NCBI GenBank assembly: GCA_013204395.1 | Contig: JABMNZ010000017.1 | Span: forward strand, 2,490 to 66,489 | Length of the DNA: 64,000 nt | Direction of reading: 5' to 3' | Source of the DNA: Parcubacteria group bacterium | GTDB taxonomy: Bacteria; Patescibacteriota; Patescibacteriia; UBA9934; GWF2-40-263 | In this document: in pieces, positions 1-64,000 of the stretch | Position numbering within the stretch: position 1 is the first letter of the stretch | Layout of the letters: every line of letters starts with the position of its first letter | Translations under genes and position numbers: made by a program | Notes under the pieces: generated by a model | What the model was told of the DNA's origin: nothing | Database searches by the model: none | The model's input: the letters and a program-made list of their open reading frames with translations, nothing else

Positions 1-498
1 ACGCAAGCTGAACAAATATCAGGAATGACTGTTCGTTTTTGGATAGGGATACAGGATCATCTACTTTACAGGATCCAGGGGGCCGGTGCGTTCATTCAAG
101 AGGAGACAAACGACTTGATGCCAGTTGATATCCGTGTTGATTTTTCAGATCACAACCAAGTTGTAGAGATTAATGAGCCTCAAGGAACAACGGCATTCAC
201 TCAGATTCTTACGGATGCCTTTGGTGGTTTACCTGAGGCTGGTGCAAGTTCGTTTGGATCATCGGGGAAAGCAACTAGCGTTTCACTTTCCTCAACGGCC
301 AAACTTCCGGTGACTCAAGTGGAAGTGACAAACGATCCTGATAACGATGGCCTTGATAACTTGCTTGAAAGGTTTTATGGAACGGATATGAATAATCCTG
401 ATACAGATGGTGACGGGATGACTGATGGTGAGGAGGTTCGTTCTGGTATGAATCCACGAGGAAAAGGTTCTTTATTCAGTTTTGGATTAGGTTTTTAA
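1..498 (+). CDS. Partial (5'-truncated) secreted protein with thrombospondin type-3-like Ca-binding repeats
   Basis: The frame is open from window position 1. DxDxDG-type repeats are present: NDPDNDGLDNLLERFYGTDMNNPDTDGDGMTDGEEV. Confidence 0.5.
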   Translation, partial: TQAEQISGMTVRFWIGIQDHLLYRIQGAGAFIQEETNDLMPVDIRVDFSDHNQVVEINEPQGTTAFTQILTDAFGGLPEAGASSFGSSGKATSVSLSSTAKLPVTQVEVTNDPDNDGLDNLLERFYGTDMNNPDTDGDGMTDGEEVRSGMNPRGKGSLFSFGLGF

Positions 499-536
499 CT
501 ATGGCAGGAGGATGGCGACAATCCAAACGAGGGGAC

Positions 537-2264
537 ATGGATGGCCGTCTATTATTTTTTCGTTACGCGATATTTTTGTTTGCAGGGGTGATTATTTTGA
601 AACTCATTTTTATTCAGGGTATCCAACATGGCCTGTACGAGGCACTCGCCAGCGGTCAGCATGAGCTCTATCAGGAGCTCATTCCCGACCGGGGAGTTAT
701 TTATGTCCACGACATGAAAGATGAGACTCTCGTGCCTGTGGCAACCAATCGCAAACTTTCATTTATTTACGCAGATCCTCGACTTGTTGACGAGCCAGGT
801 GATACGGCTGAGGCCTTGGGGGAGCTGTTTGGGTACGATGCCACGTCAACGGCAAGACTTGAAGAAAGACTTGATCAGCCAGAGGACCCGTATGAACCAA
901 TCGAACGTGATGTGGATGAGGACATGCTCGCAAGAATCCTTGAGCTTAATTTGCCAGGCGTTGCCTATATCAGAGAAGCCTCGCGTTTTTACCCTGAACC
1001 AGAGATGAGTGGACATGTGATCGGATTTGTTGGAACCAATGAGGACGGGAGTGAGTCTGGTAGATATGGTGTTGAGGGATACTTCAATGAACTTTTAACG
1101 GGGACTCAAGGAAGTCTGCTTTCAGAGCGAGACATCGCTGGAAGGTTGATAGCGGTGGCAGATCAGTTTTTAGAGCCGGCTGTTGATGGTGCTGATATCG
1201 TTTTGACGATTGATAGAACCATTCAGTATCAAGCCTGTAGCACCCTGAAAAAGGCCGTGGCCAAACATGGTGCAGATGGCGGTTCCGTTGTCATTGTTGA
1301 TCCACAGACCGGAAAGATTCTTGGTATGTGTGGGGCTCCAGATTACGATCCGAATATTTATAATAAAGTTGATTCGATTAGGATTTTTAATAATCCAGCT
1401 ATTTTTCAGGCCTATGAGCCTGGGTCAATTTTTAAACCTATAACCATGGCGGCGGCTGTGGATGCTGGTGCTGTGACACCAACAACAACATTTACAGATA
1501 CAGGAACGGCGATGGTAGATGGGTGGCCAAGGCCAATTGGAAACGCAGAGGGAAAAGTTTATGGGCTTGTAGATATGACAAAAGTTTTGGAAGATTCCAT
1601 TAACACTGGAATGATTTTTTCTATGCGAGCTACTGGCATGGATACTTTTGTGGAGTATGTTAAAGCGTTCGGGTTTGGAGAGTTGACCGGAATTGAGTTG
1701 GAGACGGAGGTTACGGGAACGATTGATTCGCTAGATATTGGTTCAGAGATTTACGCCGCAACAGCTTCCTTCGGCCAAGGAATCACAGTAACACCACTTC
1801 AGATAGCTATGGCTTATGCCGCTATAGCAAATGGTGGAGTGCTCAAGAGACCGCAAATTATTGATGAGATTCGTCACAGTGACGGAACGGTTGAAGAGAG
1901 ACCAAGTGTAGACATTTCCCAGGTGATTGATCCCAAGACGGCTCGTACCCTCTCTGCTATGCTTGTCTCAGTGATTGAGCACGGGCATGGTAAGCACGCG
2001 GGTGTGCCTGGATATTATATCGCCGGGAAGACTGGTACGGCTCAGGTGGCTAGGGCTGAAAGTCTTGGGTATGACGAAGACAACACCATTGGTTCATTTG
2101 CAGGGTTTGGGCCTGTTGAGGATCCAAAGTTCGCCATGGTGGTCCGGATCGATAATCCAAAAGATGTCGTATGGGCGGAGTCTACCGCCGCACCACTGTT
2201 TGGTGAGCTGGCTGAGTTTCTTTTACAGTATTTTGAAGTTCCCCCCGTACGGGCAATTGAATGA
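537..2264 (+). CDS. Penicillin-binding protein 2/FtsI-type peptidoglycan D,D-transpeptidase
   Basis: N-terminal TM segment, then SxxK (GSIFKP), SxN (SINTG) and KTG (AGKTGTAQV) motifs. The ATG at 537 has a GAGGGG Shine-Dalgarno; the ORF is open from 501. Confidence 0.85.
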   Translation: MDGRLLFFRYAIFLFAGVIILKLIFIQGIQHGLYEALASGQHELYQELIPDRGVIYVHDMKDETLVPVATNRKLSFIYADPRLVDEPGDTAEALGELFGYDATSTARLEERLDQPEDPYEPIERDVDEDMLARILELNLPGVAYIREASRFYPEPEMSGHVIGFVGTNEDGSESGRYGVEGYFNELLTGTQGSLLSERDIAGRLIAVADQFLEPAVDGADIVLTIDRTIQYQACSTLKKAVAKHGADGGSVVIVDPQTGKILGMCGAPDYDPNIYNKVDSIRIFNNPAIFQAYEPGSIFKPITMAAAVDAGAVTPTTTFTDTGTAMVDGWPRPIGNAEGKVYGLVDMTKVLEDSINTGMIFSMRATGMDTFVEYVKAFGFGELTGIELETEVTGTIDSLDIGSEIYAATASFGQGITVTPLQIAMAYAAIANGGVLKRPQIIDEIRHSDGTVEERPSVDISQVIDPKTARTLSAMLVSVIEHGHGKHAGVPGYYIAGKTGTAQVARAESLGYDEDNTIGSFAGFGPVEDPKFAMVVRIDNPKDVVWAESTAAPLFGELAEFLLQYFEVPPVRAIE

Positions 2265-2971
2265 ATTTATTCTCTCTCAAAGAGGTCTCTCGAGACTATT
2301 TGAATGGCGAGGTTGTAACGAGCGCATTGCGTGGGGTTTCTGTTGAAGTTAAGAAAGGGGAGTTTTTAGCCATCATGGGGCCGTCTGGATCAGGGAAGTC
2401 AACGCTGATGCACATACTTGGTTTCCTGGATTCACACACAGGAGGCACGTATCTATTTGATGGCAGGGATGTGGCTGGAATGACTGATGATGAACTAGCA
2501 AAACTTAGACAGGATCAAGTTGGCTTTGTCTTCCAGGCGTTTAACTTGTTGTCTAAGTCTACGGTGGCGCAGAATGTCATGCTGCCACTTGTCTATGGTG
2601 GGCTTACGGTTAAGGAGCGCCACACCCGTGCGGATAACGCGATCAGTGCCGTCGGGATGGAACATCGACGCAATCACTACTCCAATCAGCTCTCTGGCGG
2701 TGAAAAGCAGCGAGTGGCCATTGCTCGCGCCTTGGTGAACAACCCGTCGGTTATTTTTGCTGATGAACCAACGGGTAATCTGGATACAAAAACAGGAACA
2801 CAAATTCTTGATTTGCTAGCTGAGCTTCATGACGAAGGGCATACGATTGTGATGGTTACTCATGAGGAGGAGGCAGCTGAGTATGCTTCTCGTATTTTAA
2901 AACTCAGAGATGGAAAAATGGAATCAGATACACAAAATGTTAATAGACGTCGGGGAGGGTATAAAAAGTAG
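2261..2971 (+). CDS. ABC transporter ATP-binding protein (FtsE/LolD/MacB family)
   Basis: Walker [13 protein letters not shown] signature [15 protein letters not shown], Walker [12 protein letters not shown]. The start overlaps the stop of the upstream PBP gene. Confidence 0.8.
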
Positions 2972-2973
2972 GT

Positions 2974-4209
2974 ATGCAATATCGTGATTTGTTTACAACA
3001 GCATCCGAATCTCTCTTGCGGACAAAGTCACGCTCACTTTTGACTATACTTGGAATTGTGATTGGAATCGGGGCGGTTATTTTAATGCTGTCTATTGGGC
3101 AAGGGGCAGAGAGATTTATTTTGAATCAAGTCGCAGACCTTGGAGCAGATTTGGTTTTTGTTGAGCCAGCAAGTGGAGATCCAACATCCGGACCACCAAA
3201 CCCATTCATTGAACAAACAGTCACATTAGATGATGTAACTGCAATGGAACGGTCTGGGCTTTTCTCTACAATCTCTGCAACTTTGTTGACCACACTTCCG
3301 GTCACTGTGGGGGAGATTAACGAGTTCACGCAACTTCAAGGAACTGATGAGAATTATTTAGATTTGTTTCCAGGAGATTTACAGTACGGGACTAACTTAG
3401 ACGAATCGGATGTTGAGGGGTATGCCAAAGTAGCTGTTATTGGTTCGGAGATCTCTGAAACATTTTTTGGAGATGCAGACCCGGTTGGCCAGAAAATTAA
3501 AATTAAATCGATGAGCTTCAGGGTTGTGGGGGTCATGGAGGAGCAGGGGTCGAGATTCTTTCAAAACTTAGATAAACAAATATCTATTCCGATAACAACC
3601 ATGCAACGCGATGTAATGGGTGTTGATTCAGTGGCTTGGATTACAGCTAGAGCCATTGGCGATGTGGATGAAGTTAAGGAAGAGTTCCGGTGGTTGATGC
3701 GTGACGCCCATGATCTTGATAACCCAGAAGGAGATCCAAGCAAAGACGATTTTTTCGTAAGCTCACAGGATGACGCCACAGAAATGGTTGGGGTAGTTGG
3801 TGGTGTGCTTACCGTGCTGTTGTCATCCATCGCAGCGATCTCTCTGCTGGTTGGTGGTATCGGTATCATGAACATTATGCTTGTGTCGGTTACAGAGCGC
3901 ACAAGAGAGATTGGTTTGCGTAAGGCTGTGGGCGCGACTTACAAAGAAATCATGCTTCAGTTTTTAGTCGAGAGTGTTTTGCTAACTCTCTTGGGTGGAC
4001 TACTTGGGGTCCTCGGTGGGGTTACAATTTCATATTTGGTTGGTTGGGTTTTGATTGAATATTTTGTTGCAGATTGGACGATTGTAATTCCACCAAACGC
4101 CATAGCCCTGGCGGCAATTGTTTCAACTATTGTTGGTTTAGTCTTTGGGATTTATCCAGCTCGTAACGCGGCAAGGTTGAATCCAATCGATGCACTGAGG
4201 TACGAATAG
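2974..4209 (+). CDS. ABC transporter permease, FtsX/MacB family with periplasmic domain
   Basis: N-terminal TM, a large extracytoplasmic domain, and a C-terminal FtsX-type three- to four-TM bundle (LLVGGIGIMNIMLVSVTERTREIGLRKAVGA). Confidence 0.75.
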   Translation: MQYRDLFTTASESLLRTKSRSLLTILGIVIGIGAVILMLSIGQGAERFILNQVADLGADLVFVEPASGDPTSGPPNPFIEQTVTLDDVTAMERSGLFSTISATLLTTLPVTVGEINEFTQLQGTDENYLDLFPGDLQYGTNLDESDVEGYAKVAVIGSEISETFFGDADPVGQKIKIKSMSFRVVGVMEEQGSRFFQNLDKQISIPITTMQRDVMGVDSVAWITARAIGDVDEVKEEFRWLMRDAHDLDNPEGDPSKDDFFVSSQDDATEMVGVVGGVLTVLLSSIAAISLLVGGIGIMNIMLVSVTERTREIGLRKAVGATYKEIMLQFLVESVLLTLLGGLLGVLGGVTISYLVGWVLIEYFVADWTIVIPPNAIALAAIVSTIVGLVFGIYPARNAARLNPIDALRYE

Positions 4210-4268
4210 TATCTTACGTCTAACACTACAAACATTTTTTTAATAATTTTCAAAAAACCCCCATTTTA

Positions 4269-4300
4269 CGGAAGCTAAGCTTCCGGCCAGTGGAGGTATT
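4269..4300 (+). terminator. Hairpin (ccggaagct-a-agcttccgg) followed by a T-rich tract, downstream of the ABC permease
   Basis: Perfect 9-bp inverted repeat at 4269-4286; the tight 1-nt loop makes this a weak terminator call. Confidence 0.3.
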
Positions 4301-4326
4301 TTTGTTGGGTGTTTTGTCTGTGGAGA

Positions 4327-4355
4327 TTGACAAATAGCACTTTCCGTGCTATTTT
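4327..4355 (+). promoter_or_regulatory. Sigma70-like promoter TTGACA-N17-TATTTT upstream of the GC-rich gene pair
   Basis: -35 TTGACA at 4327-4332 and -10 TATTTT at 4350-4355. AAGGAGG Shine-Dalgarno precedes the GTG start at 4389. Confidence 0.3.
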
Positions 4356-4388
4356 TGCTAGTCCGAAATTCGGAATAAGGAGGCTGCA

Positions 4389-5663
4389 GTGAAGCACCAA
4401 TTCGACGTGAATGGATGGCGATACGGAACAAGTCAGATCGAGGATCTGGCTGACCAGATCCGTGAGCGCGTCTCCGATGAGAATTTTCCCACCGACCAGG
4501 GGGGCAAGGTGTTTGGGCTTTCCATCGCGGACCCGCTCGCAAAGGACGCCTTCAGGGTTCCAAGGTGGATGCCTTTCACGGCACAGACCGATCCGTGTGG
4601 AAGCTGGATCTGGACCAACTCCACTTGGATGGTGCGTAGCAACGCAGCCGACGAGGATTGGGTTGGCCCAGGTGCCGGCGCTCACACGAGCATGACACGA
4701 GGACCGTCATACGTCGCCGAAGCTGCCCGAGAGCTTCTGGGTACCTGTGGTGGTGTTGTGCTTCAGGGCAAATCGGATGGTGTCGGTCTCGTTGTGGACT
4801 TTGGCTGGAGCGAGTTGCTTCAGCGCAATGTCCTGCGCGTCGCCATTGGTATGCCTTCGATGAGTGGTAGCGGACTCAGCTACACAAGCCCCACGTGGGA
4901 CAACGAGGCACGCGTTGGACTCTTCGACGCACACACCGGCGAAGCCATCGTCGATCTGAACACCAACTACTTCGATGTCCAGGCCGTGGTCCGTCCATTC
5001 GTGGACGTGATCGTGCCTCGGCTCATGGAGTGGAGAATCAAGTTCGGGCTTCAGTTCGAGCTCATTGGTTCTCTGAGGGAGGGTGTTGCGGACCTGGTTC
5101 AGGTCCGTCCTAGTCCTGGATCGATCCAGGGACAGGTGGTACAAGCACCTTCAGGCAAGGAACCTCTTGTCACAACCGGCATGGTGAACATGCCTGGCGA
5201 GGTGCTGGCCGAGGTGTACATGGTTCTGGACGGTCACGGTCGCAACCAAGACCCGTTGGAAGTCACGATTATGACTGGTCAAGCTGGACGTCGCATGCCT
5301 ACGGCTGAACATTGGGATCCACTCAAGGAAGCTCTCTGTGGCAAGATCGTCTTCTGGTTGCCGGGCGCACTCCAGAAGTACAGCGGTAGCCTGTTCCAGG
5401 CGGCCGGTGCGTGGCGTCTGGGAGCCGTGGCTCAGATTTCAGCGTGGGCCATTCTCACCAACTCTGCCCACGGGACGTCAACCAACTCGTACCTGAAAAG
5501 CGAGTTGTCCAGAGCCGCTTTTGAGGAAGCGAGGGCTGGTGGTCCACTTCTGTGCATTGGCCGAGAGCTCACAAGGTTGCTCAGACGTGAGTGCAAGGGC
5601 GAAACGCCTCCCGTGCTGCACATCGTCTCCGACGGCTTGGTCGGGCAGGTCTACCGAGGCTAG
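4389..5663 (+). CDS. Hypothetical protein (G+C-rich islet gene 1)
   Basis: 424-aa ORF with GTG start after AAGGAGG. Strong G/C third-position bias unlike the flanking DNA; no recognisable motifs. Confidence 0.55.
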   Translation: MKHQFDVNGWRYGTSQIEDLADQIRERVSDENFPTDQGGKVFGLSIADPLAKDAFRVPRWMPFTAQTDPCGSWIWTNSTWMVRSNAADEDWVGPGAGAHTSMTRGPSYVAEAARELLGTCGGVVLQGKSDGVGLVVDFGWSELLQRNVLRVAIGMPSMSGSGLSYTSPTWDNEARVGLFDAHTGEAIVDLNTNYFDVQAVVRPFVDVIVPRLMEWRIKFGLQFELIGSLREGVADLVQVRPSPGSIQGQVVQAPSGKEPLVTTGMVNMPGEVLAEVYMVLDGHGRNQDPLEVTIMTGQAGRRMPTAEHWDPLKEALCGKIVFWLPGALQKYSGSLFQAAGAWRLGAVAQISAWAILTNSAHGTSTNSYLKSELSRAAFEEARAGGPLLCIGRELTRLLRRECKGETPPVLHIVSDGLVGQVYRG

Positions 5664-5838
5664 CCCACACCAGGCATACACAGCAAACGCGGCTTTTACA
5701 GCCATCCGGCACCCATACGAGGGGTCGGTATTTTGTTTTACCCCCATTTAGGTTGACAAAACGCCTAAACTGGGCTATTATCGTGTCTTGGTTTGAGGCT
5801 TTTCTCATACTCAAGACATCACTTCAAAGGAGGCGTAC

Positions 5839-7710
5839 ATGAACCGCTTTGCCCTGATTCTGGCCCTTGTGGTCGCTGGTTGCAGTCCCCAGATCGAGGA
5901 CGGCCCGCCGTTGGATTCCACGGCGGTGACCGTGAACGTGAACAAGCAGGCCCCGGCCCCGACGTCGGCCCCGCGTCAGGTTCGCGAGCCGGAGATCAAC
6001 GAGGTCTTCTCGAACCCCGAGACGCTCGCTCAGTGGCACGACAGCATGGACGCGGAGATCACCTCCGTTGCCGCCGAGCCCGATCCCCGTGAGATGTTCG
6101 AGGCCATCGCAGCCACGTACACCATCTCCCTGTCCAACCTCGAGCCGTTGTTTGGGAGCAAGGACATCTGGGGGGCTGACTACAACCCCAACGATGAGTA
6201 CACGGATCCTGATCCGGATCCTGTCGCCGAGCTCGATACCCTCGAGCAGGCTGGGTACCTGGAGCGGCAGGACCAGAAGTGGCACGCCGCCCAGATCTAC
6301 ATCGCTCACGGCAACAACGCCGACGCCAACCGCTGCGCCAAGCTCCTCTTCGACGAAGGGAGCTACAAGGTCGCGGCCATGGTGGCTGTGATGACGGGCG
6401 ACATGGACATGATGACCGCGGCCACGACCAAGATGGTCGACGCCCGTTACGTCACCAAGGTCTACGACGTGGTTCGCTACGCGTACGACAACGACAAGAT
6501 CCAGGCCGGGCGACACATTGTCGACACTCACGGATACGACTTGGTCGATGTTCTGGGTGAACAGACAGTGGGTTACCTGGCTCGTACCAGTCAACCGGAC
6601 CTCCTCGCTCCGATCATTGAGTCTTCCCTCGCACTGAGCGGTGGGGACTCGTGGAATGCCGATCAGTACGGGTCCGGCAACCTGGCGGCCGGCATTGTGA
6701 CTCTGGGTCGAACCGATCCTGAGCAAGCACGAGCGTTCGCTGCTCGCTACATCAAGATCCCACACATCAACGTGATGCTGTTGTGGAAGTGTGGTGAGGG
6801 GTGCTACGTGAGCCCCCTGATTGGAACGCTGGAACTGTACCAGCTGATCAAGGGTGATCCTCAGCTCAAGCAGATCTATCTGGACCGCACTCGCGAGTTT
6901 GCACAGGAGGCCTTCCCAGCAATCCACGTGGATGGCGAGGAACGGCCGCGGACCAAGTCGGTCATCCACGGTGTGATCGAGTACGCAGAGTGGAACAACG
7001 GGGAGATGAACGAGAGCTACGTGTTCACCTACCTGATGGCCGTCAAGGCAACTGGCGACCAGGACCTGATCGCTCTGTGGACCGAGATGGTGAACGACTT
7101 CGGTCATCGTCAGGGAGACTACAGTGGCGGGCCCATGGCCTTCGAGCGAGAGATCGGTCGAGGGATCCTGGGTCTGTCCGTGAACCCCACGGCCCCGGAT
7201 CTGGACCTTTCCCAGCAGTACCTGCTCGCGCGTCTCACCGGTGCTTCGGCCCCGGATCTGAGCCCGCTCTGGGACGAGCCTCGTGACAGCAGGCGCTACT
7301 ACAGCCACGACCCACCCAACGCGTCGCTGACTTGGCTGCTCAACATGTTCCTGAATGGGAGTATGGATCAGAACGCACAGGCGGCACTCTTGGCTACGTA
7401 CGAGCTGGTGGCGGAGAACGAGTACAGCACTCCAACTCGGCTGCTGAGCAAGAAGTTCGAAGCAGCCATGAGCGCCCACTACGGCGTTCCGAACACGCTG
7501 AACGCTCTCATGATCAAGCCCGACCGGGCTTTCTACACGAACAAGATAGCTGTCGACGAACGACAGCGTCTGATGCTGCCACCCATCGACCTGTACCCGG
7601 TTACCGAGGACGATGTCCTCGAGATCATCGCGCCGCACCTGCTGCGCATGGAGACCGAGTTGCCGGTCGCACACGCACGCCACATGGCCGCGCATCCGCC
7701 GCGGCCCTGA
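5839..7710 (+). CDS. Hypothetical lipoprotein (G+C-rich islet gene 2)
   Basis: AAGGAGG Shine-Dalgarno, signal peptide with lipobox LVVAGC. The equally long minus-strand ORF 5824..7728 is a GC-shadow ORF. Confidence 0.6.
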   Translation: MNRFALILALVVAGCSPQIEDGPPLDSTAVTVNVNKQAPAPTSAPRQVREPEINEVFSNPETLAQWHDSMDAEITSVAAEPDPREMFEAIAATYTISLSNLEPLFGSKDIWGADYNPNDEYTDPDPDPVAELDTLEQAGYLERQDQKWHAAQIYIAHGNNADANRCAKLLFDEGSYKVAAMVAVMTGDMDMMTAATTKMVDARYVTKVYDVVRYAYDNDKIQAGRHIVDTHGYDLVDVLGEQTVGYLARTSQPDLLAPIIESSLALSGGDSWNADQYGSGNLAAGIVTLGRTDPEQARAFAARYIKIPHINVMLLWKCGEGCYVSPLIGTLELYQLIKGDPQLKQIYLDRTREFAQEAFPAIHVDGEERPRTKSVIHGVIEYAEWNNGEMNESYVFTYLMAVKATGDQDLIALWTEMVNDFGHRQGDYSGGPMAFEREIGRGILGLSVNPTAPDLDLSQQYLLARLTGASAPDLSPLWDEPRDSRRYYSHDPPNASLTWLLNMFLNGSMDQNAQAALLATYELVAENEYSTPTRLLSKKFEAAMSAHYGVPNTLNALMIKPDRAFYTNKIAVDERQRLMLPPIDLYPVTEDDVLEIIAPHLLRMETELPVAHARHMAAHPPRP

Positions 7711-7734
7711 AAAGACGGCGAGGTTCATCCTCGC

Positions 7735-7777
7735 GACCGATCATCCCCCTGGGGCGTGATCGGTCTTTTCTTTTTGG
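7735..7777 (+). terminator. Rho-independent terminator closing the GC-rich islet
   Basis: Stem gaccgatca/tgatcggtc with a 13-nt loop, followed by ttttctttttgg. Confidence 0.6.
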
Positions 7778-7887
7778 TGGTATTATAGGATTAGATTGTG
7801 TTTATCTAGAAAGATGCAACGTTTTGGCTCTGAGAGCGATATAGTTATTGCAAGGTCGAAACATGACTCTTTAGGCGGGGTCAAACT

Positions 7888-7921
7888 GGGCTCGTGGTAA
7901 ACCCCCGAATATCACGAGCCC
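7888..7921 (+). promoter_or_regulatory. 9-bp stem hairpin in the 5' leader of the ECF sigma gene
   Basis: gggctcgtg ... cacgagccc with a 16-nt loop, ending 15 nt before the ATG. Confidence 0.25.
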
Positions 7922-7936
7922 GTAATCTATGTCCTT

Positions 7937-8563
7937 ATGGAAAATGAATTGGAGGTGATTGCACATGCACAAAAAAACCCTGAGATGTTTGGTAGGTTGT
8001 ACGACACGTATTACCAACCCATCTTTGGGTTCATGTATAACCGCACGGGGAATGCTGAGGTTGCAAAGGATTTAACCAGTGAAACATTCTTTCAGGCGTT
8101 AAAAAATCTTCATAAGTACAAGCCAAGAGAGGGTGCCAAGTTTAAATCCTGGTTATTCTCAATAGGCGTGGCTCAGGTGGGGAATTACTATAGAAGTAGA
8201 TCTAAGGTGCTAGAGGTCACAACAGATGAAGCACCAGAGCTAGTGAGTAGAGATGAGTTTCGTCCGGATATTGCCTATAGGATGGGTGAGGACGCCGAAG
8301 AGCTTCATGCTCAGATTGAACAGCTCCATCAAGTCATGAAGCAACTAAACCAAAGACAACAAACCATACTTACATTGAGGTTCTTCTCTCACATGACTGT
8401 CCCTGAGATTTCTTTGACAATGGGAATGAAAGAGGGAACCATTAAGTCTCACATTCACAGAGCTATTAAAAAAATGCAGTCCCTCATGATAGGGGATACT
8501 GCTGTAGATCAAATACAAACGACAACTTCTCATTCTTATGAAACGCGAATCGCTCAAAATTGA
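7937..8563 (+). CDS. RNA polymerase sigma factor, ECF (sigma-70 group 4) family
   Basis: Region 2 (YYQPIFGFMYNRTGNAEVAKDLTSETF) and region 4 HTH (LRFFSHMTVPEISLTMGMKEGTIKSHIHRAIKKM). Confidence 0.85.
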   Translation: MENELEVIAHAQKNPEMFGRLYDTYYQPIFGFMYNRTGNAEVAKDLTSETFFQALKNLHKYKPREGAKFKSWLFSIGVAQVGNYYRSRSKVLEVTTDEAPELVSRDEFRPDIAYRMGEDAEELHAQIEQLHQVMKQLNQRQQTILTLRFFSHMTVPEISLTMGMKEGTIKSHIHRAIKKMQSLMIGDTAVDQIQTTTSHSYETRIAQN

Positions 8564-8969
8564 AGATCTCCTTGAACAAATGGGGAGCCAGGAACACCCC
8601 GGAGATCCTGCACATCGCTACGAGCTTCGTCGTAAACTTTTATGTTCACGTTTCTTTAATGGGTGTGATCGACAAGGACGTTGGGATCGGATGCTTACCT
8701 ACACAGCCCCTCTTTTGGCGGGAGGTATGATGGTCGGTGTTATGGTCGTATTTGCAACGTCATGGCCTCAAGGGGCTTTAGACTCAACAGGAACTATTTC
8801 TTCACACACCATGCCATCGGCCAGTATTGAGCTAGCTGATATTACCGTTGACGTGGGTGACTTTGTTTCAGATGTTCATGCCCCCGTTGTTCGTTTGGCA
8901 GATTTTAATACAAATCCACAGGTGCGATTTCTCCCACTTGCTAACAGGCAGATCGTAAGAACTCGTTAA
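8538..8969 (+). CDS. Putative anti-sigma factor (single-pass membrane protein)
   Basis: Overlaps the 3' end of the ECF sigma gene and has one TM helix (MMVGVMVVFATSW). Called by context only. Confidence 0.45.
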   Translation: MKRESLKIEDLLEQMGSQEHPGDPAHRYELRRKLLCSRFFNGCDRQGRWDRMLTYTAPLLAGGMMVGVMVVFATSWPQGALDSTGTISSHTMPSASIELADITVDVGDFVSDVHAPVVRLADFNTNPQVRFLPLANRQIVRTR

Positions 8970-8977
8970 TGGTAATA

Positions 8978-9005
8978 AAAACAGTCTTGGACTGTTTTTT
9001 GTTTT
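8978..9005. terminator. Bidirectional rho-independent terminator
   Basis: aaaacagtc-ttg-gactgtttt followed by T-runs. Confidence 0.5.
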
Positions 9006-9012
9006 AGTGGAG

Positions 9013-9042
9013 TTGCAAAGCTTTAGAGGGGTTTGGTATAAT
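9013..9042 (+). promoter_or_regulatory. Near-consensus sigma70 promoter (TTGCAA-N18-TATAAT) driving the candidate ncRNA
   Basis: -35 at 9013-9018, -10 TATAAT at 9037-9042. Confidence 0.45.
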
Positions 9043-9048
9043 CTAATT

Positions 9049-9289
9049 GCTCCACGGAACTAATTTGGGCAAACACTTGGCATTAGGCTTGGAACCACTA
9101 CTGCTTTGGCAGAGTGTGAGAGCCTCGCGGTTATCCCTTAGGGGACAAGTTATTCAGAACGTCATATCGGCATTGCTGAATTGAATGTATCTGAGGCGCG
9201 CTGTGCTACAGCACGGGGCCCGACTAGAACCAGCCAAATGTAGGGCTGTGGAGTGATAAAAATACCGAGCAATAGCTCAGTATTTTTTT
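9049..9289 (+). ncRNA. Candidate structured ncRNA of about 240 nt, class unresolved (SRP-RNA-like domain IV motif; 6S or other possible)
   Basis: No ORF of 60 aa or more in a 330-bp gap between convergent genes. It has its own promoter. The 5' end (AUUGCUCCAC) pairs with the 3' end (GUGGAG...GAGCAAU). The internal segment GGCCC-GACU-AGAACCAGCCAAAUG resembles the SRP RNA helix-8 AGCAGCCAAGG region. A T-run lies at 9281-9290. Confidence 0.35.
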
Positions 9290-9305
9290 ATTTGGTTTGT
9301 TGCAA

Positions 9306-9893
9306 TTATATCTTGTCCAAGACTCCTGCATCTAGCAGGGCTTGATGATGCTCAGGGAGATATCTAGCCATGTATTCGATTAGCTTCCCTCGAACACGCC
9401 TGGTATCAAGATCGATTGATTTCGCAAATGCGCTAATGCGATCGTTGGCTTCTTGCTGTTCTTCCATCGATTCAATAAGGAGCTCAATCTCTACAACTGC
9501 ATAACCAAAGTCACAGTTATCTAGATCTATTCTGAGCCCATCCCGAAGATAACTTCGACGAGTTTTTTCTATTTTTGCGAAAGGTTTGTACCCAGCGATC
9601 TCGATTTCTCTCGTTAAATCCATTCCAGGCAATCCAAGTTTGACCGCTATTGATAAATCATCCTCAAGTTCCACATGTGTACGTGAAGACACTTTAGAAT
9701 TCTTGTTCTGACCAATTTTTAGTTCCCACCGATCGTTACGAAGTCTGAGCCACAGACTTTCTAAACCGAGCGTGTAATCTTCTGTGTCATAGTACGTATC
9801 GATGTTTGTTTTTTCATAGTCGAACGTAGCTCCCTTGAGAAGTTTTTCTTCCTGCTCAGGATTTAACAGAAACTTTTGTTCAACTTCAATCAT
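9306..9893 (-). CDS. CYTH-domain protein (class IV adenylyl cyclase/triphosphatase fold)
   Basis: N-terminal EVEQKFLL matches the ExExK signature of CYTH domains; the length fits. Confidence 0.65.
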   Translation of the reverse strand: MIEVEQKFLLNPEQEEKLLKGATFDYEKTNIDTYYDTEDYTLGLESLWLRLRNDRWELKIGQNKNSKVSSRTHVELEDDLSIAVKLGLPGMDLTREIEIAGYKPFAKIEKTRRSYLRDGLRIDLDNCDFGYAVVEIELLIESMEEQQEANDRISAFAKSIDLDTRRVRGKLIEYMARYLPEHHQALLDAGVLDKI

Positions 9894-10116
9894 AGATCTC
9901 CTTTACTAGATGCCCTGTTATCGATACCCTTATGGTACTCATCCTAAGAAAAAAATCGGAATTTAACAACTATGGAAATGGAGCGTGATAAAATTCTTAA
10001 AGGTGCTATCACTATACAGTCTAGATGGTGTTGATGTGATTGTAAAAATGTAGAGCCGTTAGTCAAGTTTATTTCTTAACATTAGCTATTGTCGATCAAT
10101 GTAAAGTGGCGTATCT

Positions 10117-11088
10117 TTGCAGCGAAATAATATTATGCATTTAGCAATTTTAGTCTTTGAACAAGAGGACAATAATCTGCTACCAGGCACAAAGATGCTG
10201 GTTAAGCGGGCAAGGGCAAATAAACACACGGTGAGTGTTTTAAAGGAGCGAGAGGTCTATATTGTGTTTAATGACAATAAACATTCGCTTCATAAAAACG
10301 GAAAACCCATTAAGCATTTTGATGCCGTGATCGTCAGGCCTTCGTTCAAGTCTGATCCTTCCATTCACGCTTCTTTGATTAGACAGTTTGAATTGGAGGG
10401 TCAACTTGTGATCAATACACATTCGGCTGTTCATCGAGCAAAGAACAAGGTTAGAACTCTTCAGCTTTTACATCACTACGATATCCCGATGCCACGGACG
10501 GTAATTATTTTTGATAGTGACGTGTTGGATAAAGTGATGGGAGAGTTTAAATATCCAGTGGTGGTAAAATCCGCTTATGGGGCGGGAGGTTCGGGGGTAT
10601 TCATTGCAGAGACCAAGAGATCTCTCAAGCCGGTTGTTGAACATCTGCTTCGAAAGAGAGAGGGGGTTCGTGAGCCGATCAAGATTCAGGAATACATTGC
10701 AGAATCAAAAGGAAAAGACTTACGACTTTTTGTCGTCGGTAAACGAGTGGTTGCTACCATGCAACGTTCTGCACAAAAAGGAGATTTTCGATCAAACTTT
10801 CATAAGGGAGGATCGGTTAAGGGAGTCGAACCAACTGAGGAAGAACGAGAGATGGCTGTACGGGCGAGTTTGAACTTAGGGCTAGACGTTTCCGGAGTAG
10901 ACATTTTGCGAACAAAAAAAGGACCCGTCATAATTGAAATCAATTCGCAGCCGGGTCTAGAAGGAATTACACAGGCAACTGGTGTTGATGTTGCCGGTGA
11001 GATTGTAGAGTATGTGGAACGACGTGTTCGTCGACGGAAGAAAAAACTAAGAGAGGTTAAAGAAAGAAAGAAGGCTACTGAAGGTTAA
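10117..11088 (+). CDS. RimK-family ATP-grasp ligase
   Basis: ATP-grasp motifs YPVVVKSAYGAGGSGVFIAE and IQEYIAESKGKDLRLFVVG; C-terminal basic tail. Confidence 0.7.
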   Translation: MQRNNIMHLAILVFEQEDNNLLPGTKMLVKRARANKHTVSVLKEREVYIVFNDNKHSLHKNGKPIKHFDAVIVRPSFKSDPSIHASLIRQFELEGQLVINTHSAVHRAKNKVRTLQLLHHYDIPMPRTVIIFDSDVLDKVMGEFKYPVVVKSAYGAGGSGVFIAETKRSLKPVVEHLLRKREGVREPIKIQEYIAESKGKDLRLFVVGKRVVATMQRSAQKGDFRSNFHKGGSVKGVEPTEEEREMAVRASLNLGLDVSGVDILRTKKGPVIIEINSQPGLEGITQATGVDVAGEIVEYVERRVRRRKKKLREVKERKKATEG

Positions 11089-11585
11089 TGCGACTTCCTA
11101 CCAGAAAATCACAGAGTTTAAAGATCCCTCATGACGAGGGTCCTTTATATTTAACTCAGGGAGGCATTGAAAAATTGGAACGGAGACTTAAAAAGATTGA
11201 ATCATTAGAATTGCCAGAGGCTATTGAAGATGTGCGTAGGACTGGGGAATTCGGAGATTTTTCAGAAAATGCTGAGTATCAGGAAGCAAAGTGGCGCATG
11301 AGACGACTCCACAATTCAGTTTTGACCATTAAAGATAAACTAAAGCGTGCGGTATTAATTGAGACCGATAAGGGGGTGGGGGGTGTTCAAATTGGCTCAA
11401 CTGTGGTACTTCAGACAACACAGGGAGATCGTAAGACATTCGAAATAGTGGGTCCAAGTGAAACTGACCCAACCCGCGGACGTCTTTCGTACAGATCACC
11501 ACTTGGCGCAAGCTTGATGGGTCGCGAAGTTGGAGAGTCTGTTGAGGCCGCGTTAATTCACTATACTATCGTAGATATCACCTAG
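11088..11585 (+). CDS. greA: Transcription elongation factor GreA
   Basis: N-terminal coiled coil with acidic tip (EFGDFSENAEYQEAK) and a C-terminal FKBP-like domain. Confidence 0.85.
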   Translation: MRLPTRKSQSLKIPHDEGPLYLTQGGIEKLERRLKKIESLELPEAIEDVRRTGEFGDFSENAEYQEAKWRMRRLHNSVLTIKDKLKRAVLIETDKGVGGVQIGSTVVLQTTQGDRKTFEIVGPSETDPTRGRLSYRSPLGASLMGREVGESVEAALIHYTIVDIT

Positions 11586-11587
11586 CC

Positions 11588-12901
11588 GTGATACGATACA
11601 ACTACATGTCAAGACAAGAATTAGAAGATAAACAGTTTTATGGGCTCGGTATCGCGCCCACGTTACTAGAGCGTCTTGATTCGCTCGGTTTCGTTCACCC
11701 AACACCAATTCAGTACAAGGCCATTCCAATTGCGATGACAGGAGATGATGTTATTGGAATCGCACAAACGGGAACGGGTAAGACTCTTGCTTTTTCCATC
11801 CCACTTCTGCAACAGATTTCTGCAAAAGGAAAAACGGGATTAGTTTTAACGCCAACCCGCGAACTGGCAATTCAAGTAGAGGAAACACTCCGTAAACTTG
11901 CTTCTCCACTTGGACTTCGTACAGCTATCATTATTGGAGGTACTCCACAGCACAAGCAAGTGAAACAGCTAAAGGCACGACCACATGTAATTGTGGCAAC
12001 ACCTGGTCGTCTTATTGATCTCATGAATCAAAAGCATGTTCGACTAGAAAAAGTCGGCGTGCTCGTTTTAGATGAGGCTGATCGCATGCTGGATATGGGG
12101 TTTGCTCCACAGTTGAAAAAGGTCATGGCCATTGTCCCTGCAGATCGGCAGACACTTCTATTTTCAGCAACCATGCCTGAGGAGATTGCAAAGATTGCTC
12201 GCGAATTCATGAAGAAGCCTCTTCGTGTAGAGGTGGCTCCATCTGGAACGGCAGCAGAAAAGGTTGAGCAAGAAGTATATATCGTTCCTCGATCAGAGAA
12301 GATTGATCTACTAGAGAAAATATTGGAGGAGTATAAGGGAACCGTTTTGGTTTTTTCACGAACAAAGCATGGGGCAAAGAATTTGGCGGCAAAAGTTCGA
12401 CAAATGGGACACAGCTCCGCTGAGATTCACGGTAATCGTTCCCAGAACCAACGGCAGATTGCCCTTTCGGGATTCTCGTCAGGAAAATTCCGTGTCCTTA
12501 TTGCTACGGATATCGCGGCTCGTGGAATCGATGTAAAAAATATTGAACTTGTTGTGAACTTTGACCTTCCTGATCAGTTGGAAGATTATGTTCATCGTAT
12601 TGGCCGTACAGGACGAGCAGGATCTACTGGTAAAGCTATCTCGTTTGCCTCACCAGAACAGAAAAAGGATGTTCGTGCCATTGAAAGATTGATTAAAAAG
12701 CAGCTCCCAGTTCTTACAACTGAAGGAGAACCAGTAAAACGAGAGGCTGATACGGGAAAAGAGGAACGATACGGAAGCCCACGAAAACGAGGTGGATCAG
12801 GAGGAAATAGAGGGGGTCGAGGTGGACGAACTGGTGGTGGCTACTCGAAATCTGGATCAAGCGGAGGAGGTCAGCGTAAACGACCAGGAGGACGACGATA
12901 A
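11588..12901 (+). CDS. DEAD-box ATP-dependent RNA helicase with RGG-rich C-terminal tail
   Basis: Q motif, AQTGTGKT, DEAD, SAT and HRIGRTGRAG motifs; Gly/Arg-rich tail. Confidence 0.85.
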   Translation: MIRYNYMSRQELEDKQFYGLGIAPTLLERLDSLGFVHPTPIQYKAIPIAMTGDDVIGIAQTGTGKTLAFSIPLLQQISAKGKTGLVLTPTRELAIQVEETLRKLASPLGLRTAIIIGGTPQHKQVKQLKARPHVIVATPGRLIDLMNQKHVRLEKVGVLVLDEADRMLDMGFAPQLKKVMAIVPADRQTLLFSATMPEEIAKIAREFMKKPLRVEVAPSGTAAEKVEQEVYIVPRSEKIDLLEKILEEYKGTVLVFSRTKHGAKNLAAKVRQMGHSSAEIHGNRSQNQRQIALSGFSSGKFRVLIATDIAARGIDVKNIELVVNFDLPDQLEDYVHRIGRTGRAGSTGKAISFASPEQKKDVRAIERLIKKQLPVLTTEGEPVKREADTGKEERYGSPRKRGGSGGNRGGRGGRTGGGYSKSGSSGGGQRKRPGGRR

Positions 12902-12905
12902 CCGT

Positions 12906-13655
12906 ATGCTTACAAAGGCTCAGGAAAAGTTGATTAAATCTTTGCATAGAAAAAAAGGCCGTGTTGAAAACGGTCTTTGTTTAGTAGAGGGTTTAAAAGT
13001 TATCGGTGTTGCTGCTAGTGCTGTTGAGTATGTATTTACCAAAGATGACTCTCTGATCTTCGATAAGCTTGTCACAACAGATACCCCGCAGGATGCAGCA
13101 GCCGTTGCCCAGATTCCACGATTCACGCCGGAAGAGGTGTTATCGAGTGAAACCATACTTTTACTTGATGGCCTTCAGGACCCTGGCAATGTTGGTGGAA
13201 TTTTTCGCCTGTGTCAGGGGTTCGGTGCGTCGCTTATACTCATAGAATCAGCAGACCCGACGAGTTCAAAAGTTATTCGGGCGTCTGTGGGTTCGATGTT
13301 CTCTGTGCCGTGGGTTACGGTTTCTCGTTCAAAAGTGAGTGGCCTTATTGAGCGTGCTTCTCATGAGGTGCTGCGACTAGAGTCTCCATTGGTGGCGGCC
13401 GGTTCGTACTTTCAAAATGAAGGAGAAGTGGCTGAAGAGTCTGATTCATTTAAAAATAGGGATGTGGGGGGCGTTGAATTGTTCGCAACAAAAAAGCCAG
13501 CCATGTTAATTGTTGGTTCTGAAGGACGGGGGATACAGCTCCCACTGAAGGCTCCATCTATATCGATCGTTCACGACAAAGCTCTGGAATCTTTGAATGT
13601 TGGTCACGCTGTGGCCATAGCCCTGCACGAGAGATACAAAGTAATGAATGGTTAA
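12906..13655 (+). CDS. SpoU/TrmH-family RNA 2'-O-methyltransferase
   Basis: SpoU substrate-binding and methylase domains. The internal ATG at 12906 is chosen because the ORF from 12792 overlaps the helicase. Confidence 0.7.
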   Translation: MLTKAQEKLIKSLHRKKGRVENGLCLVEGLKVIGVAASAVEYVFTKDDSLIFDKLVTTDTPQDAAAVAQIPRFTPEEVLSSETILLLDGLQDPGNVGGIFRLCQGFGASLILIESADPTSSKVIRASVGSMFSVPWVTVSRSKVSGLIERASHEVLRLESPLVAAGSYFQNEGEVAEESDSFKNRDVGGVELFATKKPAMLIVGSEGRGIQLPLKAPSISIVHDKALESLNVGHAVAIALHERYKVMNG

Positions 13656-13993
13656 AGCGGCAGGTGCTGATCCATTTGAGATTCTAGCTTTCCGTACACA
13701 TTTTTATTCTGATACGCAGTCCAAGCGGCACCCTCAAGGGGGCCGTTTTTTGGTCGGTCGTCTACATTGAGTGCAATTACACGCTTGTCACTGATATTGA
13801 ATTGCTGTCTAAGAGAATCTTCAACTTCTGGATGCACGGTCACAATCACATCTGCCAGATCAATTTTATCTTGAACCTCTTTTTGATCTTGAAGCACACC
13901 TCCTGTTTGGATGCTGTAACCTTTGTTTTCTAGGTACTTTTGTAGATGAACACTACGGTTCATGCCAAAATGGCAGAGAATTAATACATGCAT
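13652..13993 (-). CDS. Low-molecular-weight phosphotyrosine phosphatase/ArsC-like protein
   Basis: P-loop C-X5-R-S (LCHFGMNRS) near the N-terminus, typical of the LMW-PTP family. Confidence 0.55.
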   Translation of the reverse strand: MHVLILCHFGMNRSVHLQKYLENKGYSIQTGGVLQDQKEVQDKIDLADVIVTVHPEVEDSLRQQFNISDKRVIALNVDDRPKNGPLEGAAWTAYQNKNVYGKLESQMDQHLPL

Positions 13994-14052
13994 ATGGGTA
14001 AGTATATCAGAGCTTGACTTGGTAGGCTCATTAACCTAACCTCCGGACGTCG

Positions 14053-15570
14053 TTGAGCAATTCGATGCGACTGTGGAGGTGTACGATGGCCGACTTTCGG
14101 CAACTTGTGACGGGTGAATCTGTGCACGATTGGATCGCCCGACGCGTCGGGGAGATTCTCTCGGGTGCGGGAACAGCATTTGAGTGCGTGGCCGCGGTGG
14201 GCATGGACCCTGAGTTGACCAGTGTCTACTTCGAGGTGAGTGAAACACGCCCCAAGGGTGATGTTCAGCTTCTCTCGGGTGGAGCAGGTCTCTCGGTCAG
14301 CTTGGGCAAAGATCCCAGCAAGCTCTTTCCCGAGGACATCATCAGCCTGTTTGGTGGCGTGACCCTCAAGGATCAGGCGCTGGACTGCAAGCAAGTGGTC
14401 TTTCGGCTGCCGCTGCAGCACATCGATCCGCAGTTCGCCGCCATGGGGGTGCAAGGGGCACTTCTTCGTGGGGATGAACTGCAGACCAAGGTCACGAACC
14501 TCGGAATCGAAAGGGTCATCTTCTTCGCAGAAGAGGATCAGTTCCCGGCGATCGAGAAGGGGTTGGAACTCGCGCGCGCAGCCAACGTCAGTCGCTGGCT
14601 GAGCGCCATGCCCCCGAACCTTCTCAACGTGACGGCTTTTGCAACCTTGGTTGCCAGCCGCTTCGCAGAGATGGGTTTGGAGGTCTTTGCACCCAGCGCG
14701 GACGAGTACACCAAGATGGGTCTGCTCAAGGGTGTGGCTGCCGGCAACGGTGGGCACTTCCGCGTGCTGGCCGTGCGTATTGATCCGCTCAGCGAACCGA
14801 CCGAGAAGGTGATCGCCTACGTGGGCAAGACGCTGGTATTCGATGCCGGCGGCTTGAACATCAAGGGGGCACACGCACGTGGCATGAAGGGTGACATGGG
14901 TGGAGGTGCCAGCATCTTCGGCTCGGCCAGCTACCTGGCACAACACCGTGAGCTCCTCACGCGTTCGGTGGTTTTTGTCTGGACTATCACCGAGAACGTG
15001 ATTGGGCCCGACGCCTACCGACCTGACGACGTCCTCACCGCCTTCAACGGGGTGACGGTCGAGATCGACAACACGGATGCAGAAGGACGCTTGGCTCTGG
15101 CTGACGCCATGGCCTGGATCTGCACGAAGGTGGAGGTGACGCAGTTGGTGCCGGTGTGTACCCTCACAGGAGCGGCAGTGGTCGCCTTCGGGTCCGCGGC
15201 GTCTGCCCTGCACTTGAAGGACAGCCGTCGCCGTCTGGATGAAGTCGGCCGCTTGGAACGTCTCTCCTTTGACTCTGGTGACTCGGTGAACATCATCCAT
15301 CATCACCCGCACGCTGCGGCAATCCTTGCGTCGCACATCGCCGACATCAAGAACGCTGGTGGAGGCAACAAGAACGGTGGCTCCTCACAGGGCTTCGCCT
15401 TCCTCCTGAACTTCGCACCCAACGGTGTGGACGTCATGGAGCTGGACATTGCCGGCAAGGCGGGTCTCGACTTCGCGGGAGGAAACGGCCTGCAGGCTGG
15501 AACGAGTCTTCCGGCTGCCGTCTGGTTCGTCATCGCGATCGAGGGCACTTACGAGGTACCCGTCCAGTAG
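14053..15570 (+). CDS. M17 leucyl aminopeptidase family protein (G+C-rich islet gene 3, second copy)
   Basis: M17 signature NTDAEGRL plus VFDAGGLNIKG and GDMGGGA metal-binding motifs. Strong GC3 bias; the minus-strand 451-aa ORF is a shadow. Confidence 0.75.
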   Translation: MSNSMRLWRCTMADFRQLVTGESVHDWIARRVGEILSGAGTAFECVAAVGMDPELTSVYFEVSETRPKGDVQLLSGGAGLSVSLGKDPSKLFPEDIISLFGGVTLKDQALDCKQVVFRLPLQHIDPQFAAMGVQGALLRGDELQTKVTNLGIERVIFFAEEDQFPAIEKGLELARAANVSRWLSAMPPNLLNVTAFATLVASRFAEMGLEVFAPSADEYTKMGLLKGVAAGNGGHFRVLAVRIDPLSEPTEKVIAYVGKTLVFDAGGLNIKGAHARGMKGDMGGGASIFGSASYLAQHRELLTRSVVFVWTITENVIGPDAYRPDDVLTAFNGVTVEIDNTDAEGRLALADAMAWICTKVEVTQLVPVCTLTGAAVVAFGSAASALHLKDSRRRLDEVGRLERLSFDSGDSVNIIHHHPHAAAILASHIADIKNAGGGNKNGGSSQGFAFLLNFAPNGVDVMELDIAGKAGLDFAGGNGLQAGTSLPAAVWFVIAIEGTYEVPVQ

Positions 15571-15590
15571 ACACGAGCCCATTCGGGCAT

Positions 15591-15620
15591 CCCACTTTGC
15601 ATCCGTGCAAGTGGGTTTTT
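15591..15620 (+). terminator. Rho-independent terminator
   Basis: cccacttTgca-tccg-tgcaagtggg followed by ttttt. Confidence 0.5.
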
Positions 15621-15684
15621 AATTTGTCTTCAGCTGAGTCATCTAATCAATGAAGTCTTTTCGATTGCGAGATTCTCACGTATA

Positions 15685-16452
15685 GTGCTTTTATCTATGA
15701 CATTCATTTACATACTCGTAACCACGTTAGTGATATCCCTCCTATCTCTTGTTGGGATTCTAAGCTTGGTGATTTTTAAAAAACACTTTCATGAGGGCCT
15801 GTTAACACTGGTAGCTCTTTCAGCGGGAGCCATGCTTGGAAACGCTTTTTTTCATCTTCTACCCGAGGCGTTGGAACTAACAGAGTCAGGGCCTGTTGAT
15901 GTGTTCGGGGTGATGTTGCTTGTGGTGGGATCGTTTGTTGTTTCATTTTTGTTCGAGCAATTTTTTTCATGGCACCATTGTCATAACTCTGAGACCTGTG
16001 AGGTAGCAGAAAAGCCCTACGCACATCTTGTTCTCTACTCAGATGGCTTGCATAACTTTATTGATGGACTTGTTATCGCCGCTGCTTACATGGTCACCCC
16101 CGCTCTGGGGCTTAGCACAGCTATTGCCATTGCCTTACATGAGGTCCCTCAGGAGCTTGGGGATTACGCCGTTTTAGTTCACGGTGGGTTTTCCAAAGCA
16201 AGGGCAGCTCTTCTTAACTGGGTTACATCGTTGACGGTTGTTGCCGGTGGTATTGTTGGCTACTTTCTTGTGGGTCAAGTGGATTGGGCTGTACCCGTAC
16301 TTCTTCCAATCGCCGCTGGTGGATTTTTGTATATTGCCGCAGCAGACTTACTTCCAGAGCTGAAGCACAGTGAGAATCCAACGAAGATTCCTCTCCACAT
16401 CCTGGTCTTTCTTACAGGACTTGCGATCATGATAGTCTCAGCCTTAATTTAG
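15685..16452 (+). CDS. ZIP-family divalent metal (zinc) transporter
   Basis: Multi-TM protein with the HEVPQELGDYAVL signature (HExPxExGD). Confidence 0.8.
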   Translation: MLLSMTFIYILVTTLVISLLSLVGILSLVIFKKHFHEGLLTLVALSAGAMLGNAFFHLLPEALELTESGPVDVFGVMLLVVGSFVVSFLFEQFFSWHHCHNSETCEVAEKPYAHLVLYSDGLHNFIDGLVIAAAYMVTPALGLSTAIAIALHEVPQELGDYAVLVHGGFSKARAALLNWVTSLTVVAGGIVGYFLVGQVDWAVPVLLPIAAGGFLYIAAADLLPELKHSENPTKIPLHILVFLTGLAIMIVSALI

Positions 16453-16460
16453 ATGAAAGA

Positions 16461-16490
16461 AAAAAACAACCGATAGGTTGTTTTTTGTTT
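16461..16490. terminator. Bidirectional terminator
   Basis: caacc-gata-ggttg flanked by an A-run and a T-run. Confidence 0.5.
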
Positions 16491-16500
16491 GGGTAGATTA

Positions 16501-16947
16501 TTAGTACTGACGCTGAAGATCGAAAGTCCTTGTTCCGTTTTCGTCACGGAGGATGACGGCCCATGTTTCACCAGAGCCCGTATAGGTAGCAGTGTGAAGC
16601 GCCGCATTATCTGTTGGTAAGATTCCCCATCGTCGAGAGATAGTATAAGAACCTTTAGCCATTTCACCTTCAAAGAAGGTTTGTAAATCATCTATAGGGG
16701 TATCAGTATTCCCAAGCACACCTACAGCTAGATCGTTATCAATTATGACGCGAATGGTTGAGTCAGTTGGTAGAGAAATGTCGAGCAGTGCTTCTGCTTC
16801 AGATCGAGTGTGACCACTGGCTTCCATTGTGGTTTCGCCGGTTTTATTTGTGTTTTGTTTAGTGGCCCCATTATCGTTTGCTCCTTTCAAAACAAAGAAG
16901 AATCCTATGATGACTATGACACCGATGATAATAAGTACTTTTTTCAT
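16501..16947 (-). CDS. Hypothetical membrane-anchored or secreted protein
   Basis: N-terminal signal/TM helix (MKKVLIIIGVIVIIGFFFVL); no known motifs. Confidence 0.45.
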   Translation of the reverse strand: MKKVLIIIGVIVIIGFFFVLKGANDNGATKQNTNKTGETTMEASGHTRSEAEALLDISLPTDSTIRVIIDNDLAVGVLGNTDTPIDDLQTFFEGEMAKGSYTISRRWGILPTDNAALHTATYTGSGETWAVILRDENGTRTFDLQRQY

Positions 16948-16951
16948 AGGG

Positions 16952-17857
16952 CTAGAGGTTATCGTTAATTGATTGTACAGAGGCCGTTTGTGCTGCTACG
17001 TCAAAGTCATTGGCGGATTCAATGTGTGTACCATAGGTGTAGTTACCATAAAAAACATCTGAGATGTCATGGATCATTTGGTTCCAATCTTCTCCATAAA
17101 GATCGATAGCGATATCCTCACTTGTAACAGCACGTAGCAATGAATGCTGCTCAACCACGTAGACGGTGTTCATGGTTGGAAACTTCACCATGAGAGTGCC
17201 GGGGTGATAGGTCACGTTTGAGCCGAGTGGGAAGTCTGACATGACGTCAGTTGAAACGATGTGAAGGTCATCGTACCCTTCATACCAGGAGAAAAAGACT
17301 CGTTCGTTTGGAAAGGCATGTCGGTAACCCAAGTTGTCCAAGAAGTACACGGTGCGGCAGGTATGCGTGAAGTCCTCGCCTCCAGGACAGGCGGTCTTGA
17401 TCAGAACAGGGGACACAGCCGTCACTTCAGAGGCTGTCCAATCTGTTGCGTCTACTTCACTTGCTTCTGGGTCAGTAGATGAATCACCGTCAGTTGTTTC
17501 GATCGGAGCCTCGGCAACAGAGATAATTTTACTAGGACCAAGCAGTTCATTTCCAGCACCGTCTGTGCATTTGGCTCGGATGCTGTTTGCAGATCTAAAA
17601 GTTGTGAAGGTATACACCACTTCCCACACATCGGTATCGGCGTTATACGACATAGGAGTCTCGTAGGTACTTGAGATCACAAGAAGACAGGATGTCACTC
17701 CATCAACATCCGTTGCTGTAACAGAAAACGTACTAGGGACATCGTAAGTTGCAGAGAGTGGTGAGACGGCACTCATCTCTGGACCAACTTCGTCGGCAAG
17801 AACGGCGGACAGTGGAGTCAGGAGAATCGCTAAGGAAAGGAGGAGGAATGTTTTCAT
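16952..17857 (-). CDS. Hypothetical secreted protein
   Basis: Cleavable signal peptide (MKTFLLLSLAILLTPLSAVLA); mostly beta, Thr/Ser/Asp-rich. Confidence 0.45.
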   Translation of the reverse strand: MKTFLLLSLAILLTPLSAVLADEVGPEMSAVSPLSATYDVPSTFSVTATDVDGVTSCLLVISSTYETPMSYNADTDVWEVVYTFTTFRSANSIRAKCTDGAGNELLGPSKIISVAEAPIETTDGDSSTDPEASEVDATDWTASEVTAVSPVLIKTACPGGEDFTHTCRTVYFLDNLGYRHAFPNERVFFSWYEGYDDLHIVSTDVMSDFPLGSNVTYHPGTLMVKFPTMNTVYVVEQHSLLRAVTSEDIAIDLYGEDWNQMIHDISDVFYGNYTYGTHIESANDFDVAAQTASVQSINDNL

Positions 17858-17869
17858 AGGTAGGGAGGG

Positions 17870-18361
17870 TTAATTTAGGTAGGAATCAAATCGGATGGAG
17901 TGACAGGTGTATCCGTCCGGGTTTTTTTGTAAGTAATCTTGGTGATGGTCTTCTGCAGGGTAGAACATTGTGAGTGGCTCAAGGGTGGTTACCACAGGAC
18001 CGTCCCAACGCCCAGATGCGTTTACCAGATCAATAAATTGCTGGCCTTCAGCTTTCTCTCTATCATCTTGGTAAAAGATGGCTGATCTGTACGAGGTGCC
18101 ACGGTCATTTCCTTGTTTGTTAAGTGTGGTTGGGTCATGGGCTCGAAAGAAGAAATCAAGTAATTTTTTAAATGAGGTTGTATCAGTATCGTAAGTAATT
18201 TGTACGGCCTCAGCATGATCAGGGTGATTCTCGTAGGTTGGGTGGTCATTGGATCCACCTGTGTATCCAACCTGTGTCTCAATAACTCCAGGTTCATTTC
18301 GGATGAGCTCCTCGATTCCCCAAAAACATCCTCCGGCGAGTACCGTTTGTTTTAGCTTCAT
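17870..18361 (-). CDS. msrA: Peptide methionine sulfoxide reductase MsrA
   Basis: Catalytic GCFWG motif at the N-terminus. Confidence 0.9.
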
Positions 18362-18483
18362 AGTATCTATATGATTTGCAGGTGGACGACTATGTCACAT
18401 AGTATCAAAAATATCGCTATTTGCCTTGTAGCTGAAGGCTTTAGGCCTTTCAGAATTTAGTGTAGTATCTATAAAAAGCAATC

Positions 18484-19482
18484 ATGTTAAGAAAAGCCAA
18501 CAAAAGATCGCCTGAGGAACTGCGAAAACGGTTAGAGGCAGAGACGTTTACAAGAACGTCCATTTCTTTTTATCGCTATGTACGTATTAAAGATCCGGAG
18601 GCACTGAGAGACCAGCTTTATGATCTCTGGGATGATTTGGGAGTGTTGGGACGTATTTATGTGGCTCACGAAGGAATAAACGCTCAATTGAATGTCCCTG
18701 ATCATAACGTGAAGGTTTTCAGGATGGTCGTTGATCAACTGTTGGAATTCAATGGTGTTCCGTTTAAGATTGGTATTCATGAGGACGCACCGTCATTTAT
18801 AAAGTTAACGATAAAAGTACGGGAGTATATTTTGGCAGATGGACTTTTACCGGGGGAGTATGACGTGACTAATGTTGGAAAGCATTTGAGTGCCAGGGAA
18901 TTCAACGACGCTATTGACCAAGGGGCTGTTGTGGTTGATATGCGGAATAACTATGAGAGCGACATCGGTCGCTTTGACGGAGCCCTCTTGCCTGACGTCA
19001 CTACATTTGCAGAGGAATTGCCTGTTGTCAGTGAGATGCTAAGAGGTCAAGAGGATAAAAAGATTTTGTTGTACTGCACGGGAGGAATCAGATGTGAGAA
19101 GGCTAGTGCTTATTTGCGTGAGGGAGGATTCAAAGATGTGAATCAGCTTCATGGAGGAATTATAGATTATAAGCACCAGATAGATAGGGAGGGATTGGAA
19201 TCAAAGTTTAAAGGAAGAAATTTTGTGTTCGATGGGCGTAGCGCAGAGCCAATTACCGATGATGTGCTTGGTGTGTGTTACCAATGTAGTGCTCCTTCAA
19301 GCACTCATGCGAATTGCAAGAATACAACATGTAATATTTTATTTATTCAGTGCGATGCCTGTAAAGATACATTCAACAGGTCTTGTTCTGGCGAGTGTCG
19401 TGATATTTCCTTCTTGCCCATTGAAGAACAAGAGAAGCTGCGTAAAGGGGTGAAGGTGTTTGGAAGAATTGTGGCGAGGTAG
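18484..19482 (+). CDS. trhO: Rhodanese-domain tRNA uridine(34) hydroxylase TrhO (UPF0176) with Cys-rich C-terminal extension
   Basis: GRIYVAHEGINAQ N-terminal signature, rhodanese catalytic Cys (LYCTGGIRCE), plus a C-terminal cluster of eight or more Cys. Confidence 0.75.
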   Translation: MLRKANKRSPEELRKRLEAETFTRTSISFYRYVRIKDPEALRDQLYDLWDDLGVLGRIYVAHEGINAQLNVPDHNVKVFRMVVDQLLEFNGVPFKIGIHEDAPSFIKLTIKVREYILADGLLPGEYDVTNVGKHLSAREFNDAIDQGAVVVDMRNNYESDIGRFDGALLPDVTTFAEELPVVSEMLRGQEDKKILLYCTGGIRCEKASAYLREGGFKDVNQLHGGIIDYKHQIDREGLESKFKGRNFVFDGRSAEPITDDVLGVCYQCSAPSSTHANCKNTTCNILFIQCDACKDTFNRSCSGECRDISFLPIEEQEKLRKGVKVFGRIVAR

Positions 19483-19498
19483 CCGTTGGTACTCTCGG

Positions 19499-19528
19499 GC
19501 ATATACGATGTATAATAATCGTATATGC
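19499..19528. promoter_or_regulatory. 30-bp palindromic operator (11-bp arms, TATAATA-containing spacer) overlapping the transporter start codon
   Basis: gcatatacgat-gtataata-atcgtatatgc; the ATG at 19525 lies inside the right arm. Confidence 0.4.
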
Positions 19529-20772
19529 TGGCACATCTTCGTCGTTTTTATACTATTCTTGGTCCGGGACTTTTATTCGCTGGAGCGGCGATTGGAGTCT
19601 CCCATCTTGTGCAGTCTACGAGGGCGGGGGCCGAGTTTGGGTTCGCTCTCATCCTGTTTGTCATTTTGGCAAACATTTTTAAATATCCATTTTTTGAATT
19701 CGGATCTAGGTATACAGCCGCGACGGGGAAGAGTTTGATTGAGGGTTATAAGTCCCTGGGTCGTTTCGCCCTACCTCTTTTCGGAATCTTTACTCTTGCG
19801 ACAATGTTTATCATTGCCGCTACAGTCACAATCGTTACTTCAGGTCTCGCCATCCAGGTGACAGGATTAGATCTCCCAATCATGTATTGGAACATGATTG
19901 TTGTGGCGCTCGTTACAGGGATTTTGATGATAGGGAAGTTTAAGTGGCTCGAGAGTTTTTTGAAAATTATCGTACTGTCATTGGCTGGGATCACGATGGT
20001 TGCTCTGGTGTTTGCTCTTGTAAATGGTATGCAGGGACAAGCAAACTTTGTTGGGCCAGCCGTTTTATCAACAGCTGGTGTGACGTTTTTAATTGCCCTC
20101 ATGGGTTGGATGCCAGCTCCAATCGAGATAAGTATTTGGCATAGTGTTTGGGCAACAGAGGAAAGGCATGGGGGACATAAGGTTTCCAAAAAAGATTCTA
20201 GCCTTGATTTTAATATTGGCTACATTGGAACAGCCATCTTTGCCCTAGTCTTTTTAGTGTTGGGAGCGTTTGTGTTGTATGGGACCGGGGAAGTGTTTGC
20301 TGATTCTGCCGCTGGTTTCGCCGGACAGTTGATCGACATGTATACCAATGCCTTGGGCGACTGGGCTTGGTGGGTTATCGCTATTACTGCACAGGTGACA
20401 ATGTTCTCAACCACACTCACGGTCTTTGACGCCTACCCACGAGTCATGAATAAATTAGTTCGAGTCAGTAGTGGGTCGACGAAGTATGAGGGGCGTGTGG
20501 GGTACATCATTTGGCTCCTATTTCTTGGGGTTGGCTCACTACTAATTCTAGCGACCTTGGTGAATAACATGAAAGCCCTCGTGACGTTTGCGACCGTTAT
20601 GAGCTTCCTCACGGGGCCATTATTTGCCTATCTCAACTATAGAGTTGTCACAAAAGGGGACATGCCAGAAAACATGCGCCCAGCTCCATGGCTGCGCGCA
20701 TTAAGTGTGCTTGGATTGGTCTTCCTTGTGAGCTTTAGTATTTTCTATATTGGCTGGGTGTTTTTCTTATAG
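19525..20772 (+). CDS. Nramp/MntH-like divalent metal transporter (about 11 TM)
   Basis: N-terminal LGPGLLFAGAAIG...STRAGAEFGF resembles the Nramp GPG...AGAQFG region. Membrane topology fits; confidence moderate. Confidence 0.5.
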   Translation: MLAHLRRFYTILGPGLLFAGAAIGVSHLVQSTRAGAEFGFALILFVILANIFKYPFFEFGSRYTAATGKSLIEGYKSLGRFALPLFGIFTLATMFIIAATVTIVTSGLAIQVTGLDLPIMYWNMIVVALVTGILMIGKFKWLESFLKIIVLSLAGITMVALVFALVNGMQGQANFVGPAVLSTAGVTFLIALMGWMPAPIEISIWHSVWATEERHGGHKVSKKDSSLDFNIGYIGTAIFALVFLVLGAFVLYGTGEVFADSAAGFAGQLIDMYTNALGDWAWWVIAITAQVTMFSTTLTVFDAYPRVMNKLVRVSSGSTKYEGRVGYIIWLLFLGVGSLLILATLVNNMKALVTFATVMSFLTGPLFAYLNYRVVTKGDMPENMRPAPWLRALSVLGLVFLVSFSIFYIGWVFFL

Positions 20773-20800
20773 TTTGGGCTTACTAAAAGAAGTAATAAAA

Positions 20801-20825
20801 TAACCGATAAGCGGTTATTTTTGTT
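20801..20825. terminator. Bidirectional terminator
   Basis: taaccg-ataag-cggtta followed by tttttg. Confidence 0.5.
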
Positions 20826-20835
20826 TGGGTAAAGT

Positions 20836-21036
20836 TTACAAAATTTGCATTGAGGCACCGGTAATAATCATGATGACACCAACGACCCCGATGAACTGTT
20901 CAAGACGCATGTCTTCAAAAACTTTTTTGTCAATCTTATGATCGTGTAGAACTCGGTGATGAACCCTAAGGACGGTGAAGGCTATGAGTAGTTCGCCAGA
21001 CGTATGTAAAAGAAAGCCGATAGTCGAGAGTTGCAT
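20836..21036 (-). CDS. Small hypothetical membrane protein
   Basis: 66 aa with two predicted TM helices; no other support. Confidence 0.3.
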   Translation of the reverse strand: MQLSTIGFLLHTSGELLIAFTVLRVHHRVLHDHKIDKKVFEDMRLEQFIGVVGVIMIITGASMQIL

Positions 21037-21123
21037 AGAAGGTTTATTCGGTAGATTACGATCTTTAATGAATAGTATACCAGGTATTTACGCTAATCTA
21101 CTCTTATTATCTCTAGGTGGGGA

Positions 21124-22620
21124 TTGATAATATATCTGAAATCTGGTACAACCTGCCCTGTTATGGCACAAACAAATGTAGTTGTACGGTTTGATGATGT
21201 GACCTTTGGTTACACCAAGGAAAATCCTCTTTTGAATGAGGCTAGTTTTTCTGTACGCGAAGACGCAAAGTTTACCCTCATGGGTCAAAACGGCGCTGGA
21301 AAGAGTACGTTGTTTAAACTTATTACTGGTGAGTTCAAAGCAGATAAAGGAAAGATTCATCTTTCACCCTCAGCAACGACGGCAACGGCAAAGCAGGTAA
21401 TGGCACGCGAGCATTTGTCTGAAACCGTGCTGGAATACTTTGCCCATGTTTTCGATACGGTTCCTTATAATATCGACAAACAGATCGCTGATATTTTAGA
21501 TGTTGTTAATCTGTCAGCTCCTCTTGATAAGAAGATTGAAGATTTCTCTGGTGGCCAGCAGGCACGACTTCTCCTGGCCTACGCTTTGATACAAGCTCCA
21601 GACATCTTGCTTCTTGATGAGCCTACAAACAATCTTGATCGTGATGGGATTGATCACCTAACAGCTTTCCTCATCATGTATCCAAAAACCGTTCTGGTTA
21701 TTTCCCATGATGCAGATTTCCTAAATAGTTTTACTGAGGGGGTTCTTCATTTAGATGTCTATACGGGGAAGGTGGAGCGTTACGATGGAAACTACTCAGA
21801 TGTCGTAGAGGAGATTGCCGCGCGTGTAGAGCGTGACCGTGCAAAGAACGCACGTCTTTTGAAAACAATCCAAGACAGAAAAGATAAAGTAAACTTTTTC
21901 GCACACAAGGGAGGTAAGATGCGTAAGCTTGCAAGTAAGCTTAAGGATGAGGTTGCTGAGGCTGAGGAGAACATGGTCGGGGTTAGGCGGGATGATCGAA
22001 CGATTAATGATTTCACTATTCCAGTTCAAGTGTTTAAGGAGCCGATGGTGGAGATAACGGGTGTGAAGGTTATCCTGAATCATGAACCACACCATGCCGA
22101 TATAAACCTCGTGCTTAGGCGTAAACAACACTTACTCATCGAGGGACCCAACGGAATTGGAAAGAGTACGCTGCTGCGGACACTGGCCAGTGGACAGTCT
22201 GAAGATGCAAAGATTTTTCCTGGAGTGAAGGTCGGATATTACAAACAAGATTTTTCCGGACTTGATTTTAGCGAGACGGCCTATAACTCACTTGCGTCGA
22301 TGATGGATCAGCCTGACAATGAGGTAATTCGCCGCACAGGAGCGCAATTCCTCCTAAATGGAGACGTGCTGGCTACAAAGGTGGGGGCGTTGTCTGAGGG
22401 GCAAAAAGGATTGTTGAGCTTTGCACGATTCGTATTGCAAGAACCTGGACTACTCATATTTGATGAGCCAACAAATCATATCAACTTCCGTCACTTGCCA
22501 GTGATCGCTCGAGCGATCGATAAGTATGAGGGATGCATGATCATGGTGAGTCACGCCCATGAGTTTGTCTCACAAATGAAGTTTGACACGACCCTCGATC
22601 TGTCGAAACTCATAAAGTAA
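21124..22620 (+). CDS. ABC-F family ATPase (tandem ABC domains, no TMD)
   Basis: Two Walker A sites (GQNGAGKST, GPNGIGKST) and two signatures (LSGGQQARL, LSEGQKGLL) with an inter-domain linker. The start may be the internal ATG at 21163. Confidence 0.8.
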   Translation: MIIYLKSGTTCPVMAQTNVVVRFDDVTFGYTKENPLLNEASFSVREDAKFTLMGQNGAGKSTLFKLITGEFKADKGKIHLSPSATTATAKQVMAREHLSETVLEYFAHVFDTVPYNIDKQIADILDVVNLSAPLDKKIEDFSGGQQARLLLAYALIQAPDILLLDEPTNNLDRDGIDHLTAFLIMYPKTVLVISHDADFLNSFTEGVLHLDVYTGKVERYDGNYSDVVEEIAARVERDRAKNARLLKTIQDRKDKVNFFAHKGGKMRKLASKLKDEVAEAEENMVGVRRDDRTINDFTIPVQVFKEPMVEITGVKVILNHEPHHADINLVLRRKQHLLIEGPNGIGKSTLLRTLASGQSEDAKIFPGVKVGYYKQDFSGLDFSETAYNSLASMMDQPDNEVIRRTGAQFLLNGDVLATKVGALSEGQKGLLSFARFVLQEPGLLIFDEPTNHINFRHLPVIARAIDKYEGCMIMVSHAHEFVSQMKFDTTLDLSKLIK

Positions 22621-22637
22621 TCAATCAATTTAAAAAA

Positions 22638-22670
22638 CACCCTCGGTATGTCCGGGGGTGTTTTGATTTT
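22638..22670. terminator. Bidirectional terminator between convergent genes
   Basis: cacccTcgg-tatgt-ccgggggtg followed by ttttgatttt. Confidence 0.5.
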
Positions 22671-23442
22671 AGGCTGCCAGTGGTAATTGGTCTTGTTCGA
22701 CTTCGTGAAGTGATAATCCAAGCTCTTCGGAATGTTTTTTTAAGAATTGAGCAGCAAAGGTATCAGCATACCGTTCTGGTTCAGAGGCTCTATATTCTTC
22801 TTCTTGAACACGGATAAGATCCTCAACAGTTTGCATTTCCTTAAAACGAGGGTGGGCAGCTAGCTTTGGATGGTCGTTAAGAACAGCTTCAAGCGAGGTT
22901 ACGTTTCTTAAATCTCCAGTGAGCCCTGTCGGAGAAACGTTTGGAATTGGCAAGGTGTTGAGTATTGCCGATCGATGGAAAGCCATTTCATCCGGTGCAT
23001 CCCAACCACTGAGATCTGGGTCTCTTTGATAATTAGAGACGAAATCTAGAACGTGTCCCATTTCGTGAGCGAGGATAAAAAGCTCAAGTAATTCTGGAGT
23101 CATTGCTGACGGATCTATACCAAGCGCTTCTGCATTGATTGCTACAGATGCTTTTCTAATTTCAAGAAGTGGTGCATACGACTCAGCTCCACCCTCTGCC
23201 ACATGAATGAACGGGATGATAACCCCTTCTTCAAGTTCTTGATCAAGAGTGTAGAAACCACCGGCATCATAGGCATCCTCTGGTTTGAAAGTTCTCATTT
23301 GAGTCTCAGACAACTCAGGATTCTCTCTTACGATAATTTCAAATAAACGCCGGACTTCAGGCCTAAGTTCTGTTTCGATCGTTGGCTCGGCCTCGACAAG
23401 GTGTAGAGCTCCAGGATCTCTTTCAGGTAAGGCTTTTTCCAT
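22669..23442 (-). CDS. Putative zinc metalloprotease (HExxH)
   Basis: ILAHEMGHVLDF; no other recognisable family features. Confidence 0.45.
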   Translation of the reverse strand: MEKALPERDPGALHLVEAEPTIETELRPEVRRLFEIIVRENPELSETQMRTFKPEDAYDAGGFYTLDQELEEGVIIPFIHVAEGGAESYAPLLEIRKASVAINAEALGIDPSAMTPELLELFILAHEMGHVLDFVSNYQRDPDLSGWDAPDEMAFHRSAILNTLPIPNVSPTGLTGDLRNVTSLEAVLNDHPKLAAHPRFKEMQTVEDLIRVQEEEYRASEPERYADTFAAQFLKKHSEELGLSLHEVEQDQLPLAA

Positions 23443-23520
23443 AAGTATTGTTTTTAACAGTCAGATAATAGCATAGCCCTTTAAGCAAAAACACCCTTAC
23501 GGGTGTTTTGAATTGCTTTG

Positions 23521-24030
23521 TTAATCTTTGAACCACTCGATATCATCTAGATCCTTCGGTGGCTTTGGTGCAGCAGCGAATTTTCTCTCTGGTGCCACAT
23601 AACTTTCAGCTCGTGGCTTAGGGGTACTTGTTGAGCGTGATGGAGATATTGGTGCCGCAGGAGCACTCTTGCCCAGTATGGCGAGGATACGATCAAGCTT
23701 TGTATTGATCTCATCGATTTCTCGTTTCATGCTTGGTGCTGATGGGCGGCTCTCAAATGATGGTCTGTCATTGGAGCGCTTAAAGGCTGGTCGATCTCCG
23801 AACGATGGCTTTGAGGGTGATGGTCCGTTTGTTCTAAAACATGTGCTGCAAAGCACAGGCTTTCTGCCATTTGGTTTAAATGGAACAGAACATGGATCTC
23901 CACACTCGTTGCATCGAGCTTTGAAGCTTTCTTTTTTCCCGCCAAAACCAGCATTCCAAGAAGGTGAACCCCCATGGGTACTTCCCGGTCGTTTCTTTGG
24001 GCCTCCAAAACTTTTCTTAAATACTTTCAT
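23521..24030 (-). CDS. Hypothetical basic Pro/Ser-rich protein with CxxC...CxxC zinc ribbon
   Basis: CNECGDPCSVPFKPNGRKPVLCSTCF; low-complexity basic N- and C-terminal regions. Confidence 0.45.
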   Translation of the reverse strand: MKVFKKSFGGPKKRPGSTHGGSPSWNAGFGGKKESFKARCNECGDPCSVPFKPNGRKPVLCSTCFRTNGPSPSKPSFGDRPAFKRSNDRPSFESRPSAPSMKREIDEINTKLDRILAILGKSAPAAPISPSRSTSTPKPRAESYVAPERKFAAAPKPPKDLDDIEWFKD

Positions 24031-24105
24031 AATATATACGTTTGTATTGACAGTTGGAGAGACTACGCCTGAAACGTGGGAATGTCAAGGAACATTGGGC
24101 TCTCT

Positions 24106-25005
24106 TTAATGAATGGCAGAAAAGCTGGCGGTATAAGAACACCCATTGCTTCCTGTAATGGTAACGTATCCTTCAACCAAATTCTCCCCGGTCCCATAGA
24201 ACTCGTAATCTGCGTTGAAGGTGTCATATTCGTAATCAAGCATGATATCCCCATCATTGTCTAATGGTATTCCAACTTCTGTTGAACCTGAGGTTTGTGA
24301 ATAGATATTTGGATTTTCGTTCGATTGAAAGAGCAGACTATCATTTCCCATTTCAACATAGATATCTCCAGACGGGTCCCCGGTATCAAAATCATGTTCA
24401 ACATCCATGTCCATGGAAGAAGGGAGTCCAGGAAAGTCGGCTGCACCATCCTCGCAGTCTGATTCCACATCATCATAAGTCATAGCATAGGTGCCATTAC
24501 TTAAATCTTGTCTTTCATTGTCAAGGAGTTCCGCCTCAATCAATTCCATGTGAAAGGATTGAACACCGCCACCGCCACCTGCTGAGCTGTGGTAGACAGA
24601 GCCATCGATCACATCGGAATCTACAGCGGTAAATTCAAAATAGGCCGTCGCTCCTCCTTGTGTTCGAGGGGTGGTTCGATAGAAGTAGGGGACCATACCC
24701 GATAAGTTGTTGAAAAATAATCGTTGTCCATCGGCTTCAAGAACAACATACTGTGAGTCAGGGTCTGAGTAGATATACGCGGATCCGAGATTTCCAATAT
24801 CTAACTTAAATGACCAGCGTCCGGATGTTGGAACTCCTGTGATCGACGGAAGGTCTGAAACGATGTCCCCCTCTTCAATATCAGGTCCGACATCGGGTCC
24901 GGTGACGCTGTACCCGGCAAAAGCCACTGCACCGAAGAGGAAGACTACAATCAAAATGATCAGGATCTTCCTTATTTTTTTATGAGGAGTAGAAGTCTCT
25001 GGCAT
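24106..25005 (-). CDS. Hypothetical membrane-anchored extracytoplasmic protein
   Basis: N-terminal TM (ILIILIVVFLFGAVAFAGY); acidic, beta-rich ectodomain. Confidence 0.45.
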   Translation of the reverse strand: MPETSTPHKKIRKILIILIVVFLFGAVAFAGYSVTGPDVGPDIEEGDIVSDLPSITGVPTSGRWSFKLDIGNLGSAYIYSDPDSQYVVLEADGQRLFFNNLSGMVPYFYRTTPRTQGGATAYFEFTAVDSDVIDGSVYHSSAGGGGGVQSFHMELIEAELLDNERQDLSNGTYAMTYDDVESDCEDGAADFPGLPSSMDMDVEHDFDTGDPSGDIYVEMGNDSLLFQSNENPNIYSQTSGSTEVGIPLDNDGDIMLDYEYDTFNADYEFYGTGENLVEGYVTITGSNGCSYTASFSAIH

Positions 25006-25025
25006 AAGAGTTTGGTTAGGTGTAT

Positions 25026-26834
25026 TTATGGCTGAAGTTGTGATCGGAGTAAGTCAATCTCTTCTTGGGCAAGAATCCAAAGTTTTTCCAGTGAAGTAAG
25101 TTTATCATTTAACTCAGAAAGACGCTGGGCCCTATGAGGGGAGTAATCCGTTGGGTTGTCAAAGAAGAACTTCAGGATTTCACTTTTTTCTATATCAAGG
25201 TCCTTTATTTGTTTGTTTGCTCTTTCTTGAGACCGTTGATGTTCTTTGATGCGAGCATGTAACTCAACCCGCTCAAGTGAACCAAGAGTATCTGGTTGGT
25301 TGTCACTGGTCGAATCTTCAAGGAGTGACGATTCCATGAGGGAGGTGAGGTCGTCGACATAATCCTCATAAGAGCCCATTGACCGTCTTAAGGTCCCTCC
25401 TCTTATCTCGTATACTTTATCTACAAGCGTGTTGATAAAGGTTCTGGCATGGGAGATCACTACCACAGTCCCCTTATATTCTTTGAGGGCAACTGCAAGT
25501 GCATCCGCTGTCTCAACGTCTAAGTGGTTGGTTGGCTCATCTAGAAGCAATACATTGTGCTCGTGCAGTAAGACTCCAGCCAGGCAGAGACGAGCACGCT
25601 CACCCCCGCTTAACACACTTGTAGATTTGTCTAAGTCATCATTTCTAAACAGAAAGTTCCCAGCCATCATCAGGAGTCGTTCGCTTGAGGCATTGCCTGG
25701 TGCCATGGCAGTTAGATACTGAAGAACTGTTTCAGTTCCTTTTAGAGTGGTCTCGGTGTGCTGGTCGTAATATCCAATATCTGCTTTATGCCACCACTTG
25801 AAGGATCCGTTTAAGTGAGGGATGTGCCCGGCTAGAGTTTTTAGAAGGGTTGATTTTCCACGACCGTTCTCACCAGCGATGACAACCTTTTCTCCACGAA
25901 TGATTTCTATATCTATATTTTCCACAACCACATGTTCAGCGTAACCAATGGAGAGTCCTTGTGCACGGACGGCTGTGCCGGCGGTAAATCGTGGGGAGGG
26001 GATAGAGATACGTGTCGTCGCCAGGGCTGAATCGATTTTTGAGATCTTATTCCTGAGAGTGGCGATGTGTTTAACTTTGCTTTGAGCACGTGAGGCCATG
26101 CTTGCCTTAAATCGAAAACGATCGACGAATTTTTGCTGATGAGCAATTTCCTTTGATAGTTTCTTGTTACTTCGTCGATCAAAATCTAACTGTTGCTGTT
26201 TAAACTCCAGGTACTCCTGAACGCCCCCCTTATAGCTTGTGAGAGAACCACGTTCGATTTCAAAAGTATGCGTACAGGTATTCTGCAGGAATGTTCTGTC
26301 ATGAGCTGCCAGAAGAAACGCTCCACTGTAGTTTTGAAGAAATCGTTCAAGCAGCAAGAGTGTCTGAAGATCAAGGTAGTTTACTGGCTCGTCCAAGAAA
26401 AGAATATTTGGATCAGCCAACAGCATGGCGACAAGTTTGACGCGCATGCGGTACCCACCAGAGAGGTGAGTTGGGGGTTGGTCAAGATGTTGTGCATGCA
26501 AACCAAATTGAGAAGCCTGCTTTCTTATCGTCCATTCAGGCTTATCCGTTCTTGATTCAAGATATTCGAGCGTTGTGATTTCAGAGGGCAGTAGCTCGTG
26601 TTGTTCTACGACACCGACCTTGGCTTGGGGGTAGAACTGCACTTCGCCACCATCGGCATTCTCCGATCCCATCAAAATTTTAAGGAGGGTTGATTTTCCA
26701 GCCCCGTTGCGACCTATGAGAGCAATCTTTTGTTTTTCTGTAATTAAAAAAGACAGGTCCTCTAATACAACCTGCAAGCCGTAGGCTTTTCTGATTTTAC
26801 GCCCTTCAATAAGTGGATGCGCCATATTGCTCAA
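25026..26834 (-). CDS. ABC-F family ATPase (second paralog) with C-terminal coiled-coil
   Basis: Walker A GRNGAGKST and GENGRGKST; signatures LSGGYRMRV and LSGGERARL. Confidence 0.8.
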   Translation of the reverse strand: MSNMAHPLIEGRKIRKAYGLQVVLEDLSFLITEKQKIALIGRNGAGKSTLLKILMGSENADGGEVQFYPQAKVGVVEQHELLPSEITTLEYLESRTDKPEWTIRKQASQFGLHAQHLDQPPTHLSGGYRMRVKLVAMLLADPNILFLDEPVNYLDLQTLLLLERFLQNYSGAFLLAAHDRTFLQNTCTHTFEIERGSLTSYKGGVQEYLEFKQQQLDFDRRSNKKLSKEIAHQQKFVDRFRFKASMASRAQSKVKHIATLRNKISKIDSALATTRISIPSPRFTAGTAVRAQGLSIGYAEHVVVENIDIEIIRGEKVVIAGENGRGKSTLLKTLAGHIPHLNGSFKWWHKADIGYYDQHTETTLKGTETVLQYLTAMAPGNASSERLLMMAGNFLFRNDDLDKSTSVLSGGERARLCLAGVLLHEHNVLLLDEPTNHLDVETADALAVALKEYKGTVVVISHARTFINTLVDKVYEIRGGTLRRSMGSYEDYVDDLTSLMESSLLEDSTSDNQPDTLGSLERVELHARIKEHQRSQERANKQIKDLDIEKSEILKFFFDNPTDYSPHRAQRLSELNDKLTSLEKLWILAQEEIDLLRSQLQP

Positions 26835-26870
26835 AAGTCTATCATAGTTCTCGTTTAACGAAAGAGATTG

Positions 26871-26910
26871 GCAAACAAAAAACCATCCGTTTAACGGGAT
26901 GGCTTTTTAG
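26871..26910 (-). terminator. Terminator downstream of csp
   Basis: Minus strand: ccatcccgtt-aaacggatgg followed by ttttttgtttg. Confidence 0.5.
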
Positions 26911-26914
26911 ACAA

Positions 26915-27112
26915 TTAGGCGCGCTGTACATTTGTAGCACGAGGTCCCTTGTCAGAGTCCTCAGTGTCAAATGTGACAGTGTCACCCTCTCGAAGTTCGT
27001 CAAATGTTACATCAACGAGCTCAGATGAGTGGAAGAACAAGTCCTTCTCTTCACCTTCGATCCCGATGAAACCGAACCCCTTGTCAGTCAATCGTTTGAT
27101 TGTACCTGTCAT
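26915..27112 (-). CDS. Cold-shock protein (CspA family)
   Basis: RNP1 KGFGFI and RNP2-like FFHSS motifs; 65 aa. Confidence 0.9.
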   Translation of the reverse strand: MTGTIKRLTDKGFGFIGIEGEEKDLFFHSSELVDVTFDELREGDTVTFDTEDSDKGPRATNVQRA

Positions 27113-27510
27113 AGGTGTATGTATAGTGAGTTATCCGCAAATTCCGACTCTGTTGGAAATTCGACGGATCTCCACGCTGTTGAGTACGTTTTGCACGGCG
27201 AAACAATACCCCATATTGCAAATTTTGTCAATGGCCTGATGGGGATAGCTAAATGCTTTATAATTGGGGGTATAGACCCATAGGCTGAACGTTACTATGC
27301 TTAGGGTAAAGGTATGGATTTGCATGATGTAAAAAAGCTCCGAGTTTAATCGGAGCTTTTTGTTATTTTAGCGGGGCTGGCTTCTTTTTGTCTTTCTTTG
27401 GTTTCTTTACCTCTTTTCTTGAGTCTTTGCCTTTGGCCATATGGTGAATGTTAATAATGTTACTTCTATAATATCACTAAGTATTGATTGTGTGGAGATG
27501 GTTAGAGTTA

Positions 27511-28440
27511 TTATCGCAATTTAAGCGACGAGACAAACAATCCCTCGTGTTTAGTGTTTGGGAGAAGGCAGTACCCGTTCTTCATTGGTTTACCCGTAAG
27601 AGGGGAGGTGACTGGCAAAAGCTTTAGCTTTGGGAATTCCGTTAGCAACCAATCGATCATTTGTTCGTTCTCCTCAGGGGCAAGAGTACAGGTTGAATAG
27701 ACTAGGCGGCCACCTGGCTTAAGGCATGGCACAGCCGCTCGCAAGAGAGATCGTTGTAGTTTTGCATGCGCAACAATATTTCGTTCAGACCAAAAATGAA
27801 AACTGCGTGGGGCATTTAAATCGATGCGCCCTTCTGCAGAACAGGGGACGTCAGCAAGGATGGCGTCAAAAGTGCCATGAAGACTCTTGCATACACGTAG
27901 AGCATCTCCTTCGATTTGTTCTACAAAATCTGATCCCTGTAGGTTTAGGGTGTATTGAAGTTTTTGAAACCTTACCGTGTCTTTTTCAATGGCAAGCAAT
28001 CGACCTTTCCCTTGCATCATGTTTGCCATCTGACTTGTCTTGCTGCCAGGGGCGGCACATAGATCAAGAACAGTTTCACCAGGTTTTGGATCAAGGATAA
28101 CTGGTGGAACCATCGATGAAAGTCCTTGGACATAGATATGCCCGTCAGTACATAGGGGAAGTGCGAGGACTTCTTTGCTGGAGAGTTTCTTCGCAATAAA
28201 AGCGTGGGGAATAGTTTTCACACGTTCGTAGACAATGTTGTGATCCCTCAAGAAGTTCATAATGTCTTCGTCTGTGGCTTTTTTTGTATTGACTCTAAAA
28301 GTGGTCGCGCGTGTCATTTTAAAACTAGCCAAGATCGATTCAGAGCCTTGTCTACCGAATTGGTTTACTAAACGGTCAGTGAATGCCGTTGGGAGCGAAT
28401 GTTTACGCATGTCATTATTTCGTGAGTCTGATTGAATCAT
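27511..28440 (-). CDS. RsmB/RsmF (NOL1/NOP2/Sun) family RNA m5C methyltransferase
   Basis: DLCAAPGSKT (SAM motif I), ADVPCSAEG (motif IV), YSTCTL (motif VI catalytic Cys). Confidence 0.75.
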   Translation of the reverse strand: MIQSDSRNNDMRKHSLPTAFTDRLVNQFGRQGSESILASFKMTRATTFRVNTKKATDEDIMNFLRDHNIVYERVKTIPHAFIAKKLSSKEVLALPLCTDGHIYVQGLSSMVPPVILDPKPGETVLDLCAAPGSKTSQMANMMQGKGRLLAIEKDTVRFQKLQYTLNLQGSDFVEQIEGDALRVCKSLHGTFDAILADVPCSAEGRIDLNAPRSFHFWSERNIVAHAKLQRSLLRAAVPCLKPGGRLVYSTCTLAPEENEQMIDWLLTEFPKLKLLPVTSPLTGKPMKNGYCLLPNTKHEGLFVSSLKLR

Positions 28441-29167
28441 TCATGTGGTGAGATCCAACGGAAGTCCGTTTTAGCTCAAAGAGCAGAGCACCACAACCAA
28501 GTTGGTCACCCAGTCTATGGGCTAGTGCTCTGATGTACGTACCACTAGTGACCTTGAGTGTGAGGGTCGCCGTGAGGAAATATTCGTCGACACTCTCAAG
28601 TCTATTCCAAGATTGAATAACTTCTTTTTGCCTAAAGTCTTTTTTAACAAGATCAATCCGTTCAAATATATTGTTCTTAATATCCTTGAGAGGGTATGTG
28701 GACACTAAGACATCACTCTGCTCCAACACGGTCATGAGCTTGTTTGGAATCTCGATCTCGTCTAGTCGACCCTCACGTGCCCACAAGAGTAATGGTTTGC
28801 CACCCACTTTATAGGAACAGTAAGGGGGGAAGGGAAGAAGATGTTCTCCTGTAAGCTGAGATAGAGCGGTGAGAATTTGTTCTTCTTTAACGTCTTTGCC
28901 TCGTTTAATAATTCCAAGACTATCGTAGGTATCAGACGATAATCCAAAAAGAATCGTGGCTTCGTAAACTTTATCTAACTTCTGATATTCAGGTTTCTTG
29001 AATCGATCTTCATCAGACAAAAAAACAATAACCCCCTCAGCCATTGGATCAAGTCGACCTGTGTAGGTGATCTGACTATCCACCAGCTCTGGATGAGTTG
29101 CTTTAATCTTGTCTATGCACTCAAGCGGAGTCCACCCAAGAGGTTTGTAGATATTGAGGATTGCCAT
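28415..29167 (-). CDS. truB: tRNA pseudouridine(55) synthase TruB
   Basis: Catalytic GRLDPMAEGV motif. The internal ATG start (MAILNIYKP) is chosen so it does not overlap the upstream gene. Confidence 0.8.
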   Translation of the reverse strand: MAILNIYKPLGWTPLECIDKIKATHPELVDSQITYTGRLDPMAEGVIVFLSDEDRFKKPEYQKLDKVYEATILFGLSSDTYDSLGIIKRGKDVKEEQILTALSQLTGEHLLPFPPYCSYKVGGKPLLLWAREGRLDEIEIPNKLMTVLEQSDVLVSTYPLKDIKNNIFERIDLVKKDFRQKEVIQSWNRLESVDEYFLTATLTLKVTSGTYIRALAHRLGDQLGCGALLFELKRTSVGSHHMNDSIRLTK

Positions 29168-29177
29168 GTATTTGTAT

Positions 29178-29828
29178 CTAGGCCTCACTGGGGATCCACT
29201 TTTTATGCTTTGACATGATTTCATCAAATAAATCTGACTGCAAAAACGTCCCAAGCCAAAGATGAACGTTTTTATACGGCGATGACCCTAGCCAGTCAGG
29301 TTCTACAGAAGCAAATTGTCGAACAAAGGGGAGTAGGGCCGCATCGACAAACCGCATATGATCGCCAGATAAAAACGTGCTATGAGAAAGAAGGTCATCA
29401 AGCTTCTTTATAAATACCTCACCGAGTTGTCTGTAATGTTCCTGGTTATTTTCAGGGTGACTGTTGTGATACTTATACTTGTCTAAGTGCATTTTGAATG
29501 TTGAGTCGTTTTCGTTGATCAAGTCCATGTTGGCCTCGTCCAACCAGGAGTCAGGATCATTTTTTGTCAGAGCCCACTTCATGATCTCGAGGCTTTCGTC
29601 GATAACGTATCCATCCGGAAGAACAAGCACAGGCACTGTTCCCTTGGGAGAGAATTCAATCATTGAAGATGGCTTATCCTTTAGCTCTACTTCTCGTAAC
29701 TCAACAGTCTGGCCACTTATTGCAAGAGCAAGCCTGGCACGCATGGCATAAGGGCATCTGCGAAATGAGTAGAGTATTGGAAGAGTGCCTTTCATGTGGT
29801 CGTAAATATAGATGGGGTCGTTATTCAA
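29178..29828 (-). CDS. Glutathione S-transferase-like (thioredoxin-fold N-terminal domain) protein
   Basis: N-terminal GST fold with YSFRRCPYAMRARLAL and conserved cis-Pro region TVPVLV; helical C-terminal domain. Confidence 0.55.
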   Translation of the reverse strand: MNNDPIYIYDHMKGTLPILYSFRRCPYAMRARLALAISGQTVELREVELKDKPSSMIEFSPKGTVPVLVLPDGYVIDESLEIMKWALTKNDPDSWLDEANMDLINENDSTFKMHLDKYKYHNSHPENNQEHYRQLGEVFIKKLDDLLSHSTFLSGDHMRFVDAALLPFVRQFASVEPDWLGSSPYKNVHLWLGTFLQSDLFDEIMSKHKKWIPSEA

Positions 29829-30408
29829 TCAAACAACCCAGAGCTCTCATTGCTTCGACAAGTTTGGCGGCGATTTCTTCTGGACGATCAAGTTTACCAA
29901 GAAGTGTTGTCTTTCCTTCCGTTGCCGCTACTTTGAAATCATCTGATAAGAAAAACTCTTGAGTTACGTCAAAAAGATCAGCGATGATTTTTACTCCTGC
30001 ATGGTTGCCACGTCTGATAGTCTCAAGCATGCTTATTTTTGCAAGATCTATGAGATCATCATCTTGCAGATCTTCTTTTGAGAGCTCGTATAAATCAAAG
30101 GCTTGTTGAACAGCATTGGCCGCACGCTTTTCTAGGCCACTAGCAATAGATCCTTTTGCCGCTTCTCTTGTTTCTGGCAAGGCAAGAAATTCTTTCCTTG
30201 TTTGTTCATCTAAAGCATCGAGTAAATCTACGACGTCGTGGACTTTTCCGTTTCTCACAGCAGCCGTGAGAAATTCAGCTTCGGTTCTCTTTAGCTCTGC
30301 ATTAAGTCTTCTGGCTTCGTTAAATTTTCCCTTGCCTAAGGCTTCTGTCATTGCCCGCACCTGCCCTTCTTTGACCTCGGGGGCTTCTGGACCTGAGTCA
30401 CTGTACAT
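29821..30408 (-). CDS. Hypothetical protein
   Basis: ORF only; helical, acidic. Confidence 0.35.
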   Translation of the reverse strand: MYSDSGPEAPEVKEGQVRAMTEALGKGKFNEARRLNAELKRTEAEFLTAAVRNGKVHDVVDLLDALDEQTRKEFLALPETREAAKGSIASGLEKRAANAVQQAFDLYELSKEDLQDDDLIDLAKISMLETIRRGNHAGVKIIADLFDVTQEFFLSDDFKVAATEGKTTLLGKLDRPEEIAAKLVEAMRALGCLIE

Positions 30409-30443
30409 ATCAATTGTTCTTTATTTCAATAATTAGTTCACTT

Positions 30444-30602
30444 TTATGGAGACACCCTATCAATCAATGGGGATTGCTGGAAGCCTGGGACTGGTGGTTT
30501 TGGTGGGAAGGAATCTAGTGTTCCTTTGTTACAGCCAGCACCAAGAAGGATCAGGCAGAATATAACTGTTAGTAGAACCGAGTTGTTCATTAGATATTTC
30601 AT
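30444..30602 (-). CDS. Possible small lipoprotein (52 aa), not in the ORF track
   Basis: MKYLMNNSVLLTVIFCLILLGAGC, a signal peptide plus lipobox. No clear Shine-Dalgarno. Confidence 0.3.
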   Translation of the reverse strand: MKYLMNNSVLLTVIFCLILLGAGCNKGTLDSFPPKPPVPGFQQSPLIDRVSP

Positions 30603-30655
30603 GTCAGAATGTTGTCATATATAAAAAGAGACTGCTGGAAACGGTCGCTTTTTTA

Positions 30656-31255
30656 ATGATAGTAGATCAAGAGATTGCCAGTAAGCATTTGATAGCCATG
30701 GAGCCGGTGCTGAGACAAATTGAAACGCTACAACATCTAGGAAATAAACTTTCAGGTCTCAGTAGTGTCATGACCATCGACCTCAAGAGCCTATTCCCAG
30801 AAATTGAACGGGTCGAAACAGCTAAGATAGCTATTGTCCCGCCACAGAATAGACTTGTCACATTGAATGATACAAAAGAACTGGTAAAAGAAACCCTCGA
30901 TAAAGTTAAACATTCAGCAGTTGAAGGAGTAATATCTATTTTTATAGATCCAGATAAAAGGGAGGTGTTTCGTTATCCACGGTCAGAGAACAGCTACTTC
31001 TTTAAATCAGATTCACGGATACTTCTTTTACTGTCTTTGTCCTATCAGTACACGGAGACTTATAAACTCTCCGATCGTGCAGGCTATTCTACAAATCGAT
31101 CAGTTACGACAACAATTCAAAAAATTCGAAAACAAATTTCAAAATCATTAGATGTTGATGACGACATTATCGAAGGAAGTGCGCATATAGGATACCGAAT
31201 TTCTCCAAAATTTAGGATACTACTTGTAACCGATTTTAAGGAATACGGTGCATAA
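30656..31255 (+). CDS. Putative winged-helix (OmpR/PhoB C-terminal-like) DNA-binding protein
   Basis: C-terminal TIQKIRKQISKSL...IIEGSAHIGYRIS resembles the Trans_reg_C wing (..vrGvGYrl). No receiver domain. Confidence 0.4.
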   Translation: MIVDQEIASKHLIAMEPVLRQIETLQHLGNKLSGLSSVMTIDLKSLFPEIERVETAKIAIVPPQNRLVTLNDTKELVKETLDKVKHSAVEGVISIFIDPDKREVFRYPRSENSYFFKSDSRILLLLSLSYQYTETYKLSDRAGYSTNRSVTTTIQKIRKQISKSLDVDDDIIEGSAHIGYRISPKFRILLVTDFKEYGA

Positions 31256-31286
31256 ACTTTTTTTTTGTTATCCACAGCCCGAGAAT

Positions 31287-31311
31287 ACCGCTAAGAACAG
31301 CGGTTTTTTTA
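31287..31311 (+). terminator. Rho-independent terminator
   Basis: accgct-aagaac-agcggt followed by ttttttt. Confidence 0.55.
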
Positions 31312-31323
31312 TTATCCATCTGC

Positions 31324-32667
31324 ATGATGATCTATATACGGTGCATCAGCCTTTTTGATGTAATTGAAATAGGTAATTCATTAAAAAAAGACATTATGCA
31401 ACAAGATATCAAGATCCAATACGTTCCGATCACAAGTCTTAAATCAGCCGAATATAACCCTCGCTCCTGGGACGATTCAGCTAAAGAAAAGCTCAAAGCG
31501 AGCATTAAGCAACACGGTTTTTGCGATCCTGTGATCGTGAATAGTTCACTGGAGCGGAAGAATATCATCGTTGGTGGTCACTTTAGTACTGAATGCGCGA
31601 AGGAGCTTGGTTTTACAGAAGTTCCTGTCGTTTACGTTGAGTTAACACTAGAGCAAGAGAAGGCTCTCAACTTAAGATTAAATCGTGTTTCTGGAAGTTG
31701 GGATTTTGAACTCTTGAAAGAATTCGATATTGATCTTCTTCTTGATGTCGGGTTTGACGACACAGATCTTTCCAATATTTGGGACGATATTCTGTCGATC
31801 GAAGACGATGACTTTGATGTTGAAGGAGCTGTAGATGAAATAAAAGAACCAACAACTAAACTTGGTGATCATTATCAGCTTGGAAATCACAGGCTTCACT
31901 GCGCGGACTCGACAGATTTGGAGTCTGTGAAACGACTTGTAGGTGATCAGAAAATTGACATGGTTTTTTGTGACCCTGTCTACAATATTGGATTCAGTTA
32001 TAAAGACGGACTGACGACGAAAGGAAAATATGGAGGTAAAGCAAATGACACGAAATCAGATGAGGATTATCGGAACTTCATCAAAGCTTCGATGGAGAAC
32101 GCTCTGTCTGTAGCAAAACCTGATGCTCATGTCTTCTATTGGTGCGATCAGAAATACATTGGGCTTATGCAGTCGCTGTATGCAGAACTTGGCGTTGCGA
32201 ATAAGCGTGTGTGTATGTGGATCAAGAATAATTTCAACATGACACCTCACATCGCTTTCAACAAAGCGTACGAGCCATGTGTGTATGGAACGATCGGGTC
32301 GCCTTATCTTAATCCTGACGTCACAAACATTCATGAAATCGTGAATAAGGAGGTTGCTTCTGGGAATCGGTGCCTTTCAGACATTATCGACTTATTCGAT
32401 ATTTGGCTCGCTAAACGAGATAACGGAAATGAGTACGAGCATCCGACGCAAAAGCCGTTAACGCTTTGTGAGAAGCCCTTGAGGCGTTGTACGAAGCCAG
32501 GGGACAACGTCCTAGACTCTTTCGGTGGTGGCGGTAGTGTGTTGTTGAGCTGTGAGCAGATGAAGCGGAAGGCATTTTTGATAGATATAGATCCGATTTT
32601 CTGTGATGTGATAATTCGCAGGTTCGAGGAGATGACCGGAATCAAGGCTATTAAAATTAACGACTAA
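31324..32667 (+). CDS. ParB-like nuclease N-terminal domain fused to N4/N6 DNA methyltransferase (phage/plasmid-type orphan MTase)
   Basis: ParB-N region (DPVIVNS...IIVGGH) followed by motif IV DPVY and motif I FGGGGS in a beta-class MTase. The true start may be the ATG at 31396. Confidence 0.7.
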   Translation: MMIYIRCISLFDVIEIGNSLKKDIMQQDIKIQYVPITSLKSAEYNPRSWDDSAKEKLKASIKQHGFCDPVIVNSSLERKNIIVGGHFSTECAKELGFTEVPVVYVELTLEQEKALNLRLNRVSGSWDFELLKEFDIDLLLDVGFDDTDLSNIWDDILSIEDDDFDVEGAVDEIKEPTTKLGDHYQLGNHRLHCADSTDLESVKRLVGDQKIDMVFCDPVYNIGFSYKDGLTTKGKYGGKANDTKSDEDYRNFIKASMENALSVAKPDAHVFYWCDQKYIGLMQSLYAELGVANKRVCMWIKNNFNMTPHIAFNKAYEPCVYGTIGSPYLNPDVTNIHEIVNKEVASGNRCLSDIIDLFDIWLAKRDNGNEYEHPTQKPLTLCEKPLRRCTKPGDNVLDSFGGGGSVLLSCEQMKRKAFLIDIDPIFCDVIIRRFEEMTGIKAIKIND

Positions 32668-32670
32668 ACT

Positions 32671-33423
32671 ATGGATATCAAAACCGGAGATATTATCAGG
32701 CTTGGAGATCACTATCTTTTCTGCGGAGATTCAACAAAACGAGAGAGTGTAGAAAAGCTACTGAAGGACAGAGAGATCGATTTAATCCTGACAGATCCTC
32801 CGTACGGAGTGGCCTACGTTGAAAGTAAGGAAGGTTTTACACAAACGATCGCAAAACCGAAAATCATTAAAGGTGACGAGATTCAAACGGAGGCGAATTA
32901 TCGGAGCTTCACTTGTGCGTGGCTCACGCAGGCTCAGCCTTTCATGGCAAACAAAAACTCTGTCTACATCTTCAACTCGGACAAGATGGTCTTTGCTCTG
33001 CGTGAAGGTTTCCTGCAGGCTGGATTCAGATTCACACAACTCCTTATTTGGGCAAAGACTCACGCGGTGGTGGGGAGGATGGATTACTTGCCTCAGCACG
33101 AACTAATTATGTACGGCTGGTATGGCACGCATAAGTTCCATAAGTCTAAAGATAAATCCGTACTCATATATCCAAAACCAAACAAATCGAAATGGCATCC
33201 TACAATGAAACCTATTGGTTTACTTCGGAGGATGATTCTGAATAGCTCAAAGGTGGGTGACACGGTTTACGATCCCTTTGGAGGGAGCGGATCAACCCTT
33301 TTGGCATGCGAGCATACGAACCGTAGGTGCGTCATGATAGAGATCGATTTAGAGTATTGCCAAACGATCGTGATGCTTTGGGAGATGTTTACTAAGCAGA
33401 AAGCAGAAAAGGTCTATGAATGA
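32671..33423 (+). CDS. N4/N6 DNA methyltransferase (beta class)
   Basis: Motif IV DPPYG, then motif I DPFGGSGST; C-terminal ..IEID.. region. Confidence 0.75.
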   Translation: MDIKTGDIIRLGDHYLFCGDSTKRESVEKLLKDREIDLILTDPPYGVAYVESKEGFTQTIAKPKIIKGDEIQTEANYRSFTCAWLTQAQPFMANKNSVYIFNSDKMVFALREGFLQAGFRFTQLLIWAKTHAVVGRMDYLPQHELIMYGWYGTHKFHKSKDKSVLIYPKPNKSKWHPTMKPIGLLRRMILNSSKVGDTVYDPFGGSGSTLLACEHTNRRCVMIEIDLEYCQTIVMLWEMFTKQKAEKVYE

Positions 33424-33865
33424 ACATATCCCATCACCGTATCCTGCGGTGGCAGAACGACAGGATAAGCAAAAAGAGCTTGTTATTGAACAGCTAAAGA
33501 AAACGCCGATCATTCAGATTGTGTGCGAGAAGGTTGGAATATCACGCGCGACATTCTACAGATGGAAACAAGACGACCTGGTATTCGCAGATGCACTTGA
33601 ACATGCAATCTTTATGGGCGTTGAGCTTGTAAACGACATGGCAGAGTCACAGTTATTGTCGGCGATTCGTGATCAGAATATGACAGCCATTATCTTCTGG
33701 CTGAAGCATCGACACCGATCATACGGGACACGCGTTTCGTTGGATGCCAATCTAAACGTAAACAGAAGCTTGAGTACAGAGGAGCAAGAGACAATCAAGA
33801 AGGCTTTAAGTCTCGCGAAATTAATTCCTGAAAGCATTGCGTATGACGAACAAGAAACTGAGTGA
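33416..33865 (+). CDS. Putative terminase small subunit (HTH protein)
   Basis: HTH (VGISRATFYRWKQ) immediately upstream of and overlapping the terminase large subunit gene. Confidence 0.45.
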   Translation: MNEHIPSPYPAVAERQDKQKELVIEQLKKTPIIQIVCEKVGISRATFYRWKQDDLVFADALEHAIFMGVELVNDMAESQLLSAIRDQNMTAIIFWLKHRHRSYGTRVSLDANLNVNRSLSTEEQETIKKALSLAKLIPESIAYDEQETE

Positions 33866-35330
33866 TCAGATACTGCAGGACAAAGGTATCCGTACAGGGC
33901 TGACAACGGGAAGTCATATGTGGTTCTTTCATACCTATATCAGCGATTATGTGCAGTATCCGACGGCGCCATTTCAGAGACAGTTCTTTGATATCACCGA
34001 AGACACCTCAACCAAGCTCGTCGTCTTAACAGCGTTTCGTGGATCGGCGAAGTCTACAATATTCACTATGTCGTATCCGATTTGGGCGATTCTTGGAAAA
34101 CAGCAGAAGAAATTCGTTTTGATTTTGTCGCAGACTCAGTCGCAGGTAAAAATGCATCTTGCAAACTTAAAGCGTGAGCTTGAGTCAAATAGATTGTTGC
34201 GCCAAGACCTGGGACCATTCGAAGAGCAAGATGAGGAATGGAGTTCTGGAACGATTGTACTTCCGAAGTATGGAGCACGCATCACCGCGCTCTCTATGGA
34301 GCAAGGAGTTCGAGGATTGCGCCACGGGTCGCATCGTCCCGATATTATCATCTGTGACGACATCGATGACATATCATCTGTAAAGACAAAAGATTCACGG
34401 GATAAAGTGTGTAACTGGTTTTTGGGCGATGTCGTCCCAGCAGGAGACACGGATACGCGCATTATTGTTGTTGGTAACTTGTTGCACGAGGATTCGCTGA
34501 TGATGAGGTTGAAAAATCAAATTGAATCAGATCAACTGGATGGATCGTTCTTTTCGTTTCCCATTGTAGATGAGATAGATAAGCCTATCTGGCCAGGAAA
34601 ATTTAGGAAGCCAGAAGATCTCTTGAATCTGAAGAGGAAAATCGGGAACGAGGTCGTATGGCAACGGGAGTATATGCTTCGCATAATATCCAATACAGAT
34701 CGCGTAGTGCATCCCGAATGGATTCAATTTTATGACGAGTTACCAAAGCTCGCTGGAAATGTTGAACTGCGAGGGATCTATAGCGGGGTGGATCTGGCTA
34801 TCTCTGAAAAGACATCAGCTGATTACACCGCGATAGTCACTGTTGCCGTTTACGTTGTCGACAAGGAAGTTAAAATCTACGTCTTCCCAAACCCAGTGAA
34901 TCAACGACTGACATTTCCGAAAACTGTAGAACGCATAAAGATGCTTTACGACAACATCCATGAGAGTAATAGTAGAAACAAGATCTATATTGAGGATGTT
35001 GGATATCAGAAAGCCCTCATACAGCAACTTGAAATGGAGCGCTTGCCCGTTGAAGGCGTCGGGGTTGGCGGTACAGACAAAAGATCCCGCATCGCGCTCA
35101 CAAGCCCACATATCGAGTCTGGAAAGGTTTTATTCCCCAAGAAGGGGTGTAAAGATCTGATCATGCAGTTAGTCGATTTTGGTGCGGAAAAAAATGACGA
35201 TTTGGCTGATGCATTTTCCATGGTAATTAATAAGGCTGTCACAATAAAATACTGCACATTCGGAATCTGGGACTTGAATCAGGATGTAGGACCCATGATT
35301 GTTGGAGACATTATGAATAGAAGGTTCTAG
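33837..35330 (+). CDS. Phage terminase large subunit
   Basis: Terminase Walker A (AFRGSAKST), Walker B (IIICDDIDD), C-terminal RNaseH-like nuclease (GVDLAISEKTSADYTAIV). Confidence 0.75.
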   Translation: MRMTNKKLSDQILQDKGIRTGLTTGSHMWFFHTYISDYVQYPTAPFQRQFFDITEDTSTKLVVLTAFRGSAKSTIFTMSYPIWAILGKQQKKFVLILSQTQSQVKMHLANLKRELESNRLLRQDLGPFEEQDEEWSSGTIVLPKYGARITALSMEQGVRGLRHGSHRPDIIICDDIDDISSVKTKDSRDKVCNWFLGDVVPAGDTDTRIIVVGNLLHEDSLMMRLKNQIESDQLDGSFFSFPIVDEIDKPIWPGKFRKPEDLLNLKRKIGNEVVWQREYMLRIISNTDRVVHPEWIQFYDELPKLAGNVELRGIYSGVDLAISEKTSADYTAIVTVAVYVVDKEVKIYVFPNPVNQRLTFPKTVERIKMLYDNIHESNSRNKIYIEDVGYQKALIQQLEMERLPVEGVGVGGTDKRSRIALTSPHIESGKVLFPKKGCKDLIMQLVDFGAEKNDDLADAFSMVINKAVTIKYCTFGIWDLNQDVGPMIVGDIMNRRF

Positions 35331-35383
35331 CAACCTACCTAAAATGTAGGGCCTAGACTTACCCCACCGTAGCGGTATGTTGT

Positions 35384-36679
35384 GTGCATATGGAAGGTCT
35401 CGAAACAACTGCACTACATTACGTCTTATACGCGCGAAAATCGTCCGAAGCAGAGGAGAGACAGGCTTTGTCGATAGAGTCGCAGGTTAAGGAGATTTCA
35501 GCCTTTGCAGAGCAACAGGGGCTCACAATCGTGGAGATAAAGAGAGAAAGCCATTCCGCAAAGGATACAGGGCAGAGGAAGGTGTTTAACTCCATGATCC
35601 AAGGTCTTAGAGACGGCAAGTACCAGGGAATCGTCACATGGGCACCAGACAGGTTGAGTCGCAACGCAGGCGATCTTGGAGCGCTGGTTGACCTTATGGA
35701 CAGCAAGAAGCTTCAACAGATCAGAACACCAAGCCAGATGTTCACCAACTCTCCGAGCGACAAATTCCTGCTCATGATCCTGTGCTCGCAGGCCAAGCTC
35801 GAGAATGATAATAAGAGTGTGAATGTGAAGCGCGGACTACGTGCCAAGTGCGAGTTGGGTGTGCGTCCAGGCGTTGCGCCGCTTGGGTATCTTAACAATC
35901 CAAATCAGACAAAGGGACAAAGGAAGATAAATCTAGATCCAGAACGCGCGCATGTCATAAAAGAAATGTTCGAGCTAGTTGCAGAGCATGGATACAGTGG
36001 GCGCGACTTGTTCGTGTGGATCAATAAGGAAACGGGAATGCGTACACGTGGTGGAAAGAAGGTGTCGCTAAGTTCGATCTACCGCATGCTAAACACGCCG
36101 TTTTACTACGGTGAGTTTGAGTACCCACGAGGTGGGGGAGTATGGTACAAGGGCGACCACGATCCGTTAATATCAAAAGAGTTATTCGAGAAAGTACAGA
36201 AGCATTTAGACATACCGACTCGCGAAAAGAAAAGGTCTCACACGTTCAACTACACAAGGCTCATACGTTGCGGGGACTGCGGGTCGTTTGTGTCTGCTGA
36301 TCAAAAAATTAAGACATTAAAGTCTGGTGAGCAAAAGCATTACATCTATTACAGATGCTCTCGTGGTCGCGATCGTTTCTGCGCTCAGCCTCCGATCACA
36401 GAGGATGATCTTGTCGGCGAGATGTACAAAGTCTTCGATCAAATTAAGCTGGATGAAAAGAAACTCACACAAAATCTCAAGCGTGAGTTTCTTAAATACC
36501 GAAACTTCATGAGGGATGTATTCGGAGCAGAAGTTGCGCGTCAAAGCGATGACAAGCTGAATGTGAATGCGTACGCGCAGTACTTGCTCAAGACAGGATC
36601 GCGCGAGGAAAAGCGGGAGTTGCTTAAAAGCCTAGAAACTAAGCTCGTTCTTCAGAGTAGATGTCTAAATATCCCTTGA
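35384..36679 (+). CDS. Large serine recombinase (phage integrase-type)
   Basis: Resolvase catalytic domain with YARKSS catalytic Ser, a recombinase domain, a C-terminal zinc ribbon (CGDCGS...YYRCS) and coiled-coil. Confidence 0.8.
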   Translation: MHMEGLETTALHYVLYARKSSEAEERQALSIESQVKEISAFAEQQGLTIVEIKRESHSAKDTGQRKVFNSMIQGLRDGKYQGIVTWAPDRLSRNAGDLGALVDLMDSKKLQQIRTPSQMFTNSPSDKFLLMILCSQAKLENDNKSVNVKRGLRAKCELGVRPGVAPLGYLNNPNQTKGQRKINLDPERAHVIKEMFELVAEHGYSGRDLFVWINKETGMRTRGGKKVSLSSIYRMLNTPFYYGEFEYPRGGGVWYKGDHDPLISKELFEKVQKHLDIPTREKKRSHTFNYTRLIRCGDCGSFVSADQKIKTLKSGEQKHYIYYRCSRGRDRFCAQPPITEDDLVGEMYKVFDQIKLDEKKLTQNLKREFLKYRNFMRDVFGAEVARQSDDKLNVNAYAQYLLKTGSREEKRELLKSLETKLVLQSRCLNIP

Positions 36680-36778
36680 AAACAGCTTGTTTTAGAGGTA
36701 TGGTGGTTGACAGAAGTCCATTTTTCTGCTACATTTAGCCGTTGTTCTTTACTATCTATCAAGTTCCAATATCTCTTG

Positions 36779-36822
36779 AGAGTGGCGTTTTGCAGTTAGT
36801 GCAGACTTCAAAACGCCACTCT
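36779..36822. repeat. Perfect 14-bp inverted repeat with 16-nt spacer between recombinase and DGR target
   Basis: agagtggcgttttg ... caaaacgccactct. Confidence 0.4.
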
Positions 36823-36902
36823 TAATGAACAAAGGCAGGTTTCCGTGAGCGCATAGGGTGCGAACGGTGGCTAGTCGGAGTTGGCACAAGGAGGCAGGTC
36901 TT

Positions 36903-37730
36903 ATGGCCGGTCCCGATCCTGACCAGAACGCTGAGTTCTGGCGTCGTTTTCGCCGCTTCGGCGGCACCGATCCTACCATGAAGGAGCTCCTCGGAGACGA
37001 TGAGCTCATGGAGTGGTGGATCACGTCGCTCAACGAGCGACGCAACTCCAACCCGTTCGAGATCTCTGTGAAGGAGTCCCTCGATCGTCTGCGAGCCGCC
37101 TACGACGACACCTTCTGTCCGCTGGGCGCGAAGGAGCCGACGTCTTCGGAGCTCACTCACCTCGAGCGTATGGCGCCCAACTGGCCCAAGGGCAAAGACG
37201 CCTTCCGCAGCTTCCAGGTGCGGCCGGCGGCCTTCGGCGAGGGTCGCGATGGGGTCATCAATACCTTCGAGGCGACCTGCGCGAGCGTCAAGCTCATCCA
37301 CGACCCCAAGTTCTGGCGATGGGAGTTGCTCCTCTCGGGAGCGCATCCGTACCAGGGCGAGGACGTGGAACGCCTGCGACTACTGGGCGGCAACGAGCGC
37401 CACACTCCGGGGGTCTGCTGGGTCACCTTCAATCTGTCGGAGGGTCGGCAGCGCGCCGATGTCACGTCCGTGCGAAGCGGTCGGTCACTCTCGGACGCCG
37501 GGATCTTCGCTGCGCGGATGTTCCCGGATCGCGCCAAGGCGATCGACTACGAGAAGAAGCCGGCTTGGTTCTGTGCTGGCTACGAGTTGAACGTCCCCGA
37601 GCGCGCTGATGAGCCGTGGCAGTACGTGCCCTGCGTGCACCGCAACGTGCGCTACGGCACGGTGCCCCTGCGCGCCCACTGGCGCGGCGATGCCAACTCG
37701 CGCTACTCGGTGCCCTCCGTCGGGGAGTAG
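36903..37730 (+). CDS. DGR target protein carrying the C-terminal variable repeat (VR); G+C-rich islet gene 4
   Basis: AAGGAGG Shine-Dalgarno 8 nt before the ATG at 36903; the ORF is open from 36858. Its last ~130 nt match the downstream template repeat except at template adenines. Confidence 0.7.
   Translation: MAGPDPDQNAEFWRRFRRFGGTDPTMKELLGDDELMEWWITSLNERRNSNPFEISVKESLDRLRAAYDDTFCPLGAKEPTSSELTHLERMAPNWPKGKDAFRSFQVRPAAFGEGRDGVINTFEATCASVKLIHDPKFWRWELLLSGAHPYQGEDVERLRLLGGNERHTPGVCWVTFNLSEGRQRADVTSVRSGRSLSDAGIFAARMFPDRAKAIDYEKKPAWFCAGYELNVPERADEPWQYVPCVHRNVRYGTVPLRAHWRGDANSRYSVPSVGE
37592..37724 (+). repeat. DGR variable repeat (VR)
   Basis: About 133 nt, matching 38161-38293 with roughly 18 mismatches, all at positions where the other copy has A. 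Confidence 0.8.
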
Positions 37731-37862
37731 GCACTGGGAACTTGAACGCTTTGCGCTCGGAGGTTCTTGGGACTTGTCTCTTGACCCTTCGTTCGCGAAG
37801 CGAACTCGCCACGAAAAAGCGCACGCGCTCTACGTGGCACTGCGGCATCTGGAAAACGCTCA

Positions 37863-37897
37863 ATAGAAGAGTGTCACTCCCAGGTGCCGCTCTTCTA
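37863..37897 (+). terminator. Hairpin downstream of the DGR target gene
   Basis: atagaagag ... ctcttctat (9-bp stem, 17-nt loop) followed by tttcaa. Confidence 0.3.
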
Positions 37898-38160
37898 TTT
37901 CAACAATCTTTGATAAACTAGTAGTGGAAAGTAGGTCAGTGAGCCCGTGTTTAAGAATACTGGTCACCGAAATCTCTTGTTTCCCAATATACCGGCAGAG
38001 TTTCATTGTTCACGGATAATGAAAGTGTACGGTGGGACTAACAAGCACTCCGCATTTCATCTTGGAATCAACCTTCAGTGAAGGAGTGAGTTCCGCATAA
38101 AATTCAGAAGTCGGATGCGTCTGACTTTGGTGTCATGGAAGGGTGAAGTGTAAAGTGAGG

Positions 38161-38293
38161 CGTCCCCGAGAACGATAATGAGCCGTGGCAGAACGTGCCC
38201 TGCGTGAACCGCAACGTGAACAACGGCACGGTGAACCTGAACGCCAACTGGCGCAGCAATGCCAACTCGAACTACTCGGTGCCCTCCGTCGGG
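38161..38293 (+). repeat. DGR template repeat (TR)
   Basis: Non-coding copy of the VR that is enriched in AAC triplets; every VR/TR difference maps to a TR adenine. Confidence 0.8.
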
Positions 38294-38339
38294 AGTTCTT
38301 GTGTAGCAAAGAAGCGCTCTATCGCGCTTCTTTGTCTTC

Positions 38340-38714
38340 CTAGTTCTTTTTGAGATCCTCCTGAGTGCGTTTGATCCAGCCACCTAGCATCTTTCCTGTT
38401 TCAATAAGTCTGGACTCAATGTGGAGATATTGATTGTTCCCAATGCACTTGCAGTCCTTGGATAGTCGTACAAGGAGTTTAGTAAGATCAAGTTTTGCGC
38501 TTGCTTGTTGCAGAGTCGTTAGCTTCTCCTGGTCTTTGGTACTTGCGCTGGCGGTAAGGACCAATTCAAGCACCGTCAGAGCATGAAGCGAGACGCGTTC
38601 ACCCAAAGTGTATCGTTGTACTTTTGGAAACTTTACTATGATCTCATTCCACTCAGCATAAATATCGTATAGCGTATGAGCAATTGGGATATCACCAGGA
38701 CCGCCTCTGAGCAA
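38340..38714 (-). CDS. avd: Avd-like DGR accessory protein (four-helix-bundle, 23S-rRNA-IVS protein family)
   Basis: Family-typical segments (VKFPKVQRYTLGERVSLHAL ... GKMLGGWIKR). TTG start. Lies between TR and RT on the opposite strand. Confidence 0.7.
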   Translation of the reverse strand: MLRGGPGDIPIAHTLYDIYAEWNEIIVKFPKVQRYTLGERVSLHALTVLELVLTASASTKDQEKLTTLQQASAKLDLTKLLVRLSKDCKCIGNNQYLHIESRLIETGKMLGGWIKRTQEDLKKN

Positions 38715-38733
38715 CTTTCGATCTTTCCTAATA

Positions 38734-39735
38734 ATGCGGGGGGGGGGGAGAAATAGGCGTCCTCATAGGTTGGATAGTTATGATTTGTTTTCACGGATCA
38801 CTTCAATAGAAAACCTTTTTATCGCATGGGAACGTTTTCGTAAAGGTAAGCGAAGTCGCCAAGACGTAATGTTATTTGAACGCCATCTTGAAGACAACTT
38901 GTTTGCCCTACAAGCCGAACTTGCCTCAGGTGCTTACCAGCATAGTCCCTACGAGCGATTTACCATCCACGACCCAAAACAACGTACTATTCACAAGGCC
39001 GATGTAAAAGATCGCGTTGTCCATCAAGCCATTGTGAATGTTATCGAGCCCTTATTTGAGAAGCGATTCATTTATGACAGTTATTCATGCCGTGTAGGAA
39101 AAGGTACGCATGCGGCGGTGAAGAGGCTGAGGACGTTCTTGCTCAGAGATAGTATCAACAATATAAAAACAGTCTACGCTCTCAAATGTGACATTCAAAA
39201 GTTTTTCGCGAGTGTGAATCATCGAAAGCTTCTTCATCTTCTTGAAAGACACATTCACGATCCCGAAACCATGAAGCTGCTTACTGGTGTCATTGAAAGC
39301 TTTTCTGTTTCGCCTGGCGTGGGAATACCTCTGGGCAATCTCACAAGTCAATTATTCGCAAACGTGTACCTTCATGAGTTGGATTGGTTCGCGAAGCAAG
39401 AACTAAAAGTGCACCACTACGTTCGGTACTGTGACGATTTTGTGTTGCTCGCAGAATCCCAGGAAGAATGTGATGTATTCACTGAACGAATTGAGATGTT
39501 TCTTAAAAGTCATCTCCACATGCATCTGCATCCAAACAAAGTACACGTGAGGACCTGGAGGCAGGGTGTAGATTTTCTCGGATATATATTGTTACCACAC
39601 ACGACCATTTTACGACCGTCTACAAAGAAAAGGATGATCCGCAAAATCAACAAGGACAATGCAAGTTCGTACCTTGGTTTGTGTCAGCACGCAAACGCCT
39701 TTGATCTTGAACGAATGTTAAAGAACCTAGTTTGA
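38734..39735 (+). CDS. DGR reverse transcriptase
   Basis: RT motifs including the DGR-characteristic IPLGNLTSQLFANVYLHELD and catalytic YCDDFVLL. The ATG at 38734 is followed by a G11 tract; TTG at 38770 or 38785 are alternative starts. Confidence 0.85.
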   Translation: MRGGGRNRRPHRLDSYDLFSRITSIENLFIAWERFRKGKRSRQDVMLFERHLEDNLFALQAELASGAYQHSPYERFTIHDPKQRTIHKADVKDRVVHQAIVNVIEPLFEKRFIYDSYSCRVGKGTHAAVKRLRTFLLRDSINNIKTVYALKCDIQKFFASVNHRKLLHLLERHIHDPETMKLLTGVIESFSVSPGVGIPLGNLTSQLFANVYLHELDWFAKQELKVHHYVRYCDDFVLLAESQEECDVFTERIEMFLKSHLHMHLHPNKVHVRTWRQGVDFLGYILLPHTTILRPSTKKRMIRKINKDNASSYLGLCQHANAFDLERMLKNLV

Positions 39736-40137
39736 TACCGATTCTCGCATTCCTATATTTCCGTAGTCTTCCCCCCGGGACTTCTCTGTTGCACATGATT
39801 CTCTACCTTGACAGCCTGCTCTTTTGCGACAGGATTCGGTTTGGATTCCTTGACCCTAGGTTTCTTTTTTGATGAGTCTATGGGGCTACTTGGTTTTTGG
39901 GAAGCTATCGATCGTGGAAGCTGGATAGAAATTCTGCTTAGATTTTTTAGGGTAATCAGAAATTATTTCAGAACAAACTCGTTGACTGATTGCTACTGAT
40001 AAAATATCTGCAATTTGAATATGAGTTCGCATACTTGTATATGCATGATTGGATCATTATTATTCTTTTGAACTGTTTGGAGAGTTTATCAAACTAAAAA
40101 TAATTGACTTATATTAATGGTTTTGGGATTCCAATGA

Positions 40138-41115
40138 TCAACCCTTGATAATACCTTTTTTTGCGAATCGTTCTAAAAGTTGTTTGGCTAGAAAAATCGC
40201 ATAATCAATATCTTGATCTTCTGTCATTTCAAAATAACTAATATCTTGATTCCAATGCTCCATACTTTTCTCAACATATTGAACTTGTTTTTCAGGATCG
40301 TTTACGTCTTTAGGTTTAGTCCTCGTCATGTCCATGCGTACTTTCGATTTATAGATATGAATTGCAACAACATTTACATTTCCAATTTTGTAACCAATAT
40401 ATTGTTTTGTAGGTGCTTCTTCAAAACGAGAATCTAAAGATAGTAACTTATCTCGCAAAGAATCAAATAAATCGTGAGAGTTATTCCAATCAGATTTGAA
40501 ATGATCAGCTACGGTGTAGGTTTTCACCTCACGACTAACCTTACTCACAGTTTCATCTTTTGTAACTGTCTTTATTGATTCTGCTGTATGGATGGCTTTG
40601 ATCGGATTGTATGAAAATAAGCTGTTCTCATATTTTCGAACCTCCCACAATTCGATCGGTAAATCCTTGAAGTTTATTGCCTCGCGCTGATGTGTCGTGA
40701 AGCTGTGGGCAAGGAATAGAACACGTGATTGTGACCAATCTATATCGTCGCGTTTTAGACTGCCTTGCATCTGCTCGTTATACTCTAGGATAAAATCTGC
40801 CTTGTTATTGAGCATAAGTGCGAGGTATGCAAAACCTTGGTCTACTACACTAAAACTTTTGTCACGCTTGTACTCAATAATCACAAAAGCACTCGTCTCT
40901 GTATCGAATGCTAGCGTATCTATCCGGAGATTATTTAGTTGAAATTCTGTCGCAACGAACTTTAGGTTAAATACGGTTTCAATATTATTCTCCGTCAATT
41001 CTTGCAGATCTTTTTCAAGTCCAATCTTCAGCTCTCGGACAGTTTCTAAATTATTCTTTGATTGTTTAAATACAGGCATAGTATTCACATTATTGCAGAA
41101 AATACACTTACCCAC
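40138..41115 (-). CDS. Putative PD-(D/E)XK-fold nuclease-like protein
   Basis: N-terminal RIDTLAFDTETSAFVIIEYKRD matches a D...E.K nuclease core; C-terminal domain unknown. Confidence 0.4.
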   Translation of the reverse strand: MGKCIFCNNVNTMPVFKQSKNNLETVRELKIGLEKDLQELTENNIETVFNLKFVATEFQLNNLRIDTLAFDTETSAFVIIEYKRDKSFSVVDQGFAYLALMLNNKADFILEYNEQMQGSLKRDDIDWSQSRVLFLAHSFTTHQREAINFKDLPIELWEVRKYENSLFSYNPIKAIHTAESIKTVTKDETVSKVSREVKTYTVADHFKSDWNNSHDLFDSLRDKLLSLDSRFEEAPTKQYIGYKIGNVNVVAIHIYKSKVRMDMTRTKPKDVNDPEKQVQYVEKSMEHWNQDISYFEMTEDQDIDYAIFLAKQLLERFAKKGIIKG

Positions 41116-41172
41116 AATGTGAAGTAACTAAAAACTCCTTATCAAAAGGAGTTTTTAGTCTGCGTGTAAAGT

Positions 41173-41748
41173 CTAAAATCCAAGACTTATCTTAGCTTCT
41201 TTGCTTCCAAAAAGTGATAGATCGCCAACGATCAAAGAAAATCCCTCAGCATCAGCTGGAACTTCGTACACATCTGCAAAGGTGAACGGTAAGTTTGGAT
41301 TGAGGTTTTCTAAAATAAAAAGCTGTTCAGCACCTAGGTTCTTAAAACTGCTTGATGAATTTGTAAATTCACGACCCTTATTATCGACAAGTTTTAGATT
41401 CGACGTCGACTTCATGTCACTTCCTAGATTTTCAACAGTTGCGTTTATGACAATAAATTTTCCTTGAGTCGTCTCTGATCCACCAAAGGCTCCAGAAAGT
41501 GATGTTTTAGAATAGGCGTCTGTGACAACCCATTTTACTTCTCCTACCGTTACTTCATCGTTCAATGAATAACTCACCGTTGCTTCGCTTTTGTTTGAGT
41601 CTCCTGATGAGCCTGTATTAGAAGTTGGACTGCTATCACCACCAATTGCACCGATGAAAATAAAGAAGATTATCACCGCACCGATACCAGTGAGAATCTT
41701 GTGTTTTGCGAACCAGTTTTTACTGGAGTCTCTTGAATCTTTGCTCAT
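41173..41748 (-). CDS. DUF4352-like membrane-anchored extracytoplasmic protein
   Basis: N-terminal TM, Ser/Gly linker, then a beta-sandwich domain resembling DUF4352 (FIVINATVENLGSD...). Confidence 0.45.
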   Translation of the reverse strand: MSKDSRDSSKNWFAKHKILTGIGAVIIFFIFIGAIGGDSSPTSNTGSSGDSNKSEATVSYSLNDEVTVGEVKWVVTDAYSKTSLSGAFGGSETTQGKFIVINATVENLGSDMKSTSNLKLVDNKGREFTNSSSSFKNLGAEQLFILENLNPNLPFTFADVYEVPADAEGFSLIVGDLSLFGSKEAKISLGF

Positions 41749-41854
41749 ATTTTTGCGTAGGGATTAATTGATATTGCTCAGGAACACAAAAGGCCTCCCT
41801 GAACTGACGGCAACAATCTTTCGAAAGCTACCCCGAGCCCTTGCGGAACTCGAC

Positions 41855-41902
41855 CCTACGCAAATAGATGTCAGCCAAGAAGGCCGTCAATATTTGCGTA
41901 GG
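41855..41902. repeat. 12-bp inverted repeat with 24-nt spacer
   Basis: cctacgcaaata ... tatttgcgtagg. Confidence 0.3.
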
Positions 41903-42256
41903 TGTTGCCATGCTCACAGGACGTGAGTTTAGGCAATTTGTATTGATATAGTAGCTTACAATCTTATTACCGTAAAGATATTCTGTGTACTGAAAGTTAA
42001 AAACAGGGAATGGGATTCGAACCGAGATTCTTCTCTCACCTTAGGGACGAAACAGGATTTTGGACAAAATGACCGACGGTGGGACTCGAACTTTTTCCGA
42101 ACCGAAAGCGACGAACAAGACGACGACGCACTCGAGTCTCGAACTTGAGCCGTGTGCGTTTTAAGTAACAAAGACGGGTAAAACAAAAGCACTCGACCGA
42201 AGTCGAGGCTCTGTGCAATCTGACGGACATGGGTCGCGTCAGAACTTTTTTGCTTT

Positions 42257-42331
42257 TGGCTCGGGGGGAGGGATTCGAACCCTCGACCCATTGGTTAACA
42301 GCCAATTGCTCTGCCGCTGAGCTACCCCCGA
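42257..42331 (-). tRNA. tRNA-Asn (anticodon GTT)
   Basis: Minus-strand cloverleaf with acceptor UCGGGGG/CCCCCGA, D-arm GCUCAGCGGCAGAGC, anticodon loop CUGUUAA, T-arm GAGGG-UUCGAAU-CCCUC, discriminator G and encoded CCA. Confidence 0.85.
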
Positions 42332-42543
42332 TTGTAAACGGCTCAATATCGGTGACCTTTCAACTTCTCGCTCCGCTCTTCAGTCGAAGACCGTTTTAGG
42401 TCATCTCCTTCAGTGCTCGCTCGGGCGTTGAAATCTCATCCAATATTGAACCGTTTACTGAATTCTCTAAGAGAACGAGACGAGTATAGCAAGGGGATTG
42501 GTCCTGTGCAAGACCTTCTGGGGAGAAATGATATACTTCTTTC

Positions 42544-43653
42544 ATGATCTCATTTGTGAAAAATTTTCTGCGTTTTCGCGCACTTAAGCGACTTTATGCT
42601 CGTCATGAGAGGTTGATGGTTCCTGGCATGCTTTTGATTGGTGTGTTGGTCGACGTGCTCACTTTTAGGACGATTAGCGTGAGTACAGCTTTCATTGTTC
42701 TGGGAGTGTATGCCGTTATAGCCGGTGTCATGATTGCCCTGATGCATTGGTATGACTCGGGGAAGAGGTTGATCGAGAAACCAACCGCTCTTGGGTATGT
42801 CCGCCTTGTTGCTCCTCTTATTGTTCAATTCACATTTGGTGCACTGCTGAGCGCGTCACTTATCTTCTATTGGTTCTCCGGCGCGTTTACTGTTTCATGG
42901 CCATTGATTTTGGCTCTGATAATTCTAATCGGTGCCAACGATGTTTTTCGAGAGCATTACCTTAAGCCCATAGTGCAGTTGAGTGTTTACTACTTCATTC
43001 TTTTCTCAGTTCTCTCGGTCGCGCTTCCGTTTGTTTACAATTCTGTTAGCCCATGGGCGTTTGGATCAGCTGGACTTGGAAGTCTATTATTGGTTGCGGT
43101 GTATGTCGCAATACTTTTTCGCCTGCGACCGGATCTCCGTCACTTACAACCACACCCAGCTATCCCGATCATGATCATTTTTGCAGTCATGAACGGCTTG
43201 TACTTTTTCAATGTCATTCCACCAATCCCACTTTCTCTGACAGACACAGGCATCTATCATTCTGTTGAACGTTCAGGTGGTGGTTATACGGTTCTTGCCG
43301 AGCAAGAATCTCTACTTGAGCAAATACTGCCAGGGCAGACGATTCACGCATATGCAGGTGAGCGCGTGTATGTGTATGCATCGATCTTTGCTCCAGTTGA
43401 TTTAGACACAACCGTTGTGCATCACTGGCAACACTATATAGATGGAGAAGGGTGGGTGAGTATCAATGCATCTTCATACGGAATTAGTGGTGGCCGCGCG
43501 GACGGTTACAGAGGCTATTCATATCTAACTGGCCACAGCCCCGGAAAGTGGCGAGTAGATGTCGAGACTGTCCGTGGGCAGGTGATCGGAAGAATAAGGT
43601 TCTCAATCGAAGAGACAGACGAGCCTGTTATAGTCAAAAATCTTACAAAGTAA
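42544..43653 (+). CDS. Polytopic membrane protein with C-terminal beta-domain (DUF2914-like)
   Basis: About 7 TM helices, then a soluble C-terminal domain (GKWRVDVETVRGQVIGRIRF). Confidence 0.45.
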   Translation: MISFVKNFLRFRALKRLYARHERLMVPGMLLIGVLVDVLTFRTISVSTAFIVLGVYAVIAGVMIALMHWYDSGKRLIEKPTALGYVRLVAPLIVQFTFGALLSASLIFYWFSGAFTVSWPLILALIILIGANDVFREHYLKPIVQLSVYYFILFSVLSVALPFVYNSVSPWAFGSAGLGSLLLVAVYVAILFRLRPDLRHLQPHPAIPIMIIFAVMNGLYFFNVIPPIPLSLTDTGIYHSVERSGGGYTVLAEQESLLEQILPGQTIHAYAGERVYVYASIFAPVDLDTTVVHHWQHYIDGEGWVSINASSYGISGGRADGYRGYSYLTGHSPGKWRVDVETVRGQVIGRIRFSIEETDEPVIVKNLTK

Positions 43654-43656
43654 AAA

Positions 43657-43709
43657 GACTCCCGAGGGGGGAGTCAGTGGAACACCGCTTCGTCGCGGTG
43701 TTTTCTATC
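43657..43709. terminator. Two back-to-back hairpin terminators serving convergent genes
   Basis: gactccc-gaggg-gggagtc (minus-strand T-run) and acaccgc-ttcgtc-gcggtgt followed by tttct (plus strand). Confidence 0.5.
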
Positions 43710-44874
43710 TGATCTCACGGAGGTTGCCGCCCCAGTGATGGGTCAGGCAGATCCAGGCGAGATCCTCGATCCAGCTAATGATCTGCAGTCGACCATTGTG
43801 TTGCATCCGACCGAACCCACCGTTTACCGGAAGCGGGATGGTGTCGGTGACGATGAGCTTGGAGATCGGACACCCAGCAGCGGTGAATCGCTCCTCAGCC
43901 TCTCCACAGAGAACGGCATGTGTTGCCGCACCCCATACATCTGCCGCTTCGTTGCCAGCAAGTGCCTTCAGCTCGTCCGTTCCACGAAGTACACGGGCGA
44001 ACTTCATCATTGAGCCAGCGGTGGCAATCTCGTCGTCGAACATGACGGCGATTCTTCCTCGAACCAGTCGAGGGTCGCCAACAATGCCGACGATCTTGGT
44101 CTCTGTTGCACTCAGACGTCGTTTGAGTGCCGTGACGTCAGGGAACGTGAGCCCCATCTCAAGCTCGATTGCACCACGTGCTGTATCAAAGCGCTTGCGT
44201 GCACTGTCGTCTGGGAAGACGAGACACAATCGTTCCGGATCCGGCACCAAAGAGATGACGTGCTTGAGCACGCGCCGAGTGAGGTACACAGGAGTGACCT
44301 GCCCAGGTCTTCCGACCATGGAGATCTGCTCGCTGTGCGGATCGACGCAGATCCACCGGTGCAGTCCAACGGCTCCACATGCTGCTTCTACCAGCGCCAT
44401 CAGCATGGGCGGCATGGTCAGCTCGGTGTCACCCTCGTCCTTGTCAGAGCGACACAGTGGGAAATAGCCGGTGATGAGCGTGATGCGAGCGGCGTGACGA
44501 CCTCCGACATACGAGAGCGTCCAGAAAAGGTCCATGAGCATCTGGTCCGTTCCGGGACCTGTGGTGATGACCATGACGTCGTGCTCGCGGACATGACGAC
44601 CACCGAGCCTTACGAACGTCTCTTTGCTGGGACGACGACTGAAGTCCGGGGTAGCGATGTCTACGGGCGTCAGTCTCTCGCCGGGTCGACGTCCGCGCTC
44701 TTCAATGAGCCTTGCGACGCTTTCTACCACGGGCTGAAAACTCGGAGTTCCAGGTACCAGGGAAAGTCCACCAACCCTGTTGAAGGGGGGGGCGCTTCCA
44801 TCTCTTGTACGCGCGGAGCCAAACGGACTCATCGCTCGACAGGCCCAGGATTCCTGTTGCCCGCTTGATTGCAT
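43705..44874 (-). CDS. Ribose-phosphate pyrophosphokinase (PRPP synthetase)-like protein; G+C-rich islet gene 5
   Basis: Prs-like N-terminal region (LSLVPGTPSF ... RLGGRHVREHDVMVITT), VDPHSEQI and the PRPP-binding loop MFDDEIATAGS. Strong GC3 bias. A C8/G8 tract sits in the N-terminal region, so the start is uncertain. Confidence 0.6.
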   Translation of the reverse strand: MQSSGQQESWACRAMSPFGSARTRDGSAPPFNRVGGLSLVPGTPSFQPVVESVARLIEERGRRPGERLTPVDIATPDFSRRPSKETFVRLGGRHVREHDVMVITTGPGTDQMLMDLFWTLSYVGGRHAARITLITGYFPLCRSDKDEGDTELTMPPMLMALVEAACGAVGLHRWICVDPHSEQISMVGRPGQVTPVYLTRRVLKHVISLVPDPERLCLVFPDDSARKRFDTARGAIELEMGLTFPDVTALKRRLSATETKIVGIVGDPRLVRGRIAVMFDDEIATAGSMMKFARVLRGTDELKALAGNEAADVWGAATHAVLCGEAEERFTAAGCPISKLIVTDTIPLPVNGGFGRMQHNGRLQIISWIEDLAWICLTHHWGGNLREIR

Positions 44875-45077
44875 CTTTCAAGTGGGCTGGTATTCCATCG
44901 CGGCCAAAGGGCAGTCCGGTCATCGGGTCGTCTCCATCCTCATTATTGAGGAGCGAGTTAACCTAAGCAAAAAACAGCCCTATGTCAAGGCTGTTTTATC
45001 TGTTGGATTTTGGATTCCAGGTGTCTCGAGGTTGTTACATTCTGTGTGCCCAGGCTTCCTTTCTGTCTACTTCTTGT

Positions 45078-46187
45078 TCACGCCGCTGTCTCTCTTGATA
45101 GGGAAGGTAGTCCATACTCACCAATTCTATCAGTTTGCTCGATCTGTTCCCAGGGAGCTGCACTGTTTGTGAAGTGTCCGTGTGTACAATTTTCTTGATA
45201 GTGAGGGCTGCGCAGATCAAGCAGATCGATAATTGCTAGCGGACGAAAATCATATTTTGATAGAAGGTGATCGAGTGAGTTGTCGTCTTGATCTACAGCA
45301 CTCACCATGAGGGGCTCAGCACGGCCAATGGCATAGGCAACTGAAACGAGCACTTCCTCTGCAGCTCCGGAGGCGACAATTTGCTTTGCAACATAACGTG
45401 CCATGTAGGCGGCAGAGCGATCTACCTTGGTTGCATCTTTTCCAGAAAAGGCACCGCCACCATGGGGAATGACACCCCCATAGGTATCAACCATGATCTT
45501 TCTACCCGTAAGACCAGCGTCTGCTTCAAAACCACCGACAACGAAACTGCCTGATGGATTTATAATTAGATTCTTTGGTGGAGCAAGTCGATAGTGAGAA
45601 AGTACTGGGATAACTACATGCTTGACCAAGTCAGAACGGATTTGGTTAATACTGACATCCTCATCGTGTTGAACGCTGAGTAGAATTGTTTCTACCTGAC
45701 CGTCACGAACAGTGGCTTGGCTTTTTCCATCGGGTCGTAGCCATGGGATTATATTGTCATGCCTAACGCTATCCAGACGTCGTGTGAGGGCATGGGCAAC
45801 AGCTGTGGCGATCGGAAGTAATTCTGGTGTTTGGTTACATGCATAGCCATACATGATTCCTTGATCACCAGCACCACCATCATTTATACCAGCTGAAATT
45901 TCAGGAGACTGTTTCACAACTCGTTCAATCACATCGATTGGATCCTTATGTCCTATGTCGCTATAAACTTTTAGTGCCAGTGCAGTAAGATCCACTTCTG
46001 CGTTTGAAGTTATCTCACCACCGATAACCAACATGCCATGTGAGCCAAACGTTTCAACTGCAACTCTAGACTTAGGGTCCTGTGCTAGGTGGGCGTCAAG
46101 AATTGCGTCTGAGATTTGGTCACATACTTTGTCAGGGTGACCAGAGGTAACAGACTCGCATGTATAGACTGAGGGTAGGGTACTCAT
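45078..46187 (-). CDS. metK: S-adenosylmethionine synthetase
   Basis: ESVTSGHPDKVCDQISDAILDAHL N-terminal signature and GGGAFSGKD P-loop. Confidence 0.9.
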   Translation of the reverse strand: MSTLPSVYTCESVTSGHPDKVCDQISDAILDAHLAQDPKSRVAVETFGSHGMLVIGGEITSNAEVDLTALALKVYSDIGHKDPIDVIERVVKQSPEISAGINDGGAGDQGIMYGYACNQTPELLPIATAVAHALTRRLDSVRHDNIIPWLRPDGKSQATVRDGQVETILLSVQHDEDVSINQIRSDLVKHVVIPVLSHYRLAPPKNLIINPSGSFVVGGFEADAGLTGRKIMVDTYGGVIPHGGGAFSGKDATKVDRSAAYMARYVAKQIVASGAAEEVLVSVAYAIGRAEPLMVSAVDQDDNSLDHLLSKYDFRPLAIIDLLDLRSPHYQENCTHGHFTNSAAPWEQIEQTDRIGEYGLPSLSRETAA

Positions 46188-46515
46188 AGAGTTCTATGTT
46201 TAAAATAAAACGACATCTCGCAGGAGATGTTCATAAAGAATTATCGTTCCCGCTAAGGCCACGTAAAAACTCTTTCGAGTCACGTGGCAGGGCTGGATGG
46301 CGCACCCTTCGACAAGCTCATGGCCTGTCGGGGTTGCGGGTGGGTCATAGAGCCAGAACTCTCACCACACTCTTGATAGTTAAATTGTGAATGAAGAATA
46401 ACAGAAGTATTTTTGATTTACAATGGCATATCTGTGGATGAGTATTCGTTGCACCCTGCTCATCTCCTTTATTTGATACAATGATCCTATACATTCATTC
46501 AAACAAGAAAAAAAT

Positions 46516-46722
46516 ATGAAAAAAGTTCTTTTGGTAATGATTATGGTCGTCGCAGCGCTTGGCGCAGTGGTATTGTGGTCGGCGGTGGGAGTTTGGGATG
46601 TTGTGGATACAGGGCTTGGTGATGGAGCGAAAGAGGGCACCTCTTCCATAGAGATCCCTACAGTCAACCCAACAGAAAATACGAATCCAATCAGAGAAAG
46701 TTATACAAACCCGTTTGAATAA
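46516..46722 (+). CDS. Small predicted secreted/membrane peptide
   Basis: Signal/TM helix MKKVLLVMIMVVAALGAVVLWSAVG; overlaps the next gene start. Confidence 0.3.
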   Translation: MKKVLLVMIMVVAALGAVVLWSAVGVWDVVDTGLGDGAKEGTSSIEIPTVNPTENTNPIRESYTNPFE

Positions 46723-48025
46723 AACTATGCGATATTTACCAATACTATTTATTACTCTAGGGCTGTCTTTATCATTTACCGCATATGCTGGGATAGATGA
46801 CATTGTTTTCCCAATTGACGCACTTGGTAGTTGTGAAAGTGAAGATGCTTGTTTTACTTATTGTGAGGATCCTGACAATTGGGATGCTTGCATTGCTTTT
46901 GCAGAAGAAAATGATTTGTTAGAGGAGAGTGAAGTTGAGGAGTATCACAAGATGGAGGCGTTGCTAGCGGAAGGTGGCCCAGGGGGTTGTTCTTCTGATG
47001 CTGAATGCGAAGCTTTTTGCACCGATGTCACTAACATGTCTGAATGCATCGCGTTTGCAGAGATTCATGACATGATGGACGATGGTGAACTTCATGAGGC
47101 TAAACAGGTTTTAGCGGCTCTTGATGCTGGATACCAAATGCCTGGTGGCTGTTCAAATGAGGTGAGCTGCGACGCGTATTGCAGCGATCCGTCTCACATG
47201 GATGAGTGTCTAACATTTGCGGAGGCTGCTGGGTTTATGAGTTCAGAGGAGATTGAAGAGATGCGTACAATGAAAGATGTGATGCTCTCGGGAGATACAC
47301 CCGGTGGATGTACTGATAGAGATAGTTGTGAGGAATATTGTGAAGATCCAGTAAACATGGATGAGTGCGTTGATTTTGCTATTCGTTCAGGATTCATGAC
47401 AGTAGGGGAGGCGGAGATGATGAAAGAACATGGCATGAGGGATCGTGGTGATTATGTCGGTCCTGGTGGATGTGTTGGAGATACGGAATGTAAAATATAC
47501 TGCAATCAACAGGAAAACATGGAGGAGTGCGCAGAATTTTTTGGAGATGATTTTACAGAACACGATGGAGGAGATGATGATTACCAGTCGCAGGGATATG
47601 AATTACATGGTGATGAAGATTCATTTGTTGGGCCTGGTGGATGTGTTGGAAAGGATGAGTGTAGTGTCTATTGTTTTGACCCAGTCAATATAGAGGAGTG
47701 CATGTTGTTTGCTGGGGGTATGATGTCTGGTGATGATTACGGTGAGCATGGTGATTCCGTTCTAAAAATAGGTGAGGATACAAAAGATGAATGGCACATG
47801 GACGTGGAGCTAGAGATTCATGAAGGGGAAATAATGTTAGGAGACGATCATGAAAAGTATTATGATTTGTCAGATATTGATATTGATCTTGACGCGGCAA
47901 TGGATCAGCTTAATGATTTCTATGATGGTCATTCATCAAATGATGCTGATGAATATGATAAGTATGATGACTATGAGGAGGATGATCGCGGGAACAATGA
48001 TGAAGACACACATGACGATAATTAA
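46715..48025 (+). CDS. Secreted cysteine-rich tandem-repeat protein with poly-acidic C-terminal tail
   Basis: Signal peptide, then six repeats of about 45 aa with the pattern PGGC-x5-C-x3-C-x7/8-EC-x-FA. The last ~130 aa are D/E/Y-rich low complexity. Confidence 0.6.
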   Translation: MNKTMRYLPILFITLGLSLSFTAYAGIDDIVFPIDALGSCESEDACFTYCEDPDNWDACIAFAEENDLLEESEVEEYHKMEALLAEGGPGGCSSDAECEAFCTDVTNMSECIAFAEIHDMMDDGELHEAKQVLAALDAGYQMPGGCSNEVSCDAYCSDPSHMDECLTFAEAAGFMSSEEIEEMRTMKDVMLSGDTPGGCTDRDSCEEYCEDPVNMDECVDFAIRSGFMTVGEAEMMKEHGMRDRGDYVGPGGCVGDTECKIYCNQQENMEECAEFFGDDFTEHDGGDDDYQSQGYELHGDEDSFVGPGGCVGKDECSVYCFDPVNIEECMLFAGGMMSGDDYGEHGDSVLKIGEDTKDEWHMDVELEIHEGEIMLGDDHEKYYDLSDIDIDLDAAMDQLNDFYDGHSSNDADEYDKYDDYEEDDRGNNDEDTHDDN

Positions 48026-48048
48026 CCTTATGGAAAGATAGGGGTTAT

Positions 48049-48618
48049 ATGAAAAGGATATTGTTTATTACTTCGTTGATTATCGCACTTCCAGTTGCTT
48101 GGTACTTAATAGCACCAGTCTTTATTTCAACAGAGGTTGATGATGTTTCTCCGTTAACGGCCGTGGTTGATGTAGAAGAAAACAAACCTGAGTTTGATGA
48201 TGCCATGGACGACATGAATCAAGATGAACATGATTCTTTTGATGTCGCGGTTCAAGAAGTCCGGGAGATGGTTGTGGAAATAGAAGATCCTATGGACATG
48301 GAGAAGGGGCCGGAATTAATCGCGAGTGGTCTTTTTTTGCCACGGGCACATGAGGTCGAGGGGATTGCTTTGGTGATAGATACGGGTGAGGAAACAATTT
48401 TGCGCTTTGAGGATTTTGAAACGATCAATGGTCCCAATCTTCACATCTATCTCTCAAGCGACTTGGGGATTTCAGACGCTATCGATCTTGGTGAAATCAG
48501 GGCAACGAAAGGAAATGTGAACTATGAATTACCAGATGGGGTAGACTTAGAGAGATATAATAATGTCCTCGTCTGGTGTGAGCCATTTAAAGTGTTATTT
48601 AGTTACGTTGAATTATAG
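48049..48618 (+). CDS. DM13-domain protein (membrane-anchored, acidic linker)
   Basis: N-terminal TM; C-terminal DM13-like segment (NGPNLHIYLSSDLG ... VLVWCEPFKVLFSYVEL). Confidence 0.5.
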   Translation: MKRILFITSLIIALPVAWYLIAPVFISTEVDDVSPLTAVVDVEENKPEFDDAMDDMNQDEHDSFDVAVQEVREMVVEIEDPMDMEKGPELIASGLFLPRAHEVEGIALVIDTGEETILRFEDFETINGPNLHIYLSSDLGISDAIDLGEIRATKGNVNYELPDGVDLERYNNVLVWCEPFKVLFSYVEL

Positions 48619-48632
48619 TTGCTAGAGTTTAT

Positions 48633-49030
48633 ATGACCGATGAGCAAGACTGGGAAAAAAACTGACCCCGGAGCAATTCAAGGTTCTTAGAGAGAAGGGG
48701 ACGGAGCCACCGTTCAGCGGTGAGTTTTTAGATAACAACGCTGAAGGTATGTATCATTGTGCTGGTTGTGGTGCAGTTCTTTTTAAGAGCGATGGTAAGT
48801 ATGAATCAAATGCACCTGGTCTTGTTGGGTGGCCCAGCTTCTCGGAGGTGGCAAAAGATGGTGCAGTTGAGCTTCGAGATGATGATTCATTTGGCATGCA
48901 TCGCACTGAAGTTATTTGCAAGAACTGTGGAGGTCATTTAGGTCATTTATTTGACGATCAGGAATCAAAAACGGGAAAACACTTCTGTATTAATTCTTGT
49001 GCACTCGGGTTTAAAAAACAAGACGTATGA
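48633..49030 (+). pseudogene. msrB: Methionine-R-sulfoxide reductase MsrB interrupted by a -1 frameshift in an A7 tract, or a homopolymer sequencing error
   Basis: Frame 0 (MTDEQDWEKN*) stops at 48663. Frame +2 from 48662 continues LTPEQFKVLREKGTEPPFSGEF...CAGCG...CKNCGGHLGHLFDD (SelR with 2 CxxC). One extra A at 48655-48661 would restore WEKKLTPEQ. Confidence 0.65.
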
Positions 49031-49263
49031 TCGAATTATATCAAAAGGAAGATTGCCCATTTTGTGCAAAAGTGCGCAGAAAGCTCGATGACCTTCAGTT
49101 AGATTGGATTTCACGCACTAGTCCTAAGGGGTCTCCACAGCGAGAGTTTCTTCTCAAGATTGGCGGGAAAGAAATGGTGCCATTCTTAGTTGATCAAGAT
49201 CATGGAACATCGATGTATGAGTCAGATGACATCATTGAGTATCTTGAAAAGACTTACGGTTAA
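49027..49263 (+). CDS. Glutaredoxin
   Basis: CPFC active site, thioredoxin fold, 78 aa. Confidence 0.75.
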   Translation: MIELYQKEDCPFCAKVRRKLDDLQLDWISRTSPKGSPQREFLLKIGGKEMVPFLVDQDHGTSMYESDDIIEYLEKTYG

Positions 49264-49266
49264 CCT

Positions 49267-50265
49267 ATGATCAATTACATTATTATTGTCTTTGTGGCTT
49301 TTGCTGGATTCATGTTGTCCAGTTATCTCTTCCACAAGAAACGCGAGAAAAAAGAACATTTTGTTTGTCCACTAAGGGGACATTGTGCCGAAGTGATTCA
49401 GAGTGATTTTTCCAGATTCATGGGAGTGCCCGTGGAGAATTTAGGAATGCTTTATTACGCGTGTATTGCGATAGGGTATGGCATGTTTCTTGCTTTTCCG
49501 TCTGTCTTCAGTTGGTTAGCGGTTCTGCTCCTTGTTGCGTCTGCGTTGGCATTCTTCTTTTCTATTTACCTTACGTTTATTCAGCTGGTAAGCATAAGGA
49601 AGCTTTGTACTTGGTGTTTGCTCTCCGCGATGTTTTGTACCGTTATCTTTTTCTCTGCTCTCCATTCTTCTCTAGATATGGTCGAGCCGCTGTTGGTTCA
49701 GTATCGTTCGTTCATTATTGCAGCCCATGTATTATTTATGGGAATGGGCCTGGGAGCAGCAACTCTTACAGATGTGTTGTTTTTCAAATTTTTGAAAGAC
49801 CTTCATGTTTCAGAGAAAGAGGCTGATGTACTTTCAACCGTGAGTGAGTTTATTTGGTTTGCTTTAGGATTTATCTTGTTAACAGGTCTAGCTCTTACGA
49901 TCCCTGAGGCCGGTACCTACCTGCAGACTCCAAAGTTTCTTGCAAAGCTTCTGGTTGTTGGTGTCATTATTGTGAACGGGGGATTTCTCACTCTTTATAT
50001 TGCTCCAAAGTTAGTAAAGATTTCATTTGGTCAGGAACATGACCATAGGCCTGGGGAGATGGTTCGGGCAAGGAAGCTAGCATTTATTCTCGGGCCAATA
50101 TCTATTGTCTCTTGGTACAGCGCCTTTCTACTTGGGATGATCCCAGCAAATGTTCCGTATACTTTTTTTCAAATCTTAGGTGTGTACATATCATTGATTA
50201 TAGCGGGTATTGCTTTGGGTTGGGTTACGGAGTGTAAAATTTCTGCAAGGGAGTGTAAGGAATGA
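49267..50265 (+). CDS. Vitamin K epoxide reductase (VKOR)-family membrane protein with extra C-terminal TM domain
   Basis: Loop Cys pair (CPLRGHC) and TM CxxC (CTWC), characteristic of bacterial VKOR (DsbB analog). Confidence 0.6.
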   Translation: MINYIIIVFVAFAGFMLSSYLFHKKREKKEHFVCPLRGHCAEVIQSDFSRFMGVPVENLGMLYYACIAIGYGMFLAFPSVFSWLAVLLLVASALAFFFSIYLTFIQLVSIRKLCTWCLLSAMFCTVIFFSALHSSLDMVEPLLVQYRSFIIAAHVLFMGMGLGAATLTDVLFFKFLKDLHVSEKEADVLSTVSEFIWFALGFILLTGLALTIPEAGTYLQTPKFLAKLLVVGVIIVNGGFLTLYIAPKLVKISFGQEHDHRPGEMVRARKLAFILGPISIVSWYSAFLLGMIPANVPYTFFQILGVYISLIIAGIALGWVTECKISARECKE

Positions 50266-51044
50266 TTATGGAAAACATATTGCCACTAATAATCCCAGCT
50301 TTCATTGCTGGAGCCCTAACGATTCTTGCTCCTTGTACCCTTCCTCTTGTGCCGGCATATCTTGGATTCATAAGCGGTGCCAGTGCAAAAGACATGCAGG
50401 ACCCAACAAAGATGTTGGCGATAAGGAAGCGAGTTTTTATAAACGGAATCTTTTATGTTCTGGGATTCAGTTTTGTGTTTGTCGGTCTTGGTATTTTGTT
50501 TGGTCTTGGTGGTGTTGCATTGGCAAAGTACCAAACCGTCCTCACTAGAATAGGAGGAGGTTTCATTGTTTTCTTTGGCCTGTATTTAATGGGCGTCATG
50601 GACAAGATACCTGGATTAAGACGTCTGCTTTCAACTGAACATCGTTTTCACCTTCCTTCTTCACTTACCCCAGGTACACCACATAGTTCATTTCTTTTCG
50701 GTGCGACTTTCGCATTTGGTTGGACCCCATGTGTGGGACCTATTCTCGGATCGATTCTTTTGCTTGCATCGTCTACATCGACCGCGCTTCAGGGAGCGAT
50801 TCTTCTTTCGGTATTTTCTTTAGGCTTGGCAACCCCCTTTCTTATAATAGCCTATGGGGTTGGGCACGCATCGCACACTATAAAGAAGCTTTCAAAGGTT
50901 TTGCCCTATATATCGTTTATCGGCGGAGCGTTCTTATTAATGCTTGGCGTGTTGTTACTAACAGGTTCACTTGGAATCTGGCTATCCTGGAGTTTCCAAT
51001 TTTTAGAAGTGTTTGATTACGAACGTTTACTTGATTACCTGTAG
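50262..51044 (+). CDS. ccdA: Cytochrome c-type biogenesis/thiol-disulfide transporter CcdA (DsbD beta-domain family)
   Basis: Two conserved TM cysteines in LAPCTLPLVPAYLG and WTPCVGPILGS. Confidence 0.8.
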   Translation: MIMENILPLIIPAFIAGALTILAPCTLPLVPAYLGFISGASAKDMQDPTKMLAIRKRVFINGIFYVLGFSFVFVGLGILFGLGGVALAKYQTVLTRIGGGFIVFFGLYLMGVMDKIPGLRRLLSTEHRFHLPSSLTPGTPHSSFLFGATFAFGWTPCVGPILGSILLLASSTSTALQGAILLSVFSLGLATPFLIIAYGVGHASHTIKKLSKVLPYISFIGGAFLLMLGVLLLTGSLGIWLSWSFQFLEVFDYERLLDYL

Positions 51045-51105
51045 GTTTGTGCCAAAAACATGATTCTAGATTTTTTTTCACGTGCTGTGATATACTGCCG
51101 CAGCT

Positions 51106-51687
51106 ATGAAAAAAACCTTATTTGCCTTACTCGGAACAGTATTATTGATCGGTGGAGGTTGTATTGGAAGGGGTTCTGATCCCACACCTACGGTTGATGT
51201 TGAAATAGATCGCGAGGCGATTTTATTTGAAGCGAAAGAGCAAGGTTTAATTATGAATGACGAAGAGGTTCTTAAAATGGGACAAGTATTAGTTAATGAT
51301 GGGGGAGTCTCTCTTGATGAGGTAGAAGCGTATTTGACTCAAGATTTTACAGATTGGAGTGGAGCAGCTTTAGCTGACGTCACGGGGGGAGGGAGTTACG
51401 GGATAGCGCATGCATCGTACATAAATGGCTCATTTAACATCGTGGCGGACATGGGAAATGTCCCTTCCCCATCAGATGGATACTTCTATGAAGGATGGTT
51501 AGTTCGCCGAGGAAATAATATGTCAGTGATAAGCACTGGTCATGCACAAGTGATCGAAGAAAAGTTAGTGAACGTTTACACCTCCTCAACAAATCTCTCA
51601 GATCATGATTTCTATGTGCTAACACTTGAGCCAGATGATGGAGATCCTGCACCAGCCGAACATATCCTTGAAGGCACACTGCGATAA
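51106..51687 (+). CDS. Hypothetical lipoprotein
   Basis: Signal peptide with lipobox LIGGGC. Confidence 0.45.
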   Translation: MKKTLFALLGTVLLIGGGCIGRGSDPTPTVDVEIDREAILFEAKEQGLIMNDEEVLKMGQVLVNDGGVSLDEVEAYLTQDFTDWSGAALADVTGGGSYGIAHASYINGSFNIVADMGNVPSPSDGYFYEGWLVRRGNNMSVISTGHAQVIEEKLVNVYTSSTNLSDHDFYVLTLEPDDGDPAPAEHILEGTLR

Positions 51688-51727
51688 ACTAAATTGAAGA
51701 AAAACTCCCCGACAGATTGGGGAGTTT

Positions 51728-52894
51728 TTGGTACAATGTGAATATATGGAAGGAACATTACTTGTCTTGCTTCTTATCCTTTTTGTGGGGTTGGTGGTAC
51801 CTGAGCTCTTTAGGAAATTGCGACTCCAATTTGTTACATCTCTCATTTTAGTTGGGGCTTTTTTTGGTCCGCATGGAATGGCTCTAGTACAAACAAACGA
51901 AACCGTTGATTTTTTTGGGTTTCTTGGCCTGACCTTCTTAATGTTCATGTCCGGACTCGAAACCAAAGTTGATGAAATCGAACACGTAGCTGGGCGCGTC
52001 ATCTTAATGGCCATTGTCAACGGTGGAATTCCTGCTCTGGCGGGTTTTTTTATTGCCCAGGCCTATGGATATGGTTTTACGGCATCAATGGTGGTCGCGG
52101 TGATTTTTATAAGTTCATCAATCGCTATTGTTATACCGTCTCTACGTGCAGAGAAATTGTTTAAGAAAGAAGATGGCCAACTGATCGTCTCAGCAGTTGT
52201 TTTGGAAGATGTTATTAGTCTTCTGCTCTTGGGTGTTTTGCTTCAAAGTTATTCTCCGATCACAAGCTTGCCACTACCTCTCTACTTTGCGGTTTTGATT
52301 GCATCTGTTGTGGCAATAAAAATGTTTCTGCCGCGTATTAGCAAAGCAGTATTACAGAAAGGGTTTTTTCCGCATAAGGAGCATGAGGATCAACTCAGGT
52401 TCGTCATTGTGTTGCTAATGGCCGTACTGTTATATTTCAGTGCCTTAGGGGTACATCCTATTGTGGCAGCATTTCTTTTGGGACTTGTTTTATCAAGTGC
52501 TATCACTTCTGAGAAACTCGTCACACAACTCCATACACTTGGATATGGATTGTTTGTTCCCGTCTTCTTTTTTCTCATTGGTACGCAAATGGATTTGGCC
52601 GTGTTTAGAACAATTGAGGGGTCCTTGTCTTTTCTCATCGTCACCATTGTTGTTTACACAGGCACAAAATTCCTGAGCGGTTTTCTTGTTGGGCGATTGG
52701 TTGGAATTAGCAAAGAACACTCAATCATGTTCGGAGTGGCCTCAACAACGCAGCTCACAACGTCTCTGGTTGCCTCGCAGGCGGCCTATAGTCTTGGAAT
52801 TGTAGACATAACTTTTCTGACAACCATGGTGGTTCTTGCGATTGTGACAGCCATCTTTTCTCCTATAATCCTACATTTGCTAGGCCACTCTTGA
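51728..52894 (+). CDS. Cation:proton antiporter (CPA/KefB-type Na+/H+ exchanger family)
   Basis: Ten or more TM helices with Na_H_exchanger-like segments; no cytoplasmic KTN domain. Confidence 0.65.
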   Translation: MVQCEYMEGTLLVLLLILFVGLVVPELFRKLRLQFVTSLILVGAFFGPHGMALVQTNETVDFFGFLGLTFLMFMSGLETKVDEIEHVAGRVILMAIVNGGIPALAGFFIAQAYGYGFTASMVVAVIFISSSIAIVIPSLRAEKLFKKEDGQLIVSAVVLEDVISLLLLGVLLQSYSPITSLPLPLYFAVLIASVVAIKMFLPRISKAVLQKGFFPHKEHEDQLRFVIVLLMAVLLYFSALGVHPIVAAFLLGLVLSSAITSEKLVTQLHTLGYGLFVPVFFFLIGTQMDLAVFRTIEGSLSFLIVTIVVYTGTKFLSGFLVGRLVGISKEHSIMFGVASTTQLTTSLVASQAAYSLGIVDITFLTTMVVLAIVTAIFSPIILHLLGHS

Positions 52895-52914
52895 GGGGAT
52901 ACAATGACGTTATT

Positions 52915-54486
52915 ATGAAACGATTGTGGATAACTGGAGCCTGTCTCCTCTTTTTATTACCGTCAGCTATTCAAGCCGAGGAGGCAGATTTTTTGCTTCC
53001 ACAAGTTCATGCTGTTGAAAGGTCTCTGGTATGTGAGGGTTGGGATGATGGTGGATGCAGAACGATTTTTCTTATTTCAGGAAAGAACTTTCTTAATTCG
53101 AATGGAGATCCTGGTGTAAGGGTTGGTGATGAGTGGGCCGACATTATTCGACAAGCCGACAATTATTTAGTAGCGGTAGCCTCTGAGAGCTCATTTGATC
53201 TGACGCCGTCGATAGCTGTAGATAAAACGCTTCAACGTCCAGTGATGCTGACATCTGACAACACTCTTTCAACCATGTTCGCAGAGAGTGTTGAAGTCGT
53301 TCTTGAATCGATCGGTATTACTGATAAAGGACTTAGGTATGTGACAGCTGGGCCTAAGTATGGAAACCCTGAGCGTGTCTATTATAGGGATACCTACTGG
53401 ACCAGTGGAATGGTGCTCATGATCGAGCCATATATTTTAAGAGACCAGATTGAACTCTTAGCACGTGGCATAGAACCAAATGGCTCTGTTCCAAGCGCAA
53501 TCCCCGTTGATCCAAACGATGCGATGATTCCTTTGTGGATTGATCATCAGGATGCTGGATTGTATTTCATAAGACTTGTTTACGACTATATTGCTTGGAC
53601 TGGAGATGATTCAATTTTGGCAAAGCGCGTAAACGGCAGAACAATCTTCACCGCCATGGAAGATATCGTTTCCTATCTTTCAACCAAAGATCTTGATGGC
53701 AACCATCTTCCTGAAAAACCAGAAGGTTCACTTCAGGACTGGTTGGATTCCATTCCTAGATCAGGTGAAGTCATTTCAAATCAAGCACTGTACTATAGGG
53801 CCCTGCGTGACCTAGTCGAGTTTTCTGAAATATATGGGGAGCCAACGCATGCAAAAGCATTTCATAGGCAATCTCTTTTAGTTCGTTATCAGATCAACAG
53901 CTTGATGTGGAACGAAGACGGAGGGTATTTTTATGAGCGATGCGATGCGGGGGTATGTGAAGATCGAATTACAAACGAATCAGCCCTTACAATTTTGTAT
54001 GACGTAGTTTGGCCAGAGAGACGTGCGGAAATGTTCGAGGCACTAGGCACACTCGAAACTGCACGAAATGATGAGATTCCATATGGTGACTGGGGAACAC
54101 TAAACGCGTGGCCACTGTACGATGGGTTCACGCCTCATGATTATCAAAACGGAACGGACTGGCCGTTCCTAGATGGGATCAACGCAGGGGCAAGGTTGAA
54201 ATACAATAATGATGATTGGTGGTATCCCATGACACGATGGTGGAGATATAATCAAGAAAATAGCAGTAAGACATTGCCTGAGTATGTTTCCCCAGTAGAT
54301 GACGATAGTGGTGACCTGCAGGCGTGGTCTGTGAATCCGATTGTCAGTTTTGTGAAGTATGGGCTGGGTCTCGATCCGACACTAGACGGAACTTTCACAA
54401 CTAAGGGCTCGCCAGCTGGTGATATGCGTCTAGAAAATGTGGCATTGAACGGCACCCGATCATCTATAGATTTTCCAGCAAGGTAA
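52915..54486 (+). CDS. Secreted (alpha/alpha)6-barrel glycoside hydrolase-like protein (GDE_C/GH63-like)
   Basis: Signal peptide; six-hairpin glycosidase-like motifs including HDYQNGTDWPF. The ORF is open from a TTG at 52891. Confidence 0.45.
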   Translation: MKRLWITGACLLFLLPSAIQAEEADFLLPQVHAVERSLVCEGWDDGGCRTIFLISGKNFLNSNGDPGVRVGDEWADIIRQADNYLVAVASESSFDLTPSIAVDKTLQRPVMLTSDNTLSTMFAESVEVVLESIGITDKGLRYVTAGPKYGNPERVYYRDTYWTSGMVLMIEPYILRDQIELLARGIEPNGSVPSAIPVDPNDAMIPLWIDHQDAGLYFIRLVYDYIAWTGDDSILAKRVNGRTIFTAMEDIVSYLSTKDLDGNHLPEKPEGSLQDWLDSIPRSGEVISNQALYYRALRDLVEFSEIYGEPTHAKAFHRQSLLVRYQINSLMWNEDGGYFYERCDAGVCEDRITNESALTILYDVVWPERRAEMFEALGTLETARNDEIPYGDWGTLNAWPLYDGFTPHDYQNGTDWPFLDGINAGARLKYNNDDWWYPMTRWWRYNQENSSKTLPEYVSPVDDDSGDLQAWSVNPIVSFVKYGLGLDPTLDGTFTTKGSPAGDMRLENVALNGTRSSIDFPAR

Positions 54487-54487
54487 T

Positions 54488-55129
54488 ATGACACTATCTG
54501 AATATCACCAAAATTATCAGAATCGATCAGACGACAAGATTGTAAGACGTATGGCAGTTAAGCGTCTTGAGATGGAAGATGTTATTAAAAGAATGTCATT
54601 TGTTCCAGATCATGGACCGGTTAAGATTGGTATTCTTGGTTGTGGCGATCGACGTTTTGTTCAGGCCCACCGTGAGTTATTTGAATCATTACTTTCAAAA
54701 TCAGTTGAACTTACAACGTTTGATATTACAATTGAACATCTTAGTGGAGAAGAGGGGGTGGTCGAGCATGATGTAACTACACCGCTACCAGGAGGCCCGT
54801 TCGATCTGCTCTTGGGTCATGTGTTGCTTAAGTTTATTCCAACAGAGAAGCAATGGAGTGTTATAAAGAATGCATATTCAGCTCTCACTTATGGTGGAAT
54901 CGCAATCTTTGTTCAAGGAAAACAAGAGTTGGAATATTCTGATCGTGTAGAGAACTATCAAGCTCACGATGCTTTTCAATACAAACTAGGTCATCTAAAT
55001 CCAGTGAAGATTGATGACCTGAAAGACAAGTTAACTGATGCTGAGATTGAGTTCAAAAGTTGGGATAGTTTAATTGAGGGGATTGAGGCCGTTCCAATCA
55101 CAGCCAACGTACTAGCTATTAAAAAGTAA
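54488..55129 (+). CDS. Hypothetical protein, possible class I SAM-dependent methyltransferase fold
   Basis: Motif-I-like KIGILGCGDRRF; weak. Confidence 0.35.
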   Translation: MTLSEYHQNYQNRSDDKIVRRMAVKRLEMEDVIKRMSFVPDHGPVKIGILGCGDRRFVQAHRELFESLLSKSVELTTFDITIEHLSGEEGVVEHDVTTPLPGGPFDLLLGHVLLKFIPTEKQWSVIKNAYSALTYGGIAIFVQGKQELEYSDRVENYQAHDAFQYKLGHLNPVKIDDLKDKLTDAEIEFKSWDSLIEGIEAVPITANVLAIKK

Positions 55130-55160
55130 AACCACCTCTTACGAGGCGGTTTTTTCTTCT
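55128..55160. terminator. Bidirectional terminator
   Basis: accacctc-ttac-gaggcggt flanked by an A-run and a T-run. Confidence 0.45.
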
Positions 55161-55330
55161 GCAGCTTTTGCTTTTGCAGCAGCTTTTACGAAACGAATTG
55201 CTTTCTGTTTACGATTCGCAGAGAGAGCTACCTTTCGGTCTATCTTCCATTTGTCCCGCATTTGTTTACGTTTTCCAGGCATAGATATAGTTTATTGACG
55301 CGCGAACTATAACCGATCAGGTCCTTTGGG

Positions 55331-56248
55331 TCAAGCCTTGTCCCCGTGCATAACCTGCTTACAGAGAATCTGAATAGCTTCTAGGCGCTGCATACTTATT
55401 CCTGTTTGTTGATGGACAGTATCTATATTTGTATTTACTAGGTCCCGGCAAAGCATAATATCTGCTTTTGCAAAAATTTCAGATTCTGAAGGTTTGAGAT
55501 CTTTCAAAATGGTGACTGGGTATAAAGCATCTAAATCAACCATTTGAGCAAAAGTACGTTCATGTGGATGGTTCCACCCTATTAGCTTCATGTTCTTGCA
55601 ATGTCCGAACTCTAAAGATTGATCTGTGAAGCGTGCGTTGGTTACGATCCATACCTCGTCAAAGTGAGGACAGAGCCCAACCTTTGATCCATCGACCAAG
55701 TCTAGGAATCGTGCCCATGTGGCCATGGTGTCTTTGATGGTAACAGATGCACCAAAATCATGGCGGAATTTCGCCTCAATGAAAGCAGTGCGTCCGTCCT
55801 TCTCAGCTGTAACGTCAATCTCGTGCTCTATACATGCACCCTTGTAGGTCTCTGGCGTGGCGGTCTTGTATCCGTAAGCAGATAAGATGGATGCAACATA
55901 CTTTTCAAAATTGTATCCAGCAGGACCCATTTTTCTAAGTGCATCACGAAGATCATATCTTGCAGCTGCCCAGGGTTTACGTTTTTCTAGCTCTTCAGAA
56001 ATCATTTTATAGATTTCTCCTGTGTGCATGCGTGGAGTGAGCCCCGATTCTACGGCTTTTAGAATATCTTTAGCTGTTTTTTGATCGACCCCAGTTCTGG
56101 ATATGGATTTTAAAACCCTTGCAGGGTCAAAAGGGGTCAGTTGGCCATTGGACTTCTTGATCATCTTCTTGTGTTGTTTCTTTGTCATAGTGGAATCAGT
56201 ATAGCAATTCTTGTACAATGGGTCTTGTATGGATCTACTCTCGGTCAT
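55331..56248 (-). CDS. ATP-cone domain fused to Mrr-like (restriction endonuclease fold) domain protein
   Basis: N-terminal ATP-cone-like region, then an Mrr_cat-like core (FEKYVASILSAYGY...EIDVTAEKDGRTAFIEAKF). Confidence 0.5.
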   Translation of the reverse strand: MTESRSIQDPLYKNCYTDSTMTKKQHKKMIKKSNGQLTPFDPARVLKSISRTGVDQKTAKDILKAVESGLTPRMHTGEIYKMISEELEKRKPWAAARYDLRDALRKMGPAGYNFEKYVASILSAYGYKTATPETYKGACIEHEIDVTAEKDGRTAFIEAKFRHDFGASVTIKDTMATWARFLDLVDGSKVGLCPHFDEVWIVTNARFTDQSLEFGHCKNMKLIGWNHPHERTFAQMVDLDALYPVTILKDLKPSESEIFAKADIMLCRDLVNTNIDTVHQQTGISMQRLEAIQILCKQVMHGDKA

Positions 56249-56654
56249 TCATCCAGGACAGATACTTTTTGGACTCACGATCGTTTTGTTTGGTTCGGCA
56301 TTTACGCTAAGTTTTTTAATGAGATCAAAGGCGGAAGTAGTGCGTCCATTAACGGGCGTTCTTTTTGTTATTCTGTTCTTATTGATTGGCACGGTGGCTA
56401 TTGAATTCTCCGCAGCCGCAACTCCATCATACACATTTGGAGAGTTTGCCTCATTGTCGGAGGCTTTATCCACACACCGATGGCTTTTGTTTCAATTGCC
56501 AATTCTGCTGACCATCACATCGCTCATGGTTCTATCTGTATACAGAGAACACATTGCCCATAAGCATGCATGGCACTATCGCGCAGCCGTCATTTTTTCC
56601 ATCGCCATTAGTTTTGCCTCTGTCGTAATGATTCTTTTAGAATCGATGATATAG
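56211..56654 (+). CDS. Hypothetical membrane protein
   Basis: Four predicted TM helices. Confidence 0.4.
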   Translation: MYNGSCMDLLSVIHPGQILFGLTIVLFGSAFTLSFLMRSKAEVVRPLTGVLFVILFLLIGTVAIEFSAAATPSYTFGEFASLSEALSTHRWLLFQLPILLTITSLMVLSVYREHIAHKHAWHYRAAVIFSIAISFASVVMILLESMI

Positions 56655-56658
56655 ATTT

Positions 56659-57000
56659 ATGCCACGTCACTTCAATGATCGCATTCATGAGTCACTTGCC
56701 ACCGCCGCTTTGCTAGCCGGGGGAGTTGCTTTGAATGTGGCATGGATCGATAACTTACTGATCACTCGAAGTGAACTTATTGCTTCTTGGATTACCATCA
56801 GTCCAACCATTGGTCCTATCAGTGGTGTCTACCTCGATACCATTGGAGCATTCTTTGTGTCCTATTTATTTTCGGCGGCGATGTGGAGAGGGCGTGATGT
56901 GTCACACTGGCGTTCTCAGGTGTTCTGGTTCTTTTTTACAAGTGTCGTGATCTTTATTTTAATGACCCTTCCATTTGTCTTTGGCTTTGTCATAAGTTGA
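56659..57000 (+). CDS. Hypothetical membrane protein
   Basis: Three predicted TM helices; follows the previous gene with a 4-nt gap. Confidence 0.4.
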   Translation: MPRHFNDRIHESLATAALLAGGVALNVAWIDNLLITRSELIASWITISPTIGPISGVYLDTIGAFFVSYLFSAAMWRGRDVSHWRSQVFWFFFTSVVIFILMTLPFVFGFVIS

Positions 57001-57052
57001 GAAAACTTCTAAAAACCGATAAGGTGCCTTCATAAGGCATTTTTATATTACT

Positions 57053-58546
57053 ATGGATATATCAGTACAAAAGGGAGATTTGATTCAACAGGAATGTGAC
57101 ATGCTTGTCTTGGGTGCGTTTGAAGGCGGTAAAGAACCTTATGGCGCCGCTGGAGAAGTGAATGAGGAACTGAACGGTAGATTGTTTGGATACTGGAAAG
57201 CTGAAAAATTTAAGGCCAAGCAAGGTGAGATTTTTCTTATGCGCACGGATGAAAAGATCCCTGCCAAGAGAGTGCTTGTAGTGGGCTTGGGGAAAAACGA
57301 AGACTTTTGTGTTGATTCTGTGCGACAGGCTGCCGCGACGTCCCTGTCAGTGGCAAAACAAATGCGTTGTAAGAAAGTTGTTTCTGTATTGCATGGTGCT
57401 GGATATGGCGACCTTCAGGCGCGTGACTGTGCTCGTGCAATGGTTGAGGGTGTGCGTTTGGTTGATTATAAATTTGCAAAGTACAAAAAGGACAAATCTA
57501 AAGCTCCTGAGAAATTTGAGATTGTTTCAAAAGATGGGCGGGCGGTAAAAGCGGCACAGCGTGGAGTCGTGGATGGTGAGGCAGCGGCGGCTGGGACAGT
57601 GTTCGCTCGAGATCTTGTGAATACACCTGGTCAAGATATGCATCCAGACACACTTGTTGAGGCAGCCAACCAGATTGCTCATGGCAAAGGATCTATACGT
57701 GTACGTGTTTATAACAAGGAGAAGCTTCAGAAGATGGGTGCGGGCGGGATCCTTGGGGTAGCTCAAGGGTCAGAATGTCCGCCGTACTTAGTCCACATGG
57801 TTTACACACCGAAGAAGCCCTCGAAAAAGAAAGTGGCTCTTGTGGGTAAGGCGGTAACCTTTGATTCAGGAGGCCTTTCACTCAAACCAGCAGGATCAAT
57901 GGAGACCATGAAAATAGATATGGCTGGATCAGCTGTTGTGCTGGGTGTGTTCTCGGTTATTGATCAATGGGCACCAAAGGCAGAGGTGCACGGCATTTTT
58001 GGGGCTGTTGAAAACATGCCGTCAGGAAAAGCGATTAGACCTGGTGATGTTCTTACGGCAATGAACAAGAAAACGATTGAGGTTCTAAACACGGATGCAG
58101 AGGGTCGCCTTACTTTAGCTGATACACTTTCCTTTGCTGTAAAACAAAAGCCTGATTTTATTATCGACCTAGCTACCCTTACTGGGGCTTGTGTCGTTGC
58201 TCTTGGCGAGGAGATTACCGCCGTGATGGGAAACAACCCTGAGCTTTCTCAGAGGATTTTAACAGCTGCATCTGGGGCGGGGGAGAAGATGTGGGAGATG
58301 CCACTTGAAAAGAATTACAGAAAGCTTATTGATTCAGATATCGCTGACTTGAAGAACATTGGTTCCCGTTGGGGTGGTTGCCTAACCGCAGGGTTATTCT
58401 TGCAAGAGTTTGTAGACAAGGTTCCTTGGGCTCACCTAGATATAGCTGGGCCAGCTTATGCCGAGCGCGTAATTGATCCTTATACAAAAAAGGGGGCTAC
58501 AGGTCATGGGGTCCGTACTCTTCTTGAGCTCCTTAGAGAATTATAA
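57053..58546 (+). CDS. pepA: Leucyl aminopeptidase (M17), native-composition copy
   Basis: NTDAEGRL, VTFDSGGLSLKP and DMAGSA motifs. Confidence 0.85.
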   Translation: MDISVQKGDLIQQECDMLVLGAFEGGKEPYGAAGEVNEELNGRLFGYWKAEKFKAKQGEIFLMRTDEKIPAKRVLVVGLGKNEDFCVDSVRQAAATSLSVAKQMRCKKVVSVLHGAGYGDLQARDCARAMVEGVRLVDYKFAKYKKDKSKAPEKFEIVSKDGRAVKAAQRGVVDGEAAAAGTVFARDLVNTPGQDMHPDTLVEAANQIAHGKGSIRVRVYNKEKLQKMGAGGILGVAQGSECPPYLVHMVYTPKKPSKKKVALVGKAVTFDSGGLSLKPAGSMETMKIDMAGSAVVLGVFSVIDQWAPKAEVHGIFGAVENMPSGKAIRPGDVLTAMNKKTIEVLNTDAEGRLTLADTLSFAVKQKPDFIIDLATLTGACVVALGEEITAVMGNNPELSQRILTAASGAGEKMWEMPLEKNYRKLIDSDIADLKNIGSRWGGCLTAGLFLQEFVDKVPWAHLDIAGPAYAERVIDPYTKKGATGHGVRTLLELLREL

Positions 58547-58548
58547 TT

Positions 58549-58827
58549 ATGAGAGAAGCGGATCTGAAGTACAAAAAACTCGTCTTGGTTTGCACCAATG
58601 ATAGGGAAAACGGCAAAGAGTGCTGTAGTCAGAAAGGATCGGTCGATCTTCATCAAAAATTAAAGCAAGCCGTGAAAGCGGTAGATCTTCAGGTTCGAGT
58701 AAGTCGAACGGGATGTCTTGGTAACTGTTTGTCAGGTGCTTCAGTTGTCATTATGCCCGACGATATCTGGCTTGGGGAAGTGACAGAGGACGACATAGAT
58801 GAAATAATCCAGTTAATAACATCTTAA
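58549..58827 (+). CDS. Thioredoxin-like [2Fe-2S] ferredoxin family protein
   Basis: Four Cys in the C..CC ... CLGNC arrangement. Confidence 0.55.
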   Translation: MREADLKYKKLVLVCTNDRENGKECCSQKGSVDLHQKLKQAVKAVDLQVRVSRTGCLGNCLSGASVVIMPDDIWLGEVTEDDIDEIIQLITS

Positions 58828-58835
58828 AAATACCT

Positions 58836-59069
58836 ATGAACATAACTGTCTATTCAACGCCAACTTGTCCATTTTGTAAGCAGACCAAGGCTTTTCTTGA
58901 AGAGAACAAAGTGGAATTTACAGACATTGATGTTTCATCTGATCAAGAGGAGGCACAAAAAATGATCAAGTTATCAGGGCAGATGGGGGTTCCGGTAACG
59001 GATATAGATGGAGAAATAGTGATCGGGTTTGATCGTGACAAAATCTCAGGTCTGTTAGGTCTCAAATAA
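58836..59069 (+). CDS. Glutaredoxin-like protein (NrdH/YruB-like)
   Basis: CPFC active site, 77 aa. Confidence 0.7.
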   Translation: MNITVYSTPTCPFCKQTKAFLEENKVEFTDIDVSSDQEEAQKMIKLSGQMGVPVTDIDGEIVIGFDRDKISGLLGLK

Positions 59070-59074
59070 GAAAA

Positions 59075-59102
59075 AAGACGATCCTAACGGATCGTCTTTT
59101 TG
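59075..59102. terminator. Rho-independent terminator
   Basis: aagacgatcc-taac-ggatcgtctt followed by tttt. Confidence 0.6.
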
Positions 59103-59115
59103 ACTGTGATTAGTT

Positions 59116-59673
59116 TTAAGCTTTTCCAAGTGTGTCCCCACCTTTCTCCCATCCAACGGGACAGAGCTCACCGGTCTGGAGTGCCTGTATAACACGAAGG
59201 GTTTCACTCACAGATCGACCGACACCGAGGTCGTGATAAAGCGCATAACGGAGAACGCCCTCTGGATCGATGATAAATGTTCCTCGTAAGGTAATCCCTT
59301 CATCTTGGATAAGTACTCCGTAGTCGAAGCTCATGTCATGACTCATATCAGAGAAGAGGGGGAAGTTTAGATCGCCAAGTTCCTTAAGCCAGGCCTTATG
59401 TGAGTGCACGGAATCTGTTGACCCGCCAAGCACCTCTGCGTTGAGTTCCTTGAATTCGGCATCACGTTTTGAGAATTCAGTGATCTCCGTTGGGCAGACA
59501 AAAGTGAAGTCAAGAGGGTAAAAGAAGAGGACGAGCCACTTTCCCTTATAGTCTGAGAGTTTAGCGCGGCTAAATTCTCCTCCGGTGATGGCAGTTTCAA
59601 CGTCAAATTCTGGAGCTGGTCGGCCAACCATGGCCAATTGCGGTGTGTGCATTTCTTCGAATGTATCAAGCAT
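59116..59673 (-). CDS. Typical 2-Cys peroxiredoxin (AhpC/TSA family)
   Basis: Peroxidatic Cys in FTFVCPTEI and resolving Cys in GELCPVGW. Confidence 0.85.
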
Positions 59674-59719
59674 AAGTTTGTTTTGTTATGAATGAAAGTC
59701 AAGTACCATAGTAGTTGAT

Positions 59720-60232
59720 ATGGATATGCCGTCAACTAAAAAAGGGTATCGCATGGGGCTTCTGATCGTTGCCCTTGTATTGCTTGGGGCTGGATGTACT
59801 GAACCCACCGGAATTGGTGTTGATATTGGGCAGGAAGCACCAGATTTTGTCACAACAGATTTTGCTGGACAAGGGGTGTCTTTGAGTGATTACATAGGAG
59901 AAAAAGTTCTTTTAGATTTTTGGGCGATGTGGTGTTCATTTTGTGCCAAGGAGATTCCTGAGATTCAAGCACTTCACGAACAGTACCCAGACATGAACGT
60001 TATTGGAGTGCATCGCACGGCAACAGAAAGCTTGGCAGACGCACAATCTTTCATCCAGGAGCTTGGGGTAACATATCAAATGCTGAGTGATGAAGATAAT
60101 TCTATCTACAACACGTTTTCTGGTGGAAGACCGTTCATGCCATTAGCGGTGCTCATTGATGAGCAGGGAATAGTTCAACATCGTCTTATTGGACCTAAAA
60201 CAGAAGAGCAAATTAAACAACTTTTCAAATAG
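59720..60232 (+). CDS. TlpA/ResA-like thiol-disulfide oxidoreductase lipoprotein
   Basis: Lipobox LLGAGC; thioredoxin-fold CxxC (WAMWCSFCAKE). Confidence 0.75.
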   Translation: MDMPSTKKGYRMGLLIVALVLLGAGCTEPTGIGVDIGQEAPDFVTTDFAGQGVSLSDYIGEKVLLDFWAMWCSFCAKEIPEIQALHEQYPDMNVIGVHRTATESLADAQSFIQELGVTYQMLSDEDNSIYNTFSGGRPFMPLAVLIDEQGIVQHRLIGPKTEEQIKQLFK

Positions 60233-60234
60233 AT

Positions 60235-61374
60235 ATGACTGGTCAACAATTCAAAATCGGGTTCATTCTTTTCCTCACCCTGTCGGCAGGTATCATCTAT
60301 TATCAATATCAATTTTATCGAAGTCCCGTGCTGGAACTAAATGATTCAAATGCGGAGTTGTCACAAGGAAGGGGTGGAGCTCCTGACGTGATTTTGGAAA
60401 CAGATGGTGCTCTTCATGTTATTCCACTTGAGGATATTGTTACGGGAAATCCTGTGAAGGACGGCATACCGTCAATTGATGAACCCAAGTATGAATCAGT
60501 TCGTGCGGCAGATCAGTACCTTGATAACTACGGCTTTGGCCTTGCTGTAGAGGTTGGTGGTTTATATCGTTTTTATCCGTACCAGATTCTTGTGTGGCAT
60601 GAGATTGTAAATGATACGTTTGGTGGTGAGGATTTATTGGTTACGTATTGCCCACTGTGCTTCACGGGAATTGTGTTTGAGCGTGAGGTCGCTGGGGAGA
60701 CCGTTGAGTTTGGAACATCTGGTAAGTTGTACGATTCGAATCTTTTAATGTACGACCGGAAAACAGAAACATTGTGGTCTCAGGCGATGGGTAAGGCCGT
60801 TGTTGGGGAGCTTACCGGAGCAAGTTTGACCTCATATCTGTCCCTTACAATTTCTTGGGCAGATTTCAGGAATCAATTTCCTTCTGGACAAGTCCTCTCT
60901 CGAAATACGGGTTACACGCGTGACTACACATCCGACCCCTATGGCCCAAGTGGGTATTATGAAAATGCCTCAATTATGTTTCCCATTTCTCACGAAGACG
61001 GTCGTGCACATCCAAAGTTGGTTATTTATGGGTACAAGGCAGATGGGGCATCAAAGGCCTACGGACTAGATGCGATTAAGGATGTTGGTCTTGTAAACGA
61101 TGTGGTTGGTGGCGATGCTCTGCTTGTTGTTTGGGATTCCACACTAAACGCAGTCAAAGGATTCTCTCGACAGTTGGACGCGGATGTGTTGGAATTTAAG
61201 CATACAGCCGGTTTTTTCACTGATATAGCCACTGGCTCACTTTGGAACGACACTGGTGAGGCGGTGAGTGGTGAGTATCGTGGCAGGCAGTTAGAGGTCG
61301 TTTCTCTTGAAAATTCATTCTGGTTTTCGTGGGCAACCACCTACCCAGAAACAGATTTACTTACTAAGGAATAG
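60235..61374 (+). CDS. DUF3179-family protein (N-terminal TM)
   Basis: LLVTYCPLC ... LWSQAMGKAVVGELTG, resembling DUF3179. Confidence 0.5.
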   Translation: MTGQQFKIGFILFLTLSAGIIYYQYQFYRSPVLELNDSNAELSQGRGGAPDVILETDGALHVIPLEDIVTGNPVKDGIPSIDEPKYESVRAADQYLDNYGFGLAVEVGGLYRFYPYQILVWHEIVNDTFGGEDLLVTYCPLCFTGIVFEREVAGETVEFGTSGKLYDSNLLMYDRKTETLWSQAMGKAVVGELTGASLTSYLSLTISWADFRNQFPSGQVLSRNTGYTRDYTSDPYGPSGYYENASIMFPISHEDGRAHPKLVIYGYKADGASKAYGLDAIKDVGLVNDVVGGDALLVVWDSTLNAVKGFSRQLDADVLEFKHTAGFFTDIATGSLWNDTGEAVSGEYRGRQLEVVSLENSFWFSWATTYPETDLLTKE

Positions 61375-61376
61375 CT

Positions 61377-62114
61377 ATGGAATTTATTATTTTTCTTGCG
61401 ATTGTTTACATCGCATCCACCATACGTGTCATTTACGAGTATCAAAGGGGGGTCGTCTTTTTTCTAGGAAAATTTACAAGAACCTATCAACCTGGACTTA
61501 AGTTTATTCTTTGGCCTCTTCAGACAATTAAGAAGGTGGATATCCGAGTTAAGGCTGTTGATGTTCCAGATCAAGAGGCCATTACCCAAGACAACATTTC
61601 TGCTCGGATCAACGCGGTGATTTATTACAAAGTAAAAGATGCTGGTCGTGCCATCATCGAGGTTGAAAATTATCGACATGCCGTCAGTCAGCTTGCACAG
61701 ACAACCATGCGTAACGTTGTTGGGGAGATGGATTTGGATGAGCTGTTGAGCAAACGTGAACAGGCATCTAAGAAGATTCGTGAAATAGTAGACACTCTTA
61801 CAGACCCATGGGGCATTCAAGTTGAGAACGTTGAGCTTAAGGACATAACGCTTCCAGAAGAGATGAAGCGAACAATGGCCAAGCAGGCTGAGGCTGAGCG
61901 CGAGAGGCGTGCTGTGGTTATTAAGGCCATGGGAGAAGTTGAGTCTGCAGAGAATCTTGCTAAAGCAGCTACAATGCTTGCTCAGGCGCCTGGGGCCCTT
62001 CACCTTAGAACACTTTCAACTTTGAATGATCTTTCATCTGACCAATCAAACACCGTCGTTTTCGCAGTTCCTTTAGAGGTGCTTCGAGCGCTTGAGGGTC
62101 TTGCAAAGAAATAG
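61377..62114 (+). CDS. SPFH/band-7 (stomatin-like) membrane protein
   Basis: N-terminal TM and an SPFH domain (RVIYEYQRGVVFFLGKF ... AERERRA coiled coil). Confidence 0.75.
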   Translation: MEFIIFLAIVYIASTIRVIYEYQRGVVFFLGKFTRTYQPGLKFILWPLQTIKKVDIRVKAVDVPDQEAITQDNISARINAVIYYKVKDAGRAIIEVENYRHAVSQLAQTTMRNVVGEMDLDELLSKREQASKKIREIVDTLTDPWGIQVENVELKDITLPEEMKRTMAKQAEAERERRAVVIKAMGEVESAENLAKAATMLAQAPGALHLRTLSTLNDLSSDQSNTVVFAVPLEVLRALEGLAKK

Positions 62115-62116
62115 CT

Positions 62117-62791
62117 ATGCCAACGCTATACGTAGTAGCAACTCCAATCGGAAACCTTTCTGACATGAGCGAGCGGGCCAAGGCCACGCTCTCTTCTGTT
62201 GGTACGATTCTTTGTGAAGATACTCGTGTCACTGGAAAGTTACTGCACGCGTATAAAATCGACACGCCAATGCTGAGCTATCATCAGCACAGCGGACAAT
62301 CAAAAACAAATAAAGTCTTTGAGCTATTAGAAGAGGGACAAGACTTGGCGCTCGTGACTGACGCTGGCACTCCATCGATCTCTGATCCAGGAGGGAAACT
62401 TGTCGAAGAGTTGGTTGCTCACTTTGGTGATGAGCTAACCATAGTTCCAATTCCTGGTGCCTCTGCTGTGATCAGTGCTTTGTCAGTGTCTGGCTTTCCC
62501 GCTGACGAGTACATCTTTATGGGGTTTGCTCCGCACAAGAAGGGGAGACAAACTTTTTTTGATCGCGTTGCCAGTATTAAATCAACAGTCGTTCTCTACG
62601 AGAGCACGCACAGAATCTTCAAGACACTTGCTGAAATCGATGCACGAAGTCCAGATCGACTCCTTATGGTCGGACGCGAGCTCACAAAAATGTACGAAAC
62701 TCTCTATCGGGGAACCGCCTCTCAAGTGACAGCCGCGCTAGAGTCATCTAGTATTAAAGGCGAATTTGTAATCGTATTACGTTCATTATGA
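62117..62791 (+). CDS. rsmI: 16S rRNA (cytidine1402-2'-O)-methyltransferase RsmI
   Basis: Tetrapyrrole-methylase fold starting LYVVATPIGNLSDMSERA ... ILCEDTR. Confidence 0.85.
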   Translation: MPTLYVVATPIGNLSDMSERAKATLSSVGTILCEDTRVTGKLLHAYKIDTPMLSYHQHSGQSKTNKVFELLEEGQDLALVTDAGTPSISDPGGKLVEELVAHFGDELTIVPIPGASAVISALSVSGFPADEYIFMGFAPHKKGRQTFFDRVASIKSTVVLYESTHRIFKTLAEIDARSPDRLLMVGRELTKMYETLYRGTASQVTAALESSSIKGEFVIVLRSL

Positions 62792-64000
62792 ATCGATTTT
62801 ATATCACCACCACCTTGCCGTATGTAAACGCTAAGCCTCATATCGGGTTTGCTTTGGAGATCATTCAGGCTGATGCGGTTGCACGATATTATCGTGAGCG
62901 CGGGTTTGAAGTGCTGTTTAATACTGGTACAGACGAGCATGGTCAGAAGATTTACGAGAAAGCTATCGAGGAGGGGAAAGATACTCAGGCCTATGTTGAT
63001 GAGTATGCCGCCAAGTTTGACGAGCTTAAAATTTCGCTTGATCTGAGCTACACAAACTTTATCCGCACCAGCGATCCAGATCACAAAAAAGCTGCGCAGG
63101 AATTCTGGAAACGATGTGATGCCAATGGTGACATTTACAAAGATCGCTATCAGGTGAAGTACTGTGTCGGTTGTGAACTTCCTAAGACCGACTCAGAGCT
63201 AGTTAATGGACGTTGCCCTGTACACGTAAATCTAGAGTTGGAGTTGCGTGATGAGGAGAACTATTTTTTCCGCTGGTCAAAGTATCAGCAGCCACTTCTT
63301 GATTTGTACGCTGCCAACCCAGATTTTGTCGTGCCTAGTAATCGCTTAACTGAGATACAAAAGTTTGTTGAAGGTGGATTGAAGGACTTCAGTATCTCTC
63401 GACTCAAAGAAAAGATGCCATGGGGGGTTGGTGTCCCTGGTGATGAGGGTCACGTCATGTACGTTTGGTTTGATGCCTTAGTCAATTATATTTCAACCTT
63501 AGGTTGGCCAAACGAAGACGGAAATTTCTCAGATTACTGGCCGGGAGTGCAGGTTGCAGGAAAGGACAATCTTCGTCAGCAGTCTGCTATGTGGCAGGCC
63601 ATGCTAATGTCCGCTGGCATAAAGCCGTCTAAGCAGGTATTCATTCACGGGTTCATTACATCGGCTGGAGAAAAGATGTCTAAGAGCATGGGTAATGTCA
63701 TCGATCCGTTCTCTGAAGTTGCTGAGTATGGAACAGATGCAGTTCGTTATTATTTGCTGCGCGAGATTCCTTCACATGACGATGGGGACTTCTCTAGAGA
63801 ACGAATGGAACTGCGATATGCAGAGCTCGCTAATCAGCTTGGAAACTTGGTAAGCCGTGTGGGTGCCATGAGTCAGAAATATTTTGATGGGGTATTGAAT
63901 GACGTTGAGGTTGATTGGTCAGCCCAAGAGGCTCAGCTGTATGCGGCAATGAAAGATTATGACTTTAAGCGCTATCTCGATTTGGTTTGGGAAGTTGTAG
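62788..64000 (+). CDS. metG: Methionyl-tRNA synthetase (3'-truncated at window end)
   Basis: LPYVNAKPHIGF (HIGH-class motif), a zinc knuckle (CVGCE ... CPVH) and KMSKS; the ORF runs off the window. Confidence 0.9.
   Translation, partial: MNRFYITTTLPYVNAKPHIGFALEIIQADAVARYYRERGFEVLFNTGTDEHGQKIYEKAIEEGKDTQAYVDEYAAKFDELKISLDLSYTNFIRTSDPDHKKAAQEFWKRCDANGDIYKDRYQVKYCVGCELPKTDSELVNGRCPVHVNLELELRDEENYFFRWSKYQQPLLDLYAANPDFVVPSNRLTEIQKFVEGGLKDFSISRLKEKMPWGVGVPGDEGHVMYVWFDALVNYISTLGWPNEDGNFSDYWPGVQVAGKDNLRQQSAMWQAMLMSAGIKPSKQVFIHGFITSAGEKMSKSMGNVIDPFSEVAEYGTDAVRYYLLREIPSHDDGDFSRERMELRYAELANQLGNLVSRVGAMSQKYFDGVLNDVEVDWSAQEAQLYAAMKDYDFKRYLDLVWEVV

Follow-up and report, generated by a model that had tools for sequence, protein, structure and literature searches.

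GC-rich, gene-sized islets in a low-GC Parcubacteria chromosome: probably ancient foreign genes whose composition may be actively maintained

Genes of atypical base composition are found in several described systems. Lawrence and Ochman are said to have provided the amelioration model for compositionally atypical islands, or "alien genes". The O-antigen and capsule loci of enterobacteria are of atypical (low) GC at a fixed chromosomal site; they are multi-gene clusters with many alleles, exchanged by homologous recombination in conserved flanks. Phage morons are independent promoter-gene-terminator units with deviant GC. The forces that favour GC in bacteria are known only as genome-wide ones with modest effects on GC3. 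Two that have been put forward are biased gene conversion towards GC (Lassalle et al., 2015; PMC4450053) and, in Kelkar et al. (2015; PMC4478552) and the work that it builds on, selection for GC-rich genes.

The window analysed here is a 64-kb stretch of DNA from a Parcubacteria/Uhrbacteria-like MAG; its proteins match HQ488_03255 ("Parcubacteria group bacterium") and the cluster holding HQ488_03300, and the syntenic relative is "Candidatus Uhrbacteria bacterium BH28". A sliding-window GC profile and per-ORF statistics single out five ORFs with GC 0.59-0.655 and GC3 0.63-0.84, which make up about 10% of the sequence:

4389-5663, plus strand: islet 1, a 424-aa protein of predicted ATP-grasp fold (GC 0.590, GC3 0.66)
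5839-7710, plus strand: islet 2, a 623-aa lipoprotein with lipobox LVVAGC (GC 0.615, GC3 0.80)
14086-15570, plus strand: islet 3, a 494-aa M17-like metallopeptidase (GC 0.609, GC3 0.74)
36903-37730, plus strand: islet 4, the 275-aa target protein of a diversity-generating retroelement, or DGR (GC 0.655, GC3 0.84)
43705-44874 (ORF 43705-44832), minus strand: islet 5, a divergent ribose-phosphate pyrophosphokinase-like (Prs-like) protein (GC 0.590, GC3 0.63)

The 57 remaining ORFs have a GC of 0.443 (sd 0.025, range 0.36-0.49) and a GC3 of 0.409 (sd 0.054, maximum 0.54). Relative to them the islets lie at z = 5.8-8.4 in GC and 4.2-8.0 in GC3 with no overlap of the distributions, so that deviation from host-genome composition, as used to recognise genomic islands, spans z = 4.2-8.4. 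The preliminary description of this DNA had placed these ORFs at 60-70% G+C with a strong G/C third-position bias, on a background of roughly 40%. The outliers and their bias are borne out, the range is corrected to 59-65.5% and the background to 44%; its spot values are exact (0.72 for 37621-37680, 0.38 for 10141-10200), as is its list of gene content, which included an unknown protein (here predicted to have an ATP-grasp fold), a lipoprotein, a second M17 peptidase, the DGR target and a Prs-like gene. Uniform GC upon computation, the outcome that it had named as contrary to its proposal, was not seen. Its title of five loci, with four ranges listed, is explained by 4389-7710 holding two genes.

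The islets are gene-sized, as had been claimed: GC rises no more than 30-60 nt past the start codon and falls within about 60 nt past the stop, while promoter and UTR DNA has native GC, meaning that the enrichment is limited to the CDS. Their amino-acid composition is skewed to GARP residues. All five are real chromosomal genes of this Uhrbacteria-like member of the Parcubacteria, and each is apparently its own transcription unit. The long opposite-strand shadow ORFs that had been described are present (5824-7728, minus strand, 634 aa; 13981-15336, minus strand, 451 aa; 36822-37346, minus strand; 43778-44467, plus strand), and follow, as expected, from the scarcity of A at third positions of the sense strand (A3 0.04-0.16 in the islets). 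The 634-aa shadow ORF was actually called as a gene by a JGI gene caller.

The candidate expression signals around islets 1, 2 and 4 are:

4327-4355, plus strand: promoter-like site TTGACA-17-TATTTT upstream of islet 1 (consensus match, putative)
4377-4383, plus strand: AAGGAGG upstream of islet 1
5753-5781, plus strand: promoter-like site TTGACA-17-TATTAT (11/12) upstream of islet 2 (consensus match)
5827-5833, plus strand: AAGGAGG upstream of islet 2
7735-7777, plus strand: hairpin (GACCGATCA...TGATCGGTC) followed by a T-run, likely terminator of islet 2 (read directly in the sequence)
36707-36735, plus strand: promoter-like site TTGACA-17-TACATT upstream of islet 4 (consensus match)
36888-36894, plus strand: AAGGAGG upstream of islet 4

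The native-looking TTGACA and AAGGAGG reported before position 4389, and the terminator-like structure at 7735-7777, are located. Judged from its sequence, the hairpin with its T-run is likely the intrinsic terminator of islet 2; a simple terminator scan missed it because its loop is longer than 8 nt.

Each of the described systems accounts for part of this picture. Like alien genes, the islets are gene-scale segments with GC and codon usage strongly off those of the host, and one of them, islet 4, is part of an element of phage origin that encodes a serine recombinase and adjoins a tRNA gene. However, no mobility genes, tRNA or repeats were found at the borders of islets 1, 2, 3 and 5, islets 2, 3 and 5 are kept in synteny across species, and, in contrast to the amelioration model, the composition of the M17-like gene (and, less securely, of the lipoprotein gene) is unrelaxed despite near-saturated synonymous sites. 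As in O-antigen and capsule loci, atypical composition persists at a conserved position across lineages, and a surface protein, the islet 2 lipoprotein, diverges much faster than its flanks; in contrast, the islets are single genes, GC-rich rather than AT-rich, some of them encode enzymes of cytoplasmic type, and the searches turned up no pool of alternative alleles. The islets also resemble morons in looking monocistronic, with deviant GC, strong Shine-Dalgarno sites, promoter-like sites (islets 1, 2 and 4) and a predicted terminator (islet 2), but DNA of phage origin surrounds islet 4 alone, the others being chromosomal and conserved among species. Finally, as with the known GC-favouring forces, the islet data would require a G/C fixation bias at synonymous sites against AT-biased mutation; here, however, GC3 is raised by 0.3 to 0.45, in single coding sequences only, and the effect has held over deep divergence.

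The M17-like peptidase carries the M17 catalytic domain (PF00883, 206 bits), while the Pfam profile search found no M17 N-terminal domain (PF02789), and the protein falls below all NCBIfam leucyl aminopeptidase cut-offs (best 205 vs 432). Its ORF is open from a TTG at 14053. A canonical PepA with native GC and both M17 domains is encoded elsewhere in the window (57053-58546). Residues K248, D253, K260, D270, D331, E333 and R335 are invariant in the M17-like family, and presumably correspond to the metal-binding and catalytic residues of bovine LAP. The orthologues are likewise GC-rich islets (L004/L008, L009, L010, L153, L154). Where flanks could be read (six lineages), the gene has GC 0.60-0.67 and GC3 0.71-0.91 in flanks of 0.39-0.54, with pairwise amino-acid identity of 41-71% and four-fold-site identity at or near chance (e.g., 0.34 vs 0.33), that is, at or near saturation. 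M17 genes of other phyla differ from their flanks by no more than 0.08 GC.

The islet 2 lipoprotein is an all-alpha solenoid in its AF2 model (pLDDT 74), for which no significant PDB match was found, and its family has only 6 members among 5.8 billion proteins. The syntenic orthologue in L151/L152 has 45% amino-acid identity, GC 0.65 and GC3 0.86 in flanks of about 0.51, and the gene order MacB-lipoprotein-ECF sigma is common to L151/L152 and the contig of a 29%-identical member, P0255. Islet 5 likely starts at ATG 44832, and a C8 tract (plus-strand G8 at 44785-44792) parts it from an out-of-frame N-terminal extension. It scores below the TIGR01251/NCBIfam cut-off for class I Prs (97.6 vs 113 bits) and far under that for all equivalogs; its Pfam domains pass narrowly (29.3 vs 27; 27.6 vs 25), and identity to canonical Prs proteins is only about 33%. 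Syntenic GC-rich orthologues in L149 and L150 share the order MetK, Prs-like gene, DUF2914.

The two remaining islets differ in their distribution. The islet 1 protein has no sequence match in Pfam, NCBIfam or PDB, and belongs to a family of 91 representatives. Its AF2 model (pLDDT 86.6) matches D-Ala-D-Ala ligases (Ddl), SucC and rifampin phosphotransferase in Foldseek at E of about 1e-6 and probability 1.0 but at a TM of only about 0.3; on the strength of this model we predict an ATP-grasp fold. The gene is an accessory one, missing from its syntenic site in L151. Islet 4 has the following neighbours:

37592-37724, plus strand: variable repeat (VR) of the DGR, 133 nt that close the 3′ end of islet 4, with 86% identity to the template repeat
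38161-38293, plus strand: DGR template repeat (TR)
38340-38714, minus strand: DGR accessory protein bAvd (PF22296, 59 bits; native GC 0.45)
38734-39735, plus strand: DGR reverse transcriptase (PF00078, 80 bits; native GC 0.44)

All mismatches between VR and TR (18/18) fall at TR adenines, in codon positions 1 and 2. With an adenine-specific TR/VR pair whose VR lies at the 3′ end of the target, and with bAvd and the reverse transcriptase adjacent, islet 4 is, as read from its sequence, the target gene of a confirmed, active-looking DGR. It departs from other DGRs in that the target lies 21 GC points above the reverse transcriptase and Avd of its own cassette, and in that Avd is here on the opposite strand. 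No relative of the islet 4 protein was found in Pfam, PHROG, PDB, phage records or viral contigs; its ORF is open from a GTG at 36858. The islet sits inside an integrated element of phage origin that carries terS, terL and a serine recombinase gene, adjoins tRNA-Asn and has native GC in its other genes.

Absence from the syntenic site, by which a recent island is recognised, holds for islet 1 and, at the level of the element only, for islet 4, in whose place L149 has a different recombinase element. It does not hold for the M17-like gene (present in L004), the Prs-like gene (L149/L150) or the lipoprotein gene (L151/L152), whose syntenic orthologues are also GC-rich at 45-70% amino-acid identity. 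The M17-like peptidase (69-71% identity to that of L004, against 63-89% for 13 flanking orthologues) and the Prs-like protein (0.67/0.60/0.67, against 0.78/0.72/0.74 for MetK, 0.77/0.62/0.65 for DUF2914 and 0.66/0.61/0.60 for VKOR) show roughly the same divergence as the native genes around them; the lipoprotein has diverged further than its neighbours. Among 40 orthologue pairs, native GC3 is 0.40±0.04 in the window and 0.50±0.05 in the relatives (r = 0.25), whereas the three islets have 0.64-0.80 and 0.66-0.91, respectively. This comparison of persistence covers islets 2, 3 and 5, those with orthologue DNA. From synteny and comparable divergence, rather than a full species-tree reconciliation, we infer vertical descent; that the genes are of ancient foreign origin, and that some force maintains their composition, are inferences too. 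The preliminary description had proposed that each islet was acquired separately from a high-GC donor; an ultimate source in foreign, high-GC DNA is still plausible, but discrete, datable events in this genome are not upheld because three of the five islets are syntenic and GC-rich in relatives.

We modelled amelioration as a clock-like two-state chain and compared the S/W autocorrelation at four-fold sites with the retention that each islet pair would require, even for an ancestor with 100% GC4, using small samples of 117-202 sites per islet pair. The native orthologues retain 0.13 (CI 0.06-0.20). The M17-like gene requires a retention product of at least 0.47 against its own rho of 0.12 (CI 0-0.25), which rejects passive decay, and its composition cannot be an un-ameliorated leftover. 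The lipoprotein gene requires at least 0.39, above the native interval and marginally above its own upper bound of 0.36; the same exclusion is marginal here. For the Prs-like gene, 0.07-0.11 is required against the native 0.13, and passive decay is not rejected.

The reading that we favour, at a probability of roughly 55%, is that the islets are ancient foreign genes kept GC-rich by a force that favours GC and is limited to coding sequences. They probably derive, ultimately, from foreign high-GC DNA acquired long ago, and at least three of them (the M17-like peptidase, the Prs-like enzyme and the solenoid lipoprotein) would since have been inherited vertically at fixed positions. The GC-richness of the M17-like gene, and less securely that of the lipoprotein gene, would then be a stationary property of the CDS: synonymous turnover in both appears similar to that of their neighbours, yet they would have kept 70-90% G/C where the neighbours drifted to 35-50%, which would require a GC-favouring force confined to the coding region. 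This could be GC-biased gene conversion or selection, the latter acting on codon class or on the composition of the coding sequence. Selection of this kind may be linked to expression, as the window's best sigma-70-like promoter matches lie before three islets; five gene-proximal matches reach at least 10/12, three of them before islets 1, 2 and 4 and the other two before a cold-shock protein gene and a CYTH gene. However, highly expressed native genes are not GC-rich (GC3 0.49 for the cold-shock protein gene; GC 0.40-0.48 for the dnaK region of L005), which weakens a simple translational-selection explanation. A search for a shared motif or uptake sequence to which recombination could be targeted found none. 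Islets 1 and 4 and the Prs-like gene may be plain ancient or mobile-element-borne transfers with incomplete amelioration.

Somewhat less probable, though to be taken seriously, is the broader proposal that the clade keeps two stable composition classes of genes, with a monocistronic minority held at about 60-68% GC by a force acting only on the CDS. The M17-like peptidase, surface lipoproteins, the Prs-like gene, the DGR target and others would be members, and the force would outlast speciation and 15-point swings in background GC. It could be a codon-class translational programme, in which a different subset of tRNAs reads the codons ending in G or C, or a gene-targeted form of GC-biased conversion.

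It is unlikely that the islets are instead replaced recurrently from high-GC sources that have escaped sampling, such as a host bacterium, an extrachromosomal element or a clade of high-GC Patescibacteria, in which case chromosomal copies would always be young and would never ameliorate. Islets do come and go: at the islet 1 site, L151 has a different GC-rich 150-aa lipoprotein ORF, and L004 has a DAO/Mqo islet (15920-17257) where the MsrA and rhodanese ORFs are adjacent in the window. The lipoprotein (45%) is far more diverged than its neighbours (62-87%), a sister clade of the Prs-like protein (about 40% identity; the only islet family to have one) lies in high-GC, apparently non-CPR contigs, and HGT in Patescibacteria is frequent, mostly within the phylum (survey, PMC12455944). 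Yet searches of 5.8 billion proteins, 185,579 GTDB species genomes and plasmids (where no match exceeded 36% identity) revealed no high-GC donor or reservoir for the M17-like or lipoprotein gene, Actinobacteria-like, as had been suggested, or other. None of the 12 close M17-like and 6 lipoprotein relatives is in a high-GC context; those with readable flanks are all in low-GC contigs, including 6/6 M17-like loci. Divergence of the M17-like and Prs-like genes tracks that of neighbouring native genes across three to four genomes. Replacement at the exact site, keeping native-GC promoters, depends on homologous flanks, which a distant donor of high GC would lack.

Equally doubtful is that one-off high-GC transfers into the common ancestor have since undergone slow neutral amelioration that is still incomplete, which pushes the idea of the preliminary description back in time. 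The Prs-like gene fits, since ordinary slow decay suffices for it, and its family displays all stages, from high-GC genomes through islets to one fully ameliorated clade (L074/L078, gene GC 0.40-0.42). GARP-shifted amino acids are expected after a long stay in a high-GC genome, and the GC3 of the M17-like gene is lower in the window (0.74) than in L004 (0.91), as if decaying. The retention required of the M17-like and lipoprotein genes nevertheless exceeds both the native interval and, marginally for the lipoprotein, their own; the L004 copy still has 0.91 GC at four-fold sites, and GC3 stays at 0.71-0.91 in six M17-like lineages down to 41% identity while background GC shifted within 0.39-0.54 over that time.

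Splicing of high-GC reads of another organism into a low-GC contig during assembly or binning is effectively refuted, as the preliminary description had argued: the sample is metagenomic and one JGI contig ends at about 37601, inside islet 4, but this is the start of the VR, a hypervariable site where an assembly break is expected, the same junctions recur at 99.995-100% identity under three accessions (a JGI metagenome, a 69,471-bp NCBI MAG contig and a Logan run), the breakpoints coincide with start and stop codons beside native promoters and Shine-Dalgarno sites, and orthologous islets occupy the same synteny in other species. JGI contig sequence is 100% identical to the window over 1-12209 and 99.995% over 9525-30772, and the Logan contig, from another run accession, spans the 3′ junction of the M17-like gene.

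Atypical GC is commonly taken as a sign of recent HGT, and both HGT-detection tools and amelioration clocks depend on this reading. Because the islets are syntenic, near-saturated and GC-rich amid backgrounds of 39%-54%, composition-based HGT calls and ages would be wrong in this lineage. If the clade does keep two composition classes, GC-richness would mark a functional class of genes and not recent transfer. The result suggests that a gene-specific force, as yet unexplained, shapes base composition in ultra-small, AT-drifting bacteria. With islet and native genes side by side as natural within-genome controls, it bears on whether selection or biased gene conversion is the keeper of prokaryotic GC.

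In a 500-nt GC profile of the window, four blocks at GC 0.55–0.65 stand against a background of about 0.44, and per-ORF statistics show that these blocks are five genes, referred to here as islets:

4389–5663, + strand: islet 1, ATP-grasp-like protein (GC 0.590, GC3 0.66)
5839–7710, + strand: islet 2, lipoprotein (GC 0.615, GC3 0.80)
14086–15570, + strand: islet 3, M17-like peptidase (GC 0.609, GC3 0.74)
36903–37730, + strand: islet 4, DGR target (GC 0.655, GC3 0.84)
43705–44832, − strand: islet 5, Prs-like protein (GC 0.590, GC3 0.63)

The 57 other ORFs (GC 0.443 ± 0.025; GC3 0.409 ± 0.054, maximum 0.54) lie 4–8 standard deviations from the islets without overlap, confirming the GC-rich islets in a low-GC background of the preliminary description, whose spot values for 37621–37680 and 10141–10200 are exactly reproduced. 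GC shifts within 30–60 nt of every islet start codon and about 60 nt past every stop. Promoter-like TTGACA-17-TAnnnT sites with AAGGAGG upstream of islets 1, 2 and 4, and a hairpin with a T-run downstream of islet 2, were likewise recovered. Long antisense ORFs do lie opposite the islets, because A is nearly absent at sense third positions; as genes or dual coding they are ruled out, with the lipobox, Pfam domains and GC3 pattern all on the sense strand, an antisense-frame GC1 of 0.72–0.79 and unconserved four-fold sites. Elsewhere in the window, 46500–49000 stands out for an exceptionally strong positive GC skew (0.24–0.47); this region holds a 436-aa ORF (46715–48025, TTG start, without a Pfam match) and a DM13-domain protein.

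Islet 1 falls into no sequence-level family, and a confident AF2 model (pLDDT 86.6) predicts an ATP-grasp fold for its product. The islet 2 product, which carries a lipobox, is a lipoprotein whose fold is an all-alpha solenoid; it is one of a family of six members, and a fold search for its function returned only generic alpha-solenoid matches. Islet 3 has the catalytic domain of M17 but lacks the N-terminal one; a canonical PepA with both domains and native GC is also present in the window (57053–58546). In three lineages (window 14086–16452; L004 10001–13677; L005/L009 10001–12456) the M17-like gene adjoins one for a zinc transporter of the Zip family, in L009 within a rearranged context; this proximity suggests that the metal-dependent peptidase and the transporter are functionally linked. 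Islet 5 encodes a divergent Prs-like protein that scores under the TIGR01251 cut-off and belongs to a family of about 50 members, every available source name of which is Patescibacteria. A G8 tract on the + strand at 44785–44792, which reads C8 in the coding direction of islet 5 and has an upstream ATG near 44922, sets a 46-aa N-terminal extension (MTGLPFGRDG...KRWKRPP) in a different reading frame from the Prs-like core; in the homologue P0121 (405 aa, 96% identical), extension and core are fused in frame. Slipped-strand (phase-variable) switching, variation between strains and sequencing error are all possible explanations.

A DGR has islet 4 as its target, with the bAvd and RT genes adjoining: the variable repeat of the islet (VR, 37592–37724) differs from the template repeat (TR, 38161–38293) at 18 positions, 18/18 of them TR adenines. 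DGR cassettes usually have co-oriented genes, but here bAvd (38340–38714, − strand) is reversed with respect to target, TR and RT. The element that encloses the DGR (about 30656–41950) is phage-derived and carries a ParB-methylase, another methyltransferase, terS, terL and a serine recombinase but no recognisable capsid or tail genes; it lies beside tRNA-Asn (42257–42331) and a DUF2914 gene. At its right edge, between a DUF4352 gene and the tRNA, a segment (41809–41935, − strand) matches the Rfam LOOT RNA (RF03000) at 53.2 bits, exceeding the gathering score. On the DUF2914 side, 'Candidatus Uhrbacteria bacterium BH28' carries a different serine-recombinase element (segment L149, 13029–17400), which suggests an integration hotspot. 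The islet 4 protein has no phage or viral-contig relative. DGR-like adenine mutagenesis is ruled out as the source of GC-richness in the islets, T3 being depleted alongside A3 and AT skew being inconsistent. In related DGR loci retrieved through the RT, target and RT do not clearly differ in GC, so the pattern is not generalised. The 40-kb JGI contig Ga0335110_1621624 ends, by coordinate arithmetic, at about 37601, within about 10 nt of the VR start, consistent with population-level VR hypervariability breaking assembly.

BH28 is the nearest GTDB genome with the window's gene order. Both share the order RimK-GreA-DEAD-SpoU-M17-...-Zip, and the M17-like proteins are 69–71% identical, inside the 63–89% range of 13 flanking orthologues. 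The BH28 gene is itself an islet (GC 0.66, GC3 0.91, flanks 0.50). Across six lineages (BH28, L009, L010, L153, L154 and the window; pairwise identity 41–71%), the M17-like gene has a GC of 0.60–0.67 against flanks of 0.39–0.54, versus a gene-flank difference of at most 0.08 for M17 genes from other phyla. The segments L009 and L010 (GTDB records CAYNRK010000002.1 and CAYFME010000016.1) are titled 'uncultured Gammaproteobacteria', and L010 has SpoU (51% identity) and DEAD-helicase neighbours in common with the Parcubacteria window; these taxonomic labels may be wrong. The Prs-like gene has MetK on one side and DUF2914 on the other in each of three genomes (the window's, BH28 and GCA_041294345.1); every copy is GC-rich, and the gene has diverged much as its neighbours have. 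Genes for a MacB permease and an ECF sigma factor flank the lipoprotein gene not only in the window but also in the relatives' segments L151/L152 (45% identical, GC 0.65, GC3 0.86) and on a contig from a relative at 29% identity. In 40 orthologue pairs, the GC3 of native genes is 0.40 ± 0.04 for the window copies and 0.50 ± 0.05 for those of relatives, the two being little correlated (r = 0.25), and the M17-like, Prs-like and lipoprotein genes are outliers in both genomes. Relatives hold further single-gene islets, among them a DAO/Mqo-type oxidoreductase, a 150-aa lipoprotein and several hypothetical proteins (L004 15920–17257; L151 2831–3541 and 9366–9818; L150 19794–20981; L149 7564–8220); the 150-aa lipoprotein occupies the site of islet 1. 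The GC-rich class thus seems to make up about 10% of the clade's genes, with some turnover.

The preliminary description took the islets to be individual acquisitions from high-GC donors, which the results bear out in part. Foreign origin is kept in the reading we favour, but three of the five loci fail tests of recent acquisition. We give a probability of about 55% to these being ancient foreign genes, now vertically inherited, whose GC is kept high by a GC-favouring force limited to coding sequence. The amelioration test behind this reading scores the S/W state (G or C versus A or T) surviving at four-fold sites of conserved residues, in small site samples, under a two-state chain, in which native autocorrelation equals the decay factor expected for a compositional excess along the same path. 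Native orthologues give 0.13 (CI 0.06–0.20). With an ancestor of 100% GC4, the islets give the following:

M17-like: retention needed at least 0.47; own autocorrelation 0.12 (CI 0–0.25); passive decay rejected
Lipoprotein: retention needed at least 0.39; own 0.20 (CI 0.03–0.36); rejected by the native interval, only marginally by its own
Prs-like: retention needed 0.07–0.11; own 0.11 (CI −0.06 to 0.26); compatible with passive decay

For M17, four-fold identity in most pairs is at its chance value. The GC-richness of M17 is therefore stationary rather than residual, and that of the lipoprotein less securely so. Ancient transfer followed by slow neutral decay is adequate for the Prs-like gene and may apply to islets 1 and 4, but the test rejects it for M17 and, less clearly, for the lipoprotein; as an account of the whole set it is unlikely. 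The Prs-like family tree has two islet clades, a third clade that is fully ameliorated and a fourth in high-GC contigs with non-CPR-looking flanks (cytochrome c, citrate-lyase-like aldolase). Repeated replacement by alleles from a high-GC pool not yet sampled would fit the gain and loss of islets between relatives and the fast evolution of the lipoprotein, but searches found no high-GC homologue of M17 or the lipoprotein, plasmid matches to the M17-like protein are at most 36% identical and islet divergence tracks the host; we hold it equally doubtful. Chimeric assembly is vanishingly improbable, as had been argued, for the junctions recur in multiple assemblies and relatives carry orthologous islets. 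Window positions 1–12209 are 100% and 9525–30772 are 99.995% identical to the JGI contig, and a Logan contig from another run accession (not necessarily an independent sample) spans the 3′ junction of islet 3. Islet 2 matches NCBI HQ488_03255 and islet 3 clusters with HQ488_03300, both on a 69,471-bp contig of a 'Parcubacteria group bacterium'; exact look-ups of islet 2 and the RT protein returned no record.

In the favoured reading, the genes would have been acquired anciently from foreign sources, passed on by vertical descent and held GC-rich by selection on composition or codon class, or by GC-biased gene conversion (gBGC). The boundaries at the CDS ends are sharp, the promoters have native GC, and so do the RT and Avd genes next to the DGR target; these observations point to the coding sequence as the place where the force would act. 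Of the five strong gene-proximal promoter matches in the window, three lie upstream of islets, a hint of some connection to expression. The data do not support simple translational selection acting on highly expressed genes (cold-shock protein gene GC3 0.49; dnaK region of L005 GC 0.40–0.48), and the islet codon shift runs generally toward C and G in four-fold boxes, with CGT and GGT kept; together these leave the force between selection and gBGC. No shared uptake or recombination motif exceeded codon-shuffle expectation in the islets.

The islets resemble classical 'alien gene' islands and phage morons, but differ from recently acquired islands at the three loci that fail the recency tests. 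Among known systems, the O-antigen/capsule locus comes closest in keeping an atypical GC at one chromosomal site, although such loci are multi-gene, AT-rich and fed by a known allele pool. Published GC-favouring forces are known only as modest, genome-wide effects. Searches of the literature turned up no account of single genes that stay GC-rich in CPR bacteria; GC-favouring forces are treated in PMC4450053 and PMC4478552. The islets are of more interest than a list of HGT events would be, because composition does not mark recency in this lineage.

Follow-up and report, generated by a model that had tools for sequence, protein, structure and literature searches.

How might an element that encodes enzymes for packaging phage DNA, and no shell to package it into, be propagated? 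The question is raised by a tRNA-side island of a tiny CPR bacterium, in which phage packaging enzymes and an integrase are paired with a protein-diversifying retroelement (DGR) and shell genes are missing. The island lies in a 64,000-nucleotide stretch (hereafter, the window) of a Parcubacteria group genome. The original prediction placed at positions 30656–42331 an integrative module of phage origin that lacks structural genes, runs directly into the DGR and stops near tRNA-Asn, and offered a satellite, a cryptic remnant or a mobile island with a captured DGR as explanations.

Comparison by blastn with a close relative, L063, delimits a window-specific segment of 11.6 kb (30618–42255; 45% GC), so that the predicted coordinates were almost exact. 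The match to L063 (29214–30617 at 84.7% and 42256–43568 at 87%) stops at 30617 and resumes at 42256, and between these shared flanks L063 holds an unrelated 8.5 kb. In a more distant relative, L008, homology resumes exactly at the tRNA-Asn 3' end, and another island is present whose different serine recombinase overlaps the same tRNA-Asn. The insertion boundaries are therefore sharp, and the genes between them do not behave as a core conserved at this locus. The host gene for tRNA-Asn(GTT) (42257–42331, minus strand; ARAGORN and Rfam, 72 bits) forms the right edge of the island, which its 3' end faces. Next to this tRNA-Asn, L008 and L063 have different islands, whereas L020 and L021 have elements related to the window island.

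The left end is less easily read. Direct repeats had been expected at both ends as att sites, but no word of 10 nt or longer is shared between them, and the left edge of the window copy carries neither a direct repeat nor an attL-like tRNA fragment. The predicted tRNA-like fragments were recovered near the right end. One, at 42005–42023 on the plus strand, matches the tRNA-Asn 3' end at 15 of 19 positions, with the 12-mer GGGATTCGAACC shared exactly. It is the sole match of its kind to the 3' part of this tRNA in the 64 kb and is a probable relic of an old att duplication. The second, at approximately 42078–42095, is weaker. Because the alternative 8.5 kb of L063 contains no mobility genes, the left junction may mark where a deletion ended, not an att site. 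The window copy has intact genes, with no repressor and no left-hand cargo; its left end may have been lost or truncated, leaving the element fixed in place.

Profile searches bore out the predicted gene order of ParB-methyltransferase, methyltransferase, TerS, TerL, serine recombinase, DGR and DUF4352 protein. The first gene (30656–31255, plus strand) encodes a small backbone protein of a family designated C6, a candidate regulator. It clusters with ORFs directly upstream of the ParB-methyltransferase in L003, L014, L016, L018 and L022 and aligns with the correspondingly placed ORFs of L044 and L048; its closest homologues are P0124 and P0125 (62 and 55% identity, 250 aa) in L075 and L077. 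Its earlier labelling as a winged-helix (wHTH) protein finds no backing, as no HMM matched, hhalign against the OmpR wHTH was negative, and the AlphaFold model (pLDDT 34) provides no usable structure. There follow a core gene for a ParB_N::N6/N4 DNA methyltransferase fusion (31324–32667, plus strand; Pfam PF02195 and PF01555; PHROG 498, E 6e-103), with a methyltransferase of its cluster lying upstream of TerS in 34 related loci, and an optional core gene for a second N6/N4 DNA methyltransferase (32671–33423, plus strand; Pfam PF01555, N6_N4_Mtase, E 4.5e-32), found in a subset of relatives only. Both had been taken for anti-restriction cargo, but they are conserved core genes directly before TerS.

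The terminase small subunit-like HTH protein, TerS (33416–33865, plus strand; PHROG 309, E 3e-10, also 4102 and 4044; Pfam HTH_Tnp_1_2), is present in 36 related loci, always immediately 5' of the large subunit, TerL (33837–35330, plus strand; PHROG 38, E 2e-85; Terminase_6C and 6N; NCBIfam TerL). The Walker A, Walker B and nuclease Asp residues of TerL are invariant in a 43-sequence alignment, and to judge from its sequence the window protein is catalytically intact. TerL has 3,870 homologues at E ≤ 1e-10, the best matches bearing a name being Patescibacteria/Parcubacteria MAGs; among deposited phages the nearest TerL is at most 28% identical, and no helper phage was identified there. The large serine recombinase, or integrase (35384–36679, plus strand; Resolvase, Recombinase and Zn_ribbon_recom domains; PHROG 95), has the SPbeta SprA, A118 and TP901-1 integrases as its nearest solved structures, and a homologue occurs in 17 of the 20 relatives that have at least 3 kb after TerL. 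The search against phage families thus returned packaging and integration genes of phage type, and no ORF of the island matched a structural PHROG or Pfam family, as the original prediction had it. Nor are replication genes recognisable in the element; known satellites nearly always have a replication module.

The island represents a widespread family of 8–17-kb integrative elements, which we name TerSL elements. Forty-six independent loci, including those with the closest TerL relatives and those with the closest C6 homologues, share the order of the window backbone: small regulator or C6 protein, ParB-methyltransferase, optional second methyltransferase, TerS, TerL and large serine recombinase. 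TerL identity across these loci spans 32–88% (88% and 79% for the closest relatives), and all hosts identified by name in the source are Patescibacteria (CPR) bacteria. No structural genes turned up when sampled ORFs of related loci were scanned against Pfam, nor among the called genes of the contigs looked up; phage-like same-strand gene arrays after TerL appear only at 28–29% TerL identity (L061, L062). Variable cargo occupies three sites, namely left of the backbone, the gap between TerL and the recombinase, and the interval from the recombinase to a tRNA gene, oriented with its 3' end towards the element, at which the elements usually terminate. Such a minus-strand tRNA lies right of the recombinase in L003, L020, L021, L022, L025, L039, L044, L057 and L075. 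Direct repeats derived from the tRNA enclose the cargo in L039 (22 nt, 16.6-kb element) and L022 (approximately 19 nt, 16.3-kb element). A repressor with LexA_DNA_bind and Peptidase_S24 domains (Pfam, on one representative) diverges from the backbone in eight of the clustered loci, with weaker matches in two more, and speaks for inducibility. No circular contigs were found.

The cargo of the window copy comprises a complete DGR, a candidate defence gene and a membrane protein gene led by a structured RNA. The DGR target gene (36858–37730, plus strand) carries the variable region (VR, 37592–37724) at its 3' end, corresponding to the C-terminus of the protein, and is paired (VR/TR pair D1) with a template repeat (TR, 38161–38293, plus strand) that is 86% identical to the VR, all 18 mismatches falling at TR adenines. 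The accessory protein Avd (38340–38714, minus strand; NCBIfam NF033474, E 3e-21; the identical gene of L042 matches Pfam bAvd) and the reverse transcriptase (RT; 38734–39735, plus strand; RVT_1; PHROG 1423, E 3e-110) complete the cassette. The target protein is soluble, with no signal peptide and no membrane or hydrophobic segment, and matched no Pfam or PHROG family and no PDB entry. The proposed role in receptor binding is therefore unlikely, given that the element also lacks a virion.

DGR genes are present in at least six related loci. The same order of target, VR, TR, Avd on the minus strand and RT is found whole inside the elements of L003 and L036, and L024 contains target with VR, TR and Avd up to the contig end, which is all that the contig covers. 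RT homologues occur in L002 and L054, and the window RT is 43–50% identical to those within L002, L003, L036 and L054. Patescibacteria DGRs have been described as a distinct clade (clade 2) and classed as cellular-encoded (Roux et al. 2021, PMC8144416). The present cassette resembles these in its RT, Avd, adenine-specific TR/VR changes and C-terminal VR, but departs from the cellular class in that it rides in a terminase-bearing mobile element, both in the window and in no fewer than three related loci.

The candidate anti-phage protein (40138–41115, minus strand) matches PADLOC PDC-S18 (PDLC04945) over its full length (E 2.3e-104) and contains DUF5655, with an N-terminus weakly similar to NucS (E 4e-4). 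Beside it, a DUF4352 protein (41173–41748, minus strand; PF11611; PHROG 806) is anchored by an N-terminal TM segment; a homologue follows TerL in L016. A LOOT RNA (Rfam RF03000; 41809–41935, minus strand; 53.2 bits, with the gathering score at 46.4) sits 60 nt upstream of the DUF4352 start codon, and this is the gene served by the LOOT leader. All 14 verified LOOT copies (the window and 13 others) are inside TerSL-type elements, typically about 60 nt 5' of a variable cargo gene, making this orphan Rfam motif a recurrent part of the family. Across the family the cargo is mostly defensive: type I, type III and MmeI-like restriction-modification, TIR/caspase, GmrSD, KAP NTPase and PDC-S18.

A satellite and a mobile island were the parts of the original prediction that fit best. 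We consider it about an even chance that the island is satellite-like and that its own terminase packages the element into helper-phage capsids. The serine recombinase would insert and excise the element at tRNA gene 3' ends. Upon induction or helper-phage infection, the element's TerS would recognise element DNA, and its TerL would load it into procapsids made by the helper, the element itself lacking genes for capsid, portal and tail and, as far as can be recognised, for replication. The methyltransferases could pre-methylate element DNA against restriction in the next host.

Such a lifestyle has partial parallels. PICIs and SaPIs are likewise islands of approximately 10–17 kb with site-specific integration and no virion genes, a repressor-controlled module (compare the S24 repressor of some TerSL members), their own terS to redirect packaging, and defence or accessory cargo. 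They differ in using tyrosine integrases, a primase/replication-origin module and the helper's TerL, whereas TerSL elements have a large serine recombinase, no recognisable replication genes, a full TerS and TerL after the ParB-methyltransferase, and CPR hosts. The cf-PICIs do encode both TerS and TerL, but also capsid, portal, protease and head-tail connectors, borrowing only tails; no such genes were found in the window island or in the sampled genes of related loci. A large serine recombinase is shared with two groups of phage satellites, the PLEs of Vibrio cholerae and the marine VEIMEs (module 3). The latter often have terS and restriction-modification cargo, and in the relevant part of PMC9618062 TerL is not listed among their shared genes and is assigned to the helpers; PLEs bring replication functions of their own (PMC7145576). 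Beyond the recombinase superfamily TerSL elements show no sequence relationship to either, and the hosts differ. Tycheposons and other tRNA-targeting islands are similar as cargo elements that pile up at tRNA genes, forming hot spots at which related strains differ in their islands. Tycheposons have tyrosine or serine recombinases and replication genes, and are not known to have a terminase module.

Satellites are known to interfere with phage packaging as a form of defence, and TerS and TerL might instead serve as an anti-phage device, for instance one that cuts or mis-packages invading phage DNA or titrates procapsids, within a defence island that is mobilised by its recombinase and reaches new hosts in some other way. 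The overwhelmingly defensive cargo, and the failure to find either a replication module or a helper, would suit this; yet the complete, conserved TerS and TerL, with invariant ATPase and nuclease residues and methyltransferases just upstream, have the normal layout of phage packaging genes, and we regard the idea as unlikely. Self-packaging and interference are in any case mutually compatible.

Equally improbable, in our estimation, is that two independent islands adjoin here, a 6.3-kb TerSL core reaching to approximately 36.7 kb and a DGR/defence islet (36.8–42.25 kb) at the tRNA-Asn hot spot. Serine integrases usually lie at an element's end, and this one is followed closely by a 50-bp imperfect palindrome (inverted repeat I3, 36776–36825; 21-nt arms, 90% complementary), which separates it from the DGR target. 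That gene is 65% GC against 45% for the island, and the tRNA-like relics near 42.0 kb point to several rounds of integration. Two copies of the 10-mer TTGTTCTTTA are present, at 30414 and 36742, but about 0.24 occurrences are expected by chance and the left copy is in DNA common to L063. Moreover, the repeats of L022 and L039 enclose cargo right of the recombinase, and relatives hold DGR genes and LOOT-led genes within the backbone, between TerL and the recombinase.

Somewhat less probable again is packaging in situ, in the manner of lateral transduction or GTAs: TerS and TerL would start headful packaging from the integrated element and move downstream cargo and adjacent chromosome into capsids from a phage or from a capsid locus elsewhere, with excision and replication unneeded. 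The lack of replication genes and the amount of cargo downstream of terS-terL, in the packaging direction, are consistent with this, as is the mobilisation of defence genes by lateral transduction that PMC12829572 describes for phages and PICIs. The conserved integrase and tRNA-derived flanking repeats nevertheless point to a discrete excising element, and cargo is found upstream of the backbone too. Least credible is an ordinary cryptic prophage remnant with deleted structural genes: all genes are phage-type, IMG/VR lists related contigs as viral and the window copy, perhaps truncated on the left, might alone merit the word remnant, but independent decay is ruled out at the family level because the capsid-less order, with recombinase or cargo directly after TerL and catalytic motifs intact, is conserved in 46 loci at 32–88% TerL identity.

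TerSL elements constitute a large family, apparently undescribed so far, whose members probably borrow their capsids from other viruses. Their cargo would repay the host for carriage, with defence systems and with an intracellular binding protein that the DGR diversifies.

The DNA of the window is chromosomal and comes from a Candidatus Uhrbacteria (Patescibacteria/CPR) bacterium. The flanking DUF2914 gene found its nearest genomes among Uhrbacteria MAGs, and genes outside the island are of the housekeeping type (PBP2, GreA, a DEAD helicase, MsrA, ABC-F proteins, RsmF, TruB, GST, PRPP synthetase, MetK, VKOR/DsbD and a Na/H exchanger). The gene at 29821–30408 has a single homologue outside the sequence cluster of its own genome, which led to contigs from one close relative (L063–L066). 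DNA of locus L063 is 85–87% identical to the window across 29214–30617 and 42256–43568, and between these shared blocks it holds an unrelated 8.5 kb without a recombinase. From this comparison the window-specific segment corresponds to 30618–42255 (11.64 kb), so that the original prediction of a phage-derived integrative module at 30656–42331 was nearly exact in its coordinates. The left edge lies 38 bp upstream of the first island start codon and the right edge is the CCA end of the tRNA-Asn. The insertion is defined in that both host flanks are kept in L063, but other DNA sits there and not an empty site. In the more distant relative L008 a third, different island of 8.5 kb occupies the same place; its own serine recombinase is unrelated (29% identity), and the 3' end of that gene overlaps the 3' end of an identical tRNA-Asn. 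The sharp boundaries against L063 and the different island in L008 contradict a conserved synteny lacking boundaries, and the GST/tRNA-Asn locus is an integration hot spot.

The segment at the island's place in L063 (1317–9791) comprises 12 unrelated genes (two for SET-domain proteins, others for Impact_N and VF530 proteins and hypotheticals), which may be ancestral host genes deleted in the lineage of the window. The island of L008 (1390–9879), which is also from an Uhrbacteria genome, encodes a 987-residue protein and the 520-residue serine recombinase. The 195-residue product of 29821–30408 was considered as the repressor or as the left end of the element. This was ruled out: the protein does not resemble the S24 repressor profile, and the gene belongs to the host, as its sole homologue adjoins GST in a relative without the element. 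Elsewhere in these loci, a SAM riboswitch (45.9 bits) precedes metK in L008 (14466–14598); in the window, the stretch preceding the orthologous metK (46188–46400) returned no Rfam match at threshold. Within the genome of roughly 45% GC, genes of 59–65% GC are found at 4389–7728, 14053–15570, 36858–37730 and 43705–44874, and include a 424-residue ORF, the 5824–7728 region, an M17 aminopeptidase, the DGR target and a PRPP-synthetase-like gene. The 5824–7728 region (61% GC) has two overlapping ORFs on opposite strands, each spanning nearly its full length (634 residues on minus, 623 on plus), neither of which has a Pfam match.

Most of the island genes proved to be as predicted. Profile HMMs confirm the ParB_N::N6_N4 methyltransferase fusion (ParB-MTase), the second methyltransferase, a TerS-like HTH protein and TerL, and the large serine recombinase has the three diagnostic domains (Resolvase, Recombinase and zinc-ribbon), with SprA, A118 and TP901-1 as the nearest solved structures. 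The nuclease-like gene encodes a DUF5655 protein with a full-length match to the PADLOC candidate defence family PDC-S18 (E 2e-104) and a weak NucS-like N-terminus. The DUF4352 protein carries an N-terminal membrane anchor, and the tRNA at the island end is tRNA-Asn(GTT). In PHROGs and Pfam, none of the island ORFs matched a family of capsid, portal, tail or lysis proteins. The exception is the first gene, 30656–31255, which had been read as a wHTH regulator: it has no match in Pfam, PHROGs, PADLOC or NCBIfam and nothing credible in a PDB profile search, its comparison with the OmpR wHTH by hhalign is negative (probability 0.06), and its AlphaFold model, from a 3-sequence alignment, has a pLDDT of 34.

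Scans seeded with TerL and covering IMG/VR, JGI metagenomes, ENA, NCBI and Logan returned 46 independent related loci, with TerL identities of 32–88%. Mapping and clustering of their ORFs revealed one recurrent gene order, and we refer to these capsid-less islands with TerS, TerL and a serine recombinase as TerSL elements. In some members the order opens with an opposite-strand repressor (LexA_DNA_bind and Peptidase_S24). A small protein of cluster C5 or C6 follows (30656–31255 in the window belongs to C6), then the ParB-MTase and an optional second methyltransferase, TerS and TerL, optional cargo of 1–7 kb that is mostly on the minus strand, the large serine recombinase with optional further cargo, and finally a tRNA with its 3' end toward the element. 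Where 3 kb or more of sequence follows TerL, 17 of 20 loci contain a recombinase homologue. The bordering tRNA is tRNA-Asn in the window, L020 and L021, and tRNA-Glu, -Gln, -Trp or -Ser in five others. In two relatives tRNA-derived repeats enclose cargo on both sides of the backbone: in L039 the tRNA-Ser 3' end recurs as a 22-nt copy located 16.6 kb leftward of the tRNA, and L022 has a repeat of about 19 nt across the tRNA-Gln 3' end in copies 16.3 kb apart. The window element is 11.6 kb in size, versus 15.3–16.6 kb for repeat-delimited relatives. A repressor cluster of the LexA/S24 type (Pfam on one representative) occurs in eight relatives, with weaker matches in two more and none in the window copy.

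The family appears to extend further in the databases, where TerL has 3,870 homologues at E ≤ 1e-10. The best 120 of these are all at least 52% identical, and the named ones among the best 120 come from Parcubacteria/Patescibacteria MAGs, some on contigs above 500 kb. The closest locus found to the window by recombinase (78%) and TerS (97%) is L048 (TerL 79%), in which an inserted IS200-type Y1 transposase gene (6987–7433) separates the C6-like gene from the ParB-MTase. L021 (1162–2907) and L041 (991–2505) have a second, divergent large serine recombinase 5–7 kb upstream of the backbone, which suggests tandem or nested elements.

Structural genes were found neither among 40 sampled ORFs of the related loci (Pfam) nor in the precomputed Pfam labels of the contigs that were looked up. 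In relatives with sequence beyond TerL, what follows is either the recombinase directly or minus-strand cargo; exceptions are the plus-strand DGR target gene in L003, L024 and L036, and plus-strand PLD-SNF2 and Eco57I-like genes in L052. Phage-like same-strand gene arrays after TerL are seen only in L061 and L062, with TerL identities of 28–29%, and among deposited phages TerL is no more than 28% identical to that of the window. Independent decay cannot account for this pattern, and the capsid-less state is therefore the design of the family. The island has also been viewed as a cryptic prophage remnant. The part of that view which fails is the presence of structural or lysis modules, or their remnants, since none adjoin the terminase; what stands is that the window copy is possibly truncated on its left.

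Direct repeats predicted as an att core at the island ends are absent: none of at least 10 nt was detected by a repeat finder, local alignment or exact words, and relatives have flanking repeats of 22 nt (L039), about 19 nt (L022) and 13 nt (L003). A 10-mer at 30414/36742 was rejected as an att repeat, being at chance level with its left copy in host DNA. Only one sequence in the window resembles the tRNA-Asn 3' end, a relic spanning 42005–42023 that lies 230 bp from the tRNA and is suggestive of earlier integration events. All island genes are intact, and the window copy has no attL-like repeat, repressor or left-hand cargo. The closest homologues of its C6 protein (62% and 55% identity) have an N-terminus 51 residues longer and defence cargo upstream, and the 30656–31255 reading frame stays open as far as the junction at 30618. 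The alternative 8.5 kb of L063 has no mobility genes, so the left end of the island may have been lost with neighbouring host genes in one deletion; we consider this and a true attL at 30617/30618 equally plausible. If such a deletion happened, the window copy is immobilised. No circular or terminally redundant contigs were seen among the fetched loci. Independent assemblies of the window genome break at the variable repeat of the DGR (37602 and 37606) and inside the tRNA-Asn (42302). Breaks at the start of the variable repeat occur in L001 and L042, from two different samples, and L043 breaks near the tRNA-Asn anticodon loop. Such breaks may fit population heterogeneity, with diversity of the variable repeat and strain variation at the hot spot. 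Between the recombinase and the DGR target, 97 nt past the stop codon of the former, is a 50-bp imperfect palindrome (36776–36825; 21-nt arms, 90% complementary). Lacking a T-run, it is not an obvious terminator; it may serve as an operator or as a site of recombination.

The DGR is borne out as a target gene, template repeat (TR), minus-strand Avd (NF033474, E 3e-21; Pfam bAvd) and a reverse transcriptase (RT) of the DGR type (RVT_1; PHROG 1423, E 3e-110). The variable repeat (VR, 37592–37724) and TR (38161–38293) form a 133-nt pair in which each of the 18 mismatches corresponds to an adenine of the TR; the VR sits at the 3' end of the target ORF and stops 6 nt short of the stop codon, and no second VR for this TR was found elsewhere in the window. 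The target has a GC content of 65% versus 45% for the island. Its product matches no PDB entry or family, and its similarity to the L003 targets is insignificant. That it is a receptor-binding protein delivered by the element, as had been proposed, is unlikely because it is soluble and has neither signal peptide nor transmembrane segment. The same arrangement of target with VR, TR, minus-strand Avd and RT is located directly after TerL in L003 and L036, while in L024 target with VR, TR and Avd are followed by the contig end; RT homologues are also present in L002 and L054. RT identities to the window (43–50%) are similar to those of TerL (48–54%), and an RT-based scan of IMG/VR gave only more distant DGRs (37–44%) in ordinary phage-like contexts.

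Identified cargo in the sampled loci is mostly defence-related, and includes type I restriction-modification (some with DUF6119), type III systems, and MmeI/Eco57I-like enzymes paired with PLD-SNF2 helicases. Further cargo of this kind comprises GmrSD, DUF2779, TIR with caspase and 8xMP, T5orf172/GIY-YIG nucleases, a KAP NTPase, AAA_13, a C5-methyltransferase and an RHS toxin. By analogy, the DGR, PDC-S18 and DUF4352 genes of the window would be cargo of one element. That two adjacent islets lie here instead is improbable to us, with relatives carrying the DGR next to TerL on the one hand and the DGR target differing so much in GC from the island on the other.

An RNA feature also belongs to these elements. 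A LOOT RNA (RF03000) is predicted on the minus strand at 41809–41935 with 53.2 bits, against a gathering threshold of 46.4 in Rfam. Rfam matches in 12 related loci score 62–94 bits, and the copy in L031, which is cut by the contig end, was found only with a model built in this work (R1; 39 bits). All 14 verified copies (the window, L012, L026, L028, L030, L031, L032, L039, L051, L052, L054, L058, L068 and L075) are inside TerSL elements. In 13 of the 14 LOOT is on the strand opposite to TerL; the end-cut match of L031 is on the TerL strand. A scan of IMG/VR by RNA pattern, independent of any protein, returned one true LOOT (L068), and this was inside a more distant TerSL element with 32% TerL identity; the other two of the three pattern matches, L067 and L069, were false by the covariance model. 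For L075, LOOT was predicted in the gap before the recombinase and then found there. The first ATG-initiated ORF begins 52–69 nt after the LOOT 3' end in 11 of 12 loci, and at 60 nt in the later L075. These ORFs are mutually unrelated (DUF4352, T5orf172, zinc-ribbon, bPH, SNase and others). The spacer starts with one half of a GC-rich hairpin and continues with CTTTTTG. Rfam lists LOOT as a trans sRNA; the spacing of about 60 nt to the ORF, with a terminator-like hairpin and U-tract in the spacer, suggests a cis-acting leader or attenuator instead. No published discussion of the genomic context of LOOT was found. The orphan motif thus gains a genomic home and a predicted role as a leader some 60 nt upstream of variable cargo genes. 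Conservation of other non-coding stretches of the island was not found in relatives, and the 321 nt separating LOOT from the tRNA are not significant as structured RNA (z-score -0.9).

Taken as a whole, the island is a discrete unit at an integration hot spot and belongs to a conserved integrative-element family. It retains an intact terminase and integrase, carries defence and DGR genes as variable cargo, and lacks virion genes. In layout it comes closest to PICIs and other satellites. TerSL elements resemble PICI-like satellites in having an integrase, no capsid, portal or tail genes, a size within the range of about 7–20 kb, and packaging-redirection genes of their own (TerS-like and TerL). 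They differ in that a replication module (primase/helicase plus origin) is not recognised; no primase, helicase or Rep family was detected in the backbone of any locus scanned. The cf-PICIs have their own major capsid, portal, protease and connectors, none of which is found in the window island or among the sampled ORFs of relatives. We read the island as a satellite-like integrative element. Serine integrase, full terminase, lack of a capsid, ParB-MTase and CPR hosts have not been described in combination, and no description of the family, or of any satellite in Patescibacteria, was found in the searchable literature.

In the cycle we propose, the serine recombinase would integrate the element at tRNA 3' ends, and expression would be triggered by helper infection or, in members having one, through the SOS-type repressor. 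TerS and TerL would then fill helper-phage procapsids with element DNA, which the methyltransferases would protect once it reaches the next host. No helper phage was found. In TerL, the Walker A and Walker B motifs and the aspartates of the nuclease are invariant across 43 members. Among so much defence cargo the terminase could itself act as an interference or defence device, which we regard as unlikely. Packaging in situ, in a manner like lateral transduction, is a very unlikely alternative.

Beyond the satellite-like assignment, we offer a broader reading only tentatively, and consider it doubtful as a whole: that TerSL elements are an unrecognised, CPR-wide class of satellites with a complete terminase and no capsid or replication genes, which use hijacked helper procapsids to carry defence systems and DGRs from one ultra-small bacterium to another; that LOOT is a cis leader switching on the first cargo gene; that the DGR diversifies an intracellular sensor of helper or invading phage proteins; and that a substantial share of 'cellular' CPR DGRs is satellite cargo. 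A global survey classed CPR DGRs as cellular-encoded (PMC8144416), and on this reading their classification would shift to mobile-element cargo. It would also widen the range of satellites to layouts that combine a serine integrase with a terminase alone and lack replication genes. TerSL elements are readily recognised, so that virome and long-read data already available would allow a direct test of the helper question. The genomes of CPR bacteria are tiny and hold few CRISPR systems, and to our knowledge little is known about their phages and gene exchange. If the broader reading is true, immunity and hypervariable proteins would have a major route through CPR bacteria in thousands of capsid-less islands with a terminase, which carry restriction-modification, TIR/caspase and candidate defence genes as well as DGRs.

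Follow-up and report, generated by a model that had tools for sequence, protein, structure and literature searches.

Introduction

Diversity-generating retroelements (DGRs) of CPR bacteria (Patescibacteria) were reportedly first described by Paul et al. 2017, tiny bacteria of groundwater among which this system, by which the tip of one protein is rewritten, is known to be common. As the catalogued copies of DGRs run to tens of thousands, another one is in itself ordinary. The architecture B3, that is template repeat (TR), avd (accessory variability determinant) and reverse transcriptase (RT) gene in this order with avd reversed, is found in 90% of the DGRs of CPR bacteria (Wu et al. 2018, NAR, PMC5758913), and a Patescibacteria-restricted 'DGR clade 2' has been described (Roux et al. 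2021, PMC8144416). In the DGR RNP of the Bordetella phage BPP-1, Sp47-56 of the spacer pair with TR117-129 as the primer:template duplex (Handa et al., bioRxiv 10.1101/2023.10.23.563531; PDB 8ub7 series), and Sp59-70 pair with a segment upstream of the TR as the stop duplex (Handa et al., bioRxiv 10.1101/2023.10.23.563531). Hairpins of DGR targets have been reported at 4-34 bp from the variable repeat (VR) and with the loop GRNA (Guo et al. 2011, PMC3240598), and structured ncRNAs beside bacterial RT genes, possibly parts of retroelements, are represented by the RT-1 to RT-19 motifs (Weinberg et al. 2017, Rfam).

The locus described here, situated in a stretch of DNA of 64 kb analysed as a whole (the window), is with high probability a complete DGR of the Patescibacteria (CPR) lineage, consisting of target gene with VR, TR, avd on the opposite strand and RT (Table 1), the mechanism proposed below included. 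A first-pass annotation of the same DNA had already recognized a complete element of four parts; all four passed independent tests, and its reading is supported by the A-only mismatches, the affinity of the RT, the Avd protein and the B3 layout.

Results

The end of a GC-rich ORF had been annotated as repeated non-codingly downstream, and both the coordinates of this repeat and its length of 133 nt proved exact. Ungapped comparison at offset 569, with which a MAFFT alignment agrees, gave exactly 18 mismatches where about 18 had been counted, and at 18/18 of them the TR has A, as claimed, with C (9), G (7) or T (2) in the VR. Non-A differences had been stated to be absent, and the non-A positions of the TR are indeed 100/100 identical in the VR with 18/33 adenines substituted, a distribution with P = 1.3e-13 for 18/18 mismatches landing on 33 adenines among 133 positions by chance. 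The homology ends sharply at both flanks, reaching 3 nt further (37728/38296) if a 1-nt difference in a G run is allowed, and a further TR copy was found on neither strand of the 64 kb, even when non-A positions only were scored. The A-only pattern recurs in dozens of related loci, and across related loci 921/969 TR/VR mismatches are at TR adenines. The description of the TR as rich in Asn codons and suited to diversify residues without creating stops likewise holds, as besides its 13 AAY codons it has 0 adenines at third codon positions and offers no substitution able to create a stop codon; up to 20 codons are variable, and the theoretical diversity amounts to ~3e19 proteins.

Of the annotated target feature beginning at 36858 the GC-rich ORF itself stands but not its start, GTG 36858 being a mechanical ORF start. 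Most likely the gene starts at ATG 36903, which is preferred because AAGGAGG is present 8 nt 5' of it and because the resulting protein of 275 aa is identical to GenBank NQV89343.1 (Parcubacteria group bacterium). Homologues of the target number 71, chiefly from Uhrbacteria/Patescibacteria, and the gene family is GC-rich everywhere, with a GC3 of ~0.87 versus ~0.49 in the adjoining avd and RT genes. The protein has no sequence match in Pfam, NCBIfam, PHROG or PDB and no structural match in BFVD, and neither a signal peptide nor a membrane segment was seen on inspection of the N-terminal sequence. Among related target proteins, nearly identical natural variants are separated by 16-18 residue differences, nearly all of them among the last ~40, a clustering at the C-terminus which supports activity at the level of the family only.

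The annotated DGR-type RT was retained, with both of its motifs located (SQLFANVYL at 39346-39372 and YCDD at 39427-39438). The protein matches Pfam RVT_1 with 3.2e-22 and carries LGNLTSQLFANVYL together with YCDD, in line with the [I/L]GxxxSQ plus YxDD signature of the DGR clade. Its best PDB match is 8ub7_A (E 3.3e-53, residues 17-305), which bears the database label 'Reverse transcriptase' only and which we take to be the Bordetella phage DGR RT bRT, with group II intron and other RTs at 1.5e-22 or worse; in this search the RT is far nearer to a DGR RT than to group II intron RTs. Phage relatives of the RT come from DGR-bearing phages. Judged by its sequence, the enzyme belongs to the DGR clade and has an intact active site, a class assignment that is made by database match scores and motifs. 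The G11 homopolymer close to the RT start is the sole homopolymer of >=9 (>=10 for A/T) in the 64 kb. A G tract of 7-12 is found at the same site in ~28/41 unique related loci, where differences in its length shift the RT frame; here, the RT ORF is in frame through G11 from ATG 38734.

The Avd-family gene reported beside the TR was confirmed by Pfam PF22296 bAvd (5.7e-16; 59.4 bits, passing the cut-off of 40), and NCBIfam NF033474 DivGenRetAVD was just missed, with 75.7 bits ~4 bits under the equivalog cut-off of 80; a PDB sequence match was not obtained. The gene lies on the strand opposite to TR and RT, an orientation kept in all related loci. Neither this opposite strand nor the structured RNA between VR and TR had been mentioned by the first-pass annotation. 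The same cassette in the same order is present in 15/34 genome loci and in practically every one of the 54 metagenome loci, and exact-sequence look-ups for sister contigs of the locus found none.

The cis elements looked for at the VR 3' end of a DGR are a GC-rich IMH and a downstream hairpin or cruciform. The VR 3' end is GC-rich here, and downstream of it a hairpin (37762-37787) is a candidate target-recognition hairpin or cruciform by analogy with those described previously (Guo et al. 2011, PMC3240598), its distance of 38 nt from the VR being outside the reported 4-34 bp and its loop being YTTG, not GRNA. Over 33 related loci, 83.7% of the cells are paired versus 21-62% when the partner is slid, with compensatory changes in 8/9 pairs and a covariation score reached by 0/500 shuffles. 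The terminator-like hairpin further downstream has counterparts with hairpin and T run at the matching position in relatives.

The 436-nt gap between VR and TR contains a conserved structured RNA. An element TGnTAnAAT precedes its first conserved block by 6-7 nt in 15/15 loci, and transcription would start at about 37926. This leader was found in ~70 related loci, always directly abutting the TR, and 54/54 metagenome pattern matches have the full leader motif directly upstream of a TR. RNAalifold gave compensatory changes in 37/54 pairs. On 20 TR-deleted constructs 63 pairs in 12 helices were obtained, with 95.2% paired (41-55% when slid), compensatory changes in 45 pairs and a score that 0/500 shuffles reach. 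Against Rfam 15 the leader matches no family, even when filters are relaxed and E values up to 10 admitted; at the gathering threshold, the scan of the window returned tRNA and LOOT only, both outside the leader, and relaxed scans of 36700-40100 and 37880-38360 gave chance matches only. One of the candidates considered, RT-17 (17.5 bits, E 7.7), falls within the RT gene, on its opposite strand, and was rejected as a chance match.

One leader strand pairs with the TR 3' end and then, contiguously, with a segment upstream of the TR, with covariation in both helices. The first pairing (38038-38051 with 38292-38306) is seen in nearly all loci by RNAduplex, and RNAalifold also predicts it de novo from the TR-deleted constructs; across 34 anchored constructs the paired cells make up 79.8% versus <=47% when slid, 8 pairs have compensatory changes and 0/500 shuffles reach the score. 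One mismatch is always found inside the long helix. Its ACUCC/GGAGU pairs are invariant, and as they never vary, this part of the helix is outside the covariation support. The second pairing (38052-38063 with 38140-38151, helix 9) comprises 12 pairs; compensatory changes are seen in 9 of these, and 95.8% of the cells are paired. By analogy with the Bordetella phage RNA we propose that 38038-38051 may be the equivalent of the primer strand and the second duplex that of the 'cPRT stop' duplex. At the position that follows the primer-like duplex, a G is found invariably.

Between the TR and avd lie just 13 nt of linker and a hairpin (38307-38334), which is likely the terminator of the DGR RNA. 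Most relatives have a hairpin and a T run at the same place after the TR; the hairpin is absent in a subfamily whose avd abuts the TR.

Table 1. Features of the DGR locus in window coordinates.
Feature	Position	Strand	Remarks
Target (variable-protein) gene	36903-37730	+	275 aa; GC 65.5%, GC3 0.84 in a window of 46% GC
VR	37592-37724	+	Last 44 codons of the target gene; in frame
Hairpin GGTTC-TT-GGGA [CTTG] TCTC-TT-GACCC	37762-37787	.	38 nt downstream of the VR; CTYGG repeats before it
Terminator-like hairpin and T-rich tail	37862-37899	+	Would end the target-gene transcript; inverted repeat
Extended -10 promoter element TGaTAAACT	37911-37919	+	Candidate; TGnTAnAAT kept in relatives
Conserved structured leader of the DGR RNA	37926-38160	+	~235 nt; abuts the TR; helices P1-P7
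Invariant blocks of the leader	within 37926-38160	+	GGARAGUAGG, CCGAAAUC, YACUCCG, AUAAAAUWCA, GGAUGCGUCUG, GGUG, GGAAG
Leader strand CUAACAAG-C-ACUCC	38038-38051	+	Pairs with TR 3' end and linker (38292-38306)
Leader strand GCAUUUCAUCUU	38052-38063	+	Contiguous with ACUCC; pairs with 38140-38151
Partner strand AGGGUGAAGUGU	38140-38151	+	9 nt upstream of the TR
TR	38161-38293	+	Non-coding; 33 adenines; 13 AAY codons in the VR frame
Partner of 38038-38051	38292-38306	+	TR 3' end GGAGU and linker U-CUUGU-G-UAG
Perfect 11-bp hairpin CAAAGAAGCGC / GCGCUUCUUUG	38307-38334	.	After the TR, between convergent TR RNA and avd
avd	38340-38714	-	124 aa; TTG start, GGAAAG in front
DGR reverse transcriptase	38734-39735	+	333 aa; start ATG 38734
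G11 homopolymer	38738-38748	+	Codons 2-5 of the RT ORF; avd/RT divergent junction
RT motif GIPLGNLTSQLFANVYL	39322-39372	+	Within the RT

Discussion

The locus combines an A-only TR/VR pair, an RT of the DGR clade, an in-frame VR at the 3' end of a gene and Avd, by which DGRs are recognized, although not all DGRs have an Avd. In the mechanism that we infer, a dedicated promoter with the extended -10 element (37911-37919) would give rise to an RNA of ~415 nt (~37926-38345) composed of leader, TR, short linker and terminator hairpin. The leader strand 38038-38051 would pair with the last TR bases and the linker and the contiguous 38052-38063 with the segment 9 nt upstream of the TR, so that the TR would form a loop bounded by two neighbouring duplexes. 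RT-Avd would attach to this RNA, cDNA synthesis would start at the TR 3' end, around G38291, and the RT would misincorporate opposite the 33 adenines and halt at the upstream duplex. The cDNA would replace the VR (37592-37724), with the hairpin 37762-37787 and the GC-rich 3' end of the VR as guides, and up to 20 codons (~3e19 variants) would thereby vary at the C-terminal surface of the target protein. Present activity of the element is a reasonable assumption from its sequence.

We hold it to be an even call whether the leader represents an RNA family not described before, by which this Patescibacteria DGR lineage is defined, and is the functional equivalent of the Bordetella phage spacer, circularly permuted so that the strands for primer and stop duplex lie upstream of the template. 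Somewhat unlikely, yet deserving serious attention, is that the locus is a DGR whose leader is a regulatory 5' UTR, an element for RNA stability or RT recruitment or a separate small RNA, with the primer-bearing spacer 3' of the TR as in the Bordetella phage. The priming role of the leader is indeed assigned by analogy, the more distant B3-type DGRs L023, L041 and L042 have long leaders that lack the ACUCC block, and stem-loops just downstream of the TR have been noted in 207 DGRs (Handa et al., bioRxiv 10.1101/2023.10.23.563531), as a hairpin follows the TR here too. A spacer 3' of the TR would in this locus be RNA antisense to avd, and in the subfamily in which avd abuts the TR and the terminator hairpin is missing, transcripts may enter antisense avd. 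Against such a spacer, the sequence of the post-TR hairpin is not conserved and what lies 3' of it is under constraint from the avd reading frame on the other strand. The leader, on the other hand, always abuts the TR, and its covariation with the TR 3' end and linker as well as with the upstream segment is hard to explain for an independent element.

That the DGR is part of a prophage or phage-derived island and serves tropism switching by varying a receptor-binding protein of virions, not a cellular protein, is quite improbable. Genes for a ParB-methyltransferase, a methyltransferase, the small and large terminase subunits and a serine integrase are located directly upstream (31324-36679), L001 has this block in front of its target as well and L035 a TerL homologue, a tRNA-Asn follows downstream, and the target lacks a signal peptide or membrane segment at its inspected N-terminus. 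Nevertheless, the interval from the housekeeping genes at 27.5-29.8 kb to those at 43.7-46 kb contains no portal, capsid or tail genes, an att-like repeat was looked for and not found, and beyond the cassette no neighbour is conserved across ~70 loci. The RNA pattern has 0 matches in 2.9 million viral contigs, the target is without a PHROG or BFVD structural match, and the Patescibacteria DGR clade has been reported as almost entirely cellular (PMC8144416). We give still less credence to a recently inactivated relic, with recognizable parts and a target no longer diversified, for example as the RT is switched off at the poly-G or a host factor is missing. Loss does occur, with roughly every second locus that carries a target homologue lacking a DGR within 6 kb and with RT fragments left in L006 and L032, and the frame-shifting variation of the poly-G length among relatives would fit as well; but the non-coding TR shows 0 non-A differences over 100 non-A positions, the RT ORF is intact, with catalytic motifs and in frame through G11, avd is intact and the VR is in frame without stops. 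Next to negligible is the prospect that a group II intron, retron or defence-associated RT lies by chance beside a diverged duplication; what the RT resembles and the A-only TR/VR differences refute it. The top NCBIfam match of the RT is a group II intron RT/maturase (TIGR04416, 161 bits), followed by weaker Drt3a and retron matches, yet all of these are far under their cut-offs (161 vs 300, 76 vs 200, 55 vs 235), in the PDB search the DGR RT structure leads by 30 orders of magnitude, and A-only mismatches with P ~1e-13 recur in dozens of related loci. The Rfam scans returned no group II intron or retron RNA, and the identity as group II intron was rejected on score and missing intron RNA, that as retron, DRT or Abi on the NCBIfam scores and the lack of Rfam matches.

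As a complete DGR, the element is one more instance of the known CPR type with architecture B3. Order and orientation are the same as in the CPR B3 DGRs, the host group agrees (Parcubacteria MAG here, Uhrbacteria among the relatives), the gene content is no different and, as here, most of their targets have been reported without recognizable domain. The structured leader 5' of the TR, the uniformly GC-rich targets and the poly-G at the RT start find no mention in PMC5758913, PMC8144416, the other literature searched (Paul et al. 2017 being outside it) or Rfam 15. The poly-G, which may be hypermutable, and the GC-rich targets, both seen throughout the lineage, may be linked to the working or regulation of the elements. 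Since avd is inverted between TR and RT in ~90% of CPR DGRs, there is no room for a 3' spacer, and the leader offers a concrete and testable answer, with exact helices, to the question where the priming and stop element of CPR B3 DGRs is located. For the engineering of targeted mutagenesis, too, a compact cassette of an RNA and two proteins out of a minimal genome could be attractive. Like the leader, the Weinberg RT motifs are structured RNAs near an RT, but no Rfam 15 family matches the leader.

The comparison group for the target protein is provided by the DGR variable proteins with a C-type lectin fold (Mtd; TvpA, PDB 2y3c; archaeal AvpA). Compared with Bordetella phage BPP-1, in which the order is mtd/VR, avd, TR, spacer and brt, avd here sits in reverse orientation between TR and RT, the target shows no homology to Mtd, and the element resides in a cell, or at most in the remains of a phage. 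The BPP-1 hairpin downstream of the VR has the loop GRNA, whereas the one here is 38 nt from the VR, with internal T.T mismatches and a YTTG loop. The BPP-1 spacer is 3' of the TR and ~140 nt long, the spacer-like RNA here 5' of the TR and ~235 nt long; the junction nucleotide is A56 in BPP-1 and an invariant G here, which differs from the 3' spacer with priming adenosine by which the BPP-1 arrangement is defined. Common to both are the Avd partner and the RT, aligned over residues 17-305 including the GIPxGxLTSQLFANVY motif, the adenine-specific transfer from an AAY-rich TR to the VR, a hairpin downstream of the VR and one continuous strand with two successive pairing partners, first the TR 3' end and next a segment just upstream of the TR. 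If the leader is the counterpart of the spacer, priming and termination by RT-Avd would be conserved across very distant DGRs despite a rearranged RNA.

Repeat pair and protein components

The window element is supported as an intact-looking diversity-generating retroelement (DGR) of the type known from CPR bacteria (Patescibacteria), and what is gained over those already known is a leader RNA together with a proposed, testable permuted-spacer role for it. The order template repeat (TR)-(avd)-reverse transcriptase (RT), with avd reversed, is architecture B3 (Wu et al., 2018, PMC5758913), and a Patescibacteria-restricted DGR clade, almost all of it cellular, has been described (Roux et al., 2021, PMC8144416); as order and clade are both published, the element is therefore of a known kind.

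The variable repeat (VR) at the end of the target gene and the TR, each 133 nt, were aligned with MAFFT and compared ungapped at an offset of 569. They differ at exactly 18 positions, for which the first-pass annotation had given about 18, and in the tabulation every mismatch falls on one of the 33 TR adenines (P = 1.3e-13 by chance for 18/18), the upstream copy carrying C (9), G (7) or T (2). All non-A TR positions (100/100) are unchanged in the VR, in line with the earlier reading that non-A differences are absent. Similarity drops off abruptly on either flank, with 3 nt more of homology (GGGAGT) once a G run is allowed to differ by 1 nt, and a search of both strands of the window, scoring the non-A TR positions only, found no additional copy. 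Read in the VR frame, the TR has 13 AAY codons and no third-position adenine, and no adenine substitution can create a stop codon, which bears out the stop-free, Asn-codon-rich design noticed before; the theoretical diversity is ~3e19 proteins. Exact-sequence look-up of RT, Avd and target returned no contigs with other VR variants, and look-up of P0002 led to one related contig.

The RT carries RVT_1 (Pfam) and the motifs LTSQLFANVYL and YCDD. Its closest solved structure is 8ub7_A (E 3.3e-53, residues 17-305), labelled in the database only "Reverse transcriptase" and presumably the bRT that Handa et al. studied in Bordetella phage, whereas group II intron and other RT structures match at E 1.5e-22 or worse and the NCBIfam models for group II, retron, Drt and Abi enzymes all score far under their cut-offs. 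Relatives in the phage collection share no more than 41% identity and come from phages that carry a DGR, among them Vibrio VP585, Bordetella phages, crAss-like phages and the archaeal virus ANMV-1. The first assignment to DGR-type RTs, rather than to a group II intron or retron lineage, is thereby upheld, as is that of the 124-aa Avd, which passes Pfam bAvd (59.4 bits, cut-off 40) and reaches 75.7 bits on the NCBIfam DGR-Avd equivalog, under its cut-off of 80.

The target most likely starts at the ATG at 36903, downstream of AAGGAGG. Its product matches, without a difference, a hypothetical protein that GenBank lists for a Parcubacteria MAG, and the 71 homologues come chiefly from Uhrbacteria/Patescibacteria; neither as single sequence nor as profile did the target match Pfam, NCBIfam, PHROG or PDB sequences. 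The AlphaFold model, built with 63 homologues, is of good confidence as a whole (pLDDT 86.7) but weak across the VR.

Features of the DGR and its surroundings (window positions)
Feature	Position	Strand	Remark
ParB-methyltransferase, DNA methyltransferase, small and large terminase subunits, serine integrase	31324-36679		upstream of target
Target gene (275 aa)	36903-37730	+	ends in VR
VR	37592-37724		
CTYGG/CTTGR repeats	37725-37761		stop codon to hairpin
Hairpin, 4-nt loop	37762-37787		downstream of VR, after CTYGG repeats
Terminator-like hairpin closing target gene	37862-37899	+	just upstream of -10 element
Extended -10 promoter element TGnTAnAAT	37911-37919	+	6-7 nt 5' of first block, 15/15 loci
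First conserved leader block GGARAGUAGG	from 37926	+	from spacer alignment
Leader strand CUAACAAG-C-ACUCC	38038-38051	+	pairs with 38292-38306, GGAGU-U-CUUGU-G-UAG
Leader strand GCAUUUCAUCUU	38052-38063	+	unbroken continuation of 38038-38051; pairs with 38140-38151
TR	38161-38293		
Post-TR hairpin	38307-38334		13 nt after TR, before avd
avd	38340-38714	-	
RT	38734-39735	+	
G11 tract	38738-38748	+	5' end of RT ORF, avd/RT divergent junction; sole long homopolymer in window
LOOT RNA (RF03000)	41809-41935	-	Rfam 53.2 bits, gathering score 46.4; downstream of DGR
tRNA-Asn	42257-42331	-	adjoins LOOT RNA, downstream of DGR
GC-rich islands	4389-7728; 14053-15570; 43705-44874		

Related loci

A scan of relatives with one genome per species gave 34 loci (handles L001 onward denote related loci or contigs) with a target homologue, 15 of which hold the whole cassette, that is target/VR, a spacer of 330-450 nt, TR, opposite-strand avd and RT, with TR/VR differences that are adenine-only or almost so. 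The rest have no DGR inside 6 kb, two of them keeping RT fragments, and such homologues may be targets of a distant DGR, or what is left after a DGR was lost. DGR-less within this distance are about half of the genomes with a target homologue, namely L004, L007, L011-L013, L015, L016, L018-L022, L026, L030, L033 and L034, with two tandem target copies in L007; in L006 and L032 an RT fragment alone adjoins the target gene.

Across the 59 loci with a detectable TR/VR pair, 921 of 969 mismatches lie at TR adenines, and proteins of related 90% clusters that are otherwise nearly the same diverge at 16-18 residues, of which almost all belong to the C-terminal ~40. This is evidence of natural diversification of the target family, the natural variants being those of the family and not of the window locus. 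One TR serves two VRs, in two targets, in L039 (TR 4486-4607, VRs 4023-4144 and 2964-3078) and in L081. A second, more distant B3-type DGR, its RT 44-49% identical, occurs in L042 (866-2323), L023 (1476-3462) and L041 (2693-4722).

A conserved leader RNA with long-range pairing

Aligned between VR and TR, the spacer consists of near-invariant blocks interrupted by insertions of variable length, and RNAalifold on 15 sequences predicts 54 pairs, 37 with compensatory changes. Leader relatives were gathered with nhmmer and pattern searches: a degenerate single-block pattern matched 54 metagenome contigs, all of which hold the entire leader by nhmmer, and none of 2.9 million viral contigs. Where these metagenome contigs have flanks, TR, reversed avd and RT come directly after the leader, and the VR that precedes it is adenine-biased. 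As the target of some leader-bearing DGRs shares no more than 24-32% identity with that of the window, or no detectable similarity, the leader travels with the retroelement and not with the target. Three scans of Rfam 15, including relaxed thresholds, gave no family, and no description was met in the literature searched, which did not include Paul et al. 2017. The second DGRs of L023, L041 and L042 each have a leader of their own, 310-360 nt long, which has an extended -10 element and some shared motifs but lacks ACUCC.

One stretch of the leader, made up of ACUCC and the 7-9 nt that immediately precede the invariant YACUCCG, can pair in almost all loci with the TR end, which reads GGGAGU or GGGACU in the ACUCC pairing, and with the linker directly 3' of it. 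In 34 anchored constructs this TR-end helix has 79.8% of its cells paired, against at most 47% with a slid partner, 8 pairs with compensatory changes and a covariation score matched by no shuffle; the ACUCC/GGAGU pairs are invariant across loci and one mismatch is constantly present in the long helix. The strand continuing the leader side forms a helix of 12 pairs, 9 of them compensatory, with a partner 9 nt 5' of the TR, and both long-range helices were recovered de novo by RNAalifold from 20 TR-deleted constructs. The full structure, 63 pairs in 12 helices, is 95.2% paired compared with 41-55% when slid and includes 45 compensatory pairs, and on every measure 0 of 500 shuffles equalled the observed value. 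Covariation across the aligned sequences shows the leader helices. A candidate pairing of the leader block CACCGA with UCGGUG of the TR was rejected, as the alignments inspected hold no covariation for it. The post-TR hairpin is missing from one subfamily.

For the hairpin downstream of the VR RNAalifold predicted nothing, so that it was tested as a hand-specified structure; over 33 loci it is 83.7% paired versus 21-62% when slid, with compensatory changes in 8 of 9 pairs. The 4-6 CTYGG/CTTGR repeats before it, ~8-9 nt apart, are conserved across loci.

Genomic neighbourhood and composition

The DGR lies in a 12-kb stretch bordered by housekeeping genes, with DUF5655 and DUF4352 proteins also downstream. 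Its phage-like upstream block is probably a phage-derived remnant, either of a prophage or as a satellite-like island, beside a self-contained DGR cassette. A role of the target in a phage is a minor alternative. The terminase block stands directly upstream of the target also in L001 (1755-5739) and partially in L035. The block holds no capsid, portal or tail genes, no att-like direct repeat was found between it and the tRNA-Asn, and no neighbour gene is conserved across loci.

The target is GC-rich in 17/17 unique DGR loci (GC 0.62-0.69, GC3 0.81-0.94) irrespective of the neighbouring RT and avd, whose GC is ordinary (0.35-0.59), and homologues without a DGR are likewise GC-rich, some to a lower degree. 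The homologues considered for composition are those of L001-L034, L035, L073 and L083. Loss of sense-strand adenines as the sole cause is insufficient, because in the third position T (11.5%, RT 30%) is depleted as well as A (4.9%, RT 21%). Three other islands (GC 0.52-0.60, window 0.46) contain two long Pfam-less ORFs overlapped by shadow ORFs on both strands, an M17 aminopeptidase and a PRPP-synthetase-like gene, and none resembles the TR. The place of the poly-G tract is conserved, with lengths of 7-12, in L001, L002, L003, L005, L017, L025, L035, L058, L073 and L083; L035 and L058, identical in the flanks, are one G apart, a difference that decides whether the upstream start codon is in frame. 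The tract could be a slipped-strand (phase-variation) switch of RT expression, or assembly noise.

Comparison with the Bordetella phage system

Phage BPP-1 needs a hairpin/cruciform downstream of its VR (PMC3240598), of which the window hairpin is reminiscent, but it is farther from the VR and has a different loop. In the BPP-1 ribonucleoprotein, Sp47-56 of the spacer 3' of the TR pairs with TR117-129, setting the priming Sp A56 opposite the first template base, and the adjoining Sp59-70 pairs with an avd segment upstream of the TR as stop element (Handa et al., bioRxiv 10.1101/2023.10.23.563531). The window RNA has the same connectivity, but its spacer equivalent lies 5' of the TR, just 13 nt and a hairpin separate TR and avd, and the junction nucleotide is G in the window family and A in BPP-1. 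The shared connectivity, with the spacer equivalent moved 5' of the TR, leads us to propose that the window DGR RNA is a circularly permuted version of the Bordetella arrangement, in which the leader helices would act in priming and termination.
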